The position numbers and the translations under genes were made by a program. The notes beneath the pieces are model-generated. The model searched no databases. It was given only the letters and a program-made list of their open reading frames with translations, and was not told where the DNA came from. A stretch of DNA of 64,000 bases. Source: an uncultured Chloroflexia bacterium. Its GTDB lineage: Bacteria > Chloroflexota > Limnocylindria > Limnocylindrales > CSP1-4. Each line of letters begins with the position of its first letter. Position 1 is the first letter of the stretch. Positions 1 through 64,000 of this stretch are shown here, one piece after another. The DNA is taken from contig CAVQJC010000006.1 of the NCBI GenBank assembly GCA_963712745.1, positions 64,001-128,000 of the forward strand, in the 5' to 3' direction.

Positions 1-139
1 CGACAGGCCGGGCGGCGGGAAGCACGAAAGTGGGCGTTCAGCGGGAGATCGCGCCACTGCGTGCCGTTGGTCGGGAAGACTGAGCGGGTCGGCCGTCTGA
101 CACGTCGCGCTGTCCCGCTGGACGGCAATGCGCTTCGGT

Positions 140-217
140 CGGACTCGGCGGAGTCCAGCTCCGAACTCCGGACTCGGCGGGATCCAGCTCCGGACTCTGG
201 ACCCCCGGGAGCTCTAG
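140..217. repeat. 29-bp imperfect tandem repeat (2 copies plus 1 degenerate) just past the PASTA gene stop
   Basis: cggactcggcggagtccagctccgaactc (140-168) followed by cggactcggcgggatccagctccggactc (169-197). Confidence 0.6.
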
Positions 218-879
218 TCCTCGGGGAGCGTGAAGAACGAGCCGTCCGGGAGGCGCAGCGGCCTCGAGCGACGGCGGTCGTCGTGGCCCTTGCGAGCCCT
301 GGTGCGCGACCCCGTCGCCACCACGTACGAGACGCGGCTGCCGAAGGCGACTTCGGCCCCGGCCCGCGGCCGCGTTCGGACGACGGAACCCTCTGGCATC
401 CCGTCTGCACGACGGGCAGCGCGGCGGGCGGTTCCCAGACCGGCCTCGCGCAACATCGAGAGCGCTTCCTCCTCATCGCGACCGCGGACATCGGGGACGA
501 CGACATGCGGCCTGGCGCCGACCGCGAGCGTGACCACGGCACCTGCGGAGACAGCCAGGCCCGGTGCGGGCTCCTGTTCCAGCACGCGGCCCCACAGGTC
601 GTAGCTCGTACCGCGTTCTTCGAGCGCCGGGCGCAGGCCGGACATCCTGGCCGCGCGGCGCGCCTCGTCGGACGGCAGACCAACCAGCTCGGGCACGAAG
701 ACCAAGCTGATGACCGGAGCTGGAGCAGTCACGACCGGCTGCGCTGGCCGGGCCTCCGTATCGAGCGAGGCGACAGTCTCGGCGCCCTGCGCCGCCGGGG
801 CGTGCGGCGTCGATCCGATCCCCGGCTCGATGGGCAGGAGCGGACGACCGCTGAAGACGGTTGGGAAGTGGCGCCACAT
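214..879 (-). CDS. Tandem PASTA-domain protein with no kinase/PBP domain and no TM helix
   Basis: Two PASTA-like repeats: VPELVG...GRVLEQEPAPG...VTLAV and VPDVRG...GSVVRTRPRAG...VSYVV. ATG at 879 with GAGG upstream (ORF track starts at 921). Confidence 0.75.
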   Translation of the reverse strand: MWRHFPTVFSGRPLLPIEPGIGSTPHAPAAQGAETVASLDTEARPAQPVVTAPAPVISLVFVPELVGLPSDEARRAARMSGLRPALEERGTSYDLWGRVLEQEPAPGLAVSAGAVVTLAVGARPHVVVPDVRGRDEEEALSMLREAGLGTARRAARRADGMPEGSVVRTRPRAGAEVAFGSRVSYVVATGSRTRARKGHDDRRRSRPLRLPDGSFFTLPED

Positions 880-1134
880 GGCCGGCGACCTCGTCAGCCT
901 CGACCCACGGTTCGGGCCCACCTGGCCTTGGTCCCAGGGTCGAGGTGAGCCATTCTTGCGCCCTTGAGTCGGCCGCTGTCAATCAGGTCGACGATGAAGA
1001 ATCCATAACCGTCTCGTTACCGAACCGAGCGTCGACGCCGTAGGTCGCCGGGACGTACATTTCAGCAGAGAGCGCGGTGCGCATTCCGGCCGAGCTGAGC
1101 CTTGAGCGACTCCGTGACGCGAGGTCATACCCCG

Positions 1135-1383
1135 ATGACGATGCATCGGCCCGATGTGTCCATCCGGCTCGACATGTCCGCGTCCGGACCGGTCCGCGGT
1201 CCGCTCCTGCCGAGCGACTCGGGGACCATCGATGTGACTGTGACCGAGTGGGCAACAGGTCCGTCGATGTCGACCCCGCCGGCCGGTGTCACAACCCTTG
1301 TCTTGGCCGACTACGTCGATTTCGACGCCATCGATTCCGTGCACGAGGCCAGCGCCCCGCGCAGCCTGGAGGCCGTCCGATGA
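1135..1383 (+). CDS. Small hypothetical protein
   Basis: GAGG upstream of ATG 1135; stop overlaps the next ATG (ATGA). Confidence 0.5.
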   Translation: MTMHRPDVSIRLDMSASGPVRGPLLPSDSGTIDVTVTEWATGPSMSTPPAGVTTLVLADYVDFDAIDSVHEASAPRSLEAVR

Positions 1384-1682
1384 CGGGGGCGGTGCCGGCG
1401 CTCCCGGGTTCTGGCGGTGGACCCGGTGCGCCCGTGCCGGGTGGACGCGACGGGCGTGGACAAGGAGACCGCTCGGCCCGACGGCAAGCGGAGCGCACCT
1501 CCGCGCTGATTCGCCGACTGGGCGAGTCTGTGGAGGGTCCGGCTGGCGAGGGTATCGGTGGACCTGGAGAGGACATCATCGAGATCGAGACCGCGACGTC
1601 CCGACGCGATCGGGCGAGGGACCTCAAGGGGACCTTGACGAGGTTCCGGGTCCTGCGCGTCGGCCGGCGGCAACGAGGGTGA
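1380..1682 (+). CDS. Small hypothetical protein
   Basis: GGAGG RBS; ATGA overlap upstream and GTGA overlap downstream. Confidence 0.5.
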   Translation: MTGAVPALPGSGGGPGAPVPGGRDGRGQGDRSARRQAERTSALIRRLGESVEGPAGEGIGGPGEDIIEIETATSRRDRARDLKGTLTRFRVLRVGRRQRG

Positions 1683-2266
1683 TACTGCAGCTTCGACCGG
1701 ACCAGCTTCCCCTGGTCGACCCCGACGGAGCGGAACGACGGGACTCGACCGCGCCCACAGAGGTCGTGGCTGAGCCGGGCCTCACGGCCGCTGCGGCCGC
1801 TGCGGCCGATGTCCCGCTGCCGACGGCGCCGAGTCACACCGGCGGGCGTGTCGCGGTGCCCGACCTTTCGGGACTGGAGGTCCTCGAGGCGCTGCACTTG
1901 GCCCGCCAGTTCCGTCTTCGGCTCTCCATCTCGGTATGGGAGACGAAGATCGGACCCTGGGGCCGCGTCCTGGCCCAGCTACCGACGGCGGACACCAGCG
2001 TTCGCTCCGGCTCGCGCATCGCGGTGACGGTGGCGGGCAGGCCGCACCTGACGCTTCCCGACGTCCGCGGTCACGAGTCCTCGGAGGCGATGGTGATGCT
2101 GAGACGGTCCGGGCTGCATCCGATGCTGTCCGGAGAGCGGGGCTCGCGCTCCCTGGCACCGGGTCATGTCATCGAGACGCGGCCGCGACCCGGTGCGCTG
2201 GTGGTTCACGGAAGCCCGGTCGAGCTGGTCACTGCACGCGCCCCTGGTCGCCCGCCCCGCCCGTGA
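1679..2266 (+). CDS. Tandem PASTA-domain protein, paralog of 214-879
   Basis: VPDLSG...WGRVLAQLP...IAVTV and LPDVRG...GHVIETRPRPG...VELV; GTG start overlaps the upstream TGA. Confidence 0.7.
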   Translation: MILQLRPDQLPLVDPDGAERRDSTAPTEVVAEPGLTAAAAAAADVPLPTAPSHTGGRVAVPDLSGLEVLEALHLARQFRLRLSISVWETKIGPWGRVLAQLPTADTSVRSGSRIAVTVAGRPHLTLPDVRGHESSEAMVMLRRSGLHPMLSGERGSRSLAPGHVIETRPRPGALVVHGSPVELVTARAPGRPPRP

Positions 2267-2466
2267 GCGACGGCCGTCGCGGAGCACCTTCGCGGCGGCC
2301 TTCAGATCCTTCCTGGTTCTCGCGCGGGCGCATGCTCGCGCTCCGAGAAGCCAAGGCCTAGACACCCCCTGACCGGCCCCCAGCCGGCGGCGAGGGACCC
2401 GTCCGCATCAGCCTGGGCCGGCACACCGTACGATGCCCACGGCGTCTGCCGTAGCCGGAGAACCCG

Positions 2467-3828
2467 ATGACCGTTGAGACCGATCGCCAGTCCTGGGAGC
2501 ACCTCCGCGAGCTGGCGGCAGCCGAGGACCGCGAGGCGCTGGACGCTGCCATCGGCGCCATGGAGCCCAGCGAGGCCGTGCGCGCCATCCTTCACCTGGA
2601 GCCCGAGGACCAGCAAGCCCTGCTGACCACGCTGTCTCCGCCGGAGGCCGCCGACCTCATCGAGGATGCGCCCGACGAGCAGGCCGCCGACCTCATCGAG
2701 CGGCTGACCCCGACCGACGCGGCCGCCATCGTGAACGAGATGCAGAGCGATGAGCAAGCCGACCTCATCGCCGACCTCGATCGGGCGGAGGCCGACGCCA
2801 TCCTGCGCGCGATGGAGCCGGATGAGGCCGCGGAGGTGCGGGCCCTGGCCGACTATCCGGACGATGTCGCCGGCGGCCTGATGATCACCGAGTTCCTGCA
2901 GGTCGGCGAGAACGAGACGGTGGGCGACACGCTCGACCAGCTCGTGGTCAACGCCGAAGACAGCGACGACCACTTCAGCCGCTACGTCTACGTCCTCTCG
3001 CCTCTCGGGCGGCTGGTGGGCGTGGCCGCCGCCAGCGTCCTCGCCGCCGCAGCCCGCACGCAGCGGGTCGCGGACGTGATGGTGCCACCGCTGTTCCGGG
3101 GCCCCACCACCGGACTCGACGAGCTGCGCGAGTTCTTCGAGGCCCATCCCATCGCGGCCGTCCCGGTGGTGGACCCGCGCGGCCGGCTGCTGGGCGTGGC
3201 CCGGCGCACAGCCGTGCTGGACGCAATCGCCGATCGCACCGAACGAGAGATGCTGCGCATGCACGGCATCGTCGGTGGCGACGAGGTGCGCTCGCTGCCC
3301 ACGGCCACCCGCTCACGACGCCGGCTCAGCTGGCTCAGCATCAACATCGTGCTCAACGTCATCGCTGCCAGCGTCATCGCCCTCTACATCGACACCCTCG
3401 ACCAGGTCATCGCGCTGGCGGTGTTCCTGCCCATCATCAGCGACATGTCCGGCGCCAGCGGCAACCAGGCCGTGGCCGTGAGCATGCGCGAGCTCTCGCT
3501 CGGCCTGGTCAAGCCCTACGAAGTCGGCCAGGTCTGGCTCAAGGAGATCACCGTCGGTCTCATCAACGGCGTGGCCCTGGGCCTGCTCATCGGGGCTGTG
3601 GCCATCCTCTGGGACGGCAGCCCCTGGCTGGGGCTCGTGGTCGGCGTGACATTGGCCCTGAACACGCTCATCGCGGTCTCGGTCGGCGGCACGGTACCGC
3701 TCATGCTCAAACGCTTCGGAGTGGACCCGGCCGTGGCCTCGGGGCCGATCCTCACCACCGTCACAGACATCTGCGGCTTCTTCATCGCGCTCAGCCTCGC
3801 CACACTGCTGCTGGACCGGCTGGTCTAG
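2467..3828 (+). CDS. mgtE: Magnesium transporter MgtE
   Basis: Acidic MgtE_N domain, AGGLM then a CBS pair, TM motifs SGASGNQA and DPAVASGPILTTVTD. Confidence 0.95.
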   Translation: MTVETDRQSWEHLRELAAAEDREALDAAIGAMEPSEAVRAILHLEPEDQQALLTTLSPPEAADLIEDAPDEQAADLIERLTPTDAAAIVNEMQSDEQADLIADLDRAEADAILRAMEPDEAAEVRALADYPDDVAGGLMITEFLQVGENETVGDTLDQLVVNAEDSDDHFSRYVYVLSPLGRLVGVAAASVLAAAARTQRVADVMVPPLFRGPTTGLDELREFFEAHPIAAVPVVDPRGRLLGVARRTAVLDAIADRTEREMLRMHGIVGGDEVRSLPTATRSRRRLSWLSINIVLNVIAASVIALYIDTLDQVIALAVFLPIISDMSGASGNQAVAVSMRELSLGLVKPYEVGQVWLKEITVGLINGVALGLLIGAVAILWDGSPWLGLVVGVTLALNTLIAVSVGGTVPLMLKRFGVDPAVASGPILTTVTDICGFFIALSLATLLLDRLV

Positions 3829-3944
3829 CAGATGCGAGTGATTGATCGGCCTCCGCTGCACGATGATTGATAGAGGTGCAAATACTACCGACGGCCGGCG
3901 TTCGACACACGAACGTTCCCGTGGCAAGCATGGATGAGAGACTG

Positions 3945-4745
3945 ATGTCGCAACGATCGATCGCCGCAATCGCTGACGTCCTCGAAGGCCAGGAGCCGAT
4001 CGTGGCTACGGCCATCCACGATGGTCATGAGCTGCGTGACGAGGTGGCAGCGCTGATGGCGCTGGAGGAGTCGGACCGACTTCGCGAAGAGGACCCCTTC
4101 ACGGGGATCTGGACGAGCGTGGTCACCACGCAGATCGTGGCCCGACGGTCACGCTTCGAGGTCGACCTCAACCGGCCCCGTGACAAGGCGGTGTACCGCA
4201 CACCGGACGACGCGTGGGGCCTGGTGATGTGGCGCGACGAGCTGCCCGAAGACGTGGTCCAGCGCTCGCTGGAGGAGTACGACGCCTTCTATGCGGAGGC
4301 TGAACGGGTCTTCTCCGAGCTGGAGCGACGCTACGGGCGTTTCGTGGTGTTCGACCTGCACTCCTACAATCACCGCCGCGGCGGGCCGGACGAGCCGGCC
4401 GAAGACCCCGAGGCGAACCCTGAAGTGAACGTGGGCACGGGCTCGCTTGACCGCGAGCGCTGGGGCCCACTCGTGGACCGCTTCATGACCGATCTGCGCG
4501 ATCACGACTTCCTGGGCCGGCATCTCGATGTTCGCGAGAACGTGCGGTTCCAGGGCGGATACCTGTCGAAGTGGGTCCATGAGACCTACCCACGATCGGG
4601 CTGCTGCCTGGCCATCGAGTTCAAGAAGTTCTTCATGGACGAGTGGACCGGGCGCATCTCGGCCGAGGAGTACGAGGCCATCCCGCAGGCGCTGCAGGCG
4701 ACGCTGGCCGGCATCATCGAGTCGCTTGGACTCATCGATCCATGA
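3945..4745 (+). CDS. N-formylglutamate amidohydrolase family protein
   Basis: TAIHDGH, REEDPFT, SRFEVDLNR, FDLHSY, ENVRFQGG and AIEFKK motifs; start could also be 3930. Confidence 0.88.
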   Translation: MSQRSIAAIADVLEGQEPIVATAIHDGHELRDEVAALMALEESDRLREEDPFTGIWTSVVTTQIVARRSRFEVDLNRPRDKAVYRTPDDAWGLVMWRDELPEDVVQRSLEEYDAFYAEAERVFSELERRYGRFVVFDLHSYNHRRGGPDEPAEDPEANPEVNVGTGSLDRERWGPLVDRFMTDLRDHDFLGRHLDVRENVRFQGGYLSKWVHETYPRSGCCLAIEFKKFFMDEWTGRISAEEYEAIPQALQATLAGIIESLGLIDP

Positions 4746-6700
4746 TCGACGTCGGCCTGGCGATGACGCTACAGGAGCCGTCGAGCACCGCCGATCCAGC
4801 AGATCCGCCGCGACACGAGACCGATGCCTTCGTCGAGGCCGTCTGCAGCCGGATCGGTGAGGGCAAGCCCCTGCGCCGGAAGCTCAGCCCGTGGGGCCGA
4901 GTGCATGTGGACCGCCCCCTGCCGTACGTGGCGGTCTACCGGCGACCGGTCAGTCGCCCCGATGCCGACACCGAATCGCTCATCGTGGGCGAGGCCTCGT
5001 ACGTCATCGCGGCCGGTGGGAAGCGGGCGCGCGCCGGGCTGAGCGCACTGGTCGAAGGCATCGCCAAGGTGCAGTCCGAGAGCTTCGGCGCCTTCCTCGT
5101 CATCGAGCTGTGGTCTACTCCTGACAGCAACCTGCCGCCTGGCCAGACCGCGTGGAGCCCGGGCTTCCGGATCCACCGACCGCGCAAGAGCCGCCTGGTG
5201 GCCACCATCAACTCGCTCGCCGACGCGCTCGGCGAAGTGCGGATCAAGGGTGCGTTCGCCGATGTCGAGATCGCCAGCGTCACCAGCGTCAGGCCCCCGC
5301 ACATGCCTCCGCTGTTGACGGCCAGCCAGGCGGCGGGACTCGGTGTCCACGTCATCGGACTGGAGGTCCAGCCGGTCTTCCGCGATCCGGGCCTGACCGA
5401 GAGCTATCCGCTCATCCATCGGGCCCTCCACCGCGGCATCTCACGGGCCATCAAGCGAGCCGTCTTCGACTTCACCCGACTGCGCACCTCGCATCGCCCG
5501 CCCAACTACCACGCCCTGGGACGGCACAGCGTGGTCAAGGCCGTCTGGGACGTGGACCGGCGACTGGCCCAGGTCAGCAACGAGTTCGACTTCATCCTGC
5601 AGGTCACGCCCACCAATGCCGACGCCGCGTGGGCCCAGTTCCGGCGCAGTCGCTTCGAGCTCGCGCCGGACTTCATGTCGCGTCCGCTCAAGCTCGACAC
5701 GGCCCTCGCCAAGCGGGAGCTCTTCAAGATCCCCATCGAACGCATCGAAGACCCGACCCTGGCGCAGCTGTTCCGCGACCAGCAGGTCTCGCTCGATCGC
5801 AGGCTGACGATGCTTGGCGACCGGGGCAAGCCGGAGTTCCTGTATGGGAGCCTGCAGCTCTTCGGCGGCGTGGACGAGCCCCTGCTCAACCTTGCCTACG
5901 AGGTGCTCAACCGGGTGCCCTCGAGGAGCCGCGACGATTCGCCTCGCGGGGCCGTCGATGCCAAGACCTTCGCCGCACGTGCCAGCGCCGAGATGGAGTA
6001 CTACCAGGGCATCCACCCGGGCGTGACCGGTGCGGTCGAGATCCGCCAGGACGTGGTCGGCGTGATGGTGTCGCGTGGGCGCGTGCTCGTGGGTACCCAG
6101 ACGAAGGTGCCGGTATCGCGGGTGGACGCGTTGCTTGCCCACGAGGTGGGCACCCACATCGTCACCTACATCAATGGCCGCGCGCAGCCGTTCCGCCAGC
6201 TCGCCATCGGCCTTCCCGGCTATGACGAACTGCAGGAGGGCTTGGCGGTGTTTTCCGAGTACCTTGCCGGGGGCTTCAGCCGACCGCGCTTGCGCCTGCT
6301 CGCGGCGCGCGTGCTGGCTGCGCGCCGCATGCTCGACGGTGCCGAGTTCGTGGAGGTCTTTCGCGAGCTCGACCGGGCGCATGACTTCGCGCAGCGAACG
6401 GCATTCAACGTGACCATGCGCGTGTTCCGCGGTGGAGGGTTGACCAAGGACGTGGTCTACCTGAGAGGTCTCGCGCGCGTGCTCACCTACCTGCGGGAGG
6501 GTGGTTCCCTGGAGCCACTCCTGGTCGGCAAACTGGGACCGGACCATATCCCCATCATCGAGGAGCTACAGTGGCGCAGGGTCCTGCAGCCTCCGCCACT
6601 GCGTCCGCGCCACCTCACCGATCCAGCCGCGATCGAGCGACTCGAGCGTGTCCGGCGCGGTGCATCGGTCCTTGATCTCGTGACGAAGGGACGAAGATGA
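4742..6700 (+). CDS. QEGLA-motif / DUF1704 (MATCAP-like) zinc metallopeptidase with N-terminal extension
   Basis: HEVGTH (HExxxH), literal QEGLA, RVFRGGGLTKDVVYLRG; ATGA overlap with the upstream gene. Confidence 0.9.
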   Translation: MIDVGLAMTLQEPSSTADPADPPRHETDAFVEAVCSRIGEGKPLRRKLSPWGRVHVDRPLPYVAVYRRPVSRPDADTESLIVGEASYVIAAGGKRARAGLSALVEGIAKVQSESFGAFLVIELWSTPDSNLPPGQTAWSPGFRIHRPRKSRLVATINSLADALGEVRIKGAFADVEIASVTSVRPPHMPPLLTASQAAGLGVHVIGLEVQPVFRDPGLTESYPLIHRALHRGISRAIKRAVFDFTRLRTSHRPPNYHALGRHSVVKAVWDVDRRLAQVSNEFDFILQVTPTNADAAWAQFRRSRFELAPDFMSRPLKLDTALAKRELFKIPIERIEDPTLAQLFRDQQVSLDRRLTMLGDRGKPEFLYGSLQLFGGVDEPLLNLAYEVLNRVPSRSRDDSPRGAVDAKTFAARASAEMEYYQGIHPGVTGAVEIRQDVVGVMVSRGRVLVGTQTKVPVSRVDALLAHEVGTHIVTYINGRAQPFRQLAIGLPGYDELQEGLAVFSEYLAGGFSRPRLRLLAARVLAARRMLDGAEFVEVFRELDRAHDFAQRTAFNVTMRVFRGGGLTKDVVYLRGLARVLTYLREGGSLEPLLVGKLGPDHIPIIEELQWRRVLQPPPLRPRHLTDPAAIERLERVRRGASVLDLVTKGRR

Positions 6701-7743
6701 AGATCGGTTTCATGGTCAACGATATCGCCACGGAGGAGCCCGGCTACACCACCAGTCGGCTCGCCATGGCCGCCATCAACCGAGGTCACGAAGCCTGGGT
6801 CATCGGGGCGGGTGACTTCGCCTACGACAGCGACGAGACGGTCAAGGCGCGCGCGACCGCGGCGCCGAAGAAGACCTACAAGTCGTCCGAGACCTACGTC
6901 TCCGACCTCAAGGGCAGACGCGCCAAGCAGGAGCGCATCAGCGTCGACGAGCTCGATGTGCTCATGCTGCGCAGCGACCCCTCCACGGACCTGGGCCACC
7001 GATCCTGGGCCCAGTCGTCAGGCATCATCTTTGGCCGGGTGGCGATGCGCACCGGCCTCATCGTGCTCAACGACCCCAACGGCCTGGCCAAGGCCATGAA
7101 CAAGATGTACTTCCAGTTCTACCCGGAGGAGGTCCGACCGCGCACGATCATCACGCGCTCGCGCGATGAGATCAAGGCGTTCTGGAAGGACGAGGGCGGC
7201 ACCATCGTGCTCAAGCCGCTGCAAGGGTCCGGTGGTTCCGGCGTCTTCCTGGTGCGACCTGGGGACGGCTCCAACCTCAACCAGATGGTCGACGCCGTGA
7301 GCCGCGATGGCTACGTCATCGCCCAGGAGTACCTGCCGGCGGCTGAGGAGGGCGACACCCGCCTGTTCCTCATGAATGGCCAGCCCCTGCGCTACCGCGG
7401 CAAGTACGCGGCCTTCCGCCGTGTGCGCTCCGGTGACGACATGCGCAGCAACATCCATGCCGGCGGCAAGCTGCGCGAAGCGGTCATCACCGATGCGCAT
7501 ATGCGAATCGCGGAGATCGTGCGCCCCAAGGTGGTGCAGGACGGGATGTTCCTGGTGGGTCTCGACATCGTCGGTGACAAGCTCATGGAGATCAATGTCT
7601 TCAGCCCCGGTGGGCTGGGCAGCGCGCAACGCTACGAGAAGGTCAACTTCGCCCATGCCGTCGTCGAGGCGCTCGAACGGAAGGTCGATTACATGACCTT
7701 CTATCGCCGCAATTTCGATAACGTGGACATGGCCACGCTCTGA
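6697..7743 (+). CDS. Glutathione synthetase (GshB)-like ATP-grasp ligase
   Basis: LMLRSDP, KPLQGSGG, QEYLP...GDTR, RSNIHAGG, GLDIVGDKLMEINVFSPGG; ATGA overlap. Confidence 0.88.
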   Translation: MKIGFMVNDIATEEPGYTTSRLAMAAINRGHEAWVIGAGDFAYDSDETVKARATAAPKKTYKSSETYVSDLKGRRAKQERISVDELDVLMLRSDPSTDLGHRSWAQSSGIIFGRVAMRTGLIVLNDPNGLAKAMNKMYFQFYPEEVRPRTIITRSRDEIKAFWKDEGGTIVLKPLQGSGGSGVFLVRPGDGSNLNQMVDAVSRDGYVIAQEYLPAAEEGDTRLFLMNGQPLRYRGKYAAFRRVRSGDDMRSNIHAGGKLREAVITDAHMRIAEIVRPKVVQDGMFLVGLDIVGDKLMEINVFSPGGLGSAQRYEKVNFAHAVVEALERKVDYMTFYRRNFDNVDMATL

Positions 7744-7795
7744 CCCTCCCGCGGTCACCCTCCGCGCCTAGCCATGGGAAGAGTAGGCTCGACCC

Positions 7796-8698
7796 ATGAG
7801 TGAACGCGAGTCGGGGCGCATGGCCTTCGGGATATGCATCCCCAACTTCCGGCGGGGCACCGGACCCGAGACGATGCTGGCGGCGACGCAGACGGCTGAG
7901 CGGCTGGGCTGGCACTCTGCCCTCGCGACCGATCACGTCCTGGTCGACAGCGCGGCCCGCGCGACCGACTATCGCCACATCTATGAGGCGCTCGCCAGCG
8001 TGTCCTGGCTGGCCGGTCAGACGACCATGATCCGCCTGGGCATGAGCGTGCTCGTCGTGCCCATGCGCAACGCGCTCGTGCTGGCGAAGGAGCTGGCCAC
8101 CATCGACGCGCTCAGCGACGGACGGCTGATCGCGGGTGTCGGCATCGGCTGGAACAAGACCGAGTTCGAGAGCCTGGGCGAAGGCCAGCGCTTCGCACAC
8201 CGGGGCACCTGGCTAGAGGAGACGGTCGCGCTGTGGCGCCACCTCTGGGCCGGTGGCACAGGCCCGTACGCGGGCCGCTTCGACAGCTTCACTGAGGGCT
8301 ACTTCTCACCCCTGCCACCGCAAGGCGAGGACCTACCCATCTGGATCGGGGCCAGCGCCGAGCCGGCCCTGCGCCGTGCGGGACGCATCGCCGACGGGTA
8401 CCACTCCACGCGCACCGATCCCGACACCATGCGCGAGCGTGTCCGGGTCGTGGGCGAAGCGGCGGCTGAAGCCGGGCGATCGATGCCCGCGGTCTCGGCC
8501 CGACTGACCGTCGACTTCACGCACACGCGCCAGGGACCCTCGATCCTCACCGGCAGCCCCGAGGACATGGCCGCGGGCGTGCGCGCCTACGCCGACGCCG
8601 GCACCGAGCACCTGGCGCTCGACTTCGGCGAGGTCCACCCCGACGCGGTGGCGCGCGCCATCGAGCGATTCGACCGCGAGGTCATCCCCGCGCTCTAG
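7796..8698 (+). CDS. LLM-class (probably F420-dependent) oxidoreductase
   Basis: TDHVLV, IRLGMSVLVVPMRN, LATIDALSDGRL, GVGIGW, PIWIG. Confidence 0.88.
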   Translation: MSERESGRMAFGICIPNFRRGTGPETMLAATQTAERLGWHSALATDHVLVDSAARATDYRHIYEALASVSWLAGQTTMIRLGMSVLVVPMRNALVLAKELATIDALSDGRLIAGVGIGWNKTEFESLGEGQRFAHRGTWLEETVALWRHLWAGGTGPYAGRFDSFTEGYFSPLPPQGEDLPIWIGASAEPALRRAGRIADGYHSTRTDPDTMRERVRVVGEAAAEAGRSMPAVSARLTVDFTHTRQGPSILTGSPEDMAAGVRAYADAGTEHLALDFGEVHPDAVARAIERFDREVIPAL

Positions 8699-8802
8699 CG
8701 CACCGGCGACCGATCAGAGGAGCCAGGCCGGCCCTCACGCCGTTGCGCCCGACCGAACCACCGCGAGATTCTCGGGTGTCGAGCACTACACTCCGACGAG
8801 GC

Positions 8803-8816
8803 GGCAAGCGACTGCC
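8803..8816. promoter_or_regulatory. Possible LacI-type operator upstream of the GH94 gene
   Basis: GGCAAGCGACTGCC, an imperfect palindrome with central CG, just downstream of a TACACT -10-like box. Confidence 0.3.
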
Positions 8817-8847
8817 GGCGGCCCAAGGCATGTGACGGGAGGGATCG

Positions 8848-11304
8848 ATGAGGTTCGGACGTTTCGATGACGAGCGGCGGGAGTACGTCATCGAGCGGCC
8901 CGATACGCCGCTGCCCTGGATCAACTACCTCGGCAGCGACGACTACCTGGGGCTCATCTCCAACACCGCCGGCGGCTACTCGTTCTATCGCGATGCGCGC
9001 CTGCGACGCCTCACGCGCTACCGCTACAACAACGCCCCCCTCGATGTCGGCGGCCGCTACATCTACGTCCGCGACGATGACAGCGGCGATTACTGGAGCC
9101 CCTCGTGGCAGCCGGTCGGCCGCGAGGTCGAGGGCTACGAGTGCCGCCACGGTCTGGGCTACACGGTCATCGGGTCCCGAAACGCCGACATCCACACTGA
9201 GACCACCTACTTCGTGCCCCTCGGGCAGACGCTCGAGGTCTGGCGCACTCGCATCACCAACGAGCGCCCCGAGCCCGCCCGGCTCTCGCTCTTCAGCGCG
9301 GTCGAGTGGTGCCTCTGGGACGCGCAGGACGACGCCACCAACTTCCAGCGCAACTACTCGATCGGCGAGGTGGAGGTCGAGGACGAGGTCATCTACCACA
9401 AGACCGAGTACCGCGAACGCCGCGACCACTTCGCCTGGTTCGCCTGCTCCGAGCCGCTGGCCGGTTTCGACACCCAGCGCGACGACTTCCTGGGCCCCTA
9501 CCGTGGCTGGAACAGGCCGCTCGCCGTGGAAGAAGGTCGAGCTCGCGACTCCGTGGCCCACGGCTGGCAGCCGGTCGGCTCGCATCACGTGCGCCTGGAG
9601 TTGGCTCCAGGCGGGACACGCGAGGTCATCTTCACGCTCGGCTACGCAGAGAACCCCGCCCACGCCAAGTTCGACCCGCCTGGCTCACAGACCATCGCCA
9701 AGTCCGGCGTGCGCCCGCTCATCGAGCGCTACCGAGAGCCCGCCCAGGTCGAACTGGCGCTCGAGGAGCTCACCGCCCACTGGGACGAGCTGCTGGGCGC
9801 GTTCCAGGTCAGCACACCCAACGAGCACCTGGACCGCATGGTCAACACCTGGAACGCCTACCAGTGCATGGTCACGTTCAACCTCAGCCGCTCAGCCTCG
9901 ATGTTCGAGTCGGGCATCGGCCGAGGGATGGGCTTCCGCGACTCCAACCAGGATCTGCTCGGCTTCGTGCACATGGTCCCCGATCGTGCCCGGGAACGCA
10001 TCCTCGATATCAGCGCCACGCAGCTGCCCAGCGGCGGCGCCTATCACCAGTACCAGCCGCTGACCAAGCGCGGCAACGATGCGGTCGGCTCCGGCTTCAA
10101 CGACGATCCCGCCTGGCTCGTGCTGGGCGCCGGCGCCTACCTTCGTGAGACCGGCGACACCTCGATCCTCGACGAGCTGGTGCCCTATGACAACGAACCG
10201 GGCACCGAGACGCCGCTGTACGAGCACCTCGTGCGGGCCATCGAGTACACCCTCGACCGACTTGGCCCACACGGGCTCCCGCTCATCGGCCGGGCCGACT
10301 GGAACGACTGCCTGAACCTCAACTGCTTCAGCCAGACTCCCGGCGAGTCCTTCCAGACGACCGAGAACCGAGAGGGAGGCGTGGCCGAGTCGGTCTTCAT
10401 CGCCGCGCTTTTCATCTTCGCCGCCGCAGAGATGCGCCAGATCGCCGCGCTCCGGCACGACGGGATCTTCGGCCGGCGCTGTGCCGAGGCTGGGGCCGCC
10501 ATGAACGAGGCCATCGACGCGCACGGCTGGGACGGCGCCTGGTTCCGCCGGGCCTACGACTTCTTCGGTCATGTCGTCGGCTCGGCCGAGAACGAGGAGG
10601 GCCGCATCTTCATCGAGCCACAGGGCATGGCCGTCATGGCCGGGGTCGGCCTCGAGGATGGTCGGGCGCAGACCGCGTTGGCCTCCGTCCGCGAGCATTT
10701 GGCCACACCCCACGGCATCGTGCTGCTGCAGCCGGCGTTCAGCCGGTACCAGCTCGAGCTGGGCGAGATCTCGACCTACCCACCCGGGTACAAGGAGAAC
10801 GCTGGCATCTTCTGTCATACCAACCCCTGGCTGATGCTGGCCGAGGCGAAGGTCGGCAACGGCGACGGCGCGCTCGACTACTACCTGCGCATCAACCCTT
10901 CGGCGCGCGAGGGCATCTCGGAGATCCACCGCTGCGAGCCGTACGTCTACGCCCAGATGATCGCGGGGGTGGATGCGCCCACCCACGGCGAGGCCAAGAA
11001 CTCATGGCTGACCGGTACCGCCGCGTGGAACTTCGTGGCTGCCACCGAGGGCATCCTCGGCATCCGCGCCGAGCACGATGGGCTGCGCGTGGATCCGGTC
11101 CTGGCAGCTGACTGGTCGGGCTTCACGGTGAGCCGGCGCTTCCGGGGAACGACCTACCGCATCACCGTCGAGAAGGAGCCCGGCCGGACGGGCCGCGTGG
11201 GCTCGCTGGTGGTGGACGGTCAAGCGGTCCCAGGCAACATCATCCCGGCGCCGTCGGAGCCGGGCGGCATCGTCGAGGTCAGCGCCCTGATCGAGGGCAA
11301 CTGA
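8848..11304 (+). CDS. GH94 glycoside phosphorylase, cellobiose phosphorylase-like
   Basis: TPLPWINYLG, GRGMGFRDSNQD, ADWNDCL (catalytic Asp), KENAGIFCH, SWLTGTA. Confidence 0.93.
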   Translation: MRFGRFDDERREYVIERPDTPLPWINYLGSDDYLGLISNTAGGYSFYRDARLRRLTRYRYNNAPLDVGGRYIYVRDDDSGDYWSPSWQPVGREVEGYECRHGLGYTVIGSRNADIHTETTYFVPLGQTLEVWRTRITNERPEPARLSLFSAVEWCLWDAQDDATNFQRNYSIGEVEVEDEVIYHKTEYRERRDHFAWFACSEPLAGFDTQRDDFLGPYRGWNRPLAVEEGRARDSVAHGWQPVGSHHVRLELAPGGTREVIFTLGYAENPAHAKFDPPGSQTIAKSGVRPLIERYREPAQVELALEELTAHWDELLGAFQVSTPNEHLDRMVNTWNAYQCMVTFNLSRSASMFESGIGRGMGFRDSNQDLLGFVHMVPDRARERILDISATQLPSGGAYHQYQPLTKRGNDAVGSGFNDDPAWLVLGAGAYLRETGDTSILDELVPYDNEPGTETPLYEHLVRAIEYTLDRLGPHGLPLIGRADWNDCLNLNCFSQTPGESFQTTENREGGVAESVFIAALFIFAAAEMRQIAALRHDGIFGRRCAEAGAAMNEAIDAHGWDGAWFRRAYDFFGHVVGSAENEEGRIFIEPQGMAVMAGVGLEDGRAQTALASVREHLATPHGIVLLQPAFSRYQLELGEISTYPPGYKENAGIFCHTNPWLMLAEAKVGNGDGALDYYLRINPSAREGISEIHRCEPYVYAQMIAGVDAPTHGEAKNSWLTGTAAWNFVAATEGILGIRAEHDGLRVDPVLAADWSGFTVSRRFRGTTYRITVEKEPGRTGRVGSLVVDGQAVPGNIIPAPSEPGGIVEVSALIEGN

Positions 11305-11407
11305 GCCTTCTCGGGTCGGCATGTCGTGCTGAAGCCGGGTCGCAGCACGGTGGTCGCCAAGCAGGCGCATCATCAGGGCCGGCCACTCACGTCAGGAGGA
11401 CCATCGC

Positions 11408-11788
11408 ATGGGACATCCACTGGTCGGCGTCTGGTCGGTTGAGATCTCCTGGGCCGACCGGCCACACCTCGAACACGCGACGCATACGTACCATCCCGAG
11501 GGGTCGATGGCCATCGCGGCGTCGACCTACGCGGCCCATGGCGCCTGGACCGTGACCGGGGAACGGAGCGCTGAGGTGGCGGCGCTCATGCCGATCCCGC
11601 CCGGCGGGGGGTTGAGCGGCTGGCTCGACATGCACGCCAACGTCCAGGTCTCAGACGATGGCAACGCCTTCCGCATGGACGCCGTTGTGGCGCGGCCCAC
11701 GCCGAGCGGTGTCCCATCTGAACGCCAGGCCACGATCTCGGGTAGACGCTTCGCGGTCGGCGCCAAGGCCTGGACGGCCTCCGGCTGA
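11408..11788 (+). CDS. Hypothetical protein, lipocalin-like beta-barrel
   Basis: AGGAGG RBS; N-terminal LVGVW motif and alternating beta pattern. Confidence 0.6.
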   Translation: MGHPLVGVWSVEISWADRPHLEHATHTYHPEGSMAIAASTYAAHGAWTVTGERSAEVAALMPIPPGGGLSGWLDMHANVQVSDDGNAFRMDAVVARPTPSGVPSERQATISGRRFAVGAKAWTASG

Positions 11789-11899
11789 TGGACAGCCGGG
11801 CGCGCCGCGCAGTTGCCTCGCGCTACCATCGACGAGCAGCTGACGAGCGCAGAAGCGCCGCGCTGAGCATCACCGGCAGCGAGACATGAGGAGAACGCA

Positions 11900-12430
11900 A
11901 TGGGCCTGCACGTAGTAGTCGCCAAGTACAAGGACGTCCTGGGAGCGCGCGATGCCATCGCCGCCATCAAGAAGGCAGGCATCAAGCTCGCCGATCAGGC
12001 GTACGTGCTCAACAACGGCGACGGTAAGCTGGAGTTCAAGGAAGGCAAGGACGCTGGCGGAGGCAAGGGCTTCGTCTACGGCGCGTCGACGGTCGCGGTG
12101 GCCGGTATGCTCCTGGGCCCGGTCGGCTGGGGCGCACTCGCAGCCGGGGGCATCGTCGGCGGCCTCGTTTCCAAGGTCCACGATGCGGGCATCCCCAGCG
12201 CGGACATCGAGAAGCTGGGCAACTCGCTCGCTCCGGGCCAGGCCGCCGCCATCGCGGTGGCCAACGATGGTGACGAGGACAGGGTCCAGGAGATCCTCTT
12301 CAACAACGGCGGCGAGGTCGTGCGCGTGAGCGTGACCGATAGCTTGAAGACCGCCCTCGAGGACGAGGCCCCGGCTGGCGTCACCGTCGCCGAGGACGGT
12401 AGCACTGCGGAGGCCGATCCGGCTTCCTGA
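11900..12430 (+). CDS. DUF1269-like glycine-rich membrane protein
   Basis: GAGGAG RBS; Gly-zipper hairpin followed by DAGI...LGNSLAPGQAA. Confidence 0.75.
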   Translation: MGLHVVVAKYKDVLGARDAIAAIKKAGIKLADQAYVLNNGDGKLEFKEGKDAGGGKGFVYGASTVAVAGMLLGPVGWGALAAGGIVGGLVSKVHDAGIPSADIEKLGNSLAPGQAAAIAVANDGDEDRVQEILFNNGGEVVRVSVTDSLKTALEDEAPAGVTVAEDGSTAEADPAS

Positions 12431-12449
12431 CCACCGGGACGGCGATCTG

Positions 12450-12485
12450 GCCCGCCTTTCGACGAGCAGGAAGGCGGGCTTCTTC
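12450..12485 (+). terminator. Intrinsic terminator
   Basis: GCCCGCCTT / AAGGCGGGC stem followed by TTCTTC. Confidence 0.6.
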
Positions 12486-12580
12486 GTATGGGCGGCCGGT
12501 GGGCGTGTCCTGCCGAGCGGCTACCATCACCTGACCGCCCACCAACGGCGTTCCACAGGCGACCACAGAAGGGGGCTCGA

Positions 12581-13192
12581 GTGTCACAGAACCAGGGCTG
12601 GGGCCAGCAGCCGTACGGCGGGCAGCCACAGGGCCAGCAGCAGCCGCCGCCGCCACAGCCGGGTCAGCAACCTCCGCAATGGGGCGCTCCGCCCCCGCCG
12701 TCCAGCCAACCAGGCTGGGGGTCCAAGTACTGTCCCTCGTGTGGCTCGACCATCGATGCCCGCGCGGTCGATTGCCCGCGCTGCGGCGTCCGACAACCCG
12801 ACGCGGTGTACCAGGAACCCAAGAGCCGGCCCCTCGCCATCGTGCTGGCGCTCCTGCTCGGCGGCTTCGGCATCCACCGCTTCTACGTTGGCCCCGTCGT
12901 GTGGGGCGTCATCTACCTCATCTTCTTCTGGACCGGCATCCCCGGCTTCATCGCCTGGCTGGAAGCCCTCTACTGGCTCACGCGAAACGACGTGGAGTGG
13001 GCCCAGAAGTACGGCGGGCCGGTGCAGAAGTCGAACGGCGTGGCCATCGGCTGCCTCTGGATCGTGGCGCTGCTGCCGTTCATCCTGATCGTGCTGGCCC
13101 TGGCCAGCATCTTCGGGCTCATCGCCGTGTCGGGCGAGATCTCGGAAATCCTCTCGGAGATCGAGCGAAGCATCGCCACGCCTGCTCCGTAG
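12581..13192 (+). CDS. TM2-domain membrane protein with Pro/Gln-rich N-terminus and zinc ribbon
   Basis: CPSCG...CPRCG; KSRPLAIVLALLLGGFGIHRFYVG; GTG start at 12581. Confidence 0.85.
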   Translation: MSQNQGWGQQPYGGQPQGQQQPPPPQPGQQPPQWGAPPPPSSQPGWGSKYCPSCGSTIDARAVDCPRCGVRQPDAVYQEPKSRPLAIVLALLLGGFGIHRFYVGPVVWGVIYLIFFWTGIPGFIAWLEALYWLTRNDVEWAQKYGGPVQKSNGVAIGCLWIVALLPFILIVLALASIFGLIAVSGEISEILSEIERSIATPAP

Positions 13193-13331
13193 CGCCAGAT
13201 CGGAGCCGGCAAGACGCGCAAGCTCGGCAGGGGCGGCAACCCGGGCGTCGCTCCGAAACGGTGTCGCATCACTGGATGCGCGTCAAGCGCTCCGGGGACT
13301 CGCCGACTACCATGCAGAAGGTCGCCACAGG

Positions 13332-13762
13332 GTGGCAGACTACTTCCCTGACCCCCGGCCTCCAGGACTCGCGGCCGAACCGTCGCCACCGCCGCCGTCG
13401 TGGGCGGCACGATGGGAGCCGTCCAGCACCACCAGCAGAAGGGGTGGGCCGGCCAGGAGCAGGCCGCCGCCCAGCAGCAGCAGGATCAGTACGCCCAGCA
13501 GCAGGCAGCCTGCGACGCGGGTCAGCAGGATCTGCAGGCGCAGCAGCAAGCGCAGCAGATGGCCGAGATGCAGCAGCAGCTCGAGCAGATGCAGGCTCAG
13601 CAGGCAGCCGCCGCTACGGCCGCACCCGCGGCACAGGCCGCCGCCCCCGCTGGGACCAGCGACGACATGATGGCCCAGCTCAACCAGCTGGCTCAGCTGC
13701 ACGCCTCGGGCGTGCTCAGCGACGAGGAGTTCGCCGCCGCCAAGGCCAAGCTCCTGGGCTGA
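13332..13762 (+). CDS. SHOCT-domain protein with probable frameshift near 13375
   Basis: C-terminal LNQLAQLHASGVLSDEEFAAAKAKLL; N-terminal PGLA / RTVATAAVVGG split across frames. Confidence 0.75.
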
Positions 13763-13783
13763 TCACTGCATCGCGAGAACCGG

Positions 13784-13817
13784 AGCGGGGGTCGTTCAAC
13801 GGCCCCCGCTTCTCTGT
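13784..13817 (+). terminator. Intrinsic terminator
   Basis: AGCGGGGGTCG-ttcaa-CGGCCCCCGCT followed by TCTCTGT. Confidence 0.65.
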
Positions 13818-13948
13818 GTCCCGACGAGATCAGGCTGGTTCGGCAGGGTCGCTCCCTCGGCGGTCGCGGGCACGTGGTCGCCGGTCGGCTTGGTGCTTGA
13901 TCGATGAGCGTGAGCCGGCGGAGCACGTCCTCGGGATCGAAGTCCCGG

Positions 13949-15223
13949 TCATGACGGCGGCAGCGCCTCGAAACCGCCCTGACGCCACGCATCCAGCCAC
14001 ACCCGGCCCTCAGCCAGAGCCCCCAGAACGTCGGCTACTTCGCTGGGATCCAGGCCGTCGGGCCATCCGGCCTGCAGCAGGTCGGCGTCGGAGCCGGACT
14101 CGCGCTCCGACACGCGCAGGACATCCAGGCCGGCGGCCACCCCCATGGCGGAGCGGGGTGTGGGCACGCCCTCGGCCAGGCCCAGGCGGATGAGCCCTAC
14201 CAGGCGGTCCTCCCAGCCCAGCTTGCGGCGAGGATCGCGCCCGGCGCGCTCGACCGTGTCAGCCAGATAGGGGTTGACCATGCGCTCGAGCAGGTCGTCG
14301 GCGAAAGCCCTGAACCCGGACTCGGTGAACAGCTCGTCGGCATCGGCCCAGCGTCGTCGCAGGGCTACCCCGGACTCCGCCAGGAAAGCGGTCCGCAGGA
14401 AGTCCATGGCACCGCTGACTTCGCGCAGGTCCGCCACCAGCGCCAGGCCCAGATGCCAGCCGAGGAACGCAGCCAGCGCATGCGTAGCGTTGTGCCCCAG
14501 CAGTTTGGCGTCCTCGAAGGGCGCCAGGTCGTCGACCTCGCGCAGCACGGGTATGCCCGGATGCAGCCCGCCGCCGGCCCGCGAGACGAGGATGCGGTCG
14601 AACTCCTCCACGAGGAATGCGGCCGGCAGGGTGCTGGTGATGCTGGCCAGGTGGTGCTGGGCAAGCTCGGCCTGGTCAGTGATGACGCCGCTCATCTTGC
14701 CGATGACGGTGTCCACGTAGCTGGCGCGGGCCCGGACCGCCTTGCGCTCGGCGGCCGGCACGGCCTCCAGGACGGCTTCCTCAAGCAGGGCCGCGGCACT
14801 TCGGTGGTTCTCGGCACAGAAGACGATGAGCGGTTGCGGCAGCTCCCGGCGGCGAAGGGCCTCGGCCAGCATTCGATGAGGGCTGTTGGCCGCGTCGGTC
14901 TGGTAGAAGCGGACGCTCGGCAGCGCGGAGGCGAGCTCATCGGCCCCCGCGATAGCCTCGACCACTTGGGCCCTCTCCTTCTCTACCGACGAGTCGGCCA
15001 CGCTGACGGGCCCGAGCTCGACCACCTCGACCCGGTCTGCGCGGGCGATGTTGAGCCGGAAGCGACCGCCATCCGCGCGCAGCCCGGCCACGAGGTCGGC
15101 CCGCACGTCGACCACCAGTGGAGGTGCGTAGAGGCCGCTCCGCGAAGCCTCGAAGGCGAAGAGTCCCGACCCGATGGCGCCGAAGCCGAGGCCAACGAGC
15201 CTGCGCGAGCCGCCGAAGGCCAC
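13949..15223 (-). CDS. Mannitol-1-phosphate 5-dehydrogenase-like polyol-phosphate dehydrogenase
   Basis: GFGAIGSG, CAEN, DTVIGKM, KLLGHNATHA, DTVERAGRDPRRKLGWEDRLVG. Confidence 0.8.
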   Translation of the reverse strand: MAFGGSRRLVGLGFGAIGSGLFAFEASRSGLYAPPLVVDVRADLVAGLRADGGRFRLNIARADRVEVVELGPVSVADSSVEKERAQVVEAIAGADELASALPSVRFYQTDAANSPHRMLAEALRRRELPQPLIVFCAENHRSAAALLEEAVLEAVPAAERKAVRARASYVDTVIGKMSGVITDQAELAQHHLASITSTLPAAFLVEEFDRILVSRAGGGLHPGIPVLREVDDLAPFEDAKLLGHNATHALAAFLGWHLGLALVADLREVSGAMDFLRTAFLAESGVALRRRWADADELFTESGFRAFADDLLERMVNPYLADTVERAGRDPRRKLGWEDRLVGLIRLGLAEGVPTPRSAMGVAAGLDVLRVSERESGSDADLLQAGWPDGLDPSEVADVLGALAEGRVWLDAWRQGGFEALPPS

Positions 15224-15226
15224 CGT

Positions 15227-16528
15227 CTAGCCGTCCGCCAGGTAGCGCTGCTCGTCCTGTGCCGACCAGCGAACAACGTTCGCGATGGCCTCCGAGCGAC
15301 GATGCGGGTAGACGATGGCCTTGCCCTGGACACGTCCCTCGCGCGCCATGCCTAGCAGCTCTGGAGCGTGCTCCAGGTCGCCGACGTGGCCGATGTGGGC
15401 AGCGGCATCGATCTCGGCGGCGGCCATCAGCCGCAGCGTCTCGATGATGTCCCAGGGGCCGCCCCCTGACGAGCCGGTGATGTTGATCTCCTGGTAGTGC
15501 ACGAAGCGCTCATCGATGCCGATAGTCTCCTTGCCCGGCGGCAGCCCGGCAAAGAGGTCGAGGACGCCATAGCGCGCGACGAGGTGCTGGACCGATTCCA
15601 TCAGCGGCCCGTCGGCGGCGGTGACGATGACGTCGTCGGCCCCGACACCGCCGCTGGCCTCGGCCACGGCGGCGGCCAGGTCGCCGGTGCGCGCGTTGAC
15701 CGTCACCAGCTCGACGCCCGCCGCCGCAGCTCGCTCGCCAAACGTGTCGTGCAGCCACTGCAGCCGCTCCGGCCGGCGGGCGGAGGCCACGATGACCCGC
15801 GGCCGGGCGGCGATGGCCAGATCGACGTGGATGCGACCCATGGGCCCTGCCCCGATGACGACTGTGACTCCGCCTGGCTTGAGCCCGGTCATGGCTGTAC
15901 GCGCCTGCCTGCGGTCCGGCTGCGAGAGGTGCATGTGGTGGGCGTGTGAGCTGATGATGCAGCTGATGGGCTCGGCGATGGCGGCGTGGCCGGCCGGCAG
16001 CGAGTCGTCGGGAAGCGGTAGGAGGCAGCCCGCCGCGAGGATCTCCTCGCCGATGAGGATGTACTCCGCGAGCAGGCCCGGCAGCGAGTAGCCGACCGCG
16101 ATCTTGGCCACGCCGCGCCCCTCGTCCTGGTATCGCTCGAGGTGGTTGATAGGCGCGATGTCCACGGCCGGTTGGACGGCGCAGCGCTGGCCCACGGCCC
16201 AGGCTCCGGTCAGGTCCGCACCTACCTCCACGAGCGTGACCACACCCTCATCGCCGACGATGGCCGGGTAGCGTGCTGGATCCCAGCCGTGCATCAGCGG
16301 ATGCTCTGCCCCCTGGTCGATAAGCTTGTTGACCGAGGTGCAGATGCCCGCAGCATCGACCCGAGCCAGGAGCTGTCCGGGACCCGGACGCGGCACCGGC
16401 ACGGAGCGGATGGCCAGCTGGCCCACCCCGCGCCCGGAGAGCACGGCGGCCCGCATCTCTCGCGGGACCGGTCCCCTCTCGCCTGCTTGCACGCTCACGC
16501 GGGAGGCTCGAGCCCGGCCAGGCGCCAC
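15227..16528 (-). CDS. MDR alcohol dehydrogenase, L-sorbose-1-phosphate reductase-like
   Basis: GICTS, GDE in place of GHE, EPISC, GAGPMG, GSSGG; start uncertain. Confidence 0.8.
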   Translation of the reverse strand: MAPGRARASRVSVQAGERGPVPREMRAAVLSGRGVGQLAIRSVPVPRPGPGQLLARVDAAGICTSVNKLIDQGAEHPLMHGWDPARYPAIVGDEGVVTLVEVGADLTGAWAVGQRCAVQPAVDIAPINHLERYQDEGRGVAKIAVGYSLPGLLAEYILIGEEILAAGCLLPLPDDSLPAGHAAIAEPISCIISSHAHHMHLSQPDRRQARTAMTGLKPGGVTVVIGAGPMGRIHVDLAIAARPRVIVASARRPERLQWLHDTFGERAAAAGVELVTVNARTGDLAAAVAEASGGVGADDVIVTAADGPLMESVQHLVARYGVLDLFAGLPPGKETIGIDERFVHYQEINITGSSGGGPWDIIETLRLMAAAEIDAAAHIGHVGDLEHAPELLGMAREGRVQGKAIVYPHRRSEAIANVVRWSAQDEQRYLADG

Positions 16529-17430
16529 GCATCGGCGGGGTCCGTGGGACCGGAGAACGTGCCGATCGTGGTCGTGGCCAGTGCGCCAAGAGCCGTGCCC
16601 AACCGGGCGGCTTCCTCTGCGCTCAGCCCATGGACAAGCCCGGTGAGCACCCCACCAGTGAAGGAATCACCGGCCCCGGTGGTGTCGATGGTGCCCACCT
16701 TGAAGGCTGGGATGTGGCCGGTGAAGTCGTCGTGGTTCACCCATGCCCCGCGGGGGCCGTCGGTGACGATGGCGAAGCGCACACCCAGCTCACGCAGAGC
16801 GGCAGCGGCTGCGACCGGGTCGGAGAGGCCGGTGATGCCCGCGACCTCGGCCAGGCTGGGGATGAACAGGTCCGTGTAGCGCAGCGCCGGTATCACCCGC
16901 TCCCACCGGCCGGTCGAGTCGTGGACGACATCGAGGCTGGTATGGATGCCCTTGGCCTTGGTGCGCTCGAAGAGGCCGGCCAGGGGTTCGCCGTCAGGAT
17001 CGTCGAGGCCCGGCAGCACCAGTGCGCCGCCGACGTGGAGGAAGTCGCTGACCAGTCGCGATTCGATGGCTTCGGCGGTGATCGAGCCGTCCGCGCCGAG
17101 GTTGTGGAGCATCGTGCGCTCGCCGTCCTGGTCCACCGCCACCAGCGAGGTCGAGGTGGGCAGGTCCGACTCGATGAACTCGACATGAAGATGCGGCGCC
17201 GGCACGGTCGCTCGGAAGGAGCGGCCGAAGATGTCGTCACCGACCGGGATGATGAGCCGCGTCTCGATGCCCATGCCCGCGAGCACCCGGCCCGTACGCA
17301 GCGCCGGCCCGCCCTCCGCCGTCGAGAACTTGTCGACCAGGCCCAGCACCCCGATGGGCAGCGGTCCAGCCGCCTTGGCCAGCACGTCGAAGACGGCGCT
17401 GCCCGCACAGGTGATCTGTATCTGGCTCAT
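16495..17430 (-). CDS. PfkB/ribokinase-family carbohydrate kinase
   Basis: VGDDIFG, DGERT, DTTGAGDSF; TATCAT box 6 nt before ATG 17430. Confidence 0.9.
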   Translation of the reverse strand: MSQIQITCAGSAVFDVLAKAAGPLPIGVLGLVDKFSTAEGGPALRTGRVLAGMGIETRLIIPVGDDIFGRSFRATVPAPHLHVEFIESDLPTSTSLVAVDQDGERTMLHNLGADGSITAEAIESRLVSDFLHVGGALVLPGLDDPDGEPLAGLFERTKAKGIHTSLDVVHDSTGRWERVIPALRYTDLFIPSLAEVAGITGLSDPVAAAAALRELGVRFAIVTDGPRGAWVNHDDFTGHIPAFKVGTIDTTGAGDSFTGGVLTGLVHGLSAEEAARLGTALGALATTTIGTFSGPTDPADAWRLAGLEPPA

Positions 17431-17641
17431 CGCTCGATGATAGGTCCCCGAGGCCCACGACCGCGCGGATGGTCCGGCCGGGGCCGAGCAAAACGGCATC
17501 GGCGCGACTAGGACTGATGGGCTACTCCCATCCGCACCCCACCGCACTCAACATGAGCGATGTTCGACTGCCGCACCGGAGCGTTTCTGAGCTGATCTCC
17601 ATGTTCGCCCCTCGACACGCGACACATCCGGGTCCTCGGGT

Positions 17642-20638
17642 GTGATGAGCGACGCACGAGTCTGTCCGCATTGCGGCAACTTGAACGAGCCCGGCATGCT
17701 GTTCTGCGCTGCCTGCGACGGATTGCTGCCGCTCGGAGCCGATGACTGGGACGCCCCTCCCGCGAACATGGCGGTTCCACCCGCCGATGTGTCGCTGTGC
17801 CCGAACTGCCAGACCCGAAACCCGAGCGACTATGCCAACTGCTGGCGCTGCCTCGCCGACCTGACCCCATCGGACGTGCTCGCCGACGACGCGCCGTCGA
17901 CGTCGCAGTCGGCAAGCCTCGCGACACCGCCGATGTGGGCAGCCGCCGATCCCGGCCAGGTTCCGGCCGCTGACGTCACGGCCGACGACGAGGTGTCGCC
18001 AAGCGAGGAGCCGGCGATCGCCCCGCCAACGGCGGACCGGCCGCAAGGCGCGCCGCTGCAGCCGACGGTGGCCGCGGAGCCGGTAGTGGCCGCGGAGCCG
18101 GTAGTGGCCGCGGAGCCGGTAGTGGCCGCGGAGCCGGTAGTGGCCGCGGAGCCGGTAGTGGCCGCGGAGCCGGTAGTGGCCGCGGAGCCGGCGCAGCGCG
18201 ATCAGCGTCGTCGTGTGCCCGCGAGCGCGGGCCTGGGGGTCGTCGCGCTGGGCCTGGTCGGGGCAGTGGTGGCCGCCTGGTTGCTGGCTGGGCCTGGCGA
18301 AGATCCCCTGGTTACTGCCGAAGCCTCGGCCTCGCCGATCGCCGCGGTCACGCCCGCTCCGGCCGGAACCGACACCGAGCCAACGGCGGAGCCTGTATCG
18401 GCTGCGGTCGACCAGGACGCCCTTGCCGAGCCTACAGCGACCCCCACGCCCACGCCGACGCCCGAGCCCACGCCGACGCCGACACCCACGCCCACGCCCG
18501 AGCCCACGCCCGAGCCCACGCCCGAAGCCGACACCCACGCCCACGCCAGAGCCCACGCCCGAGCCGACACCGGAGCCCACGCCGACACCCACGCCCGAGC
18601 CCACGCCCGAGCCGACGCCCGAGCCCACGCCGACGCCGACACCCACGCCCACGCCCGAGCCCACGCCCGAGCCCACGCCGGAGCCCACGCCCGAACCGAC
18701 ACCCACGCCCACGCCCACGCCCGAGCCGACGCCCGAGCCCACGCCGAACCGACACCCACGCCGACGCCCGAGCCCACGCCCGAGCCGACCCACGCCGAGC
18801 CCACGCCCGAGCCGACACCCACGCCGACGCCGAGCCCACGCCCGAGCCGACGCCCGAGCCCACGCCGGAACCGACACCCACGCCGACGCCCGAGCCCACG
18901 CCCGAGCCGACGCCCGAGCCCACGCCGGAACCGACACCCACGCCGACGCCCGAGCCCACGCCCGAGCCGACGCCCGAGCCCACGCCGGAACCGACACCCA
19001 CGCCGACGCCCGAGCCCACGCCCGAGCCGACGCCCGAGCCCACGCCGGAACCGACACCCACGCCGACGCCCGAGCCCACGCCCGAGCCGACGCCCGAGCC
19101 CACGCCGGAACCGACACCCACGCCGACGCCCGAGCCCACGCCGACGCCCACGCCGACGCCCGAGCCCACGCCCGAGCCGACACCCGAACCGACGCCGACG
19201 CCCGAGCCCACGCCCGAGCCCACGCCCGAGCCCACACCCACGCCGACGCCCGAGCCGACACCGGAGCCCACGCCCGAGCCGACGCCCGAGCCCACGCCCG
19301 AGCCGACGCCCGAGCCCACGCCCGACGCCGACGCCCGAGCCCACGCCCGAGCCCACGCCCGAACCGACGCCCGAGCCCACGCCCGAGCCGACGCCCGAGC
19401 CCACGCCCGAGCCGACGCCCGAGCCCACGCCCGAGCCGACGCCCGAGCCCACGCCGGAACCGACGCCCGAGCCCACGCCCGAGCCGACGTCCGAGCCCAC
19501 GCCGGAACCGACGCCAGAGCCGACGCCCGAGCCGACGCCCGAGCCGACGCCAGAACCGACGCCCACACCGACACCGGAGCCCACGCCGGAACCGACACTA
19601 GAGCCCACGCCGACACCCGAACCGACGCCGACGCCCACGCCGGAACCGGTGTCCTTAGCGGCGGCCGCACTCGTGGAGCGGGCATCGGGGCTCGGGTGCC
19701 AACCAGGCGACACGACTGCCGAGGATGAGAGCGCCGGCGTCCTCGCCACCGCGACCTGCCAACCGCCCGCAGACGATGTCACCAGCATCACGCTCCAGGA
19801 CTTCGAAGACGCCGACACCCTTCGCACCGCATGGCAGTCGTCGCTGGCTACGACCAGCTCGCTCGACACCGCGGAGGACGCCTGTAGGACGTCCGAGCCT
19901 GGCAGGCGGAAGTGGGGTTTCGGCAACATCGCCTGCACAAGCGAGGACGGCGTCGCGCGCATCCTCTGGACCGACTCCCGCACCGAAACGCTCGGTGTGA
20001 TCGAGAGCACCGTCGACGACATCCCTGCGGTCCATCAGTGGTGGCGGGCCAACGCTCGTCGCCTGGGCCGCGTCGACGACCCCGCGGCAACACCCACGGC
20101 ACCCAGCACGCCGGAGGCGACGCCTCGACCAGCAGGGCGCAAGGTCGTGCGGGTGCCTGGCAAGCCGCGTGCCATCAGCTGCGCCGCGACGGACACCCCG
20201 ATCCCCGACGAATGGAATCGCAGCTGGCGCATAGCCAGGGTCGAATTCCAGAACCGGGCTGGCTATGAGCGCGTCATCCTCAACCTCGAGCGCACGGGCA
20301 AGAATCGCACTGGGACTCCGACCAGGGCACAGATCTCGCGGATGTCGGTCGCGCGGGCCGCGGAGGCCGTGCCCAAGACAGCGGCGCCGACACGAGGCCG
20401 CGTCGCCATCGTGGTCGACCTTGATGGTGTGCGCGGTGCGCCCCGGCTCATCCGCTTCAAGCCCAAGAGCATCGATCTCGTGAAGCAGATGTCGATCGTG
20501 AAGAGCGTGGGTGGTCGGACCGTGGTGCTCTCAGCCCCGCAAGGCACCTGCTATCAGATGCGCATCCCGGTTTGGGGCGCCAATGCGCGCGGCAACGAGA
20601 AGAAGGCTGAGATCTTCATCGACCTGGCGGTGCCGTAG
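17642..20638 (+). CDS. Large bitopic cell-surface protein: double zinc ribbon, TM helix, about 400-aa Pro/Thr/Glu stalk, Cys-containing and AMIN-like C-terminal domains (indels within the repeat)
   Basis: CPHCG/CAAC and CPNC/CWRC; [21 protein letters not shown]; TPEP repeats switching frame; C-terminal [17 protein letters not shown]. Confidence 0.75.
18068..18190 (+). repeat. 18-bp coding tandem repeat x7 (VAAEPV)
   Basis: gtggccgcggagccggta repeated. Confidence 0.95.
18428..19650 (+). repeat. TPEP/TP coding repeat array with a 60-bp higher-order unit x5 (18841-19140)
   Basis: acgcccgagccc-type 12-mers; five consecutive identical 60-nt lines. Confidence 0.95.
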
Positions 20639-20642
20639 TCGA

Positions 20643-22151
20643 TCAGAGGCGGTGTGAGATCGGCGCGACTGCCGGATAGACCTCGCGGTAGAGCTCGTAC
20701 TGACGCGTGTAGGCCTCGTGGCGTGCCGGGTCCGGCTGGTACGTGTCGGTCAGATCCAGGAACCGCTCCGCTCCCTCGGCCGCCGAGGGCCACAGACGCG
20801 CGCCGGTCCCGGCCAACAGGGCGGCCCCGAAGGCAGCGGCCTCCGTGATGCGCGGCGTGATGACGGGGATGCCCGTGATGTCCGCCTTCAGCTGCAACCA
20901 CAGCTGCGAGCGCGCGCCGCCGCCGATGGCGCGAAGCACGTCGATGGCTACACCGCCATCGCGCAGCAGGTCGAGGTTGACCCGCAGCTCGTAGGTCAGT
21001 CCCTCCAGGATGGCCTTGGCCAGGTCCGTACGCGAGGTCGAGAAGGTGAGACCCAGGATGGCCCCCTTGGACGCCGTGTCGAACGAGGGTGTGCCGGCCC
21101 CAGCGAAGTGCGGCAAGGCCAGCAGGCCCGTAGGTTTCGGCGAGGCATCGGCCAGGATGAGGTCGTAGGCATCGTCGCCGGACTCGGCCGCGTGCGCCAG
21201 CTGTGGCTCGCAGAAGCCGTCGCGGAACCAGCGCAGGGCCAGGCCGCCGCTGTGGTTCAGGGTCATGGCCAGGAACAAACCGGGTACGGTCGCGCGATAG
21301 ACGCTGATGTTGCCCTCGTAGAGCGGAGCGCTCACGACGGGCGAGCCCAGCGCGACCTCCACGACCTCGGCCGTGCCGGTCGAAACCATGGCCAGCCCCG
21401 GCTGCGTCAAACCCACGCCAAGCGCCCCACAGGCCTGGTCGTGGCCGCCCGTGACGACGCCCGGCGCGGACGCCAGCCCCAGGCGCTCGGTCAGGTCTCT
21501 CGAGAGCCTGCCGACCTGGGTACCCGAGGGCGCCACTTCCGCCAGCCGGTCCGGGGTCAGCCCGATCTCGTCGAGGATCTCCGCCGACCAGGCGCCGGCC
21601 TCGAGGTCGAAGAGTTGCGACCGTGAAGCCAGGCAAGCGCTGGTGAAGGCGGCCCCGGTCATGCGCGCGATGAGGAAGTCCTCGACCAGCAGGAACCTGT
21701 CGGCGGCCTCCCACACCTCCGGCTCGTGCTGGCGGATCCAGAGCAACTTGGGCAGCGTGTTGATGGTGTGGATGGGCATGCCCGTGCGTTCGAACAGGGC
21801 CCTGGCGCCGAAGCGCTCGCGCAGCCATTCGTTCTGCGCCTCGGTGCGGGTGTCCATGCCCAGGATGGTCGGCCGCAGCGGCCGTCCTGCGGCGTCGACC
21901 GGGGTGACCGCCTCGCCGTGCACGGAAAGCCCGATGGCCGCGACCTCGCGCACCCCGGCCGTGGCGATGGCCTGCGCCAAGGATTCGACGGCCAGTCCCC
22001 ACACGGCCTCGATGTCCTGCTCCGCCCAGGTCGGCTGCGGCAGCGACACGGGGTACTCGCGGCTAGCCGACGCCAGCAGCTCCCCGTCCTCGTCGAAGAT
22101 GACTGCCTTGCAGCCGGTGGTACCGACGTCGAGCCCGATGAGGTTGGCCAT
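20643..22151 (-). CDS. FGGY carbohydrate kinase (xylulokinase-like)
   Basis: GLDVGTTGCK, WAEQD, GGHDQ, STGT, GGGARS. Confidence 0.92.
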   Translation of the reverse strand: MANLIGLDVGTTGCKAVIFDEDGELLASASREYPVSLPQPTWAEQDIEAVWGLAVESLAQAIATAGVREVAAIGLSVHGEAVTPVDAAGRPLRPTILGMDTRTEAQNEWLRERFGARALFERTGMPIHTINTLPKLLWIRQHEPEVWEAADRFLLVEDFLIARMTGAAFTSACLASRSQLFDLEAGAWSAEILDEIGLTPDRLAEVAPSGTQVGRLSRDLTERLGLASAPGVVTGGHDQACGALGVGLTQPGLAMVSTGTAEVVEVALGSPVVSAPLYEGNISVYRATVPGLFLAMTLNHSGGLALRWFRDGFCEPQLAHAAESGDDAYDLILADASPKPTGLLALPHFAGAGTPSFDTASKGAILGLTFSTSRTDLAKAILEGLTYELRVNLDLLRDGGVAIDVLRAIGGGARSQLWLQLKADITGIPVITPRITEAAAFGAALLAGTGARLWPSAAEGAERFLDLTDTYQPDPARHEAYTRQYELYREVYPAVAPISHRL

Positions 22152-22273
22152 CGCCGCCTACGCTACCGCCGCGCTGTACTTGAGCGCGGCCTGGCAGATG
22201 GTGAGTCTCCTCCAGTCCCCCATGTTGATGACGTGACTCTGCCTACTCAGTCAGCAGCACCTCCCTGCTATCG

Positions 22274-23686
22274 CTACTCATGTCGGAAGACCTCCCAGCC
22301 CAGGTAGTTCTCGAGCGCCTCGGCCACGGCATCCGCGGTGTGCGCGGGGCTCATGGCGCAGTGGTGCTCGAACCCGACCTTGCAGATCAGCTTCAGCAGC
22401 GGCTGGAAGTTGGGAATCTCGACGACTGCGCGTGAACCGAACGTGTCGAGCGGGTCATCGAGGAACTGCCCCTCGGCCACGTAGGCCTTGCACTTGCCGT
22501 TGACGTCATCGGTGCTGATGCGCGCGATGGTCAGCGGCGCTGCAGGTGCACGGCCGTTGATGGCGCCGTAGACGTTGTCGTTGCCGAGCGTGGTGCCGAG
22601 CACGTCCGCGATCTGCATCTCGGCCTCGCCCTCGGGGTAGAAGTTGAGCGGCCAGTTGCCACAGTGGAAGAGGACGCACTTGTCGGGGTCCTCGCCGTAG
22701 TTGTTGTTGAGGTCGACGATGGCGGCGGGCTGCTCCGCGGCCAGCTGCAGTGCGTACATCGAGGCCAGCCCGGTGATGTCGGTCTCACAGGCGCTGGGCA
22801 TGAGCTTGTTGCTCATGATGCTCATGAGCGTGCACACGTTGACGCCGTAGTTCTCCTGCAGGGAGGACCAGCACTGCATCGCGGTGGCGTTGAGGTCATT
22901 CTCGGCCATCCATTCGTCGACGACCACGCCCAGCTTGGCCATCTTGACCAGCTTCTCCGGCGGCACCGTGGGATGGGGCATGTGGGCCCGGATCTCGTCG
23001 AGCTTGGCCCTGGTCTTGGCGTCGTCGTCGCCTAGACGGTTGGCGTTGCCGAAGACCTCGCTGAAGTCGATGACGCTGACCGCGATACCACTGGCCTCAA
23101 GCAACTTCTCGCTGTAGCGCACGGTCTTGAAGGCATCCGGCCGGGTGCCGATGGCGCCCAGGCGCGCATGGCTCATGCCGTTGGCGACCTTGCACACGCG
23201 GACGAACTTGTCGAGGTCGGCGCGGAAGGCGTCCGACTGCACCGGTGTCGTATGGGTCTCGGTCAGCGAGTACTTGAAGCCGTACTGGCGCAGGTCGCTG
23301 GAGACCGAGATCTTGCCGCAGAATGCGTCGCGGCGTCGATCCAGGGTGAAGGCGGTGACGTCGTCCGGGTAGGCCTGCAGCAGGATGGGCACGTCCAGGC
23401 CGGACAGCCGCATCGTGTCGGCCACGCCCTTCTCATCGCCGAAGTTGGGCAGGACCACCAGCACACCCTCGATGCGCTTGCGGTTCTGGTCGAAGAGCTC
23501 GGCGCAGATCTGCGCTTCACGCCAGGTCTCCACGCCGCCGAGCTTGGTAGCCTCGGCATCGAGGATGACCGGCTCGATGTCCATCTCCTCGAACAGCGCG
23601 AGCACGTCCGCGCGCGCCTCGGTGACCAATGCATCCGGGAAGAAATCGCGGTTCCCAACGATGACTCCCAGCGTGGCTCGTGCCAT
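22274..23686 (-). CDS. L-fucose/L-arabinose isomerase family protein
   Basis: LPNFGDE, RRDAFCG, QCW, ACETD, FHCG, GFEHH. Confidence 0.88.
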   Translation of the reverse strand: MARATLGVIVGNRDFFPDALVTEARADVLALFEEMDIEPVILDAEATKLGGVETWREAQICAELFDQNRKRIEGVLVVLPNFGDEKGVADTMRLSGLDVPILLQAYPDDVTAFTLDRRRDAFCGKISVSSDLRQYGFKYSLTETHTTPVQSDAFRADLDKFVRVCKVANGMSHARLGAIGTRPDAFKTVRYSEKLLEASGIAVSVIDFSEVFGNANRLGDDDAKTRAKLDEIRAHMPHPTVPPEKLVKMAKLGVVVDEWMAENDLNATAMQCWSSLQENYGVNVCTLMSIMSNKLMPSACETDITGLASMYALQLAAEQPAAIVDLNNNYGEDPDKCVLFHCGNWPLNFYPEGEAEMQIADVLGTTLGNDNVYGAINGRAPAAPLTIARISTDDVNGKCKAYVAEGQFLDDPLDTFGSRAVVEIPNFQPLLKLICKVGFEHHCAMSPAHTADAVAEALENYLGWEVFRHE

Positions 23687-23715
23687 GTCCTCTCCTCCTT
23701 GGATCGCTTGCTTCC

Positions 23716-25062
23716 CTAGTCCGTGGCTAGCTCATCGACCGTGGCCAGCAGCTCGGGCTCGGCGATCGCGCCCTGCGACCATTGGTCCTGCAGCTGGCGC
23801 AGGCGATAGACGGTGGATGGCTTGATCTCGACGTCCGCGAGCGTGATGGGGGCGTCCATCGCGACGGGACGGATGACCTTCGCGCCGGCGGCCAGGCCGA
23901 TAGGCAGGAGCCCCTCCGCCTGCGCGGTGTCGTAGGTGTCGATGAGGCTGTAGTAGGCCGTGCCACCGATGGCGTCGAGCGCGTCACCGGACTCGAGATC
24001 ACGCTTGGCCACGGCGAACACCTCGGACGCCAGGCGGTCAAGCGGGACCATGTTCGACCGGCGCCTTATGGCCAGCATCGCGCAGGTCAGCGGGACCTCG
24101 ATGCTGCACAGGTGGAAAGGGCGGAAGAGCGTGTAGTAGGGGCCGTCGCCCATGTCCCGCAGCACCATCGCCTCGCGCAAGCGCGGGTGGTCCGTGCGGA
24201 CGATGAGGAAGACGCCGGGTGCCACCTTGCCGATGCCGTAGTCGACGACGCCGATCCTGTCGAGGATGCCGCCGTCCTCCTTGAGCCGGAAGACCTCGTC
24301 GAGGTGGTCGCGATCGGTCTTCGGGCCGTGCATGCCGCGGACGTCTGGGACCAGGCCGGTGGCGTTGGAGACCGCGGCCATCTCGATCATCGTCTTGGAG
24401 CCGTCGACGAACTCGACGAGCATGTTGGGTGAGAGGCCGCGGCGAGCCGCTTCCTGCTGGACCGTGGGGTCGGCCGGCGTGGAGTGGCGGTCAAGCGGGT
24501 TGTTCTTGCCCTTGCCGGCCGCGACGACGGTGAAGCCCATCGACCGGGCCAGGTCGTAGAGCTCCATGCAGGCGGCCGGCTCGTCACCCGCAGCGAGTGC
24601 GTAGAGCACGCCCTTCTGCTTCGCGTACCAGTTCAGGATGGGACCCACCGTGATGTCGGTCTCGACATTCATCATGGCCAGGTCCTGGCCGCTGCGGGCC
24701 GAGCGCAGGGCAGCCCGGGCGCCGACCTCGGGCACGCCCGTCGACTCCAGCATCACATCGATGCTGCGCATGTCGGTCACGATGCGGTAGTCGGCAACGG
24801 CCACGTACTTGCCGGCCTCGACAGCAGCGTCGGCCTCGGCTGCGGTCTCGGCGGTGACCAGCTCTCCGTCGACCTGGCCGATGCGGTAGGCGTCGCGGGC
24901 ACGATCGAGGTCGATGTCAGCGGTGACGACGACGCGCACACCCTTCATCTCCCGGGTGGTGGCCACGACGTCCGTGCCCATCTGGCCAGCGCCCACGAGG
25001 CCCACCCGGACCGGCTTGCCGCTCGCTTCGCGCTGCTCGAGCTCGCTGTTCAGTCCGATCAT
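23716..25062 (-). CDS. NAD(P)-dependent oxidoreductase with C-terminal SAF domain (COG4091-like)
   Basis: GLVGAGQMG, MNVETD, GDEP, AGKG, DGSKTMIEM, SAF motif AVAKRDL...LPIGLA. Confidence 0.88.
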   Translation of the reverse strand: MIGLNSELEQREASGKPVRVGLVGAGQMGTDVVATTREMKGVRVVVTADIDLDRARDAYRIGQVDGELVTAETAAEADAAVEAGKYVAVADYRIVTDMRSIDVMLESTGVPEVGARAALRSARSGQDLAMMNVETDITVGPILNWYAKQKGVLYALAAGDEPAACMELYDLARSMGFTVVAAGKGKNNPLDRHSTPADPTVQQEAARRGLSPNMLVEFVDGSKTMIEMAAVSNATGLVPDVRGMHGPKTDRDHLDEVFRLKEDGGILDRIGVVDYGIGKVAPGVFLIVRTDHPRLREAMVLRDMGDGPYYTLFRPFHLCSIEVPLTCAMLAIRRRSNMVPLDRLASEVFAVAKRDLESGDALDAIGGTAYYSLIDTYDTAQAEGLLPIGLAAGAKVIRPVAMDAPITLADVEIKPSTVYRLRQLQDQWSQGAIAEPELLATVDELATD

Positions 25063-26120
25063 GCCCCGGCCTCTCCTCCCTCGGTGATCTCGACCATCAC
25101 CTTGAGCGCTTCACCCGCGGCCACGGTCTTGAAGACCTGGTCGATCTCTGCGAGGGGGTAGGTGTGGGTGATGATCGCGTCGGGGTCGACCTGGCCCCGC
25201 TCGAGCAGCTGCAACGCCCGCAGGTGGAAGTCGGGGTGGTAGCTGAACGAGCCGATCACACGGATCTCGTCGTAGTGGATGCGATTGGCGTCGAGCTCGG
25301 TCATGGGGTTGGCCTTGGGCAGACCGCCGAAGAGGACGACGTTGCCCTTCTTGCGCACTGCGTCCACGGCCTGCTGGTGGGTGGCCGCCACGGGGTTGGC
25401 GCAGATGGCGCTGTCAGCCCCGAGCCCGCCGGTGAAGGCCTTGACCTCGGCCACTACGTCCTGCGTGGTGGGGTCGAGCACGAGCTCCGGCTCGAAGGGC
25501 TCGGCCATCTGCCGCCGGAGCGCGTTGGGCTCGCTGAGGATGACCCGCGCACCGCGAAGGTGGGCGATGGCGGTGTGGAGGCAGCCGATAGGCCCGGCGC
25601 CCATCACCAGCACGGTGTCGCCGAGCGTGGTGCCGATGTCCTGGTGGCACGCCTGGACGGAGCTCAGGGGTTCGCCCAAGGCCCCCTGGGGGAAGCTGAG
25701 AGAGGCCGGCATCTTGTGGATGGTGCCGCCGGCGAGGGCATGGGCCGGGAGCACGCAGTACTCGGCCAGCCCGCCCGCGAAGCCAGGCGTGATGCCGATC
25801 ATGGTCATCTCGTCGCAGAGGTTGAAGAGGCCGACGCTGCAGTACCAGCAGCGCAGGCAGTGCACGTCGGGAGCGACCGCAAGGTGGTCGCCGACCTCGT
25901 AGCCCACGACCCGGGAGCCGACCTCGGCGACCACACCGGCGAACTCGTGCCCGGGCACGGTCAGGCCACCGGGTGCCGGGCCTTCTCGCCAGCGCCGCAG
26001 GTCGGATCCACAGACCCCGCAGGCCCTGACCGCCAGCAGCACGCCATCCTCAGGGCACTCGGGCACGGGCATGTCGATCAGCTCGATGTGCTCGGGGCCG
26101 AGGAGTTGGGCGGCTTTCAC
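25059..26120 (-). CDS. Zn-dependent polyol (sorbitol/iditol-type) dehydrogenase
   Basis: GVCGSD, GHE, CLRCWYC...C structural Zn site, GAGPIG. Confidence 0.9.
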   Translation of the reverse strand: MKAAQLLGPEHIELIDMPVPECPEDGVLLAVRACGVCGSDLRRWREGPAPGGLTVPGHEFAGVVAEVGSRVVGYEVGDHLAVAPDVHCLRCWYCSVGLFNLCDEMTMIGITPGFAGGLAEYCVLPAHALAGGTIHKMPASLSFPQGALGEPLSSVQACHQDIGTTLGDTVLVMGAGPIGCLHTAIAHLRGARVILSEPNALRRQMAEPFEPELVLDPTTQDVVAEVKAFTGGLGADSAICANPVAATHQQAVDAVRKKGNVVLFGGLPKANPMTELDANRIHYDEIRVIGSFSYHPDFHLRALQLLERGQVDPDAIITHTYPLAEIDQVFKTVAAGEALKVMVEITEGGEAGA

Positions 26121-26725
26121 GACTTCTGTGTCTCCCTGATCTTGTGGCCGACGGCACCGCCGGGATGGGTCTCGCCGAAGTCGTCGACCGAGTAGCCACG
26201 CAGTTCCAGCAGTGCCACGCAGATGGCGTCGCAGAAGGCGGAGTTGAAGAGCGAGCTGCCTGTGGCGACCATGCCGAAGGGGTCAACGCCGTCGGGCGCG
26301 GTCAGGTGCAGCACGATGTCGGCCAGCTCGCCGAGGCTCGATCCGGGCTTCTCGGTGATGGCCACGACCTTGGCGCCGCGCCGCTTGGCGATGCCGGCAA
26401 GGAAGACGACCTCGGTGGTCTCGCCACCCTTGGACAGGCCGATCCAGACGTCGTTCGCGGCTACCGCGCCCGAGGCACCATGCTGGCTGTCGCCCGGATG
26501 GAGGAACAGGGCCGGCGTGCCCACGCACGAGAGCAGGTGGGCGAAGCGAAGGGCCACCGCGTGCGAGGTGCCGGAGCCCGAGACGATGACCTTGCCGCTG
26601 CACTCGAGCAGCAGGCGCACGGTCTCGGCGAAGGTGCCAGGCAGTTGCCCACTGACGCTGGCCACCGCGGCGGCCTCGCGCGCGATCACCTCGGCGGCGA
26701 GCTCGCGCAGGCTCTGGTCGTCCAC
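26117..26725 (-). CDS. SIS-domain sugar-phosphate isomerase (KpsF/GutQ-like, no CBS domains)
   Basis: SGSGTS, GTPALFLHPGDSQHG, SKGGET, HPGG. Confidence 0.88.
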   Translation of the reverse strand: MDDQSLRELAAEVIAREAAAVASVSGQLPGTFAETVRLLLECSGKVIVSGSGTSHAVALRFAHLLSCVGTPALFLHPGDSQHGASGAVAANDVWIGLSKGGETTEVVFLAGIAKRRGAKVVAITEKPGSSLGELADIVLHLTAPDGVDPFGMVATGSSLFNSAFCDAICVALLELRGYSVDDFGETHPGGAVGHKIRETQKS

Positions 26726-27688
26726 TCAGCCGTCCTCCAGGAGCCTGGAGGCGGTCACCGAATCGGTGATGAGTACCTTGATGAGTCGGCCATCAAGTGC
26801 GGCGCGGATGGCGGCCACCTTGTCCGGCCCGCCGGAGACGCCCACGACCTTAGGCACCTGCTTGATCTGCTCCAGGGTCATGCCGATGATGCGGTCGTTG
26901 ACCTCGGACTCGATGCATTCGCCGGAGGCGTCGTAGTAGCGCAGGGCGATGTCGCCGACCGCGCCCTTGCGCAGGAGGCCGTCGAGCTCAGCCCGTGTGA
27001 TGATCGAGCCGTCGCGCATGGTCACCGAGTCGCGAGTCGGAGCGCCGATGCCCACGAACGCGATGTCGAGGTCGTCGAAGGCCTCGACCGCCCGGCGCAC
27101 GTGCACATCGGAGAGGAGCGCCTCGCGGGTTCGCTGGTCGTTGACGATACCGGGGACCGGCAGCAACGTGAGGCGGCAGGAGAGCGAGCGCGACACGCTG
27201 CGGCAAAGCTCGGTGGCGTGGACCTCCGCGTCCGGCTGACCGAGGCCGCCGATCATCTGTACCACCTGGGCGTTGGGATAGCGCTGCGGGGCCAGGCTGG
27301 CGGCCATGTAGCGAAGCGTGTCGCCCCAGCACATGCCGATGGTGCTGCGGCTTGAGATGGCGCGGCTGAGGTAGGCGGCGGCGGCGCCTCCGACGGCCCG
27401 GCTGACCTGTGCCTGGGAGTCGCCCGGCTGGACCTCCACCACCAGCGCCTCCTGGAGGCCGTAGCGTTCCTCGAGCCGACTCTCCAGGTCGAGGAAGAGA
27501 TCCTCCGGGGCGACCACGTTGATCTGGACGATGCCAGTCCCGCGCGCCTGCGCCATCAACCGCGACACCTTCGACCGTGAGAGGCCCAGGCGCGCCGTTA
27601 TGGCGTCCTGGTTGAGGCCGTCCTCGTAGTAGAAGCGGGCGACCTTGACCAGCAAGCGGAGCTCCTCGTTCGCAGGTTGGCTGGCCAT
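26726..27688 (-). CDS. SorC/DeoR-family sugar-binding transcriptional regulator
   Basis: VARFYYEDGLNQ...LGLSRSKVSR HTH; WGDT, VGIG, GAVGD, LITD. Confidence 0.92.
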   Translation of the reverse strand: MASQPANEELRLLVKVARFYYEDGLNQDAITARLGLSRSKVSRLMAQARGTGIVQINVVAPEDLFLDLESRLEERYGLQEALVVEVQPGDSQAQVSRAVGGAAAAYLSRAISSRSTIGMCWGDTLRYMAASLAPQRYPNAQVVQMIGGLGQPDAEVHATELCRSVSRSLSCRLTLLPVPGIVNDQRTREALLSDVHVRRAVEAFDDLDIAFVGIGAPTRDSVTMRDGSIITRAELDGLLRKGAVGDIALRYYDASGECIESEVNDRIIGMTLEQIKQVPKVVGVSGGPDKVAAIRAALDGRLIKVLITDSVTASRLLEDG

Positions 27689-27709
27689 CAAGCGGCAAGG
27701 CACATGTCG

Positions 27710-27775
27710 TGAGAGTTCTCTCGGTCCTGAGAATATTCTCAATGGACGCTAGCACGCTGTGCGCGGCCGAGTCAA
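27710..27775 (-). promoter_or_regulatory. Promoter with tandem operators upstream of the SorC-family operon
   Basis: TTGACT-18-TAGCGT on the minus strand; palindrome TGAGAATATTCTCA (27728-27741) and variant TGAGAGTTCTCTCG (27710-27723). Confidence 0.75.
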
Positions 27776-27941
27776 CCGAATCTGCAAACGGATGCGGGCT
27801 CCGCGACGCGTCGACGAATGAGCCGAGGCGGCGCTGCAGCGGGGGTTCTACGCGGGATCCCGGGGGCCACGCCGGCGTGGGCGGGTGCTGCGCCCGATCG
27901 GGGAGCCACGGTGCGCGAGGCCGCGCTCGCTTGTGCCTGGT

Positions 27942-27997
27942 GCACGAGTCCGACAATGCCGCGCACGAGTCCGACAATGCCGCGCACGAGTCCGACA
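27942..27997. repeat. 21-bp tandem repeat x2.7
   Basis: gcacgagtccgacaatgccgc. Confidence 0.9.
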
Positions 27998-28092
27998 CGA
28001 CAGTGGCCAACCAGTCTGTCCGTTTGCATCTGGCGCGCAACCGCGACGTTCCCTTGCACGTCGCACGATGGACCGGCGAATCTCGCTCGGCG

Positions 28093-28266
28093 GACTGGCG
28101 ACATCGCACTCGCACTGGTCGAACTCGTGCCTCTGGTGCAAGCCGATCCGGGCCGCAAGCCGATCCCGGTGCAAGCTGATCCGGGCCGACTGGCGACATC
28201 GCACTCGCACTGGTCGAACTCGTGCTCCCGGTGCAAGCCGATCCGGGCCGCAAGCCGATCCGGGCC
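28093..28266. repeat. About 95-bp tandem duplication with internal 17-bp subrepeats
   Basis: gactggcgacatcgcactcgcactggtcgaactcgtgc at 28093 and 28188; gcaagccgatccgggcc variants x5. Confidence 0.85.
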
Positions 28267-28269
28267 GGA

Positions 28270-28560
28270 CGCTCCATCGACCTCACCATCCCGGTCCACC
28301 AGGACGACCGAGGGGAGCGCGGAGGAGGCGGCCACGCCCCGGATCTCGGCCCGGTCGACGCCGCGTACGGCGAGGACCTTGCGAACCATGCGGCAGAAGG
28401 CGTCCCAGTAGCGTGGCGCATCGTGCTCCGACCAGCCGGGGTGGTCGGTGTGGATGGGGTATTCCTCGTAGGCGTAGCCGAGCTGCGCGCCGGTGGGATC
28501 GATGAGCGCGACCTTGGCGCCGCCGGTGCCGTAGTCAGCGCCCAGCAGGTAGTCGGCCAT
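28270..28560 (-). pseudogene. 5' fragment (about 95 aa) of an FGGY kinase
   Basis: GADYGTGGAK, PGWSEHD, VLVDRDGEV, then homology stops abruptly at the repeats. Confidence 0.85.
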
Positions 28561-28582
28561 GAGCCTCGTCCGATGCCATGCG

Positions 28583-28648
28583 TGAGAAATCTCTCGCTAA
28601 TGAGAATATTCTCAGGTCACGCTAGCACCAGGCGCGCCCGCGAGTCAG
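28583..28648 (-). promoter_or_regulatory. Second copy of the promoter plus tandem operator
   Basis: CTGACT-18-TAGCGT; TGAGAATATTCTCA (28601-28614) and TGAGAAATCTCTCG (28583-28596). Confidence 0.75.
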
Positions 28649-28708
28649 CGCCGTCGGGTGGCAGCAGCGGCAGCGCAGGCGTGGCGGGCGTATGCCAGAA
28701 CGCGACCT

Positions 28709-30034
28709 TCAGCCCACATCGATGGGCGCGGCGGCGGTGGCGGCGGCCTGCACCTCCGGCGGCAGCAGCTCGCGATGCGCGGCACGCTCCCAGGCCGCAT
28801 CGGACCAGCGGTAGCACCCGAAGGCGAGCGCGCACAAGATCAGCGCGGCCACGGCCAGGGGCGTGATGCCGCCGTCGTAGGACGCATCGATGGTCGCCCC
28901 GATGAGCGCCCCGCCGAGGGTCGCGACCGCCCCCACCACGGCGGCGGCGGTCCCGGCGATCCGTCCTGCCGGCAGCATGGCTGCCGAGTTCAGGTTGGGC
29001 ATCGAGAAAGCGTGGGCCAGGAGCAGCGGCAGGATGCCCACCAGGTAGAGCCAGAACGGCGGATGTCCACCCGTGGCGACGGCGATGGCCGCGAAGAGCA
29101 GGGCCGCGGCCAGGTACCCGGTGAGGGCGACGCGCAGCATCAACCGCAGTCCGAAGCGGTCGATGAGGCGAGGGTTGGACAGCACACCCAGTCCGAACGC
29201 GAGCGCCGATCCCCCGAAGATGAGGGGGAACCAGGCAGCAAGGCCGAAGACGTCGTCGACGATGAGCTCGGTCGAGGCCAGGTAGGAGGCGAAGAAGCCA
29301 AAGACCAGCATCTGGGCCAGCGTCAAACCCATGGTGAATCGGCTGCCCAGCACCGCCCGGCCAGCGGCCAGCAGCCGCTTCGCGCGCAGGGCGATGCGAC
29401 GGTCAGCCGGGAGCGTCTCCGGCAGGCGCAGTGACCAGGCCGCGGTCAGCAGTGCCGCCAGCGCGAAGAAGGCGAAGACCCAGCGCCACGTGCCCACGGC
29501 CAGCACGACCGCGCCCAGCGAGGGCGCCAGCATCGGGACCAGGATGAAGACCGCCATCACGTACGAGAGGGTCTTGGCCATCTCGTCCCCTTCGTAGCGG
29601 TCGCGGACCGTGCCGAACGTGACCACGCGGACCGCCGCCGCGCCGAGGCCGGCCAGGAACCGCCAGGCCAGCAGGAGCGTGAGTGACGGCGCGACTGCGG
29701 CACCCAGGGCAGCCAGGATGTAGATGGCCAGCCCGACCCACAGGATCCGCTTGCGCCCGAGCGCATCGGAGAGCGGGCCCCAGACGGGCTGGCCCAGGCC
29801 GAACCCAAGGAAGAAGACGGTGACCACCAGGGCGACATCGCTGGCGTCGGAGGCTAGGCCGAAGTCCGCGCGAATGTCGCCGAAGGCCGGCAGCATCATG
29901 TCGATGGCCAGCGCGGTCAGGGCCATGAGCATGGAGATGAGCACGATGAACTCGCGGCGGCCCATGCGCGCCTCGAAGGGGTCGACAGGCACGCTCAAGG
30001 CAGACGCCGCGGAAGGGCCACGTGCCTTCGTCAC
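28709..30034 (-). CDS. Bcr/CflA-family MFS efflux transporter
   Basis: ALAIDMMLPA, WGPLSDALGRK, LPETL, about 12 TM helices. Confidence 0.9.
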   Translation of the reverse strand: MTKARGPSAASALSVPVDPFEARMGRREFIVLISMLMALTALAIDMMLPAFGDIRADFGLASDASDVALVVTVFFLGFGLGQPVWGPLSDALGRKRILWVGLAIYILAALGAAVAPSLTLLLAWRFLAGLGAAAVRVVTFGTVRDRYEGDEMAKTLSYVMAVFILVPMLAPSLGAVVLAVGTWRWVFAFFALAALLTAAWSLRLPETLPADRRIALRAKRLLAAGRAVLGSRFTMGLTLAQMLVFGFFASYLASTELIVDDVFGLAAWFPLIFGGSALAFGLGVLSNPRLIDRFGLRLMLRVALTGYLAAALLFAAIAVATGGHPPFWLYLVGILPLLLAHAFSMPNLNSAAMLPAGRIAGTAAAVVGAVATLGGALIGATIDASYDGGITPLAVAALILCALAFGCYRWSDAAWERAAHRELLPPEVQAAATAAAPIDVG

Positions 30035-30726
30035 CCCAGATCGAGGGGAGTGCCCAGCGAGCGACGGGCTGCACGGGCGACGCGCAGGAAACTCACGACA
30101 TGGGCCACGGGTCGGATGTGTGAGCCAGCCTGCTCGTAGATGGTGGGGATGGGTACCCAGTCGATCTCAAGACCCGCCCGGATGGCATCGGTGATCATCT
30201 CGACTTCGAACTCGAAGCCGTCCTCGCCGCTGGCCAGCAGGTGCGGCAGCAACGGCCTGGCGATCAGCCGGTAGCCCGACTGGTTGTCCTCGATATGCCG
30301 GCCCACCGCCCAGCTGAACACCCGGGTGCCGAGGTTGTTGGCCAGCCGCCGCGACAGCGGCATCTGGCTGAAATCGCGCCGGCCGATGATGAGCGGCGCC
30401 CCCCCGGTCCGCCAGGCCGCCAGGAAGTCGGGTGCGCACGCTGGGTCGTGCTGGCCGTCGGCGTCGAGCGTGAGGACAGCCTCGACCCCGGCCTCGAGCG
30501 CATGGCTGAATCCCCGCCGCAGCGCCGCGCCCTTGCCCTGGTTGGCGGGTTGTCGCAGGACCGTGGCGCCGGCGGCCTGCGCCACCACACCGGTACGGTC
30601 CGTGGAGCCATCGTCGACGACCACGACCGGCAGGTGCTCGGCCGTGGTGCGCACTACCGTGTCCAGAGTGGGCGCAGCCTGATAGGCCGGGATCACGGCC
30701 ATGACCTGGGGCGGCGAGTCCATCAC
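30031..30726 (-). CDS. Glycosyltransferase family 2 (DPM1-like)
   Basis: IPAY, VDDGSTD, NQGKG, DADGQH, DNQSGYR. Confidence 0.92.
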   Translation of the reverse strand: MMDSPPQVMAVIPAYQAAPTLDTVVRTTAEHLPVVVVDDGSTDRTGVVAQAAGATVLRQPANQGKGAALRRGFSHALEAGVEAVLTLDADGQHDPACAPDFLAAWRTGGAPLIIGRRDFSQMPLSRRLANNLGTRVFSWAVGRHIEDNQSGYRLIARPLLPHLLASGEDGFEFEVEMITDAIRAGLEIDWVPIPTIYEQAGSHIRPVAHVVSFLRVARAARRSLGTPLDLG

Positions 30727-30777
30727 GAGCCGGTCGGGTCGTTCACGAGCCCATCGTAGACGTGTCGATGAGGTTGC

Positions 30778-32505
30778 CTAGTCGATCATGATCGCGTCCG
30801 GCGCGGGCAGTCCGGTGGGGGTCGCGAGGTAGGCGGCGGGCAGGCGGCGGTTGAGCGCGAACTCACGCATGGCCGTGGCGCCGCTGAGGTTGTAGACCTC
30901 GGCGAAGCCGTGCTGCTTGAGCACTCGCGTGCCGAGGTACGAGCGCAAGCCGGAACGGCAGGCCACGATCGTCGGCAGCGACGGATCCAGCTCCCCTATC
31001 CGGTCGCGTAGCTCGTCGAGCGGGATGTTGAGGATCCTGTCGCAGTCGGCCAGCGGAAGCGCCTCCACCTCCGCAGGCGAACGCACATCGACGACCTGGT
31101 ACGGACACAGGTCGATGTCCGGCTGGACCACTGGCGCCAGGCCGTCGAGGTGGTTCTGAGCCGCGAAGGCGGCCATGTGTAGCGGGTCCTTGGCCGAGCC
31201 GAACGGCGGGGCATAGGCCAGGTCGAGCTCGGCCAGATCGTGGACCGTGCCGCCGAAGTGCGTCAGCGTGGCGACCACATCGAGTCGCTTGTCCACGCCT
31301 TCGCCGCCGACGGCCTGGGCGCCGAGCACCTTGCCGCTGCCCTCCTCGAAGACGAGCTTGACGGCCATGGCCTGGGCGCCGGGGTAGTAGCCGGCGTGGT
31401 TGTTGGCGATGACGTGCACAGCCGTCGCCTCGAACCCGGCCTGCCTGGCCGCGTGCAACGACAGGCCGGTGATGCCGGCGGCGGTGCCGAAGACACGCAC
31501 GATCGAGGTGCCCCAGGCCGCCGGTGCCCGGCGCGAGGCCCCCGTCGCCGCATGCTCACCGGCCAGGCGGCCGGTGCGGTTGGCCGGGCCCGCCAGCGGC
31601 ACGCGCTGCTTGCCGCCGGTGCTGCCGTAGAGGTACTCGGCCGCATCGCCGACCGCGTAGATGTCGGGATCGTTGGTGCGCATGAACTCGTCGGTGGCGA
31701 TGCCCCCACTCTCACCGATCTCGATGCCGGCCGCCCTGGCCAGGCCGGTGTTGGGCCGGACGCCGATGCCGAGCAGCACCAGGTCGGCCGGCAGGCGAGT
31801 GCCGTCGGAGAGCACGGCCGCGACGGCACGACCGCCGACCTCCTCGATGGCTGCGATGCCGTTGCCCAGCTCCAGGCGCACGCCGTTGTACTCCAGCTGC
31901 CGATGCAGCGGCTCGACCATCTCGCGGTCGTGCAGTGGCAGCACCTGCGTCTGCATCTCCACCAACGCCACGTCAAGGCCCTTGCGCCGGAACTGCTCGG
32001 CGGACTCGAGACCGATGTAGCCGCCGCCGACCACGACTGCACGCTGCGCCCCGGGCATGGCCTCCGCGATGCGGTCGGTGTCCTCGAGATTGCGCAGCGT
32101 GAAGACACCCTCGGCGTCCGTACCCGGGATGGGCGGCTCGATGGGGTCGGCTCCGGGCGCGAGGATGAGCTTGTCGTAGGTCATCTCGTAGCTCTTGCCG
32201 GCATCGAGGTCGGCGACCATGACGGTCCGTGCTTCACGGTCGATGCCGGTGACCTCGTGGCGGGTGCGCACATCGATGTCGAAGCGGCGCTTGAAGAGCG
32301 AGGGTTTGGCGATGAGCAGCTTGTCGCGATCGGTGATCTCGCCGCCCAGGTAGTAGGGCAGGCCGCAGTTGGCGAAAGACACATACGAATCGCGCTCGAA
32401 GATGATGATGCGTGCGTCCTCGTTCATACGACGAGCGCGCGCGGCCGCGGAAGCGCCGCCGGCGACGCCACCGACAACGAGGATGGTGGGTGCGTTTGCA
32501 GACAC
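30778..32505 (-). CDS. CoA-disulfide reductase-like flavoprotein with C-terminal rhodanese domain
   Basis: GGVAGG, SFANCGLPY, GGGYIG, YAPPF, rhodanese CRSGLRS. Confidence 0.92.
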   Translation of the reverse strand: MSANAPTILVVGGVAGGASAAARARRMNEDARIIIFERDSYVSFANCGLPYYLGGEITDRDKLLIAKPSLFKRRFDIDVRTRHEVTGIDREARTVMVADLDAGKSYEMTYDKLILAPGADPIEPPIPGTDAEGVFTLRNLEDTDRIAEAMPGAQRAVVVGGGYIGLESAEQFRRKGLDVALVEMQTQVLPLHDREMVEPLHRQLEYNGVRLELGNGIAAIEEVGGRAVAAVLSDGTRLPADLVLLGIGVRPNTGLARAAGIEIGESGGIATDEFMRTNDPDIYAVGDAAEYLYGSTGGKQRVPLAGPANRTGRLAGEHAATGASRRAPAAWGTSIVRVFGTAAGITGLSLHAARQAGFEATAVHVIANNHAGYYPGAQAMAVKLVFEEGSGKVLGAQAVGGEGVDKRLDVVATLTHFGGTVHDLAELDLAYAPPFGSAKDPLHMAAFAAQNHLDGLAPVVQPDIDLCPYQVVDVRSPAEVEALPLADCDRILNIPLDELRDRIGELDPSLPTIVACRSGLRSYLGTRVLKQHGFAEVYNLSGATAMREFALNRRLPAAYLATPTGLPAPDAIMID

Positions 32506-32763
32506 GTTGGGTCTCCAGGTCTGGTCAAGGGCTGAGAGTCGTGGTGCATTCGATACTGAGTCTCAGAACGGGCGCGGGCAGCGTCCGCCTGTCGCGGATA
32601 CCACGGGCCATGCGGACCATTGAGCGATCTTTGCCCCGCTCACCACGGGCGAGAGACGGACTGATCGACTGAATCGATCACCCACCAGCGACTTGTCGAT
32701 TGGACGGTACGAGCCTGGTGGTCTAGGTTCGGGCTGACACATTGAACGACCAGGGGTAGTCCG

Positions 32764-33621
32764 GTGCCTGGAGCACGAGATCCCAGCCAGATCGGCGGCG
32801 AGGCCGCTGCGGCTTCACTGGCCCAGCAGGTCCTGGCCAGCGGCCATCCGTTCCCGCTCAAGCGTGACGTGGCGCGCGTCTCGGACACTCTCACGGGGAG
32901 CCTCTTTCCCCAGCTCGCGGTCGAGCCCGCCGAAGACGAGCACGACCTGACCCGCCGCCTGGCCGAGGCCTGCCGGCAGTTCGGCAGCGTGGCCCAGCCG
33001 CTGGCCGACGAGCCGGCCCACGAGCTGGCCCATGCGCTCCTCGAAGCGCTGCCCGACGTCCACGCCCGGAGCCTCGAGGACGCCCGGGCCATCCTGGCCG
33101 GCGATCCGGCGGCCGAGTCGCTCGACGAGGTCATCGCCGCATATCCCGGGTTCCTGGCCATCGCTACCCACCGGCTGGCGCACGCGGTGCACCTGCTTGG
33201 TGTGCCAGTCGTGCCGCGGTTGATGGCAGAGCTGGCCCACTCACGCTCCGGCGTAGACATCCATCCGGGCGCCACCATCGGCCGCTCGCTGTGCATCGAC
33301 CACGGCACCGGCATCGTCATCGGCGAGACCGCCGTCATCGGCGACGGGGTCAAGCTCTACCAGGGCGTTACGCTGGGTGCGCTCTCGGTCTCCAAGGCTG
33401 CGGCCGGGACCAAGCGCCATCCCACCATCGGCGATCGCGTCGTGATCTACGCCAACGCCACCGTCCTCGGTGGCGATACTACGATCGGGTCGGACAGTAT
33501 CGTGGGTGGCAATGTCTTCCTCACCAGCAGCGTGCCGCCCGACTCGCTCGTCTACCAGACCAGCGGCTACCGCGTCCGCCGTCAGCGTGACGGCTTCGAG
33601 GACGCAGATTTCGTCATCTGA
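32764..33621 (+). CDS. cysE: Serine O-acetyltransferase
   Basis: [27 protein letters not shown]; C-terminal DFVI. Confidence 0.92.
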
Positions 33622-33640
33622 GACCCGGAGGTCCTGCCCC

Positions 33641-34567
<927 letters not shown>

Positions 34568-34586
34568 CGACGGGCCCGAAGATGCG

Positions 34587-35528
34587 CTAGCGGGCGTCGG
34601 CAGCCACCACTGCCGTGGCGATGGCGATGTCCTGCACGGCCACGCCCGTCGAGTCGAAGATCGTGACCTGGTCGGCAGAGGTCCGGCCGCGGCCCTGCCC
34701 CGCCAGCAGGGCGCCCAGCTCCACGACCCGACCAAAGTCGAGTGCGCCGGCGGCCACTGCGCGGGCGATCTCGCCGCGAGTGCGGCACTGGGCCAGGCTG
34801 TCGGCCACGACCACATCGGCCAGGGCGAGCACGTCCGCGGCAAGCTCCTGCTTCTCGGTCGTGTCAGAGCCTATGGCGTTGATGTGCGTACCCGGCCGGA
34901 TGTCAGCTGCCTGCAGCAATGGCTCCGTCGCCGGCGTAGCCGTCACGATGAGCTGCGCCCGTGCGGCGACCTCCGCCGGCGTGGCGGCCTCGGTCACCGC
35001 GAAGCCATACCCGGCCATGGCGGCCCCGTAGTCGTCGACCCGCAGCGGGTCGCGTCCCCAGGCCACCACCTCGCGGGTCTCGAACAGCGGCGCCAGCTGC
35101 TGCACCTGCAGCCGCGCCTGGAGACCCACGCCCAGCACTCCGATGCGCTCGACCTCCGGTGGGGCCAGCGTCTTCGCGCCGATGGCGCCGGCCACAGCCG
35201 TTCTCACGTCGGTGAGGTGGCCCTCGTCGAGCAGCAGCGCCTCGGGCTCGCCAGTGTCGGCACGGAAGACCAGCATCAGGCCGTTACCCGAGGGCAATCC
35301 CAGACCGGGGTTGCCGTAGAAGCCGGAGGCCACCTTGATGACGTAGTAGCGGTCGTCGCGGATAGCCCCGTACTTGATGTGGACCTCGCCCCGCTCCAGC
35401 AACAGCTCGCCTACCGGGGGCACGATGGCGCGTCCTGCCGAGTAGTCACGGAACGCGCCCTCGATGAGCGGCACCAGATCCAGGCCGGCCAGGACCTCCT
35501 CGATGCGTGACCGCTCGATGATCCTCAT
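34587..35528 (-). CDS. Ornithine cyclodeaminase / mu-crystallin family (EutC-like)
   Basis: IKVASGFYGNP, LTDVRTA, GVGLQA, DSTGVAVQD. Confidence 0.9.
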   Translation of the reverse strand: MRIIERSRIEEVLAGLDLVPLIEGAFRDYSAGRAIVPPVGELLLERGEVHIKYGAIRDDRYYVIKVASGFYGNPGLGLPSGNGLMLVFRADTGEPEALLLDEGHLTDVRTAVAGAIGAKTLAPPEVERIGVLGVGLQARLQVQQLAPLFETREVVAWGRDPLRVDDYGAAMAGYGFAVTEAATPAEVAARAQLIVTATPATEPLLQAADIRPGTHINAIGSDTTEKQELAADVLALADVVVADSLAQCRTRGEIARAVAAGALDFGRVVELGALLAGQGRGRTSADQVTIFDSTGVAVQDIAIATAVVAADAR

Positions 35529-35540
35529 GGCTCCACCCCC

Positions 35541-36497
35541 CTACCCCTCGATGATCGTCCGCAGCTTCTCAACGCCCACGTTGCCACCACAGAGGATGAC
35601 CGCCGTGGTTCCGTCGGTGGTCGAGGCGTGGGCCCGGGCCGCGGCATAGGCCATGGCCGCCGAGCCCTCGACCAGCAGGTGCTCGATCTCGATGAGGTCG
35701 AGGAACGCCCGGCGGATGTCGTCCTCCTCCACCGTGACGAAATCGTCCAGCACGGACTTCAGGATGTCGAGGGTGATGGCACCAGGCTCCACTCCGCCGG
35801 CGGTGCCGTCGCTGAGCGTGGGGTCAGAGGGCAGCTCCAGGATCCGCCCGGCGCGCAGGGAGTGGTACATGACCGCCGATGCGGCCGGCGAGCAGCCGAT
35901 GACCCTGGTCGAGGGCGAGAGCGATTTGATGATCCCCGCCACGCCCGCGGCCAGCCCTCCCCCACCCACGGCCACGTAGAGCGCGGCCAGATCGGGAGCC
36001 TGCTCGACCAGCTCCAGGCCCAAGGTCCCCTGGCCGCCGATGATGCGCGGATCGTTGTAGGGCGAGATGAAGGTGGCGCCTCGCTCGTCGGCCATCGCCC
36101 GCGCACCCAGTTCGCTCTCCACGCTGTCGCTGCCAAGCACGCGCAGCCGTCCGCCGAGGCGCTCGATGGCCGCCAGCTTAGAGGGGTTGGCACCCTGAGG
36201 CACGACCACGAGCGCCTCGGCCGCCACCAGTCCCGCGGCGTAGGCGACGGCCGCACCGTGATTGCCGGTCGAGGCGGTGACGATGCCGCGAGCCAGCTCG
36301 TCGGCTGAGAGCGAGAGCACCTTGCTCACTGCCCCGCGCGCCTTGAACGAGCCTGTGTGCTGCAGGTTCTCGCACTTGAGCACGACCGGCGAGCCGACCT
36401 CGGCGCTGAGCCCGACGGCGGGCACGAGCGGCGTCGTCAACAGATGGGGGCGAGCACGCTCCTCGGCCGAGCGGACCTCGGCGGCGACATCGATCAC
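35541..36497 (-). CDS. PLP-dependent threonine/serine dehydratase family (EutB-like)
   Basis: KCENLQHTGSFKARG, STGNHG, GQGT, VGGGG; GTG start overlaps the upstream stop. Confidence 0.9.
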   Translation of the reverse strand: MIDVAAEVRSAEERARPHLLTTPLVPAVGLSAEVGSPVVLKCENLQHTGSFKARGAVSKVLSLSADELARGIVTASTGNHGAAVAYAAGLVAAEALVVVPQGANPSKLAAIERLGGRLRVLGSDSVESELGARAMADERGATFISPYNDPRIIGGQGTLGLELVEQAPDLAALYVAVGGGGLAAGVAGIIKSLSPSTRVIGCSPAASAVMYHSLRAGRILELPSDPTLSDGTAGGVEPGAITLDILKSVLDDFVTVEEDDIRRAFLDLIEIEHLLVEGSAAMAYAAARAHASTTDGTTAVILCGGNVGVEKLRTIIEG

Positions 36498-37621
36498 CGG
36501 CGCAGCTCTTGCACCGAAGCGTGGATGCGCGCGAGGCCATCGACCAGCTCCGGCTCGGGCACGGCGAACGAGAGGCGGATGTGCTGGGCCAGCCCGAAGT
36601 GGTCGCCCGGCACGATGAGCACACTGTGCTCGTCGCGCAGCTTCTCCATCCAGGCGATCGAATCGATGGGCAGGTCGTACTTGAGGAAGGTGATGGCCGC
36701 GGCATCGGGAGGGGTGCCGGTGAAGACACCGTTCTGCTCGCCGAGCCACTCACCGAGGAGCCCATAGCCGCCCTTCAGCAGCATGCGCGTGCGCGCCAGG
36801 ATCTGCGGACGGACCCGGGGCGACAGGGCCGTGGCGGTGAGGTGGTTGGAGAGCATGGTGGTGGCGATGGTCGTGTACTCGTGACGGCGCCACATGCTCG
36901 CGACGGCTTCGGTAGGGCCGACCGTCCAGCCCACCCTCAGTCCGGGCAGTCCATAGGCCTTGCTCATCGAGCCCTGGGCAAGCACCTTGTCGTAGCGGCC
37001 GTAGAAGGACGGGGTCTCACCGTCACGCTCCCGCTCCGCCCCGCGGTAGACCTCGTCGGCCAGCAGCCAGGCCCCGCAGCGCTCAGCCGCGGCCACGACC
37101 GCGTCCATCTCGGACTCGCTCATGATCCGGCCGGTCGGATTGTTCGGGTTGACCACGCAGATCATGCGGGTGTCGGAGGTGACCGCTTCGTCGAGCGCAT
37201 TCGCGTCCAGCGCCCAGTCACGGTCGACGTCGAGGTAGACCTCCTTGACGACCGCGCCGTGGTTCCTGGCCACGCCCCAGACCTGCATGTAGTTGGGCAG
37301 CACGATGACGACCTCGTCGCCCGGCTCGAGGAACGTGTCGATGGCCAGGTAGTTGGCCTCAGCTGCGCCGACGGTCACCAGCACGTCATCGGCCGTGGCG
37401 CCCGGGTACAGCGCGGCGATGGCCTCGCGCAGCTCGACGGTGCCGTTGGCCTGGGGGTAGAACATCCCCGTGTCGGCCAGGTCATTGGGCTCACGCCCGT
37501 CCATGGCCAGCAACTCGCCCAGCGTCATGGGATGCACGCCACTCTCGGACAGATTCACGTCCACGCGGTTCTCCCACTCGGACATCATCTGTTCCATCAC
37601 GAAGGGCTGGAAGGCGGGCAT
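36494..37621 (-). CDS. Aminotransferase class I/II (PLP-dependent)
   Basis: NPNNPTG, DEVY, SMSKAYGLPGLRVGW. Confidence 0.92.
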   Translation of the reverse strand: MPAFQPFVMEQMMSEWENRVDVNLSESGVHPMTLGELLAMDGREPNDLADTGMFYPQANGTVELREAIAALYPGATADDVLVTVGAAEANYLAIDTFLEPGDEVVIVLPNYMQVWGVARNHGAVVKEVYLDVDRDWALDANALDEAVTSDTRMICVVNPNNPTGRIMSESEMDAVVAAAERCGAWLLADEVYRGAERERDGETPSFYGRYDKVLAQGSMSKAYGLPGLRVGWTVGPTEAVASMWRRHEYTTIATTMLSNHLTATALSPRVRPQILARTRMLLKGGYGLLGEWLGEQNGVFTGTPPDAAAITFLKYDLPIDSIAWMEKLRDEHSVLIVPGDHFGLAQHIRLSFAVPEPELVDGLARIHASVQELRR

Positions 37622-37743
37622 GAGAGGACTCCTCGACAGTGGCGGACGCAGGTCAGTCTAGTGCCGGCCGGCTGCGCGAGGGCGTGGCGGGACACCCACC
37701 ACCGAGGGTCATGTCCGGAGTCACCTGGGCCTAGACTCACCGC

Positions 37744-38745
37744 ATGTCCGTGTACCAGTCCTCGCCGGATATGGCGCCCGACATCGACTTCGAGCCAGGG
37801 TCACTCCACCACCTCGTGGCGGGCAACAGGGGACGCCTGCTCGATCCACGCCGCACGCCCGTGTCGGTCGCCGGGGTCCGACTCGAGGTCGGGTTCTTCG
37901 ACGTGCGCGTCGAGGCCTTCGAGGACGCGGGGGCGTCATGGGAGGTGCCACTGGAGGAGGTATCCCGTTTCCAGTTCGAACGCGGCGGCCGGCAGGCCAC
38001 GTCCGGCCAGGTCGCCGCCATGGAGCAGGCGGTCGCACGGTTGGCGCGCGAGCAGGTCGTGGCGGCCCGCAAAGCCGATCGGGCGCGGACCGAGGCACGC
38101 ATCACGACGCAGCGGAAGGACGCGGACACGTGGCTGGCGGCACGGTCGCAGTTCCTGGCCGCCCGTCGCGGTCTACCGGACCCCGCGACCAGGCGCGGCG
38201 ATGGGGCCCTGGCGGCCGATCTCGAGGCGTACCTGCGGGAGCGTGATTGCTGGGACGTGGAGTCGGCGTTCGCGATGCAGTACGTGAGCAACCCTGGCTC
38301 GGGCGAGATGGTGAAGGGCCACCGGATCGTGCTCGCGGAGCTCGGCCTGGTGTCGTATGCCGGTGCCATCGTGCGTGATCCGTCGACATTCTCGGGGGGC
38401 CTGGCTCGGGCGCGGCGGGCCGATCACATCGTCCGCCGACTGGCGTTCCTGCGCGCGCTCCTGGCCAGGCTCCAGATCGACCAGGTGAGGCTGTGGCGAG
38501 GCCTCTCGGCCGACGCGCCCCTGCGCAGGAACGAGAAGCGCTCATTCGTCTCCACCACCTTCGACGAGGCCGTGGCTCGGAGCCACTTCGACGCCGGGCT
38601 GGACCGGCCCTCGCGGGCACTGGTCTGCCAGACCGTGCCCTGCGACCGGCTGTTCATGACCTATCTGGAGACGGCGGCCATGAACGCGCGGTTCCTCGAG
38701 GCCGAGGCTGTGCTACTCGCCCGTACCGGGGACGGCTGGCCCTGA
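37744..38745 (+). CDS. Hypothetical protein with C-terminal R-S-E ADP-ribosyltransferase (DraT-like) signature
   Basis: LWRG ... FVSTT ... EAEAVL in ARTC order; TAGACT box 6 nt before ATG. Confidence 0.65.
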   Translation: MSVYQSSPDMAPDIDFEPGSLHHLVAGNRGRLLDPRRTPVSVAGVRLEVGFFDVRVEAFEDAGASWEVPLEEVSRFQFERGGRQATSGQVAAMEQAVARLAREQVVAARKADRARTEARITTQRKDADTWLAARSQFLAARRGLPDPATRRGDGALAADLEAYLRERDCWDVESAFAMQYVSNPGSGEMVKGHRIVLAELGLVSYAGAIVRDPSTFSGGLARARRADHIVRRLAFLRALLARLQIDQVRLWRGLSADAPLRRNEKRSFVSTTFDEAVARSHFDAGLDRPSRALVCQTVPCDRLFMTYLETAAMNARFLEAEAVLLARTGDGWP

Positions 38746-38762
38746 GGTGATGCGCGCAAACG

Positions 38763-39080
38763 CTAGCGCCTGCGCGCCCTGTCGACGAGCCCCCTGATCG
38801 ACGGTGCCCGCCCGCGCCACACCTCCCAGCACCCGTAGACGGCGCCGAGCATGCCGACCACACCGATGATCCCGATGATCTCGCGACTCATCTGGTCGCC
38901 GATGTCCACGATGCCCAGGGCCAGGACCGCGCCCAGGACGAAGGCTGCGAGGTAGAAGGCGTAGCCCAGCCAGCGTGGCCTGCCCGGAGCCACGAAGAAG
39001 GTCACGCGTGCTGGGCCCGTGGACTTGCCCTCGGCATCGGTGAACTGCGGGCTCTGGAGATGCTCGACGATGCTGCTCAA
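38763..39080 (-). CDS. Small two-TM membrane protein
   Basis: Two hydrophobic helices; directly downstream of ltrA. Confidence 0.6.
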   Translation of the reverse strand: MSSIVEHLQSPQFTDAEGKSTGPARVTFFVAPGRPRWLGYAFYLAAFVLGAVLALGIVDIGDQMSREIIGIIGVVGMLGAVYGCWEVWRGRAPSIRGLVDRARRR

Positions 39081-39081
39081 T

Positions 39082-40245
39082 TCACTCGGTGTCCAACTGC
39101 GGGGTCATGATGATCTTGGCCCCCAGAAGGCCCACCACGACAGCGCCGGTCAGGAAGATCGGCTGCGGCGTGAGCGGTGTCAGCAGCACGAGCACGATGG
39201 CCACGGGGCTCAGCAGCAGCCGCAAGCGGGACATGGGTCGGGGCAGGTCATGGAGCACCCAGATGCCGGCCAGGTAGATGGCCACCGGTATGGCCACGGC
39301 AGCACCGGCCACGGCGAAGTCCGCGTGGGCATGGTCGGTGAGGACATCGACGCCCACGGCGATGCCGGCTCCGACCGCAGCCGCCGAGGCCCAGATGAAG
39401 TAATGCCCGTAGCCCCATTCGAAGGCCCGAGCGCGCGTGGTCAGCAGGTCGTCGCTCTTGCGCTCGAAGTAGAGCCACCACATGGCGAACACCAGCAACA
39501 GCGCGCCGACCGCGAGCGAGAGCAGCTCGAGGTCGGAGAAAGCGTCGTCCGCCACCGAGCTGAAGGCTCTGGCCCCCGCAAGCACGGATTCACCGAGCAC
39601 GATGATGGTCAGCAAGCCATAGCGCTCGACGACGTGCTCGGGGTGCCAGGGCGCAGCCTGTCCACGCCGGGCCCAGATGGGCACGGCCAGCTCCACCGCG
39701 AAGAGCACGAAGAAGGCGATGACGAAGAGGTCTTCCGGCAGCACCAGGAAGGCTCCGACCCAAAGGAGCTGAGCGATGGAGATGCCGACCGCCCAGCGCA
39801 AGTTCTGGCTGCGGCGGGGCGGATCCTGGTACGCGGCTCGGAGCCATTGGAGGACGAGAGGGATACGCATGACGATGTAGCCCAACAGGACCAGCGACCA
39901 GTCTCCACCGTCGAAGGCCCGCCCGATGCCGGCGGCCATGATGATGGCACCGGCCATCTGCACGAAGACCGCGATGCGATAAGGCACGTCATCGGTGTCG
40001 TAGCCCGTGGCGAACCAGGTGAAGCTCATCCAGGCCCACCACACGGCAGCGAAGGTCATCACGTAGCCGAGGACCGACTCGGGGATGTGGTCCTCGGCGA
40101 TACCGTGATGCAGCGAGGAGGCGGCCACGGCGATGGCCACCACGATGACCAGGTCGAAGAACAGCTCGAGTGGCGTGGCGGCACGGTTGGCCTCTTCGGG
40201 GTCCCGCCCACGCATGGGAACGATGAAGCGCTTGACCTCGCTCAT
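39082..40245 (-). CDS. ltrA: Low temperature requirement protein A family membrane protein
   Basis: TPLELFFDL, WWAW, ERYGLLTIIVLGES, WWLYF. Confidence 0.88.
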   Translation of the reverse strand: MSEVKRFIVPMRGRDPEEANRAATPLELFFDLVIVVAIAVAASSLHHGIAEDHIPESVLGYVMTFAAVWWAWMSFTWFATGYDTDDVPYRIAVFVQMAGAIIMAAGIGRAFDGGDWSLVLLGYIVMRIPLVLQWLRAAYQDPPRRSQNLRWAVGISIAQLLWVGAFLVLPEDLFVIAFFVLFAVELAVPIWARRGQAAPWHPEHVVERYGLLTIIVLGESVLAGARAFSSVADDAFSDLELLSLAVGALLLVFAMWWLYFERKSDDLLTTRARAFEWGYGHYFIWASAAAVGAGIAVGVDVLTDHAHADFAVAGAAVAIPVAIYLAGIWVLHDLPRPMSRLRLLLSPVAIVLVLLTPLTPQPIFLTGAVVVGLLGAKIIMTPQLDTE

Positions 40246-40360
40246 GGCCGGGAACGGTAGCAGGACCGCGAGCCGAGGCCATCAGGCGGTTCGACCGAAC
40301 CGAGCGCGAGCAGGGCGCGACGAGGGCGCCGGCCCGCTGCACCCGGCCTAGACTCGCGAT

Positions 40361-41020
40361 GTGACCACAGCTGAGGACCTCGCCACCATCGAGTACGAGA
40401 GTCGGCGCATCATCGCCTTGGGACGTGCCGCGCCCGAGGCTGTCGTACCGCAGTACCCCACATGGACGTTGCGCGACCTGGTCATCCACGTGGCCGCTGT
40501 CCACGGTCGCACGGCCGTCATCTGCCGCACGCTGCCGCAGGACCGCATTCCCACCCCAGCACTGCCCGCTGGGGCCGATCCGTTCGAGTGGGCTGAGGCG
40601 CAGGGCGGGGCCATGCTGGAGGGCCTGCGCACCGCAGATCCGGACCTCACGGTCTGGACCCTGGTGCCCGACAAGCGCCTGTCGTTCTGGGTGCGACGCA
40701 TGGTCATCGAGACCGGCGTCCATCGCTGGGACGCGCAGGGAGCGGCAGACGGCCCCGAACCGCTGCTCGAGAGCGTGGCCACGGGTGGCCTTGATGAGTT
40801 CCCCGACATGTATCTGCCGCGCCTGGGTGAGGTGCCCACCGTCGAGCTGGGCGCGACCGACCTCGGCCGCTCCTGGCGCTTCGGCCCCGGCGCGCCGGCG
40901 TTCCGTGTCGAAGGCACGGCCTCGGACCTCTTCCTGCGGCTTATGTCCCGCCCGGGTGCGCCCCTGCCCGCGGCCTGGGAGCAGGCTGTCGATGCCCTCG
41001 GCTCGCCGGCCGACCCGTAG
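40361..41020 (+). CDS. Mycothiol-dependent maleylpyruvate isomerase N-terminal family (DinB-like) protein
   Basis: VPQYPTWTLRDLVIH, FWVRRMVIETGVHRWDA, GLDE. Confidence 0.8.
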   Translation: MTTAEDLATIEYESRRIIALGRAAPEAVVPQYPTWTLRDLVIHVAAVHGRTAVICRTLPQDRIPTPALPAGADPFEWAEAQGGAMLEGLRTADPDLTVWTLVPDKRLSFWVRRMVIETGVHRWDAQGAADGPEPLLESVATGGLDEFPDMYLPRLGEVPTVELGATDLGRSWRFGPGAPAFRVEGTASDLFLRLMSRPGAPLPAAWEQAVDALGSPADP

Positions 41021-41347
41021 GCTGAAGGGCGGCCCCGATGCCGCCAGCTTCTGCGCTAAAAGGGCGCCGCGGTCAACCTCACCCGGGCCATGGCCATCGA
41101 CCATGGCCCGCAGGGCATCCGCGTCAACTGCATCTGTCCGGGCGACACCGATACGCCGATGCTGCGCTCGGAGGCTCGCCAGCTGGGGCTGGACGAGGCG
41201 ACCTTCCTGGAGGAGTCCGCGGACCGGCCGCTGCGCCGGTTGGGCACGGCCGCGGACATCGCTCGCGCTGTCCTCTACTTGGCTTCGGACGAATCGGCCT
41301 GGGTCACCGGCTCCACCCTGGTGGTCGATGGCGGCGGGCTGGCCTGA
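41021..41347 (+). pseudogene. 3' remnant of an SDR oxidoreductase
   Basis: KGAAVNLTRAMA, IRVNCICPG, VTGSTLVVDGG; Rossmann N-terminus missing; YxxxK degraded. Confidence 0.8.
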
Positions 41348-41377
41348 ATGGCCTGCCTGCCGGGGGTCGCTACGCTG

Positions 41378-42875
41378 TCAGCCCTCGGCCGGCACGAACC
41401 AGGTCTTGAGGCGTGCGTACGCGTCGGTGAAGCGTTCGCAGTCGGCCTGGGCACGGGCATGGCCTGCAACGTCGGGCTCGAAGACCGCGTCGATCTGCGA
41501 CAACTCGCGGGCGGCCGACCAGTCGTCGATAAGGCCCACGGCCATGGCACCGACCACGGCAGCACCGAGCGAGTTGGCCTCGTCCACGATGGTGCGCCGG
41601 CGTACGGGCACGCCCCAGGTGTCGGCCATGAGCTGCAGCCACACGTCGCTGCGGGCGCCACCACCGACGGCGTCGACCGCCTCGATCGGTCGGACCGTCT
41701 CGGCCAGCGCTCGAAACGTGCCGTACAGGTTGAACGCCACCCCTTCCAGCACGGCACGGGCCAGTTGCGGCGGCCCGTGATGACGAGCCAGACCGATGAA
41801 CGCGCCCCGCACGTTCGGAATCCCAGATAGGAGCGCGCTCGCCCATGAGGTACGGCAGGAAGAACAGGCCCTCCGTCGCAGCCTCGGCCTCGGCGGCCGC
41901 CGCGACGAGTGCCTCCACCTCGCCGCTCCGTCCCAGCGTGTCGCAAAGCCAGCCAAGGGCGGCGCCGGCGGCCTGCATCGCGCCGAGCGGCACGTAGTAG
42001 CCGGGGATGACATGATCGAACGTGACCAGCCGCAGTCTCGGATCGCGGACCGGCGAGTCGGCGGCCAGCTCGATCCAGGCCGAAGTGCCGATGGGCGCCA
42101 CTGCCACGGCATCCGTGCTCACCAGGCCAACGCCCAGTGCCGACGTGCATCCATCAGCACCGCCGACCACGACCGGCGTGCCCTCACGAAGCCCGGAGAG
42201 GCCGGCCGCGTCCTTCGTGATCCCACCGGCGATCGAAGCCGAGGGCAGGATCTCGGGCAGCAGGTCTCGCTCGATGCCGGCGACAGACAGCATCTCGTCG
42301 GACCACTCTCCGGCGAGTTGGTCGTAGGCGTTGGTGCCTGACGCATCGGAGGGATCGATACAGCGCCTGCCGGTGAGGCGGAGCGTGACGTAGTCCTTGG
42401 CCAGCAGCACGCCGGAGGTCCTGGCCCAGGCATCGGGATGGTGATCGCGCAGCCACATGATCTTGGGCAGGCTGCAGGTGGCATCGATGTGATGGCCCAG
42501 CATGCGGTATCCGCGTTCGTAGCCGACGGCATCAGCCAGCAGCCGCGTCTGCTCCTTGGCCCGCGTGTCGGCCCAGATGACCGCCGGACGCACCGCCTGG
42601 CCGTCGGCATCGATGAGCACCGCGCCCATCATCTGACCGGACATGACCACACAAGCGACCTCTTCCGGCCGAGCGCCACTCTCTGCCAGGAGCGCCCGCG
42701 TCGCTGAACAGAAGGCGGCCCACCAGTCGGCCGGCTCTTGCTCAGCCTTGCCGCCGGGACCGAAGTCAGTGGCGTAGTGAGCCGTGTGCGAGGCCAGCAT
42801 TCGCCCATGTGCGTCGTGCAGCGACGCCTTGTCCCCGCTGGTGCCCAGGTCGTGCGCGACGATGAGCTGCCTCAT
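41378..42875 (-). CDS. xylB: Xylulokinase (one frameshift near 41819)
   Basis: HDLGTSGDK, SGQM, WADTR, FLPYLMGERAP, GGGARS; C-terminus in a second frame. Confidence 0.8.
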
Positions 42876-42972
42876 CGCGCCGGGTCATCGCCGCCTGGAT
42901 CGGCCTGCGCATCTGCCATTCCGGCACTGTAGCGCGGCTGCCCGAGGGCCATGATGCGCGATACTCGGTGAC

Positions 42973-43884
42973 ATGGCCGAGCAGAGCTTTCGGTCGCGTG
43001 GCCCGATCGCCCGAGGCAACACCTCCGAGATCTGGCCGTGGACGAAAGGGACCGTGGTCAAGGTGCTGCGCCCCGACATCCCGCGGCATTGGGCCTCGAT
43101 CGAGGCGGACATCCTGTGGCGTGTGCATGGGGCCGGCCTGCCGGTCCCGGCTACCGACGGCGTCGTGGAGATCGAAGGGCGACCCGGGATCGTCCTCGAG
43201 CGCATCGCCGGTGACACGATGTGGGAGCGGATGAAGGCCGAGCCGGACAGACTCCCCGCACTGGTTGATGCGCTCGTGGACCTGCAATCACAGGTCCAGG
43301 GCACGTCCGTCGAAGGCCTGCCGGACCTGGACCGACGTCTGGCCAGCAAGATCGACGAGGCAGTCCAGGTGTCGGCTCGCGACCGGCGACGGGTGCAGTC
43401 GATGCTGGCGGACTTGCCGGCGGGCGCGGCACTCTGCCACGGGGACTTTCACCCGGCCAACATCGTGATGGCCGACCGCGGGGTGGTGATCCTCGACTGG
43501 TTCGACGCGGCCACGGGCCATCCGGACGCCGACCTTGTCCGCAGCTCGCTGCTGATGCGTCCGCCGTGGAGCGAGAGCGCGTGGCCGGCGCACCTGGGCG
43601 GCACCACGCGGTCGTTTCTCGAATCGCTCCACGATCGATACCTCACGACACTGCTTCGACGCGGTCACGTCGACCCGGGATCGTTCGCAGGCTGGGAAGT
43701 CGTCCTGGCGGTGGCGCGCATGTCCGAGCCGGTCCCACACGATGACCTGGTCGGTCTCTGGCGGCGCTGGCAGGAGGATGGCCCGGCTGCCGCCGAGACG
43801 ATGATCGCCGCCTGCCTGGCCAGAGTGGCCGAGCACGAGGGGACGAGCCAGGGGGCACGTGAGCCGGACGCGCGGCCCGGCTAG
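42973..43884 (+). CDS. APH/choline-kinase-like phosphotransferase family protein
   Basis: VVK, CHGDFHPANI, LDW. Confidence 0.85.
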   Translation: MAEQSFRSRGPIARGNTSEIWPWTKGTVVKVLRPDIPRHWASIEADILWRVHGAGLPVPATDGVVEIEGRPGIVLERIAGDTMWERMKAEPDRLPALVDALVDLQSQVQGTSVEGLPDLDRRLASKIDEAVQVSARDRRRVQSMLADLPAGAALCHGDFHPANIVMADRGVVILDWFDAATGHPDADLVRSSLLMRPPWSESAWPAHLGGTTRSFLESLHDRYLTTLLRRGHVDPGSFAGWEVVLAVARMSEPVPHDDLVGLWRRWQEDGPAAAETMIAACLARVAEHEGTSQGAREPDARPG

Positions 43885-44687
43885 GCCACGAGGCGACGGA
43901 GTTCGTCGTGGATGGCCGGACTGGAGGCCACCATCAGACGGCCGTTCTCGTCGGCGGGACGATGCATCGAGGCGCCGGCCTCGGCCGCGATGAGCTCGCC
44001 GGCGGCATAGTCCCAGTACTGCATGTCCCGCTGGTAGAAGCCGTCGAGCCGGCCGCAGCCGACCCAACACAGGTTCAACGCAGCCGATCCGAAGCAGCGG
44101 ATGTCCCGCGCAGCCGGCAGCACCCGGGCGAGATAGGCGGCCTCGCGGGCACGACCCTCCGAGGTATAGGCGAAGCCGGTTCCGACCAGCGAGTTGGAAA
44201 GCTCGGCCACCGAGGAGACGGTGACGGGCCGTCCGTCGAGCCGGGCTCCAGCGCCCTTGGCCGCGCTGAAGACATCGCCTCGGAGCACGTCGATGACCGC
44301 GCCCGCGACTGTCTCATCGCCGATGGTGGCTGCGACCGAGACACTCATGATCGAAAGGTCGTAGGTGAGGTTGACCGTCCCGTCGATGGGATCGATGACC
44401 CAGCCGACACCCGAGATGCCACTGACCGCGCCGACCTCCTCGCCCAGTACCGAAGCATCGGGCGTGCGCCGGGCGAGGACGGCCCGGATGGCCTCCTCGG
44501 AGGCGATGTCAAGGGAGGTCACCGGGTCGGTCGGGGTCGACTTGGTCGAGATCGTGCCCAGCTCACCGGCTGCAGAGCGGACCACGCGAGCGCCCGCGGC
44601 CGCGGCCTCGATGGCGATGGCTTCGAGGTCGCGGGGCGTCGGGACCGGGTCCACGGCCCGACGGCCGACCGCCTCGGCTTCAGACAC
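43881..44687 (-). CDS. Inositol monophosphatase family protein
   Basis: GEE, WVIDPIDGT, GSAAL, WDYAAG. Confidence 0.92.
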   Translation of the reverse strand: MSEAEAVGRRAVDPVPTPRDLEAIAIEAAAAGARVVRSAAGELGTISTKSTPTDPVTSLDIASEEAIRAVLARRTPDASVLGEEVGAVSGISGVGWVIDPIDGTVNLTYDLSIMSVSVAATIGDETVAGAVIDVLRGDVFSAAKGAGARLDGRPVTVSSVAELSNSLVGTGFAYTSEGRAREAAYLARVLPAARDIRCFGSAALNLCWVGCGRLDGFYQRDMQYWDYAAGELIAAEAGASMHRPADENGRLMVASSPAIHDELRRLVA

Positions 44688-45492
44688 GGACGACCTCCAG
44701 ACCCTGCTCCTCGAGCAGCGCGGCCGTGACGTCGTCCATGCCGGTGTCGGTGTAGATGATGTCGACCTCGTCGATGTCGGCGAAACGAAACAGCTGCTCG
44801 CTGCCTACCTTGGAGTGATCGAACATCATCACCACGCGCCGGGCCGCCGCCATCATCGCCTGCTTGATGGCCACCTCCTCGCGGTAGGGGGTGGTGAAGC
44901 CTCGCTCCGGGGACATCCCGTCGCAGCCGATGAAGGCAACGTCGACGGTCATGTCGCGCAGCGTCTCCACCCCGGTTTCGTCGACGAAGGCCAGTGTCCG
45001 CCGGCGCAGCGCACCGCCGAGCACGATCACGTGCGGGCGCTCGGTGGTCGCAAGTGAACGGATGATGGGGACGTGGTTGGTGATGACCGTGAGGTCGCGC
45101 TCGCGGTCGAGGACATCGGCCAGCTGGAGCGCAGTGCTGCCCGAGTCGATGATGAGCGAGCCGTGCGCCGGGATCTCGGCGGCTGCGGCATGGGCGATTC
45201 GCCGTTTCTCTGCCACGTTGTGGCTCTCGCGAACCTCCAGACGCGGCACGATGACCGAGCCACGCCACGGCACCGCCCCGCCGTGGACGCGTCGACCAAG
45301 CGCTCGCGCTGGAGCTCGGTGAGGTCTCGGCGGATGGTCTCGCCGGTGACCTCGAACTCCTCGGCCAGCTCGCCCACGTCGACGCGTCCACGCTCCAGGA
45401 CGAGCTTCATGATCTGCGCGCGCCGCTCTCCTCCGGAACAGCGGGCCTGCTGGCGCGCGGTCACGATTCGCGGGGGCGTCAGCCTGATCCAT
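44680..45492 (-). CDS. DeoR/GlpR transcriptional regulator (compensating frameshifts near 45437 and 45290)
   Basis: ERRAQI...ETIRRDL HTH in one frame; RVHGGA, DSGST, DHSK in another. Confidence 0.8.
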   Translation of the reverse strand: MDQADAPANRDRAPAGPLFRRRAARADHEARPGAWTRRRGRAGRGVRGHRRDHPPRPHRAPARALGRRVHGGAVPWRGSVIVPRLEVRESHNVAEKRRIAHAAAAEIPAHGSLIIDSGSTALQLADVLDRERDLTVITNHVPIIRSLATTERPHVIVLGGALRRRTLAFVDETGVETLRDMTVDVAFIGCDGMSPERGFTTPYREEVAIKQAMMAAARRVVMMFDHSKVGSEQLFRFADIDEVDIIYTDTGMDDVTAALLEEQGLEVVRV

Positions 45493-46976
45493 CAACTCAC
45501 TCCGTTCAGCCACCTCTCGAGCGTACGGTACGTGCCGTACTCACGGATCGAGGTCAACGCGTCAGTGAAGGCGGAAACGAACCGCGGATCGGCCGGAAGG
45601 CGCGGACCGAAGACATCGCTGAAGCGAAGGAGTGCCGCCGGTTCCGAGACCGACGCGCGGGCGTATTCCTGCGCCTCATCCAGGCGCGGGTCAGGCGAGA
45701 TGCTGATGTCGCGCCCCTCGTCGTCCACCCCCAGCAGGTACTGGCACCAGCCCGCGAGCGCCAGGGCGGAGAGCTTGACCTGGCCGCCCGTCTCCAGCTG
45801 CGACTCGATGGTCGGCACCAGGAACTTGGGCCACTTGGAGGTGCCATCGAGACAGACGCGCGCGACCTGGTCGCGGACCTCCGGGTTGGCGAAGCGCTCG
45901 GCCACGACCCGCTTGTAGTCGGTCACGTCGATGCCGGCCACCGGCGGCAACGAAGGCGTGGCCTCATCGTCGTGGAACTGCTGCAGGTACCGGGCCAGCG
46001 GCGGGTCGGCCATGATCTCGTGGATGTAGGTGTGCCCGACCAGCGCGGCCATGTAGGTGAGCGTCGAGTGGCCCGCGTTGAGGATGCGCAGCTTGAGCGT
46101 CTCGTAGGGCCGGACGTCGCCGGTCAGTCAGCACGCCGACGTCCTCGTAGGGCGGCCGGCCATAGGGGAACTCGTCCTCGATGACCCACTGGATGAAGGT
46201 CTCGGCCACGACCGGCCAGCGGTCGACCAGGCCGTACTCCTCCGCGAGGAAGGCGCGATCGGCGTCGGCCGTCTGCGGCGTGATGCGGTCGACCATGCTG
46301 TTGGGGAAGGCGACGTTGTCGGCCGACCCAGCGTTCGAGGCCGGGCTCGACCATGGCGCAGACGCCGAGCGTGGCCGTCCGTGCCACGTCGCCGTTGCCC
46401 ATGACGTTGTCGCAGCTCTGCACGGTCAGGCCACCGAGGCCCGCGTCGCGCCGTCGCTGGAAGGCGCGTGCCAGCGACTCGAACGCGGGCGGCAGCGCGT
46501 CGGCCGGCGGCGCCAGGAACTCGCCGCTGCTCTCGTCGACGGGGTAGCCGCCCTCGGTGATGGTCATCGACACGATGCGCGTGTCCGGGCTGGCGATGCG
46601 CGCCACCAGCGGCTCGATGTCGTCGGCGGCAAGCACGTAGTCGGTGATGGAGCCGATGACGCGCACGTTCGTGGCGTGCACGTCGCGGGTCACCAGCGCG
46701 TAGAGGTAGTCCTGGGCAGCGAGAGCGTCGGCCATCGCCGCGTCCGCCGGACAGGACGCCGGCGCCGGTGATCGACCAGTCGGTCACGCCCGCGCCACAG
46801 ACGTCGTCGAGGTAGACCGCCTGGTGGGCGCGGTGGAAGCCGCCCACGCCGATGTGGACGATGCCACCACCGAGCGCGCTGCGGTCGTAGGCGGGGATCG
46901 AGATGCGTGGATCGAGCCGGCCGAGGTTCTCCGCGGAGAGCTCGATACGGCGCCGGCGGCCGTCGTCAGCAGTCAT
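45492..46976 (-). CDS. Mannitol dehydrogenase family protein (frameshifts near 46745, 46325, 46130)
   Basis: IVHIGVGGFHRAHQA, MTITEGGY, SCDN, MVDRITP, QWVIED, RFANP across four ORF pieces. Confidence 0.85.
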
Positions 46977-46983
46977 GCGCGCA

Positions 46984-47072
46984 AGCCTACTCCAACATGA
47001 ACGCAGATGGAAGACCCCAATAGTGACTGTGGATATCTACTTGCGCTGATCCCACATGAAACCAACTAGGAT
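46984..47072. promoter_or_regulatory. Divergent promoter region with candidate DeoR-type boxes
   Basis: CCAACATGAA (46992) and CCCACATGAA (47051), each next to a -10-like box (TAGGCT minus, TAGGAT plus). Confidence 0.4.
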
Positions 47073-47145
47073 GACGCCTGAGCGTGCCTCAGTCACGCTC
47101 AGGAGGAGCGGTTCCCAACCGTCCAAGAAGGAGGTATCAGGCCTG

Positions 47146-48519
47146 ATGTGGTCAAGCAGACAAGCTGACCAAGGCTGGTGTCGGCGCCATGGCCACCGCC
47201 TTGGTCGCATCGACGGCCTTCGCTGGAGCAGCCGTCGCCCAGGACGAGAGTCCATCAACGTCGCCATCGTGGGCAACCCCCAGATGGAGGACATCGCCAC
47301 CCTCACGCCGGAGCTGTTCACGGCCGAGACCGGCATCAACGTCAACTACGTGATCCTCGAGGAGCAGACGCTGCGCGAGATCGTCACCCGTGACGTGGGC
47401 GCCGGTGGCCAGCAGTTCGACGTCGTCATGATCGGCATGTTCGAGGCCCCGCAGTTCGGCCGCAACGGCTGGCTCGTCGACCTCAACGAGTACGCCGCTG
47501 ATGACGCCGACTACATGGTCGACGACATCATCCCCGCGGTGCGGGACGGCCTGTCCTACGAGGGCGGCCTCTACGCCGCGCCGTTCTACGCGGAGTCGTC
47601 CTTCGTGATGTATCGCAAGGACGTCCTCGACGAGGCCGGCATCACGATGCCCGACGCGCCGACCTGGGACGAGGTCGCGGACATCGCCCGTCAGGTCGAC
47701 TCGGACGAGATGGCCGGCATCTGCCTGCGCGGCAAGCCCGGCTGGGGCGATCTCGGCGCCATCTTCACCACGGTGATCAACACCTTCGGTGCCACCTGGT
47801 GGCTGGCCGGTGAGAACGACACCATCGGTGCTGCCCAGGTCGATCAGCCCGAGTTCAGGGAAGCGCTCCAGTTCTACGTCGATCTGCTCCAGGACGCCGG
47901 CGAGGACGACGCCTCCAACGCCAGCTACAACGAGTGCACCAACCAGATGCAGGATGGCAAGGTGGCCATGTGGGTCGACGCCACGGTCGCCGCGAGCAAC
48001 CTCGAGGCCGACGACAGCCCCATCAAGGGCAAGCTCGGCTACGCGCTCTCCCCGACCAAGGTGACCGACGCCTCCGGCTGGCTGTGGGCCTGGGCCCTCG
48101 CCATCCCCGAGAACGCGCCTGACAAGGACACCGCCTGGGAGTACGTCAGCTGGGCGACCGGTCCTGAGTACCTGGTCCGAGGCGGGCGAGAACCTGCGCC
48201 GGTGGCTGGGCGACCGTGCCCCCGGGCACGCGCGTGTCGCTCTACGAGAACCCCAACTACCAGGAAGCCGCGGCAGCCTTCGCGGACATCACCCTCGAGG
48301 CCATGCAGGCGGCGCCGATCGACAACCCCGGCGTCCAGCCACGCCCGGGCCTGCCCGGCGTCCAGTTCGTCGGTGTGCCCCAGTTCCAGGACGTCGGCAC
48401 GCGGTGCACGCGAGCAGTTCTCCAGCGCCATCGCCGGCAACATCTCGGTCGATGACGCCCTGGCAGCCTGCCAGGCCATCGCTTCCGAGGTGGAGGGCGA
48501 GTCCTGGGTAGGGCACTAG
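47146..48519 (+). CDS. Sugar/polyol ABC transporter substrate-binding protein (SmoE-like; several frameshifts)
   Basis: Signal peptide ending AVAQ in an alternate frame; APFYAESS, GICLRGKPGWG, MWVDAT, GWLWAW, GVQFVG. Confidence 0.85.
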   Translation: MWSSRQADQGWCRRHGHRLGRIDGLRWSSRRPGRESINVAIVGNPQMEDIATLTPELFTAETGINVNYVILEEQTLREIVTRDVGAGGQQFDVVMIGMFEAPQFGRNGWLVDLNEYAADDADYMVDDIIPAVRDGLSYEGGLYAAPFYAESSFVMYRKDVLDEAGITMPDAPTWDEVADIARQVDSDEMAGICLRGKPGWGDLGAIFTTVINTFGATWWLAGENDTIGAAQVDQPEFREALQFYVDLLQDAGEDDASNASYNECTNQMQDGKVAMWVDATVAASNLEADDSPIKGKLGYALSPTKVTDASGWLWAWALAIPENAPDKDTAWEYVSWATGPEYLVRGGREPAPVAGRPCPRARACRSTRTPTTRKPRQPSRTSPSRPCRRRRSTTPASSHARACPASSSSVCPSSRTSARGAREQFSSAIAGNISVDDALAACQAIASEVEGESWVGH

Positions 48520-48561
48520 CCTTGCACTAGTCGAGTTGGTAGGGCAGAGGGAGCAGCCGCA

Positions 48562-49512
48562 GTGACCGCGCACGACCGAACCGACGGGGAGCTCCGGATC
48601 CGGCGCCGAGCGCGCCGCCGCGATCGCGGAGTTCCAGCGTCGGGACAAGTGGCGGCGGCGGCTGCCCCTCCTGCCCGCCCTGCTGTTCACCATCGTGGTG
48701 ACGCAGATTCCCTTCATCTTCAACATCTGGTTCAGCCTGCAGGACTGGACGATCGTCCCGCCCCGGGGCCCCGACTTCACCGGGCTCGAGAACTACACCG
48801 AGGGCTACACCAACCAGTTCTTCCTCGACAGCGGTCGGCGATCTCCATCACCATGACGACGGCGGCCGTGCTGCTGTCGCTGCTGGTGGGCACCGCACTC
48901 GCGCTGCTGCTGGACCGCCAGTTCTTCGGCCGGGGCATCGCGCGAACGCTGCTCATCACGCCGTTCCTGATCATGCCGGTAGTGGCGGGCCTGCTTTGGA
49001 AGAACCAGATCTTCAGCTCTACATTCGGCGTCCTCAACGCGGTCATCGAAACCCTCGGCTTCGACGCCGTCCCCTTCGTCGAGCGCTACCCGTTCTGGGC
49101 CATCGTCACCGTGCTGGTATGGCAGTGGTCGCCGTTCATGATGCTCATCATCCTGGCCGGCCTCCAGGGCCAGCCGACTGACATCCTCGAGGCTGCGCGC
49201 GTCGACCGCGCCAGCGGCCGTGGCATCTTCACCCAGATCACGCTGCCCATGCTCCGGCCGTACATGGAGCTGGGCATCGTACTCGGCGCCATCTACCTGC
49301 TGCAGGTATTCGACCAGATCGACGTCATGACCGGCGGCGGTCCGGGCTCGACCAACGTGCCCTACTTCGTCTACCAGCGCTCCATCGGCGGTGGCTGGGA
49401 CTTCGGCCAGGCAGCGGCGTACTCGACCATCGTGGTCATCGCCTCGATCATCATCGCCACGTTCGCGTTGCGCGTGCTTTCCAGCCTCTTCCAGCGCCAG
49501 GAGCCGGTATGA
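48562..49512 (+). CDS. Sugar ABC permease (frameshifts near 48570 and 48833)
   Basis: ITPFLIMPV, WQWSPF, EAARVD, TGGGPG. Confidence 0.85.
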   Translation: MTAHDRTDGELRIRRRARRRDRGVPASGQVAAAAAPPARPAVHHRGDADSLHLQHLVQPAGLDDRPAPGPRLHRARELHRGLHQPVLPRQRSAISITMTTAAVLLSLLVGTALALLLDRQFFGRGIARTLLITPFLIMPVVAGLLWKNQIFSSTFGVLNAVIETLGFDAVPFVERYPFWAIVTVLVWQWSPFMMLIILAGLQGQPTDILEAARVDRASGRGIFTQITLPMLRPYMELGIVLGAIYLLQVFDQIDVMTGGGPGSTNVPYFVYQRSIGGGWDFGQAAAYSTIVVIASIIIATFALRVLSSLFQRQEPV

Positions 49513-50369
49513 CCCTGACTGCACGCGACAAGCAGCTGCGCGGCCAATCGCGCTGGGGCACGGCTGCGCTCGGCATCGTTACCTGGCTCGTGGCCGCGCT
49601 CTTCTTCTTCCCGGTCTTCTGGATGGTGCTCAACAGCTTCAAGACCGAGCTGGACGCCAACACCACGCCGAAGCTCTTCTTCGAGCCCACACTCGACCGC
49701 TGGCAAGCGGTGACCGAATCGGTTACCGGGCTGCTCAGCTTCAACGAGGCCTTCTTCAACTCGTTCCTCATCGTCATCGTCTCGACCGTGCTGGTGCTGG
49801 TGCTGGCCATCCCGGCGGCCTACGCGCTGTCTATCTACCCCATCAAGGCGTGGCGCGACGCGCTCTTCTTCTTCATCTCGACGAAGTTCCTGCCCGTCGT
49901 GGCCGCCATCCTGCCGCTGTGGATCATCGCCAAGGAACTGGGGCTGCTCAACACCCACCTCGTGCTCATCATCCTGTACACGGCCATGAACCTGCCGCTC
50001 GCCGTGTGGATGCTGCGCTCGTTCTTCGGCGAGGTGCCGCGCGAGCTCATCGAGGCAGCCCAGATGGATGGGACCGGGCTGTATGGACAAATCAAGGACG
50101 TGATGCTGCCCATCGTCGCACCTGGCATTGCGGCCACGGCGTTGCTGTGCTTCATCTTCGCCTGGAACGAGTTCTTCCTGGCGGTCCAGCTCAACCCGGT
50201 CGAGGGTTCGACCGTACCGGTTTGGGTGAGCACCAACGTCACCACTCGCGGGAACTTCATGGCGAAGCTCTCGGCAGCGTCTACGTTGGCGGTCCTGCCG
50301 GTCGTCATCGCGGGCTGGATCGCCCAGAAGCGGATGATCCGCGGCCTTTCCATGGGAGCCATCAAGTAG
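49509..50369 (+). CDS. Sugar ABC permease
   Basis: EAAQMDG, AWNEF, RGLSMGAIK. Confidence 0.92.
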   Translation: MTLTARDKQLRGQSRWGTAALGIVTWLVAALFFFPVFWMVLNSFKTELDANTTPKLFFEPTLDRWQAVTESVTGLLSFNEAFFNSFLIVIVSTVLVLVLAIPAAYALSIYPIKAWRDALFFFISTKFLPVVAAILPLWIIAKELGLLNTHLVLIILYTAMNLPLAVWMLRSFFGEVPRELIEAAQMDGTGLYGQIKDVMLPIVAPGIAATALLCFIFAWNEFFLAVQLNPVEGSTVPVWVSTNVTTRGNFMAKLSAASTLAVLPVVIAGWIAQKRMIRGLSMGAIK

Positions 50370-50375
50370 GGAGCC

Positions 50376-51473
50376 ATGTCTGAAGTCAGTTATCGCGACG
50401 CGACCAGGACCTATCCCGGCACGGACGCGCCTGCAGTCGATCGCCTGAACCTCACCGTCGACGACGGCGAGTTCCTCGTCCTCGTGGGCCCCTCCGGGTC
50501 GGGGAAGTCGACGGCCCTGCGCATGCTCGCCGGGCTGGAGGCCTGCGATGAGGGCTCCATCTGGATCGGCGACCGCGATGTCACGCTGGTTCAGCCCAAG
50601 GACCGGGACGTGGCCATGGTCTTCCAGAGCTACGCGCTCTACCCGCACATGACGGTGGCGCAGAACATCGGCTTCCCATTGAAGCAGCAGAAGGTGCCGA
50701 AAGACGAGCGCGCGAAGCAGGTCCAGGAAGCTGCGCGCATCCTCGACCTGGAGGACTACCTCGACCGCAAGCCCAAGCAGCTTTCGGGTGGCCAGCGCCA
50801 GCGCGTGGCCATGGGCCGCGCCATCGTGCGCCATCCCCAGGTCTTCCTCATGGACGAGCCACTGTCGAACCTCGACGCCAAGCTGCGCGTCCAGACGCGT
50901 GCGGAGCTGGCCGACCTGCAGGCGCGCTTGGGCGTCACGACGGTGTACGTGACACACGACCAGGTCGAGGCCATGACCATGGGTCACCGGGTAGCCATCC
51001 TCGACTACGGTGTCATGCAGCAGGTCGACACCCCGGGCGAGCTGTATCGCCACCCGGCCAATCTCTTCGTGGCCGGCTTCATCGGTTCGCCCGCCATGAA
51101 CATCGTGCCTACCACGGTCGAGGGCGGCGCGGTCGCCTTCGGCAGCACGCGGGTAGAGCTGGACCCGGCGGTCGTTTCTGGTTTGGACGACGCTGGTACC
51201 GACGACCTCAAGCTGGGCGTCCGGCCACAGGGCCTCGCGCTCGGGAGCGAAGGGGTGCCCGCCAAGGTGGTCGTGGTCGAGGAGCTGGGATCGGAGACCT
51301 TCGTCTTCGCAGAGATCGAGCACCTGGGCAAGACGACACGGATCCGTGTGCGCGTGGACGCTGACTATGCGGTCGCGCGCGGCGACAACACCAACGTCAG
51401 CGTTATGGGCCCAGTCCACGTCTTCGGCACCAACGGCCTTCGTCTGAAGACGGCCTCCGAGCAAGAGGGCTAG
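50376..51473 (+). CDS. Sugar ABC ATP-binding protein
   Basis: GPSGSGKST, LSGGQ, MDEP, VTHDQ. Confidence 0.95.
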   Translation: MSEVSYRDATRTYPGTDAPAVDRLNLTVDDGEFLVLVGPSGSGKSTALRMLAGLEACDEGSIWIGDRDVTLVQPKDRDVAMVFQSYALYPHMTVAQNIGFPLKQQKVPKDERAKQVQEAARILDLEDYLDRKPKQLSGGQRQRVAMGRAIVRHPQVFLMDEPLSNLDAKLRVQTRAELADLQARLGVTTVYVTHDQVEAMTMGHRVAILDYGVMQQVDTPGELYRHPANLFVAGFIGSPAMNIVPTTVEGGAVAFGSTRVELDPAVVSGLDDAGTDDLKLGVRPQGLALGSEGVPAKVVVVEELGSETFVFAEIEHLGKTTRIRVRVDADYAVARGDNTNVSVMGPVHVFGTNGLRLKTASEQEG

Positions 51474-51478
51474 GCCCC

Positions 51479-52291
51479 GTGTCGGCGACGTACGACTTCA
51501 CGAGCTCGACCGCGCTCGTGACCGGCGCGGCGGGAGACATCGGCCGCACCACCGCCGTGCGGCTGGCAGAAAGCGGCGCGAATGTGGTCATCACCGACAT
51601 CGATCGAGCTGGCGACGGACTCGAGCTGACTCGGGCCGCCTGCGCATCTGTCACGAGTGGGGACGGCGTCCTGGCCTTCGCGGCCGACGTCACCGAGCCG
51701 GCCAGCGTGGCGGCCTGCTTCGATGCCGCCGTCGATCGCTTCGGCGCGCCCGACCTGGTGTTCAACAACGCCGGCGTCCAGGGCGAGCTGCTGCCGCTGC
51801 AGGACTATCCCGTCGACGACTTCCCGTTCGTCATGAACGTGAACGTCTTCGGCATCTTCAACGTCCTGCGCGAGGCATCGCGGCGGCTGCGCGAGGCTGG
51901 CCGGCCGGGAGCCATCGTGAACTCGGCCTCGATGGCCGGCGTCGAAGGCGCCGCCAACATGCCCGCTTACAGCGCTTCCAAGGGCGCCGTCATGAGCATC
52001 ACGCGCTCGGCATCCAAGGACTTCGCCCCGCTCGGCATCCGCGTCAACGCCATCTCACCGGCTTTCATCGGCGAGGGCCTGATGTGGGACCGTCAGGTGC
52101 AGCGCCAAGCCAGGGCGAATACGCAGTACTACTCGACCGACCCCACGGTCGTGGCGGAGGAGATGGTCGGCGCGGTCCCGCTGCGTCGCACCGGCAGGCT
52201 CGACGAGGTCGCAGCGACCGTGCTGTGGCTGCTCTCTGACGAGTCCTCGTATGTCACGGGGCACAACGTCATCATCAGCGGCGGGATCTAG
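51479..52291 (+). CDS. SDR family oxidoreductase
   Basis: TGAAGDIG, NNAG, YSASK. Confidence 0.92.
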   Translation: MSATYDFTSSTALVTGAAGDIGRTTAVRLAESGANVVITDIDRAGDGLELTRAACASVTSGDGVLAFAADVTEPASVAACFDAAVDRFGAPDLVFNNAGVQGELLPLQDYPVDDFPFVMNVNVFGIFNVLREASRRLREAGRPGAIVNSASMAGVEGAANMPAYSASKGAVMSITRSASKDFAPLGIRVNAISPAFIGEGLMWDRQVQRQARANTQYYSTDPTVVAEEMVGAVPLRRTGRLDEVAATVLWLLSDESSYVTGHNVIISGGI

Positions 52292-52306
52292 CGCGCGCTC
52301 CTAGCC

Positions 52307-53794
52307 CTAGCTGGCCATCACCCGTGCCACCGCCGCGTCGATGTCCGCCCGTGACGGCAGCGGCCGGTCGCCGTGGCAGCGTTTGAACTTGCGACCACTC
52401 CCGCAGGTGCAGGCGTCATTGCGCCCGCGCGCGGCGTCCTCGGCGCCGTAGGCGTACATGATCTCGGCCGCCGCCCGCCCGGAACGCAGCAGCGTGCCCA
52501 TCGCCTGCATCGCCGGCATGACGTGCCCAAAGAACAGCTTGTAGCCGGGACAGAGGTAGTTGAGCCCGGGCTCGCCGTAGGGGTCGTCGCGGAACCGGTC
52601 CTTAGGGCAGCCTCCGTGGCACACCGAGCGCACGTCGCACTCGCGGCAGAAGCGCGGCAGCCTGTCGCGCTTGTCCAGGCCGAAGATCTCCATCTGCGGC
52701 GAGGCCACGAGCTCGGCCATGTGCGTCTCGTGGATGTTGCCCAGCTTGTAAGCCGGCTCCACGAAGTGGTCGCAGGTGTAGAGGTCGCCGTTGTGCTCGA
52801 GGGCCGGGCCGCGGCCACAGGTCTCGGCGTGGATGCACAGACCGGGCGGCGCGCCCACCACGTTGGCCAGCGTGACGTCGAACATCTGGACGTAGACGGA
52901 GCCCACGTCGCGCCGGACCCACTCCTCGAAGACATCGACGAGGAAACGGCCGTACTGCTCCGAGCCGATCGAGCGACTGGTGACCAGGTCCCCCTTCTGC
53001 TCGTAGAGCGGCCGAGCCTTGTTGCTGTCGCCCCAGCCTGCCTCGGCGATCTCGATGAGCTCGGGCGTGGCCCGCTCGATGATGGGGATGAACTGGACGA
53101 AGCGAGCCCCCACCTCGTCGCGGAAGAAGCGGTAGACCTCCTTGCCGCGGTCACCGTTGACAGCGTGGACGGTGCAAAGGATGTTGAACTCCGCTCCGGC
53201 GTCGGTCAGCAGGCGCGCCGCGCGCATGACCTTCGCGTGGGTGCCCGCCCCGCCCTTGTCGACGCGCTGCGCGTCGTGGATGTCGGCAGGGCCGTCCATC
53301 GACAGGCCGATGAGGAAGTTGTGCTCGGCGAAGAAGGCCGCCCACTCCTCGTCGAGCTTGGTGCCGTTGGTCTGGAGCGTGTGCTCGATGATCTGGCCGG
53401 GCCTGCGGTACTTCTCCACCAGCTTCATCGTGTCGCGGTAGAAGTCGAGGCCCATGAGCGAAGGCTCGCCTCCCTGCCAGGCCACGGTCACACGCTCGCT
53501 GCGGTGACCCTCGATCAACTGCCGGATGTACTGCTCGTGCGTCTCATCGGTCATCCGGAACTTGCTGCCCGGATAGAGCGCCTCCTTGGACAGGAAGAAG
53601 CAGTAGGTGCAATCGAGGTTGCAGATCGCGCCGGTAGGCTTGGTCAGGACGTGGAAGTTGGCTGGGGCGCTCGCCGGCAGGTCCGGTAGCACCGGCAGCA
53701 TTCGGGTCCCGACTCCTCCGTCCGTGCCCCCATCGGTCGACTGTGGCGGGCCTGTCACCACATCCTCGCGGGTGAAGGTACGGGTAGGGTCCAT
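52307..53794 (-). CDS. Anaerobic sulfatase maturase (radical SAM/SPASM) with SEC-C tail
   Basis: KPTGAICNLDCTYC, WQGGEP, QTNG, CDHFV, CxxC...GGCPK, GRNDACTCGSGRKFKRCH. Confidence 0.93.
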   Translation of the reverse strand: MDPTRTFTREDVVTGPPQSTDGGTDGGVGTRMLPVLPDLPASAPANFHVLTKPTGAICNLDCTYCFFLSKEALYPGSKFRMTDETHEQYIRQLIEGHRSERVTVAWQGGEPSLMGLDFYRDTMKLVEKYRRPGQIIEHTLQTNGTKLDEEWAAFFAEHNFLIGLSMDGPADIHDAQRVDKGGAGTHAKVMRAARLLTDAGAEFNILCTVHAVNGDRGKEVYRFFRDEVGARFVQFIPIIERATPELIEIAEAGWGDSNKARPLYEQKGDLVTSRSIGSEQYGRFLVDVFEEWVRRDVGSVYVQMFDVTLANVVGAPPGLCIHAETCGRGPALEHNGDLYTCDHFVEPAYKLGNIHETHMAELVASPQMEIFGLDKRDRLPRFCRECDVRSVCHGGCPKDRFRDDPYGEPGLNYLCPGYKLFFGHVMPAMQAMGTLLRSGRAAAEIMYAYGAEDAARGRNDACTCGSGRKFKRCHGDRPLPSRADIDAAVARVMAS

Positions 53795-53860
53795 GCAGCA
53801 GAGACTACAGGCCGCGTACGCTTGCGGCACTCACACGACTTGCCGAGGAGCCAACAGCGC

Positions 53861-54772
53861 ATGAGCCAGTCCAAGCTCCCGTCCTGGCGCACGGGACACA
53901 CGCGCGAGGCCATCGAGATCTTCCTCGATGCAGCCGAGATGCTGCCCATCGAGCAGCGGGTGGCGGTCTTCGATGTCGACGGCACGCTGTGGTGCGAGAA
54001 GCCGCGGTACTCGATGGTCGAGTTCCTCGTGGCGGAGCTGAGGCGGTTCGTGGCTGCCAGACCGGAGCTCGCCGGCAAGCCGGAGTACCGTGCCGCTATG
54101 GAGTGGGATCGCGAGGCCATCGGCCGGCTGGGCCTGATCAACGTGCTGGTCGCACTGGTCGAACCCCACACGGGCATCACGCCCGAGGTGTACGAGGCGC
54201 GCGTTCGCGAGCACTTCGCGAGCGCGTCACACCCCGACCGCGGCGTGCCTCTGTCACAAACACGCTATCGCCCCATGCTGGAGCTCATCGGTGAGCTTCG
54301 GGCACGCCACTTCGGCGTCTTTCTGGTGACCGGGACTGGCACCGAGTTCATCCGCGCCGTGAGCCACGACTTCTTCGGCGTCACGCCCGAAGGGGTCGTC
54401 GGCTCCCAGGTCGGCTACGAGCTGGACCGCAGCGAGGGCAGACCACGGCTCCTGCGCACGAGGGAGCTGGTCGGCGACCCCAACGAGGGCCCGGCCAAGA
54501 TCGCCAACATCCAGCGCCTGCTAGGACGGCGGCCCATCCTGGCTGCGGGCAACTCAGCCGGCGACAGGGAGATGCTCGAATACGTCGCGGCCTTCGAGGG
54601 ACCCTCGCTGGCCCTGCTCGTGGACCACGACGACGCTGAGCGTGAATACGCCTACCAGTCGGTGGCCGGGACGCCCGCCCCGTCAGGGCCGATGGCGACC
54701 ACGGCTCTCGAAATGGATTGGACCGTGGTCTCGATGGAGCGCGACTGGGAGACGGTCTACGCCGCTACCTAG
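53861..54772 (+). CDS. HAD-family hydrolase
   Basis: AVFDVDGTLWCEKP, GRRP, GNSAGD, HDDAEREYAY. Confidence 0.88.
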   Translation: MSQSKLPSWRTGHTREAIEIFLDAAEMLPIEQRVAVFDVDGTLWCEKPRYSMVEFLVAELRRFVAARPELAGKPEYRAAMEWDREAIGRLGLINVLVALVEPHTGITPEVYEARVREHFASASHPDRGVPLSQTRYRPMLELIGELRARHFGVFLVTGTGTEFIRAVSHDFFGVTPEGVVGSQVGYELDRSEGRPRLLRTRELVGDPNEGPAKIANIQRLLGRRPILAAGNSAGDREMLEYVAAFEGPSLALLVDHDDAEREYAYQSVAGTPAPSGPMATTALEMDWTVVSMERDWETVYAAT

Positions 54773-54832
54773 ACTCGGGCGTGACGAAGCCGCCGACGAT
54801 CGACCCGCCAGCGGCTCTCTGTTTCCTGATCC

Positions 54833-55657
54833 CTAGACAGGCTCGGGGATGGGCACGGCCTCCTCGATGGCCTTGATCCGCTTCTCGTGGTCGGCCAGTG
54901 TCTTCTCGGCCGCCTTGACGCGATCACGCAGCTTGGCCACGGCCTTGTCGACGGCGGCAACTGCGGCCGTGTTGTCGGCGATGGCCTTCTCAGCCGCTGT
55001 GAGGCGCTTCTCGACCTTGTTGAAGTTGACCTTGCCGAGCTTCTGCTCGTTCTTGGCCACACCCTCTTCGACGGCCGACACACGCTTGTCGAACTTCTTG
55101 ACGTTGATCGAATTGGCAGCCTCGGAGAGCGCGGCGACATCGGCCGTGGCCTGGTCGATCTGCGCCTGCAGACTGGCCAACTCCTCCGCTAGAGCCTCGA
55201 TGTCGGTGGCCGTGATCTCGACGGGCTGCTCGCGATATGTGAGTGTCACCGTGCCGTCGGCGTCGGAGAGCGAGAAGGCGCCCTCTTCGTCGATCGTCCA
55301 GCCCGCGGTCGACTGCAACAGCGGAAGGTATGCATCCTCGACCGACTGGACTGGCTCTTCGCAGAGCTTCTGCGTCACGCCGAACGGCTGGGGGAAGGTC
55401 AACGAGGTCGCGTCGATCTCGTAGCCACCGAAGTAGGAGTTGCAGCCAGCACTGCCAGTGGCCTGGCCACTGTCGAGGATCAGCGTGACCTCGACCCCTT
55501 CGGGCACGGCCTCGCCAGCGAGGGTCGCAAGCTGCCAGGGCATGCCCTCGGCGGGATACGGCACCGCCTCCTCTTCCTGTGCCGCCACGATGCCAGGCAG
55601 CGCGCCCAGCACGAGCGACGCGCTCAAGGCACCGGCAATCAGCTGTCGCCTATTCAT
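54833..55657 (-). CDS. Secreted META-domain protein with C-terminal coiled coil
   Basis: MNRRQL signal peptide; WQL...GSAGCNSYFG...TQKLC; heptad Ala/Lys/Glu tail. Confidence 0.8.
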   Translation of the reverse strand: MNRRQLIAGALSASLVLGALPGIVAAQEEEAVPYPAEGMPWQLATLAGEAVPEGVEVTLILDSGQATGSAGCNSYFGGYEIDATSLTFPQPFGVTQKLCEEPVQSVEDAYLPLLQSTAGWTIDEEGAFSLSDADGTVTLTYREQPVEITATDIEALAEELASLQAQIDQATADVAALSEAANSINVKKFDKRVSAVEEGVAKNEQKLGKVNFNKVEKRLTAAEKAIADNTAAVAAVDKAVAKLRDRVKAAEKTLADHEKRIKAIEEAVPIPEPV

Positions 55658-55784
55658 GAGGTGGGATCCTCCCGTTCTCGTTCGGCCGGACTGGGGCTCG
55701 GCATCTGTCTCGCTGCATTCTCCCACCTTGCTCCGGTTCACTCCGGGCCCTGAAGGTCCCGACGCCCCGCGCTACGCTGATGAC

Positions 55785-56768
55785 ATGCAGTACCGACGAC
55801 TTGGCAAGACCGGATACGAGATCAGCACCGTCAGTTTCGGTGCCTGGGCCATCGGAGCCGACTGGGGGGACGTCGATGATTCGGAGTCCCTGGCCGCCCT
55901 CCACGCCGCCGCCGACGCCGGCGTCAACTTCATCGACACCGCCGACGTCTACGGCGACGGCCGCAGCGAGCGGCTCATCAGCCGCTTCCGCAAGGAACGG
56001 GCCGGGGAGCGCATCTACGTGGCCACCAAGATGGGCCGCCGCGTGGAGCAGAAGGTCGAGAACTACACGCCCGAGGCCTTCGTGGCCTGGACGACGCGAT
56101 CGCGCGACAACCTCGACACCGAGACGCTGGACCTGGTGCAGCTGCACTGCCCACCGACCGACCTCTTCTATCACCCCGAGCTCTTCGCGGCCATCGATGA
56201 GCTGAAGGCTGACGGGGTCATGGCCCACTACGGCGTCAGCGTGGAGAAGGTGGAGGAGGCGGTCAAGGCCATGGAGTACCCGGGCGTGGCCAGCGTGCAG
56301 ATCATCTTCAACATGGTCCGCCAGCGTCCGGCCGACCGCTTCCTCGGCGAAGCCCAGGCCAGCGACGTGGGCGTCGTCGCGCGCGTGCCGCTGGCCTCCG
56401 GGCTGCTGACGGGCAAGTACGACGCGGCCTCGACCTTCGCCGAGAACGATCACCGCAACTACAACCGCCACGGCGCCGCCTTCGACGTGGGTGAGACCTT
56501 CGCAGGCCTCGACTACGAGACCGGCCTGGAGTTCGTGGCAGCCCTGCAGGAACTCGTGCCGGAAGGTGCGACCACGGCGCAGCTGGCGCTGCGCTGGATC
56601 CTGATGCACGACGGCGTGACCGCGGCCATCCCGGGAGCCAAGTCGCCCGAGCAGGCGCGGGCCAACGCCGCGGCGGCAGACCTGGCGCCGCTGCCTGAAG
56701 ACGTCATGGCCCGTATCAGCGACCTCTACGAGCAGCTGGCCAAGCCGCTCGTGCACCAGCGCTGGTAG
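55785..56768 (+). CDS. Aldo/keto reductase
   Basis: RRLGKTG, IDTADVYG, ATK, QLH, IPGAK. Confidence 0.93.
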   Translation: MQYRRLGKTGYEISTVSFGAWAIGADWGDVDDSESLAALHAAADAGVNFIDTADVYGDGRSERLISRFRKERAGERIYVATKMGRRVEQKVENYTPEAFVAWTTRSRDNLDTETLDLVQLHCPPTDLFYHPELFAAIDELKADGVMAHYGVSVEKVEEAVKAMEYPGVASVQIIFNMVRQRPADRFLGEAQASDVGVVARVPLASGLLTGKYDAASTFAENDHRNYNRHGAAFDVGETFAGLDYETGLEFVAALQELVPEGATTAQLALRWILMHDGVTAAIPGAKSPEQARANAAAADLAPLPEDVMARISDLYEQLAKPLVHQRW

Positions 56769-56839
56769 CCGGCCCGGGCGTGTAGGCTTGAGAGTGGCCT
56801 CAACGACATGCCCACCCAGACTCGCCCGTAGGAAGAACC

Positions 56840-58510
56840 GTGTCCGCGCACGCCCCTGAAGCCTCGCTTCAAGAGCTCGACCCCGCACTTGCTCTACCGC
56901 ACCGCCGCAAGATGGAGATCCTCTTCGCGGTGCTGCTGGTGGTCTTCCTCTCTGCCCTGGACCAGACCATCGTGGGTGTCGCGCTGCCCCGCATCGTGGG
57001 TGACCTGGGTGGCACCAACGAGCTCTACACCTGGGTCATCACCAGCTACCTGCTGACGGCCACCATCACGGGCGTCTTCTACGGCAAGCTCAGCGACATC
57101 TACGGACGTCGACTGATGCTGCTCTTCGGCGTCAGCGTCTTCCTGCTCGGCTCTGCCCTCTGTGGCCTGTCCTGGAACATCGAGTCGCTGGTCATCTTCC
57201 GCGGCATCCAGGGCATCGGCGCGGGCGCCATCTTCCCCATCTCGCTGGCCATCATCGGTGACCTCTTCGGTCCCCGCGAGCGAGGTCGCTACCAGGGCCT
57301 CTTCGGCGCCGTCTTCGGCATCGCCTCCGTGCTGGGCCCGCTCATCGGCGGCTGGCTCACCGACGGCTTCGGCTGGCACTGGATCTTCTTCGTCAACCTG
57401 CCCCTCGGCCTGGTCACGCTGGGCATCATCTATCGCCTGCTGCCGTCGGTCCACGGCGAACCGCCGACGCGCAACCTCGACTACCGCGGCGCGGTCGTCT
57501 TCGCGGTCGCCGTGACCTTCCTGCTGCTGGGGCTGACCAACAAGCAGTCGGGCGACTGGGCCGATGTCGGCGTCGGTGGCTTCCTGCTCATCGCCGCCCT
57601 CCTGACCCCGCTCTTCGTGTGGATCGAATCGCGCGCCGCCGAGCCCATCGTTCCGCTGGAGCTCTTCCGGGTCCGCAACTACTCGGTCACCATCGTGGCC
57701 ACGTTCCTGGCGGCTATCGCCTTCTTCGGCGCCATCGTGTTCCTGCCGCGCTGGTTCCAGTTCGTGGCCGAGGTCAGTCCCACCGAGTCGGGCCTGTACC
57801 TGCTGCCGCTGATGAGCGGCGTCATCATCAGCTCCGTCGGGGGCGGCATCATCGTGAGCAAGACCGGCCGCTACAAGTGGCTGGTGACAGGCGCCTTCCT
57901 CGTCCTCGCCATCGGGCTCTTCCTCTCGACCGGGTTGAGTGCGACCACGTCCCTGCCGGTACTGTGGGCATGGATGTTCGTGGCCGGTCTGGGCGTCGGC
58001 CCGTCACTCTCGGTCTTCACCATCGTCATCCAGGCCTCGGTGCCGTTCAGCCGCCTGGGTGTGGCCACCGGCAACCTCACCTTCTTCCGCCAGGTCGGCG
58101 CCTCGGTCGGCCTGGCCCTGGTGGGTACGATCTTCGCCGACAGCTTCGTGGGGCGATTGCGGCCGGAGCTCGTCGCGGCCGGCGTGCCTGAGACGACCGT
58201 CGGCATGGTCGAGCAGTTCTCGACGTCCAGCGGCGGCGATCTGACGCAGGTCGGCGCGGTCTCTCTGGCCGAGCAGCTGGCACAGGTGCCGCCGCTGGCG
58301 GGCATCGTGGACGAGATCGTGGCCGGCGTATACCAGGCCTTCTCGCTGGCCGTCGCAGATACCTTCTGGGTCGGGTTCGTCGTGACGCTCGTGGCCATGG
58401 CCGTGACCGCCATCGGGCTCAGGGACCTGCCCATCAGGTCGTTCGGTGGATCCGGCGAGGAAGTCGCCGGGCAGGCGGCCGGCGAGGCGCTGGGCGAAGT
58501 CATCGGCTAG
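56840..58510 (+). CDS. MDR/DHA2 (EmrB/QacA) MFS transporter
   Basis: [33 protein letters not shown]. Confidence 0.92.
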
Positions 58511-58548
58511 GTGGACCAAGGACACAGGGCGACGATGGAGGACAGACG

Positions 58549-59436
58549 GTGAAGGTTGGACTGATCTCGCCACAGGGCTGGAAGATGGAGTACGAGGGCT
58601 GGGACCCGGCCGCGGCCTGGGCCCGCACGGTGGAGCTGGCCGTTCAGGCAGAGGAGCTGGGCTTCGAGTCGCTGTGGGTCTTCGACCATTTCACCACCGT
58701 GCCCGACCCCACCGACGAGATGACGCTCGAGTCGTTCTCGCAGCTGTCGGCCCTGGCCATGGCCACCGAGCGCGTACGCCTGGGCCACATGGTCATCTGC
58801 ACCGCCTTCCGCAATCCGGCCCTGACAGCGAAGCTGGCCTCCACCATCGACGTCATCAGCGGCGGCCGCTTCGAGGTCGGCATCGGGGCCGGCTGGAAGA
58901 AGGACGAGTGGCTGGCCTACGGCTACGGCTTCCCGCCCATCGGCGAGCGCATCAGCACTTTCGAGGAGCACCTCGAGGTCATCACCCGGATGCTGGCGCC
59001 CGGTCACGCGACCTACGAGGGCGAGCGGGTGCACGTGCGCGATGCCATCAACGAGCCACGCGGCATCCAGGCGCACATCCCGCTCATCGTCGGCGGCAAC
59101 GGCCCCAAGCGGACGGCGGGCCTGGCGGTGAGGTTCGCCGATGAGCTGAACTTCGTCTTCAAGCCGCCTGAGTGGGTCGAGCGACGCATGGCCGAGGTGC
59201 GCGTCATGTGCGAGGAGGCGGGGCGCGACCCGGCGACCCTGCGTTTCTCGGTCTACACGCTCGATGAGGACTTCGGTCATGCCGGCCAGGCACGCGTCGA
59301 TCAGGTCGCCGGCTTCGCCGAGATCGGCCTTGACCGCATCGTCTGCTTCCCCACCAAGTACGACCCCAGCCTCGAGGCACAGGCTGCGTTCGCCGCGGAC
59401 GTCCAGACCGCGGGCGTGGCGCTCGAGGGCCCGTAG
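58549..59436 (+). CDS. LLM-class F420-dependent oxidoreductase
   Basis: WVFDHF, RNPALTAK, SGGR, GAGW, VGGNG. Confidence 0.9.
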   Translation: MKVGLISPQGWKMEYEGWDPAAAWARTVELAVQAEELGFESLWVFDHFTTVPDPTDEMTLESFSQLSALAMATERVRLGHMVICTAFRNPALTAKLASTIDVISGGRFEVGIGAGWKKDEWLAYGYGFPPIGERISTFEEHLEVITRMLAPGHATYEGERVHVRDAINEPRGIQAHIPLIVGGNGPKRTAGLAVRFADELNFVFKPPEWVERRMAEVRVMCEEAGRDPATLRFSVYTLDEDFGHAGQARVDQVAGFAEIGLDRIVCFPTKYDPSLEAQAAFAADVQTAGVALEGP

Positions 59437-59460
59437 TCGGCCATAGCGGGGCCGGCCCTA

Positions 59461-59524
59461 CCGGACTCGCTCAGGCGGCCGGACTCGCTCAGGCGGCCGG
59501 ACTCGCTCAGGCGGCCGGACTCGC
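59461..59524. repeat. 18-bp tandem repeat x3.5 spanning a stop codon
   Basis: ccggactcgctcaggcgg at 59461, 59479 and 59497. Confidence 0.9.
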
Positions 59525-60358
59525 CGCCGGCCCCGGCTCGGGCTCCATGTCCGGGATCAGGAGCAGGGCGCCGATGAAGAAGCAGATGGCGCCGATGTAC
59601 GTGCCCGCGTTGACCACGTCCACGTTCAGCAGCTCTCCGGTGGAGGGCAGGACGAAGGCCGCTACGGCCGCGAAGCCGAACGCGACGGAGCCGATCATGT
59701 TGAGCCAGGCGATGGCGGGTCCGAGGCGGGTGGTCGCGACACCTCCGAAGCGTCGATGTGTCTCCATGATCACGAGCGCACTCGCGACCAGGAAGCAGGC
59801 CGAGCCGATCATGTCCGGGGCCCACACCAGCTTCTCCTCCTGCCTGGTCGAGAGATCGCCCAGGGCCGCGAGAGTACTGAGGTTGAAGTTGAGGGTACCG
59901 ATGAACTGGATGGCCGCGGCCCACCAGCCGATGGACAGGGATCTGACCCCGAACCAGCGCCGAGTCCGTCCGCGGCCCTCGAGGTCGTCGCCCTCGTTGG
60001 TGGCCTCGAAATACTGCAGATACGCGGCCGAGGTGAAGAAGATCGAGCCGATGAAGAAGATGGGCCCGACCGCCGCACCCAGTAGCGTTGCGGTGGCCGG
60101 GAAGGCTCCCAGGAAGAAGCAGGCGGAGCCGATCATGAAGAGGAGCGCGATCCACCAACCCCGGCGACGCGGCGCCCACCACTCGGTACCTCGTACGGTG
60201 TCCCGTGCGGCTGGGTCACTCAGGCCGTAGCCCTTGCGATGGCGCCACGCCGAGAACTCGACCTCGGTGCCATCGGCACGCCGCAGCCGACGCCCCGTGA
60301 CGAAGGGCCCGATGCGCTGCTGCTCGATCTCCTCGTAGACCAGTCCGCCCTCTGCCAT
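59507..60358 (-). CDS. YrhK-like multi-TM membrane protein
   Basis: Repeated F/M-IGS-xxF helices (FMIGSACF, FFIGSIFF, QFIGTLNF, DMIGSACF, NMIGSVAF). Confidence 0.75.
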   Translation of the reverse strand: MAEGGLVYEEIEQQRIGPFVTGRRLRRADGTEVEFSAWRHRKGYGLSDPAARDTVRGTEWWAPRRRGWWIALLFMIGSACFFLGAFPATATLLGAAVGPIFFIGSIFFTSAAYLQYFEATNEGDDLEGRGRTRRWFGVRSLSIGWWAAAIQFIGTLNFNLSTLAALGDLSTRQEEKLVWAPDMIGSACFLVASALVIMETHRRFGGVATTRLGPAIAWLNMIGSVAFGFAAVAAFVLPSTGELLNVDVVNAGTYIGAICFFIGALLLIPDMEPEPGPAASPAA

Positions 60359-60366
60359 GTGGGGGC

Positions 60367-61749
60367 TCAGTGGGCGAACCCGGAGCGTTCGGCGGACTTG
60401 AGCGGCGGATCCTCCTGCAGGTCCGCGGCCGCCTGCTGGAGGTGCTCGATCAACGACTTGCCGATGTCGTAGGTGAAGCCCTCGCGCACGACGATACGCA
60501 GGACGGCCACGTCGGTGGCGTTCTCGGGCATGGTGTAGGCAGGCACCTGCCAGCCGTGATAGCGCAGGCGATCGGACACGTCATAGGCGGTGAAGGGGAG
60601 ATCGTCAGCCACGGTGAACGAGACCACCGGGACATCGGTGCCGTCGCTGACGATGGAGAACGGCCCGATCTCGGCGATGCGGGCCGAGACCTCCAGGGCG
60701 ATGCCCTGCAGGGTCTTCATGACCCTGGTGTAGCCAGACCGCCCGAGGCGGATGAAGTTGTAGTACTGACCGATGACCTGGTTGCCGGGCCTACTGAAGT
60801 TGAGGGTGAAGGTGGGCATGTCGCCACCGAGGTAGTTGACGTGGAAGATGAGCTCCTTGGGCAGATGCTCGGCTCCGCGCCAGACGACGAACCCGATGCC
60901 CGGGTAGACGAGGCCGTACTTGTGGCCTGAGACGTTGATGGAGACGATGTTGGGCAGGCGGAAGTCCCACTCCAGGTCGGGCTGGAGGAAAGGCGCCACG
61001 AAGCCGCCCGAGGCTGCGTCGACGTGGACCGGCGTCTCGAGGCCGGTGGCCTCGTTGTTGGCCACCACCGCGTCGTGGATCTCCTTGATGGGCTCGAACT
61101 GGCCGGTGTAGGTCGTACCGAGGATGGCGATCACGCCGATGGTGTTCTCATCGACCGCGGCGACCGCGGCCTCGGGGGTGATGACGTAGCGGCCCTTCTC
61201 CACGGGCACGTAGCGTGCCTCCACGTCCCAGTAGCGGCAGAACTTCTCCCACACCACCTGCACGTTGGAGCCGAGGACCATGTTGGGCCGGGTGGCGTCT
61301 GCGCCGGCCGCCTCGCGTCGCTGACGCCAGCTCCACTTCATGGCCAGGCCGGCGAGCATGACCGCCTCTGACGAGCCGATGGTGGAGACGCCGATGGCGT
61401 CGCCTTCGGTGGGCGCGTTGAAGAGGTCAGCCACGATGTTGACGCAGCGCCGCTCGATCTCAGCGGTGGCCGGATACTCGTCCTTGTCGATCATGTTCTT
61501 GTCGAAGGCTTCGGCCATCAGCTTCTCCGCCTGGGGCTCCATCCAGGTCGTCACGAAGGTGGCCAGGTTGAGGCGGGCATTGCCATCGAGCATGAGCTCG
61601 TCATGGATGAGCCGCTCCACTGTCTCTGGGGCGGCGCCGTCGTCCGGCAGGCGATACTTGGGCATCGGCGCCACGTCCATGCGGTGTGTGTACGCCGGGG
61701 CGATGATCTCCAGCGCGAGCTCCTGCCCACTGATCTTCTTGATGACCAT
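60367..61749 (-). CDS. gadB: Glutamate decarboxylase
   Basis: LNLATFVTT, NMIDKDEYP, HVDAASGG, SGHKYGL, FTLNFSRP. Confidence 0.95.
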   Translation of the reverse strand: MVIKKISGQELALEIIAPAYTHRMDVAPMPKYRLPDDGAAPETVERLIHDELMLDGNARLNLATFVTTWMEPQAEKLMAEAFDKNMIDKDEYPATAEIERRCVNIVADLFNAPTEGDAIGVSTIGSSEAVMLAGLAMKWSWRQRREAAGADATRPNMVLGSNVQVVWEKFCRYWDVEARYVPVEKGRYVITPEAAVAAVDENTIGVIAILGTTYTGQFEPIKEIHDAVVANNEATGLETPVHVDAASGGFVAPFLQPDLEWDFRLPNIVSINVSGHKYGLVYPGIGFVVWRGAEHLPKELIFHVNYLGGDMPTFTLNFSRPGNQVIGQYYNFIRLGRSGYTRVMKTLQGIALEVSARIAEIGPFSIVSDGTDVPVVSFTVADDLPFTAYDVSDRLRYHGWQVPAYTMPENATDVAVLRIVVREGFTYDIGKSLIEHLQQAAADLQEDPPLKSAERSGFAH

Positions 61750-61918
61750 GCGAACGCCTCCATCTCATGTCGATGCGCCACCGCGCGAAATCCTGGATCG
61801 ACCGAGCTCCCGCCACCGCTGCCGCAACCACCGTCCGACGCGACTCGATCTCAAGTCATCATGCCATCCGCACGATGCGATCGATGCCATTCTCCATGCT
61901 TGGCGCAGACCGCGTTGG

Positions 61919-62668
61919 TCAGGCCTCGGCGGCACGCGCCTCGGCCACGATCTGCTCGAGCCGCGAGTGATGGGCACCGTGCCAGTAGTCACGGCCGCAG
62001 TCGGGGCAGGTACGGAAATCTTCGTACGTGCGACGCGTACCCGGTGGCAGGCGGTACTCGATGGCGGCCTTCTCGACCGCCTCGAGTTGGCCGTTGCAGG
62101 CCGGGCAGCGGCTGAAGGGGTCCAACACGCCGGCCAGCTGGAAGCGGCGCATCACTTCGCGGACCTGCTCGTCTGGGCGGTCGGAGCGCAGCAGGTAGCC
62201 GTGCGTCACCGCCCGGCGTCGCAACAGGAAGCGGTCGCGCGTGAGCAGGATGCGCCGGTCACTGACGGAAACCGCGACCAGCTCATCGTCGGCCGCATCA
62301 GGGGCATAGAGGCAGTCGAGGCCGAGCAGCCGCAAGCGGCGGGTCAGCTTGCCCAGGTGCCCGTCCAGCACGAAGCAGGTCTGACGCAATGGCTCGGGCC
62401 GCAGCCGCAGGATTGGGCTGATGTCGAAGGCCTCGAACACGGGGTACACGCTGATGCGTTCGCCGGCCGCGGGCCGGTACTCGAAGCCGACCGAGCGATC
62501 GTGCGCGAGGATGATCTCGACCTCCGTGTGTGGCACGCCGTACGACTCGATGAGGTCCTTGACGCTCTGGGTAGGCACCGGCCGGTGGTCGATGCGACCG
62601 GAACGGTGGGCCGGCGGAAGCAGGTCGCGCAACTCAGCGTAGAAGCGAAGCCGGATGGGGTGCGTCAC
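61919..62668 (-). CDS. Ubiquitin-like plus Mut7-C (PIN) RNase domain protein
   Basis: RFYAEL...SVKDLIESYGVPHTEV; FVLDGHLGKL...LRLLG, LLTRD, RCPACN...CPDCGRDYW. Confidence 0.9.
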   Translation of the reverse strand: MTHPIRLRFYAELRDLLPPAHRSGRIDHRPVPTQSVKDLIESYGVPHTEVEIILAHDRSVGFEYRPAAGERISVYPVFEAFDISPILRLRPEPLRQTCFVLDGHLGKLTRRLRLLGLDCLYAPDAADDELVAVSVSDRRILLTRDRFLLRRRAVTHGYLLRSDRPDEQVREVMRRFQLAGVLDPFSRCPACNGQLEAVEKAAIEYRLPPGTRRTYEDFRTCPDCGRDYWHGAHHSRLEQIVAEARAAEA

Positions 62669-62693
62669 CGAGTTGCCTCCAGCGTGGCTCGGT

Positions 62694-63761
62694 TCAGGCA
62701 GCGGCGATCACCTGCTGCGTCATGCGCCGGGAGACGACCACCACGGCCGGCACGAGCACCACACAGATGGCCAGCGCCACCAGCAGCTGGCCGGCGATGT
62801 CAGCGAGTCCGGCGTCCTGCATGGCGACCTCGAAGATGGGGTTGATGATCCAGTAGGTCGGGAAGATCTGGGCGATCCACTGCGGCCAGTCGGGGAAGAT
62901 GTAGAAGATCACCGGGGCGAAGAGCAGGATGTTGACCGACTTCATGAGCGCGAACAGCGTCTTGGAGTCCTTGGCCCCGCCGCCGAAGAGCAGCCCGATC
63001 TCGGCCAGCATCAGGGCGCCCACGGCCACGCTCAGGAGCAGCGCCGCGGGCTGGGTGCCCAGCGCATCGTTGAGCCAGAGCGTCACCAGCGTCATGAGGA
63101 AGGCCAGCACCAGGCCCATCACGGCCTTGGCGGCCAGCACGTCCACGCCCCGGGCGGGCGAGACCAGCATCGCCGTCATGGTGCCGCTCTCGCGCTCCTG
63201 CACGATGGAGAAGGCCGGCACGAAGACGCCCGCGATGAGCAGCGCGAACAGCACCAGCAACGGCATCATGCGGCTGGACATCGGCAGGAGCGGGTCGCCG
63301 GTGGCAACCACCGCCACCTCGACCGGCGGCGTAACACCTTCGACCACGCGAACCGCGTCGAGCGTGGTGACCGCGAGGATGAGGCGGTTGGAGGCCAGCG
63401 ACTCGCCGCCGACGAAGAACTGCAATGGTGGCTGTTCGCCGGCCCGTACCCGCTCGTCGAAGCCAGCCGGCAGCACCAGGCCGGCATCGAGGTCGTTGTC
63501 CCGGACGAGCTGGGTCAGGGCCTCCTCGTCGTCGACCAGGCGCAGCTCGATACCATCGACAGCGGCCATCTCGGCGGCGACCTGCGAGCCCCCCTCGTCG
63601 ACGATGCCCAGCCGCGGCTGGGGCGCGAAGAGCGAGCCGAAGACGATCTGGACCACGAACGTGCCCACGAGCGGGAAGACGATGGCCCACAGCAAGACCG
63701 GGGAGCGGGGACCCAGGCGCAGGTCCTTCATCAGGACCTGCCAGGCGATACGCAGGTTCAT
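62694..63761 (-). CDS. ABC-2 type transporter permease
   Basis: ERESGT...SP motif; 6 TM helices with a large extracellular loop. Confidence 0.88.
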   Translation of the reverse strand: MNLRIAWQVLMKDLRLGPRSPVLLWAIVFPLVGTFVVQIVFGSLFAPQPRLGIVDEGGSQVAAEMAAVDGIELRLVDDEEALTQLVRDNDLDAGLVLPAGFDERVRAGEQPPLQFFVGGESLASNRLILAVTTLDAVRVVEGVTPPVEVAVVATGDPLLPMSSRMMPLLVLFALLIAGVFVPAFSIVQERESGTMTAMLVSPARGVDVLAAKAVMGLVLAFLMTLVTLWLNDALGTQPAALLLSVAVGALMLAEIGLLFGGGAKDSKTLFALMKSVNILLFAPVIFYIFPDWPQWIAQIFPTYWIINPIFEVAMQDAGLADIAGQLLVALAICVVLVPAVVVVSRRMTQQVIAAA

Positions 63762-64000
63762 AGCGCCTCCAGCCTCCTTCGCAGGATGAACCAGCCGGCA
63801 GCGAAGATGGCCACACACCAGGCCGCGGACATGAGCAGGTAGCCGGCGCTCTCCGCCCAGCCCTGCCCATAGGCAGTGACGCCGACGATGGTCTCGATGA
63901 AGCCGTAGGTCGGCAGCAGCTGCACCCAGCCCGAGGCCGCTCCCGGGAACAGCGCCGCGACGGCGGGCACGGCCATGGGGATGATGAAGACCATGCTGAT
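63758..64000 (-). CDS. ABC-2 type permease, 3' end (runs off the window)
   Basis: Hydrophobic C-terminus with WVQLLPTY; stop overlaps the next ATG. Confidence 0.7.
   Translation of the reverse strand: MSMVFIIPMAVPAVAALFPGAASGWVQLLPTYGFIETIVGVTAYGQGWAESAGYLLMSAAWCVAIFAAGWFILRRRLEAL

Follow-up and report, generated by a model that had tools for sequence, protein, structure and literature searches.

What do three tightly coupled genes, encoding two zinc hydrolases and an ATP-grasp ligase, accomplish in an uncultured Chloroflexia bacterium, and on which substrate would their products act? The original prediction, drawn from the sequence, argued against glutathione synthesis and in favor of a reversible cycle in which terminal amino acids are added to and removed from a protein, a peptide or a metabolite.

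Organization of the locus

Within the window, i.e. the whole stretch of 64,000 nucleotides that was analysed, the three genes occupy positions 3930/3945–7743 of the forward strand, and both the ORF list and the sequence indicate tight coupling. Gene 1 (P0001; 3930–4745, +), delineated from the ORF list, Pfam and an alignment of homologues, encodes a zinc amidohydrolase of the FGase family (PF05013). Its ORF spans 3867/3930/3945–4745 and its start is either ATG 3930 (271 aa) or ATG 3945 (266 aa); in the closest homologue, from locus L021, the start corresponds to position 3945. Gene 2 (P0002, 652 aa; 4742–6700, +), starting at ATG 4742 within an ORF at 4643–6700, encodes a two-domain metallopeptidase, and gene 3 (P0003, 348 aa; 6697–7743, +) an ATP-grasp ligase that resembles GshB and belongs to the PRK12458 (NF009110) subfamily. 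The ATGA overlaps described previously are seen in the sequence at 4742–4745 (+), joining the stop of gene 1 to the start of gene 2, and at 6697–6700 (+), joining the stop of gene 2 to the start of gene 3, and the family names given earlier to the three proteins were all borne out by Pfam profile matches. The gene of an MgtE Mg2+ transporter (2467–3828, +; Pfam) lies 101 nt upstream of the triad and may be co-transcribed with it; no promoter-like or terminator-like sites were found in 2300–8900.

The two hydrolases

P0001 matches the Pfam FGase profile with 78.6 bits (cut-off 28.9) over profile positions 2–214 of 219, a match that it has in common with the FGase/Zn-exopeptidase-like fold of HutG and PghP. 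Residues H30, E53, D55, D142, H144 and E230 are all invariant in 25 homologues of 47–81% identity, and the gene 1 FGase profile gave no sequence match with solved FGase structures. Identification of P0001 as HutG itself was rejected: it scores 17.5 with the HutG equivalog TIGR02017, far under the cut-off of 278.75, and the Pfam scan detected no hut genes among the scanned window ORFs.

The catalytic domain of gene 2 (residues 299–632; 5636–6637, +) was located by Pfam, profile search and Foldseek. It matches MATCAP (PF08014) with 294.5 bits (cut-off 27), and P0002 is barely over the cut-off of the “QEGLA” family TIGR02421 (344.7 vs 338.65). A profile search retrieved human MATCAP (7z5g/7z6s, E 1e-6), and the gene 2 model (pLDDT 85) resembled 7z6s_C in Foldseek (E 1.8e-8, target-normalised TM 0.68). 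The HExxxH zinc motif HEVGTH (residues 467–472; 6140–6157, +) aligns with HEIGTH of the human enzyme, with H467, E468 and H472 invariant in 21/21 aligned homologues, and the QEGLA motif (residues 498–502; 6233–6247, +) aligns with EEGLA of MATCAP, Q498, E499, G500 and A502 being invariant in the same 21. Judged by its sequence and predicted fold, the domain is a true MATCAP homologue. E499 is presumed from the alignment to be the third zinc ligand; in PMC10499314, the EEG motif is described as a putative third metal-binding site.

In contrast to MATCAP, the bacterial peptidase has an additional FGase-like N-terminal domain (approximately residues 27–270; 4820–5551, +), recognized from the predicted structure and hhalign. 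Its model (pLDDT 87) has a phosphorylase/hydrolase-like fold resembling FGase 2q7s (Foldseek E 9.5e-5, TMq 0.42) and PghP 3a9l (TMt 0.46), both amid many PNP/MTAN matches. Using hhalign, it was related to the FGase family of the operon (E 1.6e-4, prob 50%) and to a true FGase domain fused at the equivalent place in Photobacterium (E 2.6e-6, prob 89%). Trp replaces a metal-binding His (E122-x-W124 vs D142-x-H144 in P0001), and the domain, which the original prediction had overlooked, is a degenerate and distant relative of FGase.

The ligase and its relation to GshB

P0003 matches the Pfam families GSH-S_ATP (166.4 bits) and GSH-S_N (45.1 bits) and aligns over its full length with 1gsa (E 1.1e-39). 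It shares with E. coli GshB (1GSA/1GSH/2GLT) 30% identity, the full-length ATP-grasp architecture, the Gly-rich loop, Arg residues and the E-x-N positions; the conserved columns of the alignment include K173, G177/G179, R222, E298 and N300, and the roles of the Gly-rich loop, the catalytic Arg and the Mg-ligand residues are presumably those known from the E. coli literature. Both GshB lid loops are kept, collinear with GshB in the alignment. At residues 298–306 (7588–7614, +), P0003 carries EINVFSPGG, whose E and N fall on the GshB Mg-ligand positions. E. coli GshB does carry EINVTSPT at the aligned place, as had been claimed, and the FSPGG portion is specific to the family of the triad ligases, which also differ from GshB by a conserved 18-residue C-terminal extension (YMxYYRRNFDNxEMATL), a 5-residue insertion ahead of the large loop and their constant coupling to two hydrolases.

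Curated cut-offs separate the two groups reciprocally. With PRK12458/NF009110, P0003 scores 482 (cut-off 408) over profile positions 1–349 of 349, whereas the E. coli GshB control reaches merely 222.3; with the GshB equivalogs, P0003 scores 212.8 (NF003573, cut-off 272) and 196.7 (TIGR01380, cut-off 299.05), missing both, whereas the control passes both with 496.2 and 464.4. Four further triad ligases (from S. meliloti, Pontibacter and two from L007) also lie under both GshB cut-offs, and a long branch of 9.3 changes per column separates E. coli GshB from 80 triad ligases in the tree. By these sequence comparisons the ligase belongs to a family apart from GshB, though collinear with it.

These ligases are nevertheless named glutathione synthase in public annotation, and the module could be imagined as a thiol-peptide pathway with a second glutathione synthetase or a gamma-Glu-Cys-X synthetase, where the hydrolases degrade or recycle glutathione-like peptides. 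The collinearity, identity and common catalytic residues described above would agree with this, as would the ligase of Photobacterium, which just clears one GshB cut-off (284.6 vs 272) yet misses the other with 236.3. We regard such a pathway as very improbable, given the window ligase and the four others that fall under both cut-offs passed by E. coli GshB. Moreover, the Pfam scan of the 56 other window ORFs detected no GshA or GCS2 family, in line with the earlier claim that the window holds no gamma-glutamylcysteine ligase, and ORF clustering of the best 80 related loci gave no gshA family as a conserved neighbour. Furthermore, S. meliloti 1021 carries the triad on pSymB, yet a single mutant of its chromosomal gshB (SMc00419) is devoid of GSH by HPLC (PMC7063052), which indicates indirectly, and for laboratory conditions only, that the triad ligase paralog gives no GSH. 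Since the ligase misses both GshB cut-offs and the S. meliloti gshB mutant lacks glutathione, the earlier proposal that the module is not one of glutathione synthesis is supported.

Conservation, fusions and neighbours

Conservation was inspected in the best 80 loci of at least 592 relatives, from more than 10 phyla; three incomplete loci among them end at a contig edge, and the ORF calls of L080 are unreliable because this locus contains a masked stretch. Neighbourhood conservation, which the original prediction had put forward as a check, was evident: in this sample the complete triad fits within 6 kb in 70/80 loci, with the ligase present in 77/80, the FGase in 71/80 and the strict adjacent order FGase–MATCAP–ligase in 59/80. 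The genes are also joined pairwise. Among 49 long ligase relatives, 45, of about 625 aa, fuse FGase with ligase and 3 fuse MATCAP with ligase, and in Photobacterium sp. GJ3 a 665-aa FGase–MATCAP fusion adjoins the ligase in a two-gene form, hence every pairwise fusion of the three is found in nature. The catalytic motifs are invariant in the alignments of all three protein families. The arrangement is not due to chance, and the three genes are a self-contained, horizontally mobile enzyme module; clustering of 3161 ORFs from the best 80 loci gave no further family common to more than 13/80.

One may ask whether the module is in essence catabolic, its hydrolases degrading a compound rich in glutamate that is either imported or stored (e.g. 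N-acyl-glutamate, poly- or oligo-glutamate, or folyl-polyglutamate-like tails) and its ligase catalysing a side reaction or a re-synthesis. There are two hydrolase functions to one ligase, the FGase-like fold falls together with that of PghP (3a9l), which hydrolyses poly-gamma-glutamate, and of FGase (2q7s), and MATCAP-family enzymes remove glutamates according to PMC10499314. Yet of the three members the ligase is both the best conserved and the most constant (77/80 of the best loci) and the partner in 48/49 of the long fused forms, and no conserved uptake system adjoins the triad in the best 80 loci, all of which makes a salvage role improbable.

Ion transport genes recur near the triad. In the best 80 loci, MgtE was found in 12, MscS-type channels in 12 and CNNM/CorC in 8, their union amounting to 23/80 loci spread over many phyla, frequently at a distance under 300 nt; such a neighbour is absent in 57/80, and these are raw counts that carry no random-locus baseline. 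A Pararhizobium plasmid carries a gene of the MscS family 3.8 kb away from the triad. In P. damselae, which represents the two-gene Photobacterium form, grown at 1% vs 3% NaCl, the ligase was up 38.4-fold and the collinear QEGLA gene 27.5-fold, and RimK was co-induced 52-fold at low salt (PMC10308900). The module thus seems connected with the balance of salt and magnesium. Neither the Mg2+ transporter and mechanosensitive-channel neighbours nor the low-salt induction had been considered in the original prediction.

Discussion

Several known systems pair an ATP-grasp-type ligase with hydrolases. Glutathionylspermidine synthetase/amidase combines a ligase and a hydrolase acting on one small amide compound, and RimK-like NAAG synthetase together with glutamate carboxypeptidase II and aspartoacylase sets a ligase and hydrolases on a small acidic peptide. 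The likeness of both to the triad is one of logic, down to the fusion of the two activities in one case, and is meant as an analogy.

The explanation that we favor, held at about even odds as a whole, takes up this logic. The PRK12458-type ligase would add an amino acid, at the expense of ATP, onto a free carboxylate in a substrate not encoded by the module, and the two carboxypeptidase-type zinc hydrolases would cleave amide bonds beside a free alpha-carboxylate in that substrate or in a precursor of it, with the MATCAP-like domain taking off a C-terminal residue and the FGase-like enzyme cutting an N-acyl-Glu-type bond. The substrate would be a small acidic peptide or an N-acyl amino acid; therefore, the module would interconvert free amino acids such as glutamate and a condensed form, with a proposed physiological role in the balance of cytoplasmic solutes and cations (Mg2+, K+-glutamate). 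That the ligase and the hydrolases oppose each other or cooperate on one substrate other than GSH is, in our estimate, slightly more probable than its contrary, whereas the small-molecule version of such a module is held tentatively, at somewhat less than even chances. We infer a common substrate for the hydrolases and the ligase and, more tentatively, one that is small and acidic. Because a fusion of ligase and hydrolase would be pointless if one activity simply undid the other, the hydrolases may have other roles than the ones proposed here.

Perhaps, instead, the module writes and erases a C-terminal mark on a protein: the ligase would extend the tail of a conserved housekeeping protein, e.g. 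a ribosomal protein or an ion-transport regulator, by at least one residue and the MATCAP-like peptidase would remove it. Models exist for such a cycle. RimK, an ATP-grasp ligase of a neighbouring family, adds glutamate residues to the C-terminus of ribosomal protein S6, and TTL, a ligase of the ATP-grasp fold, opposes the tubulin carboxypeptidase in the tyrosination cycle (TTL/TTLL against MATCAP/TMCP). Modification of a ribosomal protein by RimK is regulated by its partner protease RimB, according to PMC11957791. The “writer/eraser” logic is plausible for the triad, where the peptidase is MATCAP-homologous by sequence and predicted fold with both motifs (HExxxH and E/Q-EG-LA) aligned, where RimK (4iwx, 5zct) provides the nearest solved ligase structures after GshB (E ~3e-8) and is co-induced with the Photobacterium ligase–peptidase pair, and where peptidase–ligase pairs have been doubled as units (L035, L042, L063). 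MATCAP-family enzymes studied so far act on protein tails, trimming acidic tails and polyglutamate, according to PMC10499314. The ligase is also unusually well conserved across phyla (55–95% identity to the window protein; mean column identity 71%), which would fit a macromolecular partner equally well.

We nonetheless consider a protein tail rather unlikely as the target. The ligase has the architecture and lid loops of GshB and not of RimK, scores 68.5 with the RimK family model TIGR00768 (cut-off 143.4) and matched no TTL or TTLL structure even up to E 10; the partner hydrolases differ in fold from RimB, and the third enzyme, absent from the tubulin cycle, is an FGase, a family known for a small substrate. 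No candidate substrate gene was found in the module or among the conserved neighbours of the best 80 loci. There is also no tubulin here, and to our knowledge tubulin tails of the -EEY type are absent from bacteria.

Three features hint that the substrate is a small acidic peptide or an N-acyl amino acid rather than the tail of a protein: a ligase collinear with GshB in alignment, with both lid loops kept; an FGase family whose named substrate is a small molecule; and loci among the best 80 that have 2–3 ligase paralogs or repeated peptidase–ligase pairs, as for a stepwise peptide assembly. The protein tails used by the studied MATCAP-family enzymes and the ribosomal protein modified by RimK speak against it.

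A bolder version of the protein-tail reading, which we judge unlikely, is that the module is a bacterial forerunner of tubulin tyrosination/detyrosination logic, with a GshB-like writer and a MATCAP-type eraser acting on a conserved cytoplasmic protein. Trimming and recognition would then fall to the FGase-like enzyme and its degenerate copy, and the target would be, for example, a protein of the ribosome or one that regulates Mg2+ or mechanosensitive transport. If this is true, tail modification would tune ion and osmotic homeostasis following a salinity shift.

In hundreds of bacterial genomes from more than 10 phyla, S. meliloti included, the ligase is annotated “glutathione synthetase” and, in the same genomes, its partner “flavohemoglobin expression-modulating protein”. 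Neither label is likely to be right, and such labels bear on any thiol metabolism that is deduced from genome sequences. The triad is one of the better-conserved orphan enzyme sets, and in it the only known bacterial relatives of MATCAP, the tubulin carboxypeptidase of eukaryotes, are already found alongside an ATP-grasp ligase. Its association with MgtE, CorC and MscS-type genes, together with the low-salt induction, supplies a concrete physiological condition for the substrate hunt in organisms that are tractable and harmless, and therefore makes the question of the substrate directly testable.

The three genes and their setting in the window

Three genes of the forward strand follow one another through ATGA overlaps at 4742-4745 and 6697-6700: gene 1 (P0001), which ends at 4745 and starts at 3867, 3930 or 3945 in the ORF list (271 aa from the ATG at 3930), gene 2 (P0002; 4742-6700, 652 aa, starting within the first overlap) and gene 3 (P0003; 6697-7743, 348 aa, starting within the second). 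P0001 matches the FGase family (PF05013, 78.6 bits) in Pfam, P0002 carries a MATCAP/DUF1704 domain at residues 299-632 (PF08014, 294.5 bits) and P0003 the prokaryotic glutathione synthetase domains (166.4 and 45.1 bits), while in NCBIfam P0002 scores 344.7 against the TIGR02421 “QEGLA” model (cut-off 338.65) and P0003 scores 482 against NF009110, the “glutathione synthetase” subfamily PRK12458 (cut-off 408). The same-strand overlapping arrangement and the three family names put forward in the original prediction are thus borne out by the ORFs, the sequence at both overlaps and these matches, and the motifs it listed are all present: HExxxH as HEVGTH (P0002 residues 467-472), QEGLA (498-502) and, in P0003, EINVFSPGG where E. 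coli GshB reads EINVTSPT. It had also reported no gamma-glutamylcysteine ligase, and none of that family was found among the 56 further ORFs scanned in the window. A promoter and terminator scan of 2300-8900 returned 0 and 0 sites, in a window of 69% G+C.

A luciferase-like monooxygenase gene (7796-8698, +) begins 52 nt past the ligase, and a second one lies at 58549-59436 (+). A link to F420 through the first was considered and dropped, since the triad occurs in many phyla and such a neighbour is not conserved. Elsewhere in the window, mannitol dehydrogenase C-terminal and Rossmann domains occupy separate neighbouring ORFs (45492-46052 and 46124-46735, both -), which may represent a frameshifted or broken gene; an FGGY kinase ORF (27772-28560, -) matches only the first 89 profile positions and an 85-aa ORF (41090-41347, +) only the C-terminal end of a short-chain dehydrogenase, and these two are possibly gene remnants in a region of sugar/polyol catabolism. 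Other observations include a 998-aa ORF (17642-20638, +) with an N-terminal double zinc ribbon, no other recognised part and an unusually high second-codon-position G+C of 0.68, a radical SAM/SPASM protein with a C-terminal SEC-C motif (52307-53830, -) and a Mut7-C RNase fused with a ubiquitin-like domain (61919-62668, -).

Conservation and spread of the triad

Genome contigs were scanned with an alignment of 21 diverse full-length P0002 homologues, and at least 592 stretches were found to encode a P0002 relative. Of these, the best 80 loci were taken further, each with 6-kb flanks; they represent the closer, long-form relatives (43-79% identity) and not a random sample of the family. Partners were sought among their ORFs of at least 70 aa by local phmmer with P0001 and P0003 (E <1e-20). 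The complete triad was present in 70 of the 80 loci, the ligase in 77 and an FGase-like gene in 71, with strictly adjacent FGase-peptidase-ligase order on one strand and gaps below 400 nt in 59, so that the joint conservation of the three genes holds across these loci. Three of the ten incomplete loci (L014, L020 and L035) stop at a contig edge on the relevant side, the peptidase stands without partners in L040 and L078, and L080 includes a masked stretch that makes its ORF calls unreliable. The closest relatives are Chloroflexia-labelled contigs, with the peptidase 76-79% and the ligase 95% identical, and the loci extend through Chloroflexota, Myxococcota, Calditrichota, Acidobacteriota, Ignavibacteriota, Bacteroidota, Planctomycetota, Pseudomonadota, Gemmatimonadota, Verrucomicrobiota, Actinomycetota, Chlorobiota and others.

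When the 3161 ORFs of the 80 loci were clustered by blastp, the peptidase and ligase cluster covered 80 loci and the FGase cluster 71, and no other cluster occurred in more than 13. One 13-locus cluster consists of antisense ORFs within the FGase gene and the second is an ABC-ATPase family found mainly in Pontibacter loci; among the clustered ORFs no substrate gene, regulator or transporter is conserved as part of the module. With no further cluster in more than 13 of the 80 loci, the module is self-contained.

The peptidase was also detected by tblastn on 128 plasmid records, mostly rhizobial megaplasmids (79 from Sinorhizobium). A Pararhizobium plasmid is annotated with TetR, N-formylglutamate amidohydrolase, QEGLA protein and “glutathione synthase”, and S. 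meliloti pSymB carries the same three genes, strain 1021 being among the matches (H50). The pSymB flanks, with genes for a P-type ATPase, a glycosyltransferase and an ABC transporter of sugar type, are uninformative.

A ligase distinct from GshB

The alignment of P0003 with E. coli GshB spans the full length (E 1.1e-39), and P0003 retains the Gly-rich loop, the arginines and the E-x-N positions, yet it falls under both curated GshB equivalog cut-offs. E. coli GshB itself, taken as a control, scores 496 and 464 on the GshB models and 222 on PRK12458, for which the cut-off is 408. Four other triad ligases score like P0003, and the Photobacterium ligase is intermediate. Features that set the family apart from GshB are the FSPGG motif, five residues inserted ahead of the large loop and a C-terminal extension that is conserved. 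A quick maximum-likelihood tree (IQ-TREE) of 81 rows, from which fragments were left out, was built from 77 ligase ORFs (330-400 aa, E <1e-100), the window protein, the S. meliloti and Pararhizobium proteins and E. coli GshB; the GshB branch measures 9.3 changes per column, against a median end branch of 0.12 within the family. Members are 55-95% identical to P0003 across phyla, with a mean column identity of 71%.

The search of PDB with the ligase profile retrieved no TTL or TTLL at E up to 10; the E-value of 1gsa, the E. coli GshB structure, is inflated in this search, as the alignment included E. coli GshB itself. In S. meliloti, a gshB (SMc00419) mutant is described as being without GSH (PMC7063052), so that under those published conditions the pSymB paralog supplies no GSH, which is all that this shows. 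The triad ligase is, on sequence grounds, not a GshB, and the original prediction that the operon does not serve glutathione synthesis agrees with the sub-cut-off scores, the long tree branch and the S. meliloti genetics.

The ligase tree departs from the species phylogeny, with Prosthecochloris placed by an acidobacterial sequence and Scalindua by Gammaproteobacteria. This discordance suggests that the module has been transferred horizontally.

Fusions and variant arrangements

Among 49 longer relatives of the ligase, an FGase domain was found in 45; the three that were rescanned have an N-terminal FGase and a C-terminal ligase in about 625-700 aa. In a further three the ligase comes after a MATCAP domain, one of these proteins (982 aa) being encoded on a 1.65-Mb contig, and the last is an unrelated chimera. 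Since the peptidase and ligase genes overlap by 4 nt, their fusion could be an artefact of sequencing error; error at such an overlap cannot produce the FGase-ligase fusions. The third pairing is found in Photobacterium sp. GJ3, where a 665-aa protein comes after the 342-aa ligase and combines a true FGase domain at residues 39-237 (hhalign against the stand-alone FGase family, E 1.2e-38) with a MATCAP domain at residues 329-662. That all three pairwise fusions exist is strong evidence that the three activities are part of one process. A complex prediction for the full peptidase (A1) and the FGase-like protein (A2) scored 0.00 against a mark of 0.32, which speaks neither way.

Two or three ligase paralogs occur in 12 of the 80 loci. 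In six (Gammaproteobacteria, one of them labelled Enterobacteriaceae, and Scalindua) a second ligase, L2, lies between the peptidase and the first ligase, L1 (L007:6393-7439, L036:5621-6667, L052:7251-8297 and three more). The L2 and L1 copies form clades with supports of 100 and 99 in the quick IQ-TREE analysis, and L2 copies are altered in loops and at Mg-ligand positions (E298 to D or G, N300 to D), scoring 403.9 on PRK12458, slightly under the cut-off. L2 may be of different specificity or an inactive partner. Peptidase-ligase pairs are repeated in L035, L042 and L063. A short-form QEGLA protein of 426 aa on a Pseudoalteromonas megaplasmid (locus L084, 5737-7017) has no ligase or FGase neighbour, so that the triad is confined to the long-form and fused clades; this gene adjoins a redoxin family gene and a gene for a PLP-dependent enzyme.

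A probable degenerate FGase domain in the peptidase

No Pfam model matches residues 1-270 of P0002, which are conserved in all long forms. In an AlphaFold model of the whole protein (pLDDT 85, pTM 0.75), the C-terminal part resembles human MATCAP (7z6s; E 1.8e-8, TM 0.68 on target), with DUF885 and M32 carboxypeptidases as the next matches, and the N-terminal part matches the phage poly-gamma-glutamate hydrolase PghP (3a9l) and PNP/MTAN enzymes. Modelled alone (pLDDT 87), the N-terminal domain gives many PNP/MTAN matches (E about 4e-5); its longest and tightest superpositions are those on the N-formylglutamate amidohydrolase 2q7s (270 columns, rmsd 6.9, TMq 0.42) and on PghP (rmsd 6.0, TMt 0.46). 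Profile-profile comparison aligned the domain with the FGase family of the operon itself (E 1.6e-4, probability 50%) and with the Photobacterium FGase domain at the equivalent place (E 2.6e-6, probability 89%). Both alignments set E122-x-W124 of P0002 opposite D142-x-H144 of P0001, a D-x-H pair that is invariant in 25 of 25 FGase sequences. The domain is therefore most probably an FGase copy that has degenerated, with the loss of one metal-binding histidine, and may now bind instead of cleaving.

In a representative library, the N-domain profile matched 857 clusters at E <=1e-3 and 683 (50% identity) at E <=1e-10; the 150 clusters listed contained no new architecture, all being long forms (about 620-660 aa) or shorter pieces. 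An atlas structure search with the domain gave no usable match, and the FGase profile found nothing significant among PDB sequences (0 matches for P0001 alone). The probable degenerate FGase domain within the peptidase is a new structural detail.

Possible function and a possible link to ion and osmotic balance

Enzymes of the FGase family act on N-formyl-Glu, and their fold relative PghP on poly-gamma-glutamate. GshB/RimK-type ligases join an amino acid to a free carboxylate. MATCAP/TMCP enzymes are described as cleaving C-terminal Tyr and Glu as well as polyglutamate chains (PMC10499314). In these examples the FGase and MATCAP families alike cut the amide bond preceding a residue with a free alpha-carboxylate. 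Taken with the chemistry of the ligase type, the simplest reading is a module by which one substrate receives a C-terminal extension, probably an acidic one, and has it trimmed again. Such a substrate must be universal, a metabolite or else a conserved protein, given that the module passes from phylum to phylum without encoding one.

A small acidic peptide or N-acyl amino acid is tentatively favoured, as a possibility still short of probable, because the ligase retains the closed small-substrate architecture of GshB, FGase enzymes work on small molecules, multi-ligase arrays resemble stepwise peptide assembly and the neighbours are solute and cation channels and transporters. That the ligase and peptidase act instead on a protein tail seems rather unlikely, for all that the peptidase's homology to MATCAP, a ligase conserved to an extreme degree and the RimK parallel speak for it. 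From the original prediction of a reversible cycle of peptide or protein tagging, what stands is a conserved, non-glutathione ligase/hydrolase module; the tagging of a protein goes beyond this. The triad is a conserved, uncharacterised module akin to known ligase-plus-peptidase systems. No study of it was found in CC-licensed PMC papers and bioRxiv, subscription journals lying outside that search, and an earlier in-silico mention is possible; Iyer et al. (2009, Mol Biosyst) reportedly surveyed ATP-grasp gene neighbourhoods.

The favoured small-substrate reading draws on the gene neighbourhood. The triad of the window is preceded, 101 nt upstream on the same strand, by the end of an MgtE Mg2+ transporter gene (2467-3828, +). 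Within 6 kb of the triad, MgtE genes occur in 12 of the 80 loci, MscS-type mechanosensitive channel genes in 12 (a second MscS subfamily in 7), CNNM/CorC genes in 8 and Na+/Ca2+ exchanger genes in 3, a union of 23 loci, counted among these 80 loci alone; the remaining 57 have no such neighbour. These 23 loci are labelled Chloroflexia, Calditrichia, Ignavibacteria, Bacteroidota, Planctomycetota, Acidobacteriota, Myxococcota, Actinomycetota, Verrucomicrobiota and Gammaproteobacteria, and in 13 of them under 350 nt separates the triad from the nearest ion/osmotic gene. In two Calditrichia loci (L009, 2572-13469; L050, 1041-13218) the triad lies within a run of MscS-type, CNNM/CorC, MgtE_N+CBS-only and MgtE genes, mostly on one strand; in L072, a Na+/Ca2+ exchanger and a PPK2 polyphosphate kinase are added. 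The MgtE, CNNM and MscS-type families have few genes per genome, and ion-transport genes would appear to be enriched beside the triad.

Independent expression data from Photobacterium damselae RM-71 at 1% versus 3% NaCl point the same way: RS17020 (“glutathione synthase”, 1029 nt) is up 38.4-fold, the overlapping RS17025 (QEGLA, 1983 nt) 27.5-fold and the DUF413 gene preceding RS17020 9.1-fold, with RimK up 52-fold in the same low-salt table (PMC10308900). RS17010-RS17025 is collinear with 2814-7308 of the Photobacterium sp. GJ3 locus (L085), in the order LysR, DUF413, ligase and FGase-MATCAP fusion. This places a LysR-type regulator (HdfR) and a DUF413 gene ahead of the two-gene form in Vibrionaceae. 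Interconversion of free glutamate-type solutes and a condensed form would suit induction on a salinity down-shift, and Mg2+ and osmotic balance offer a new physiological lead for the module.
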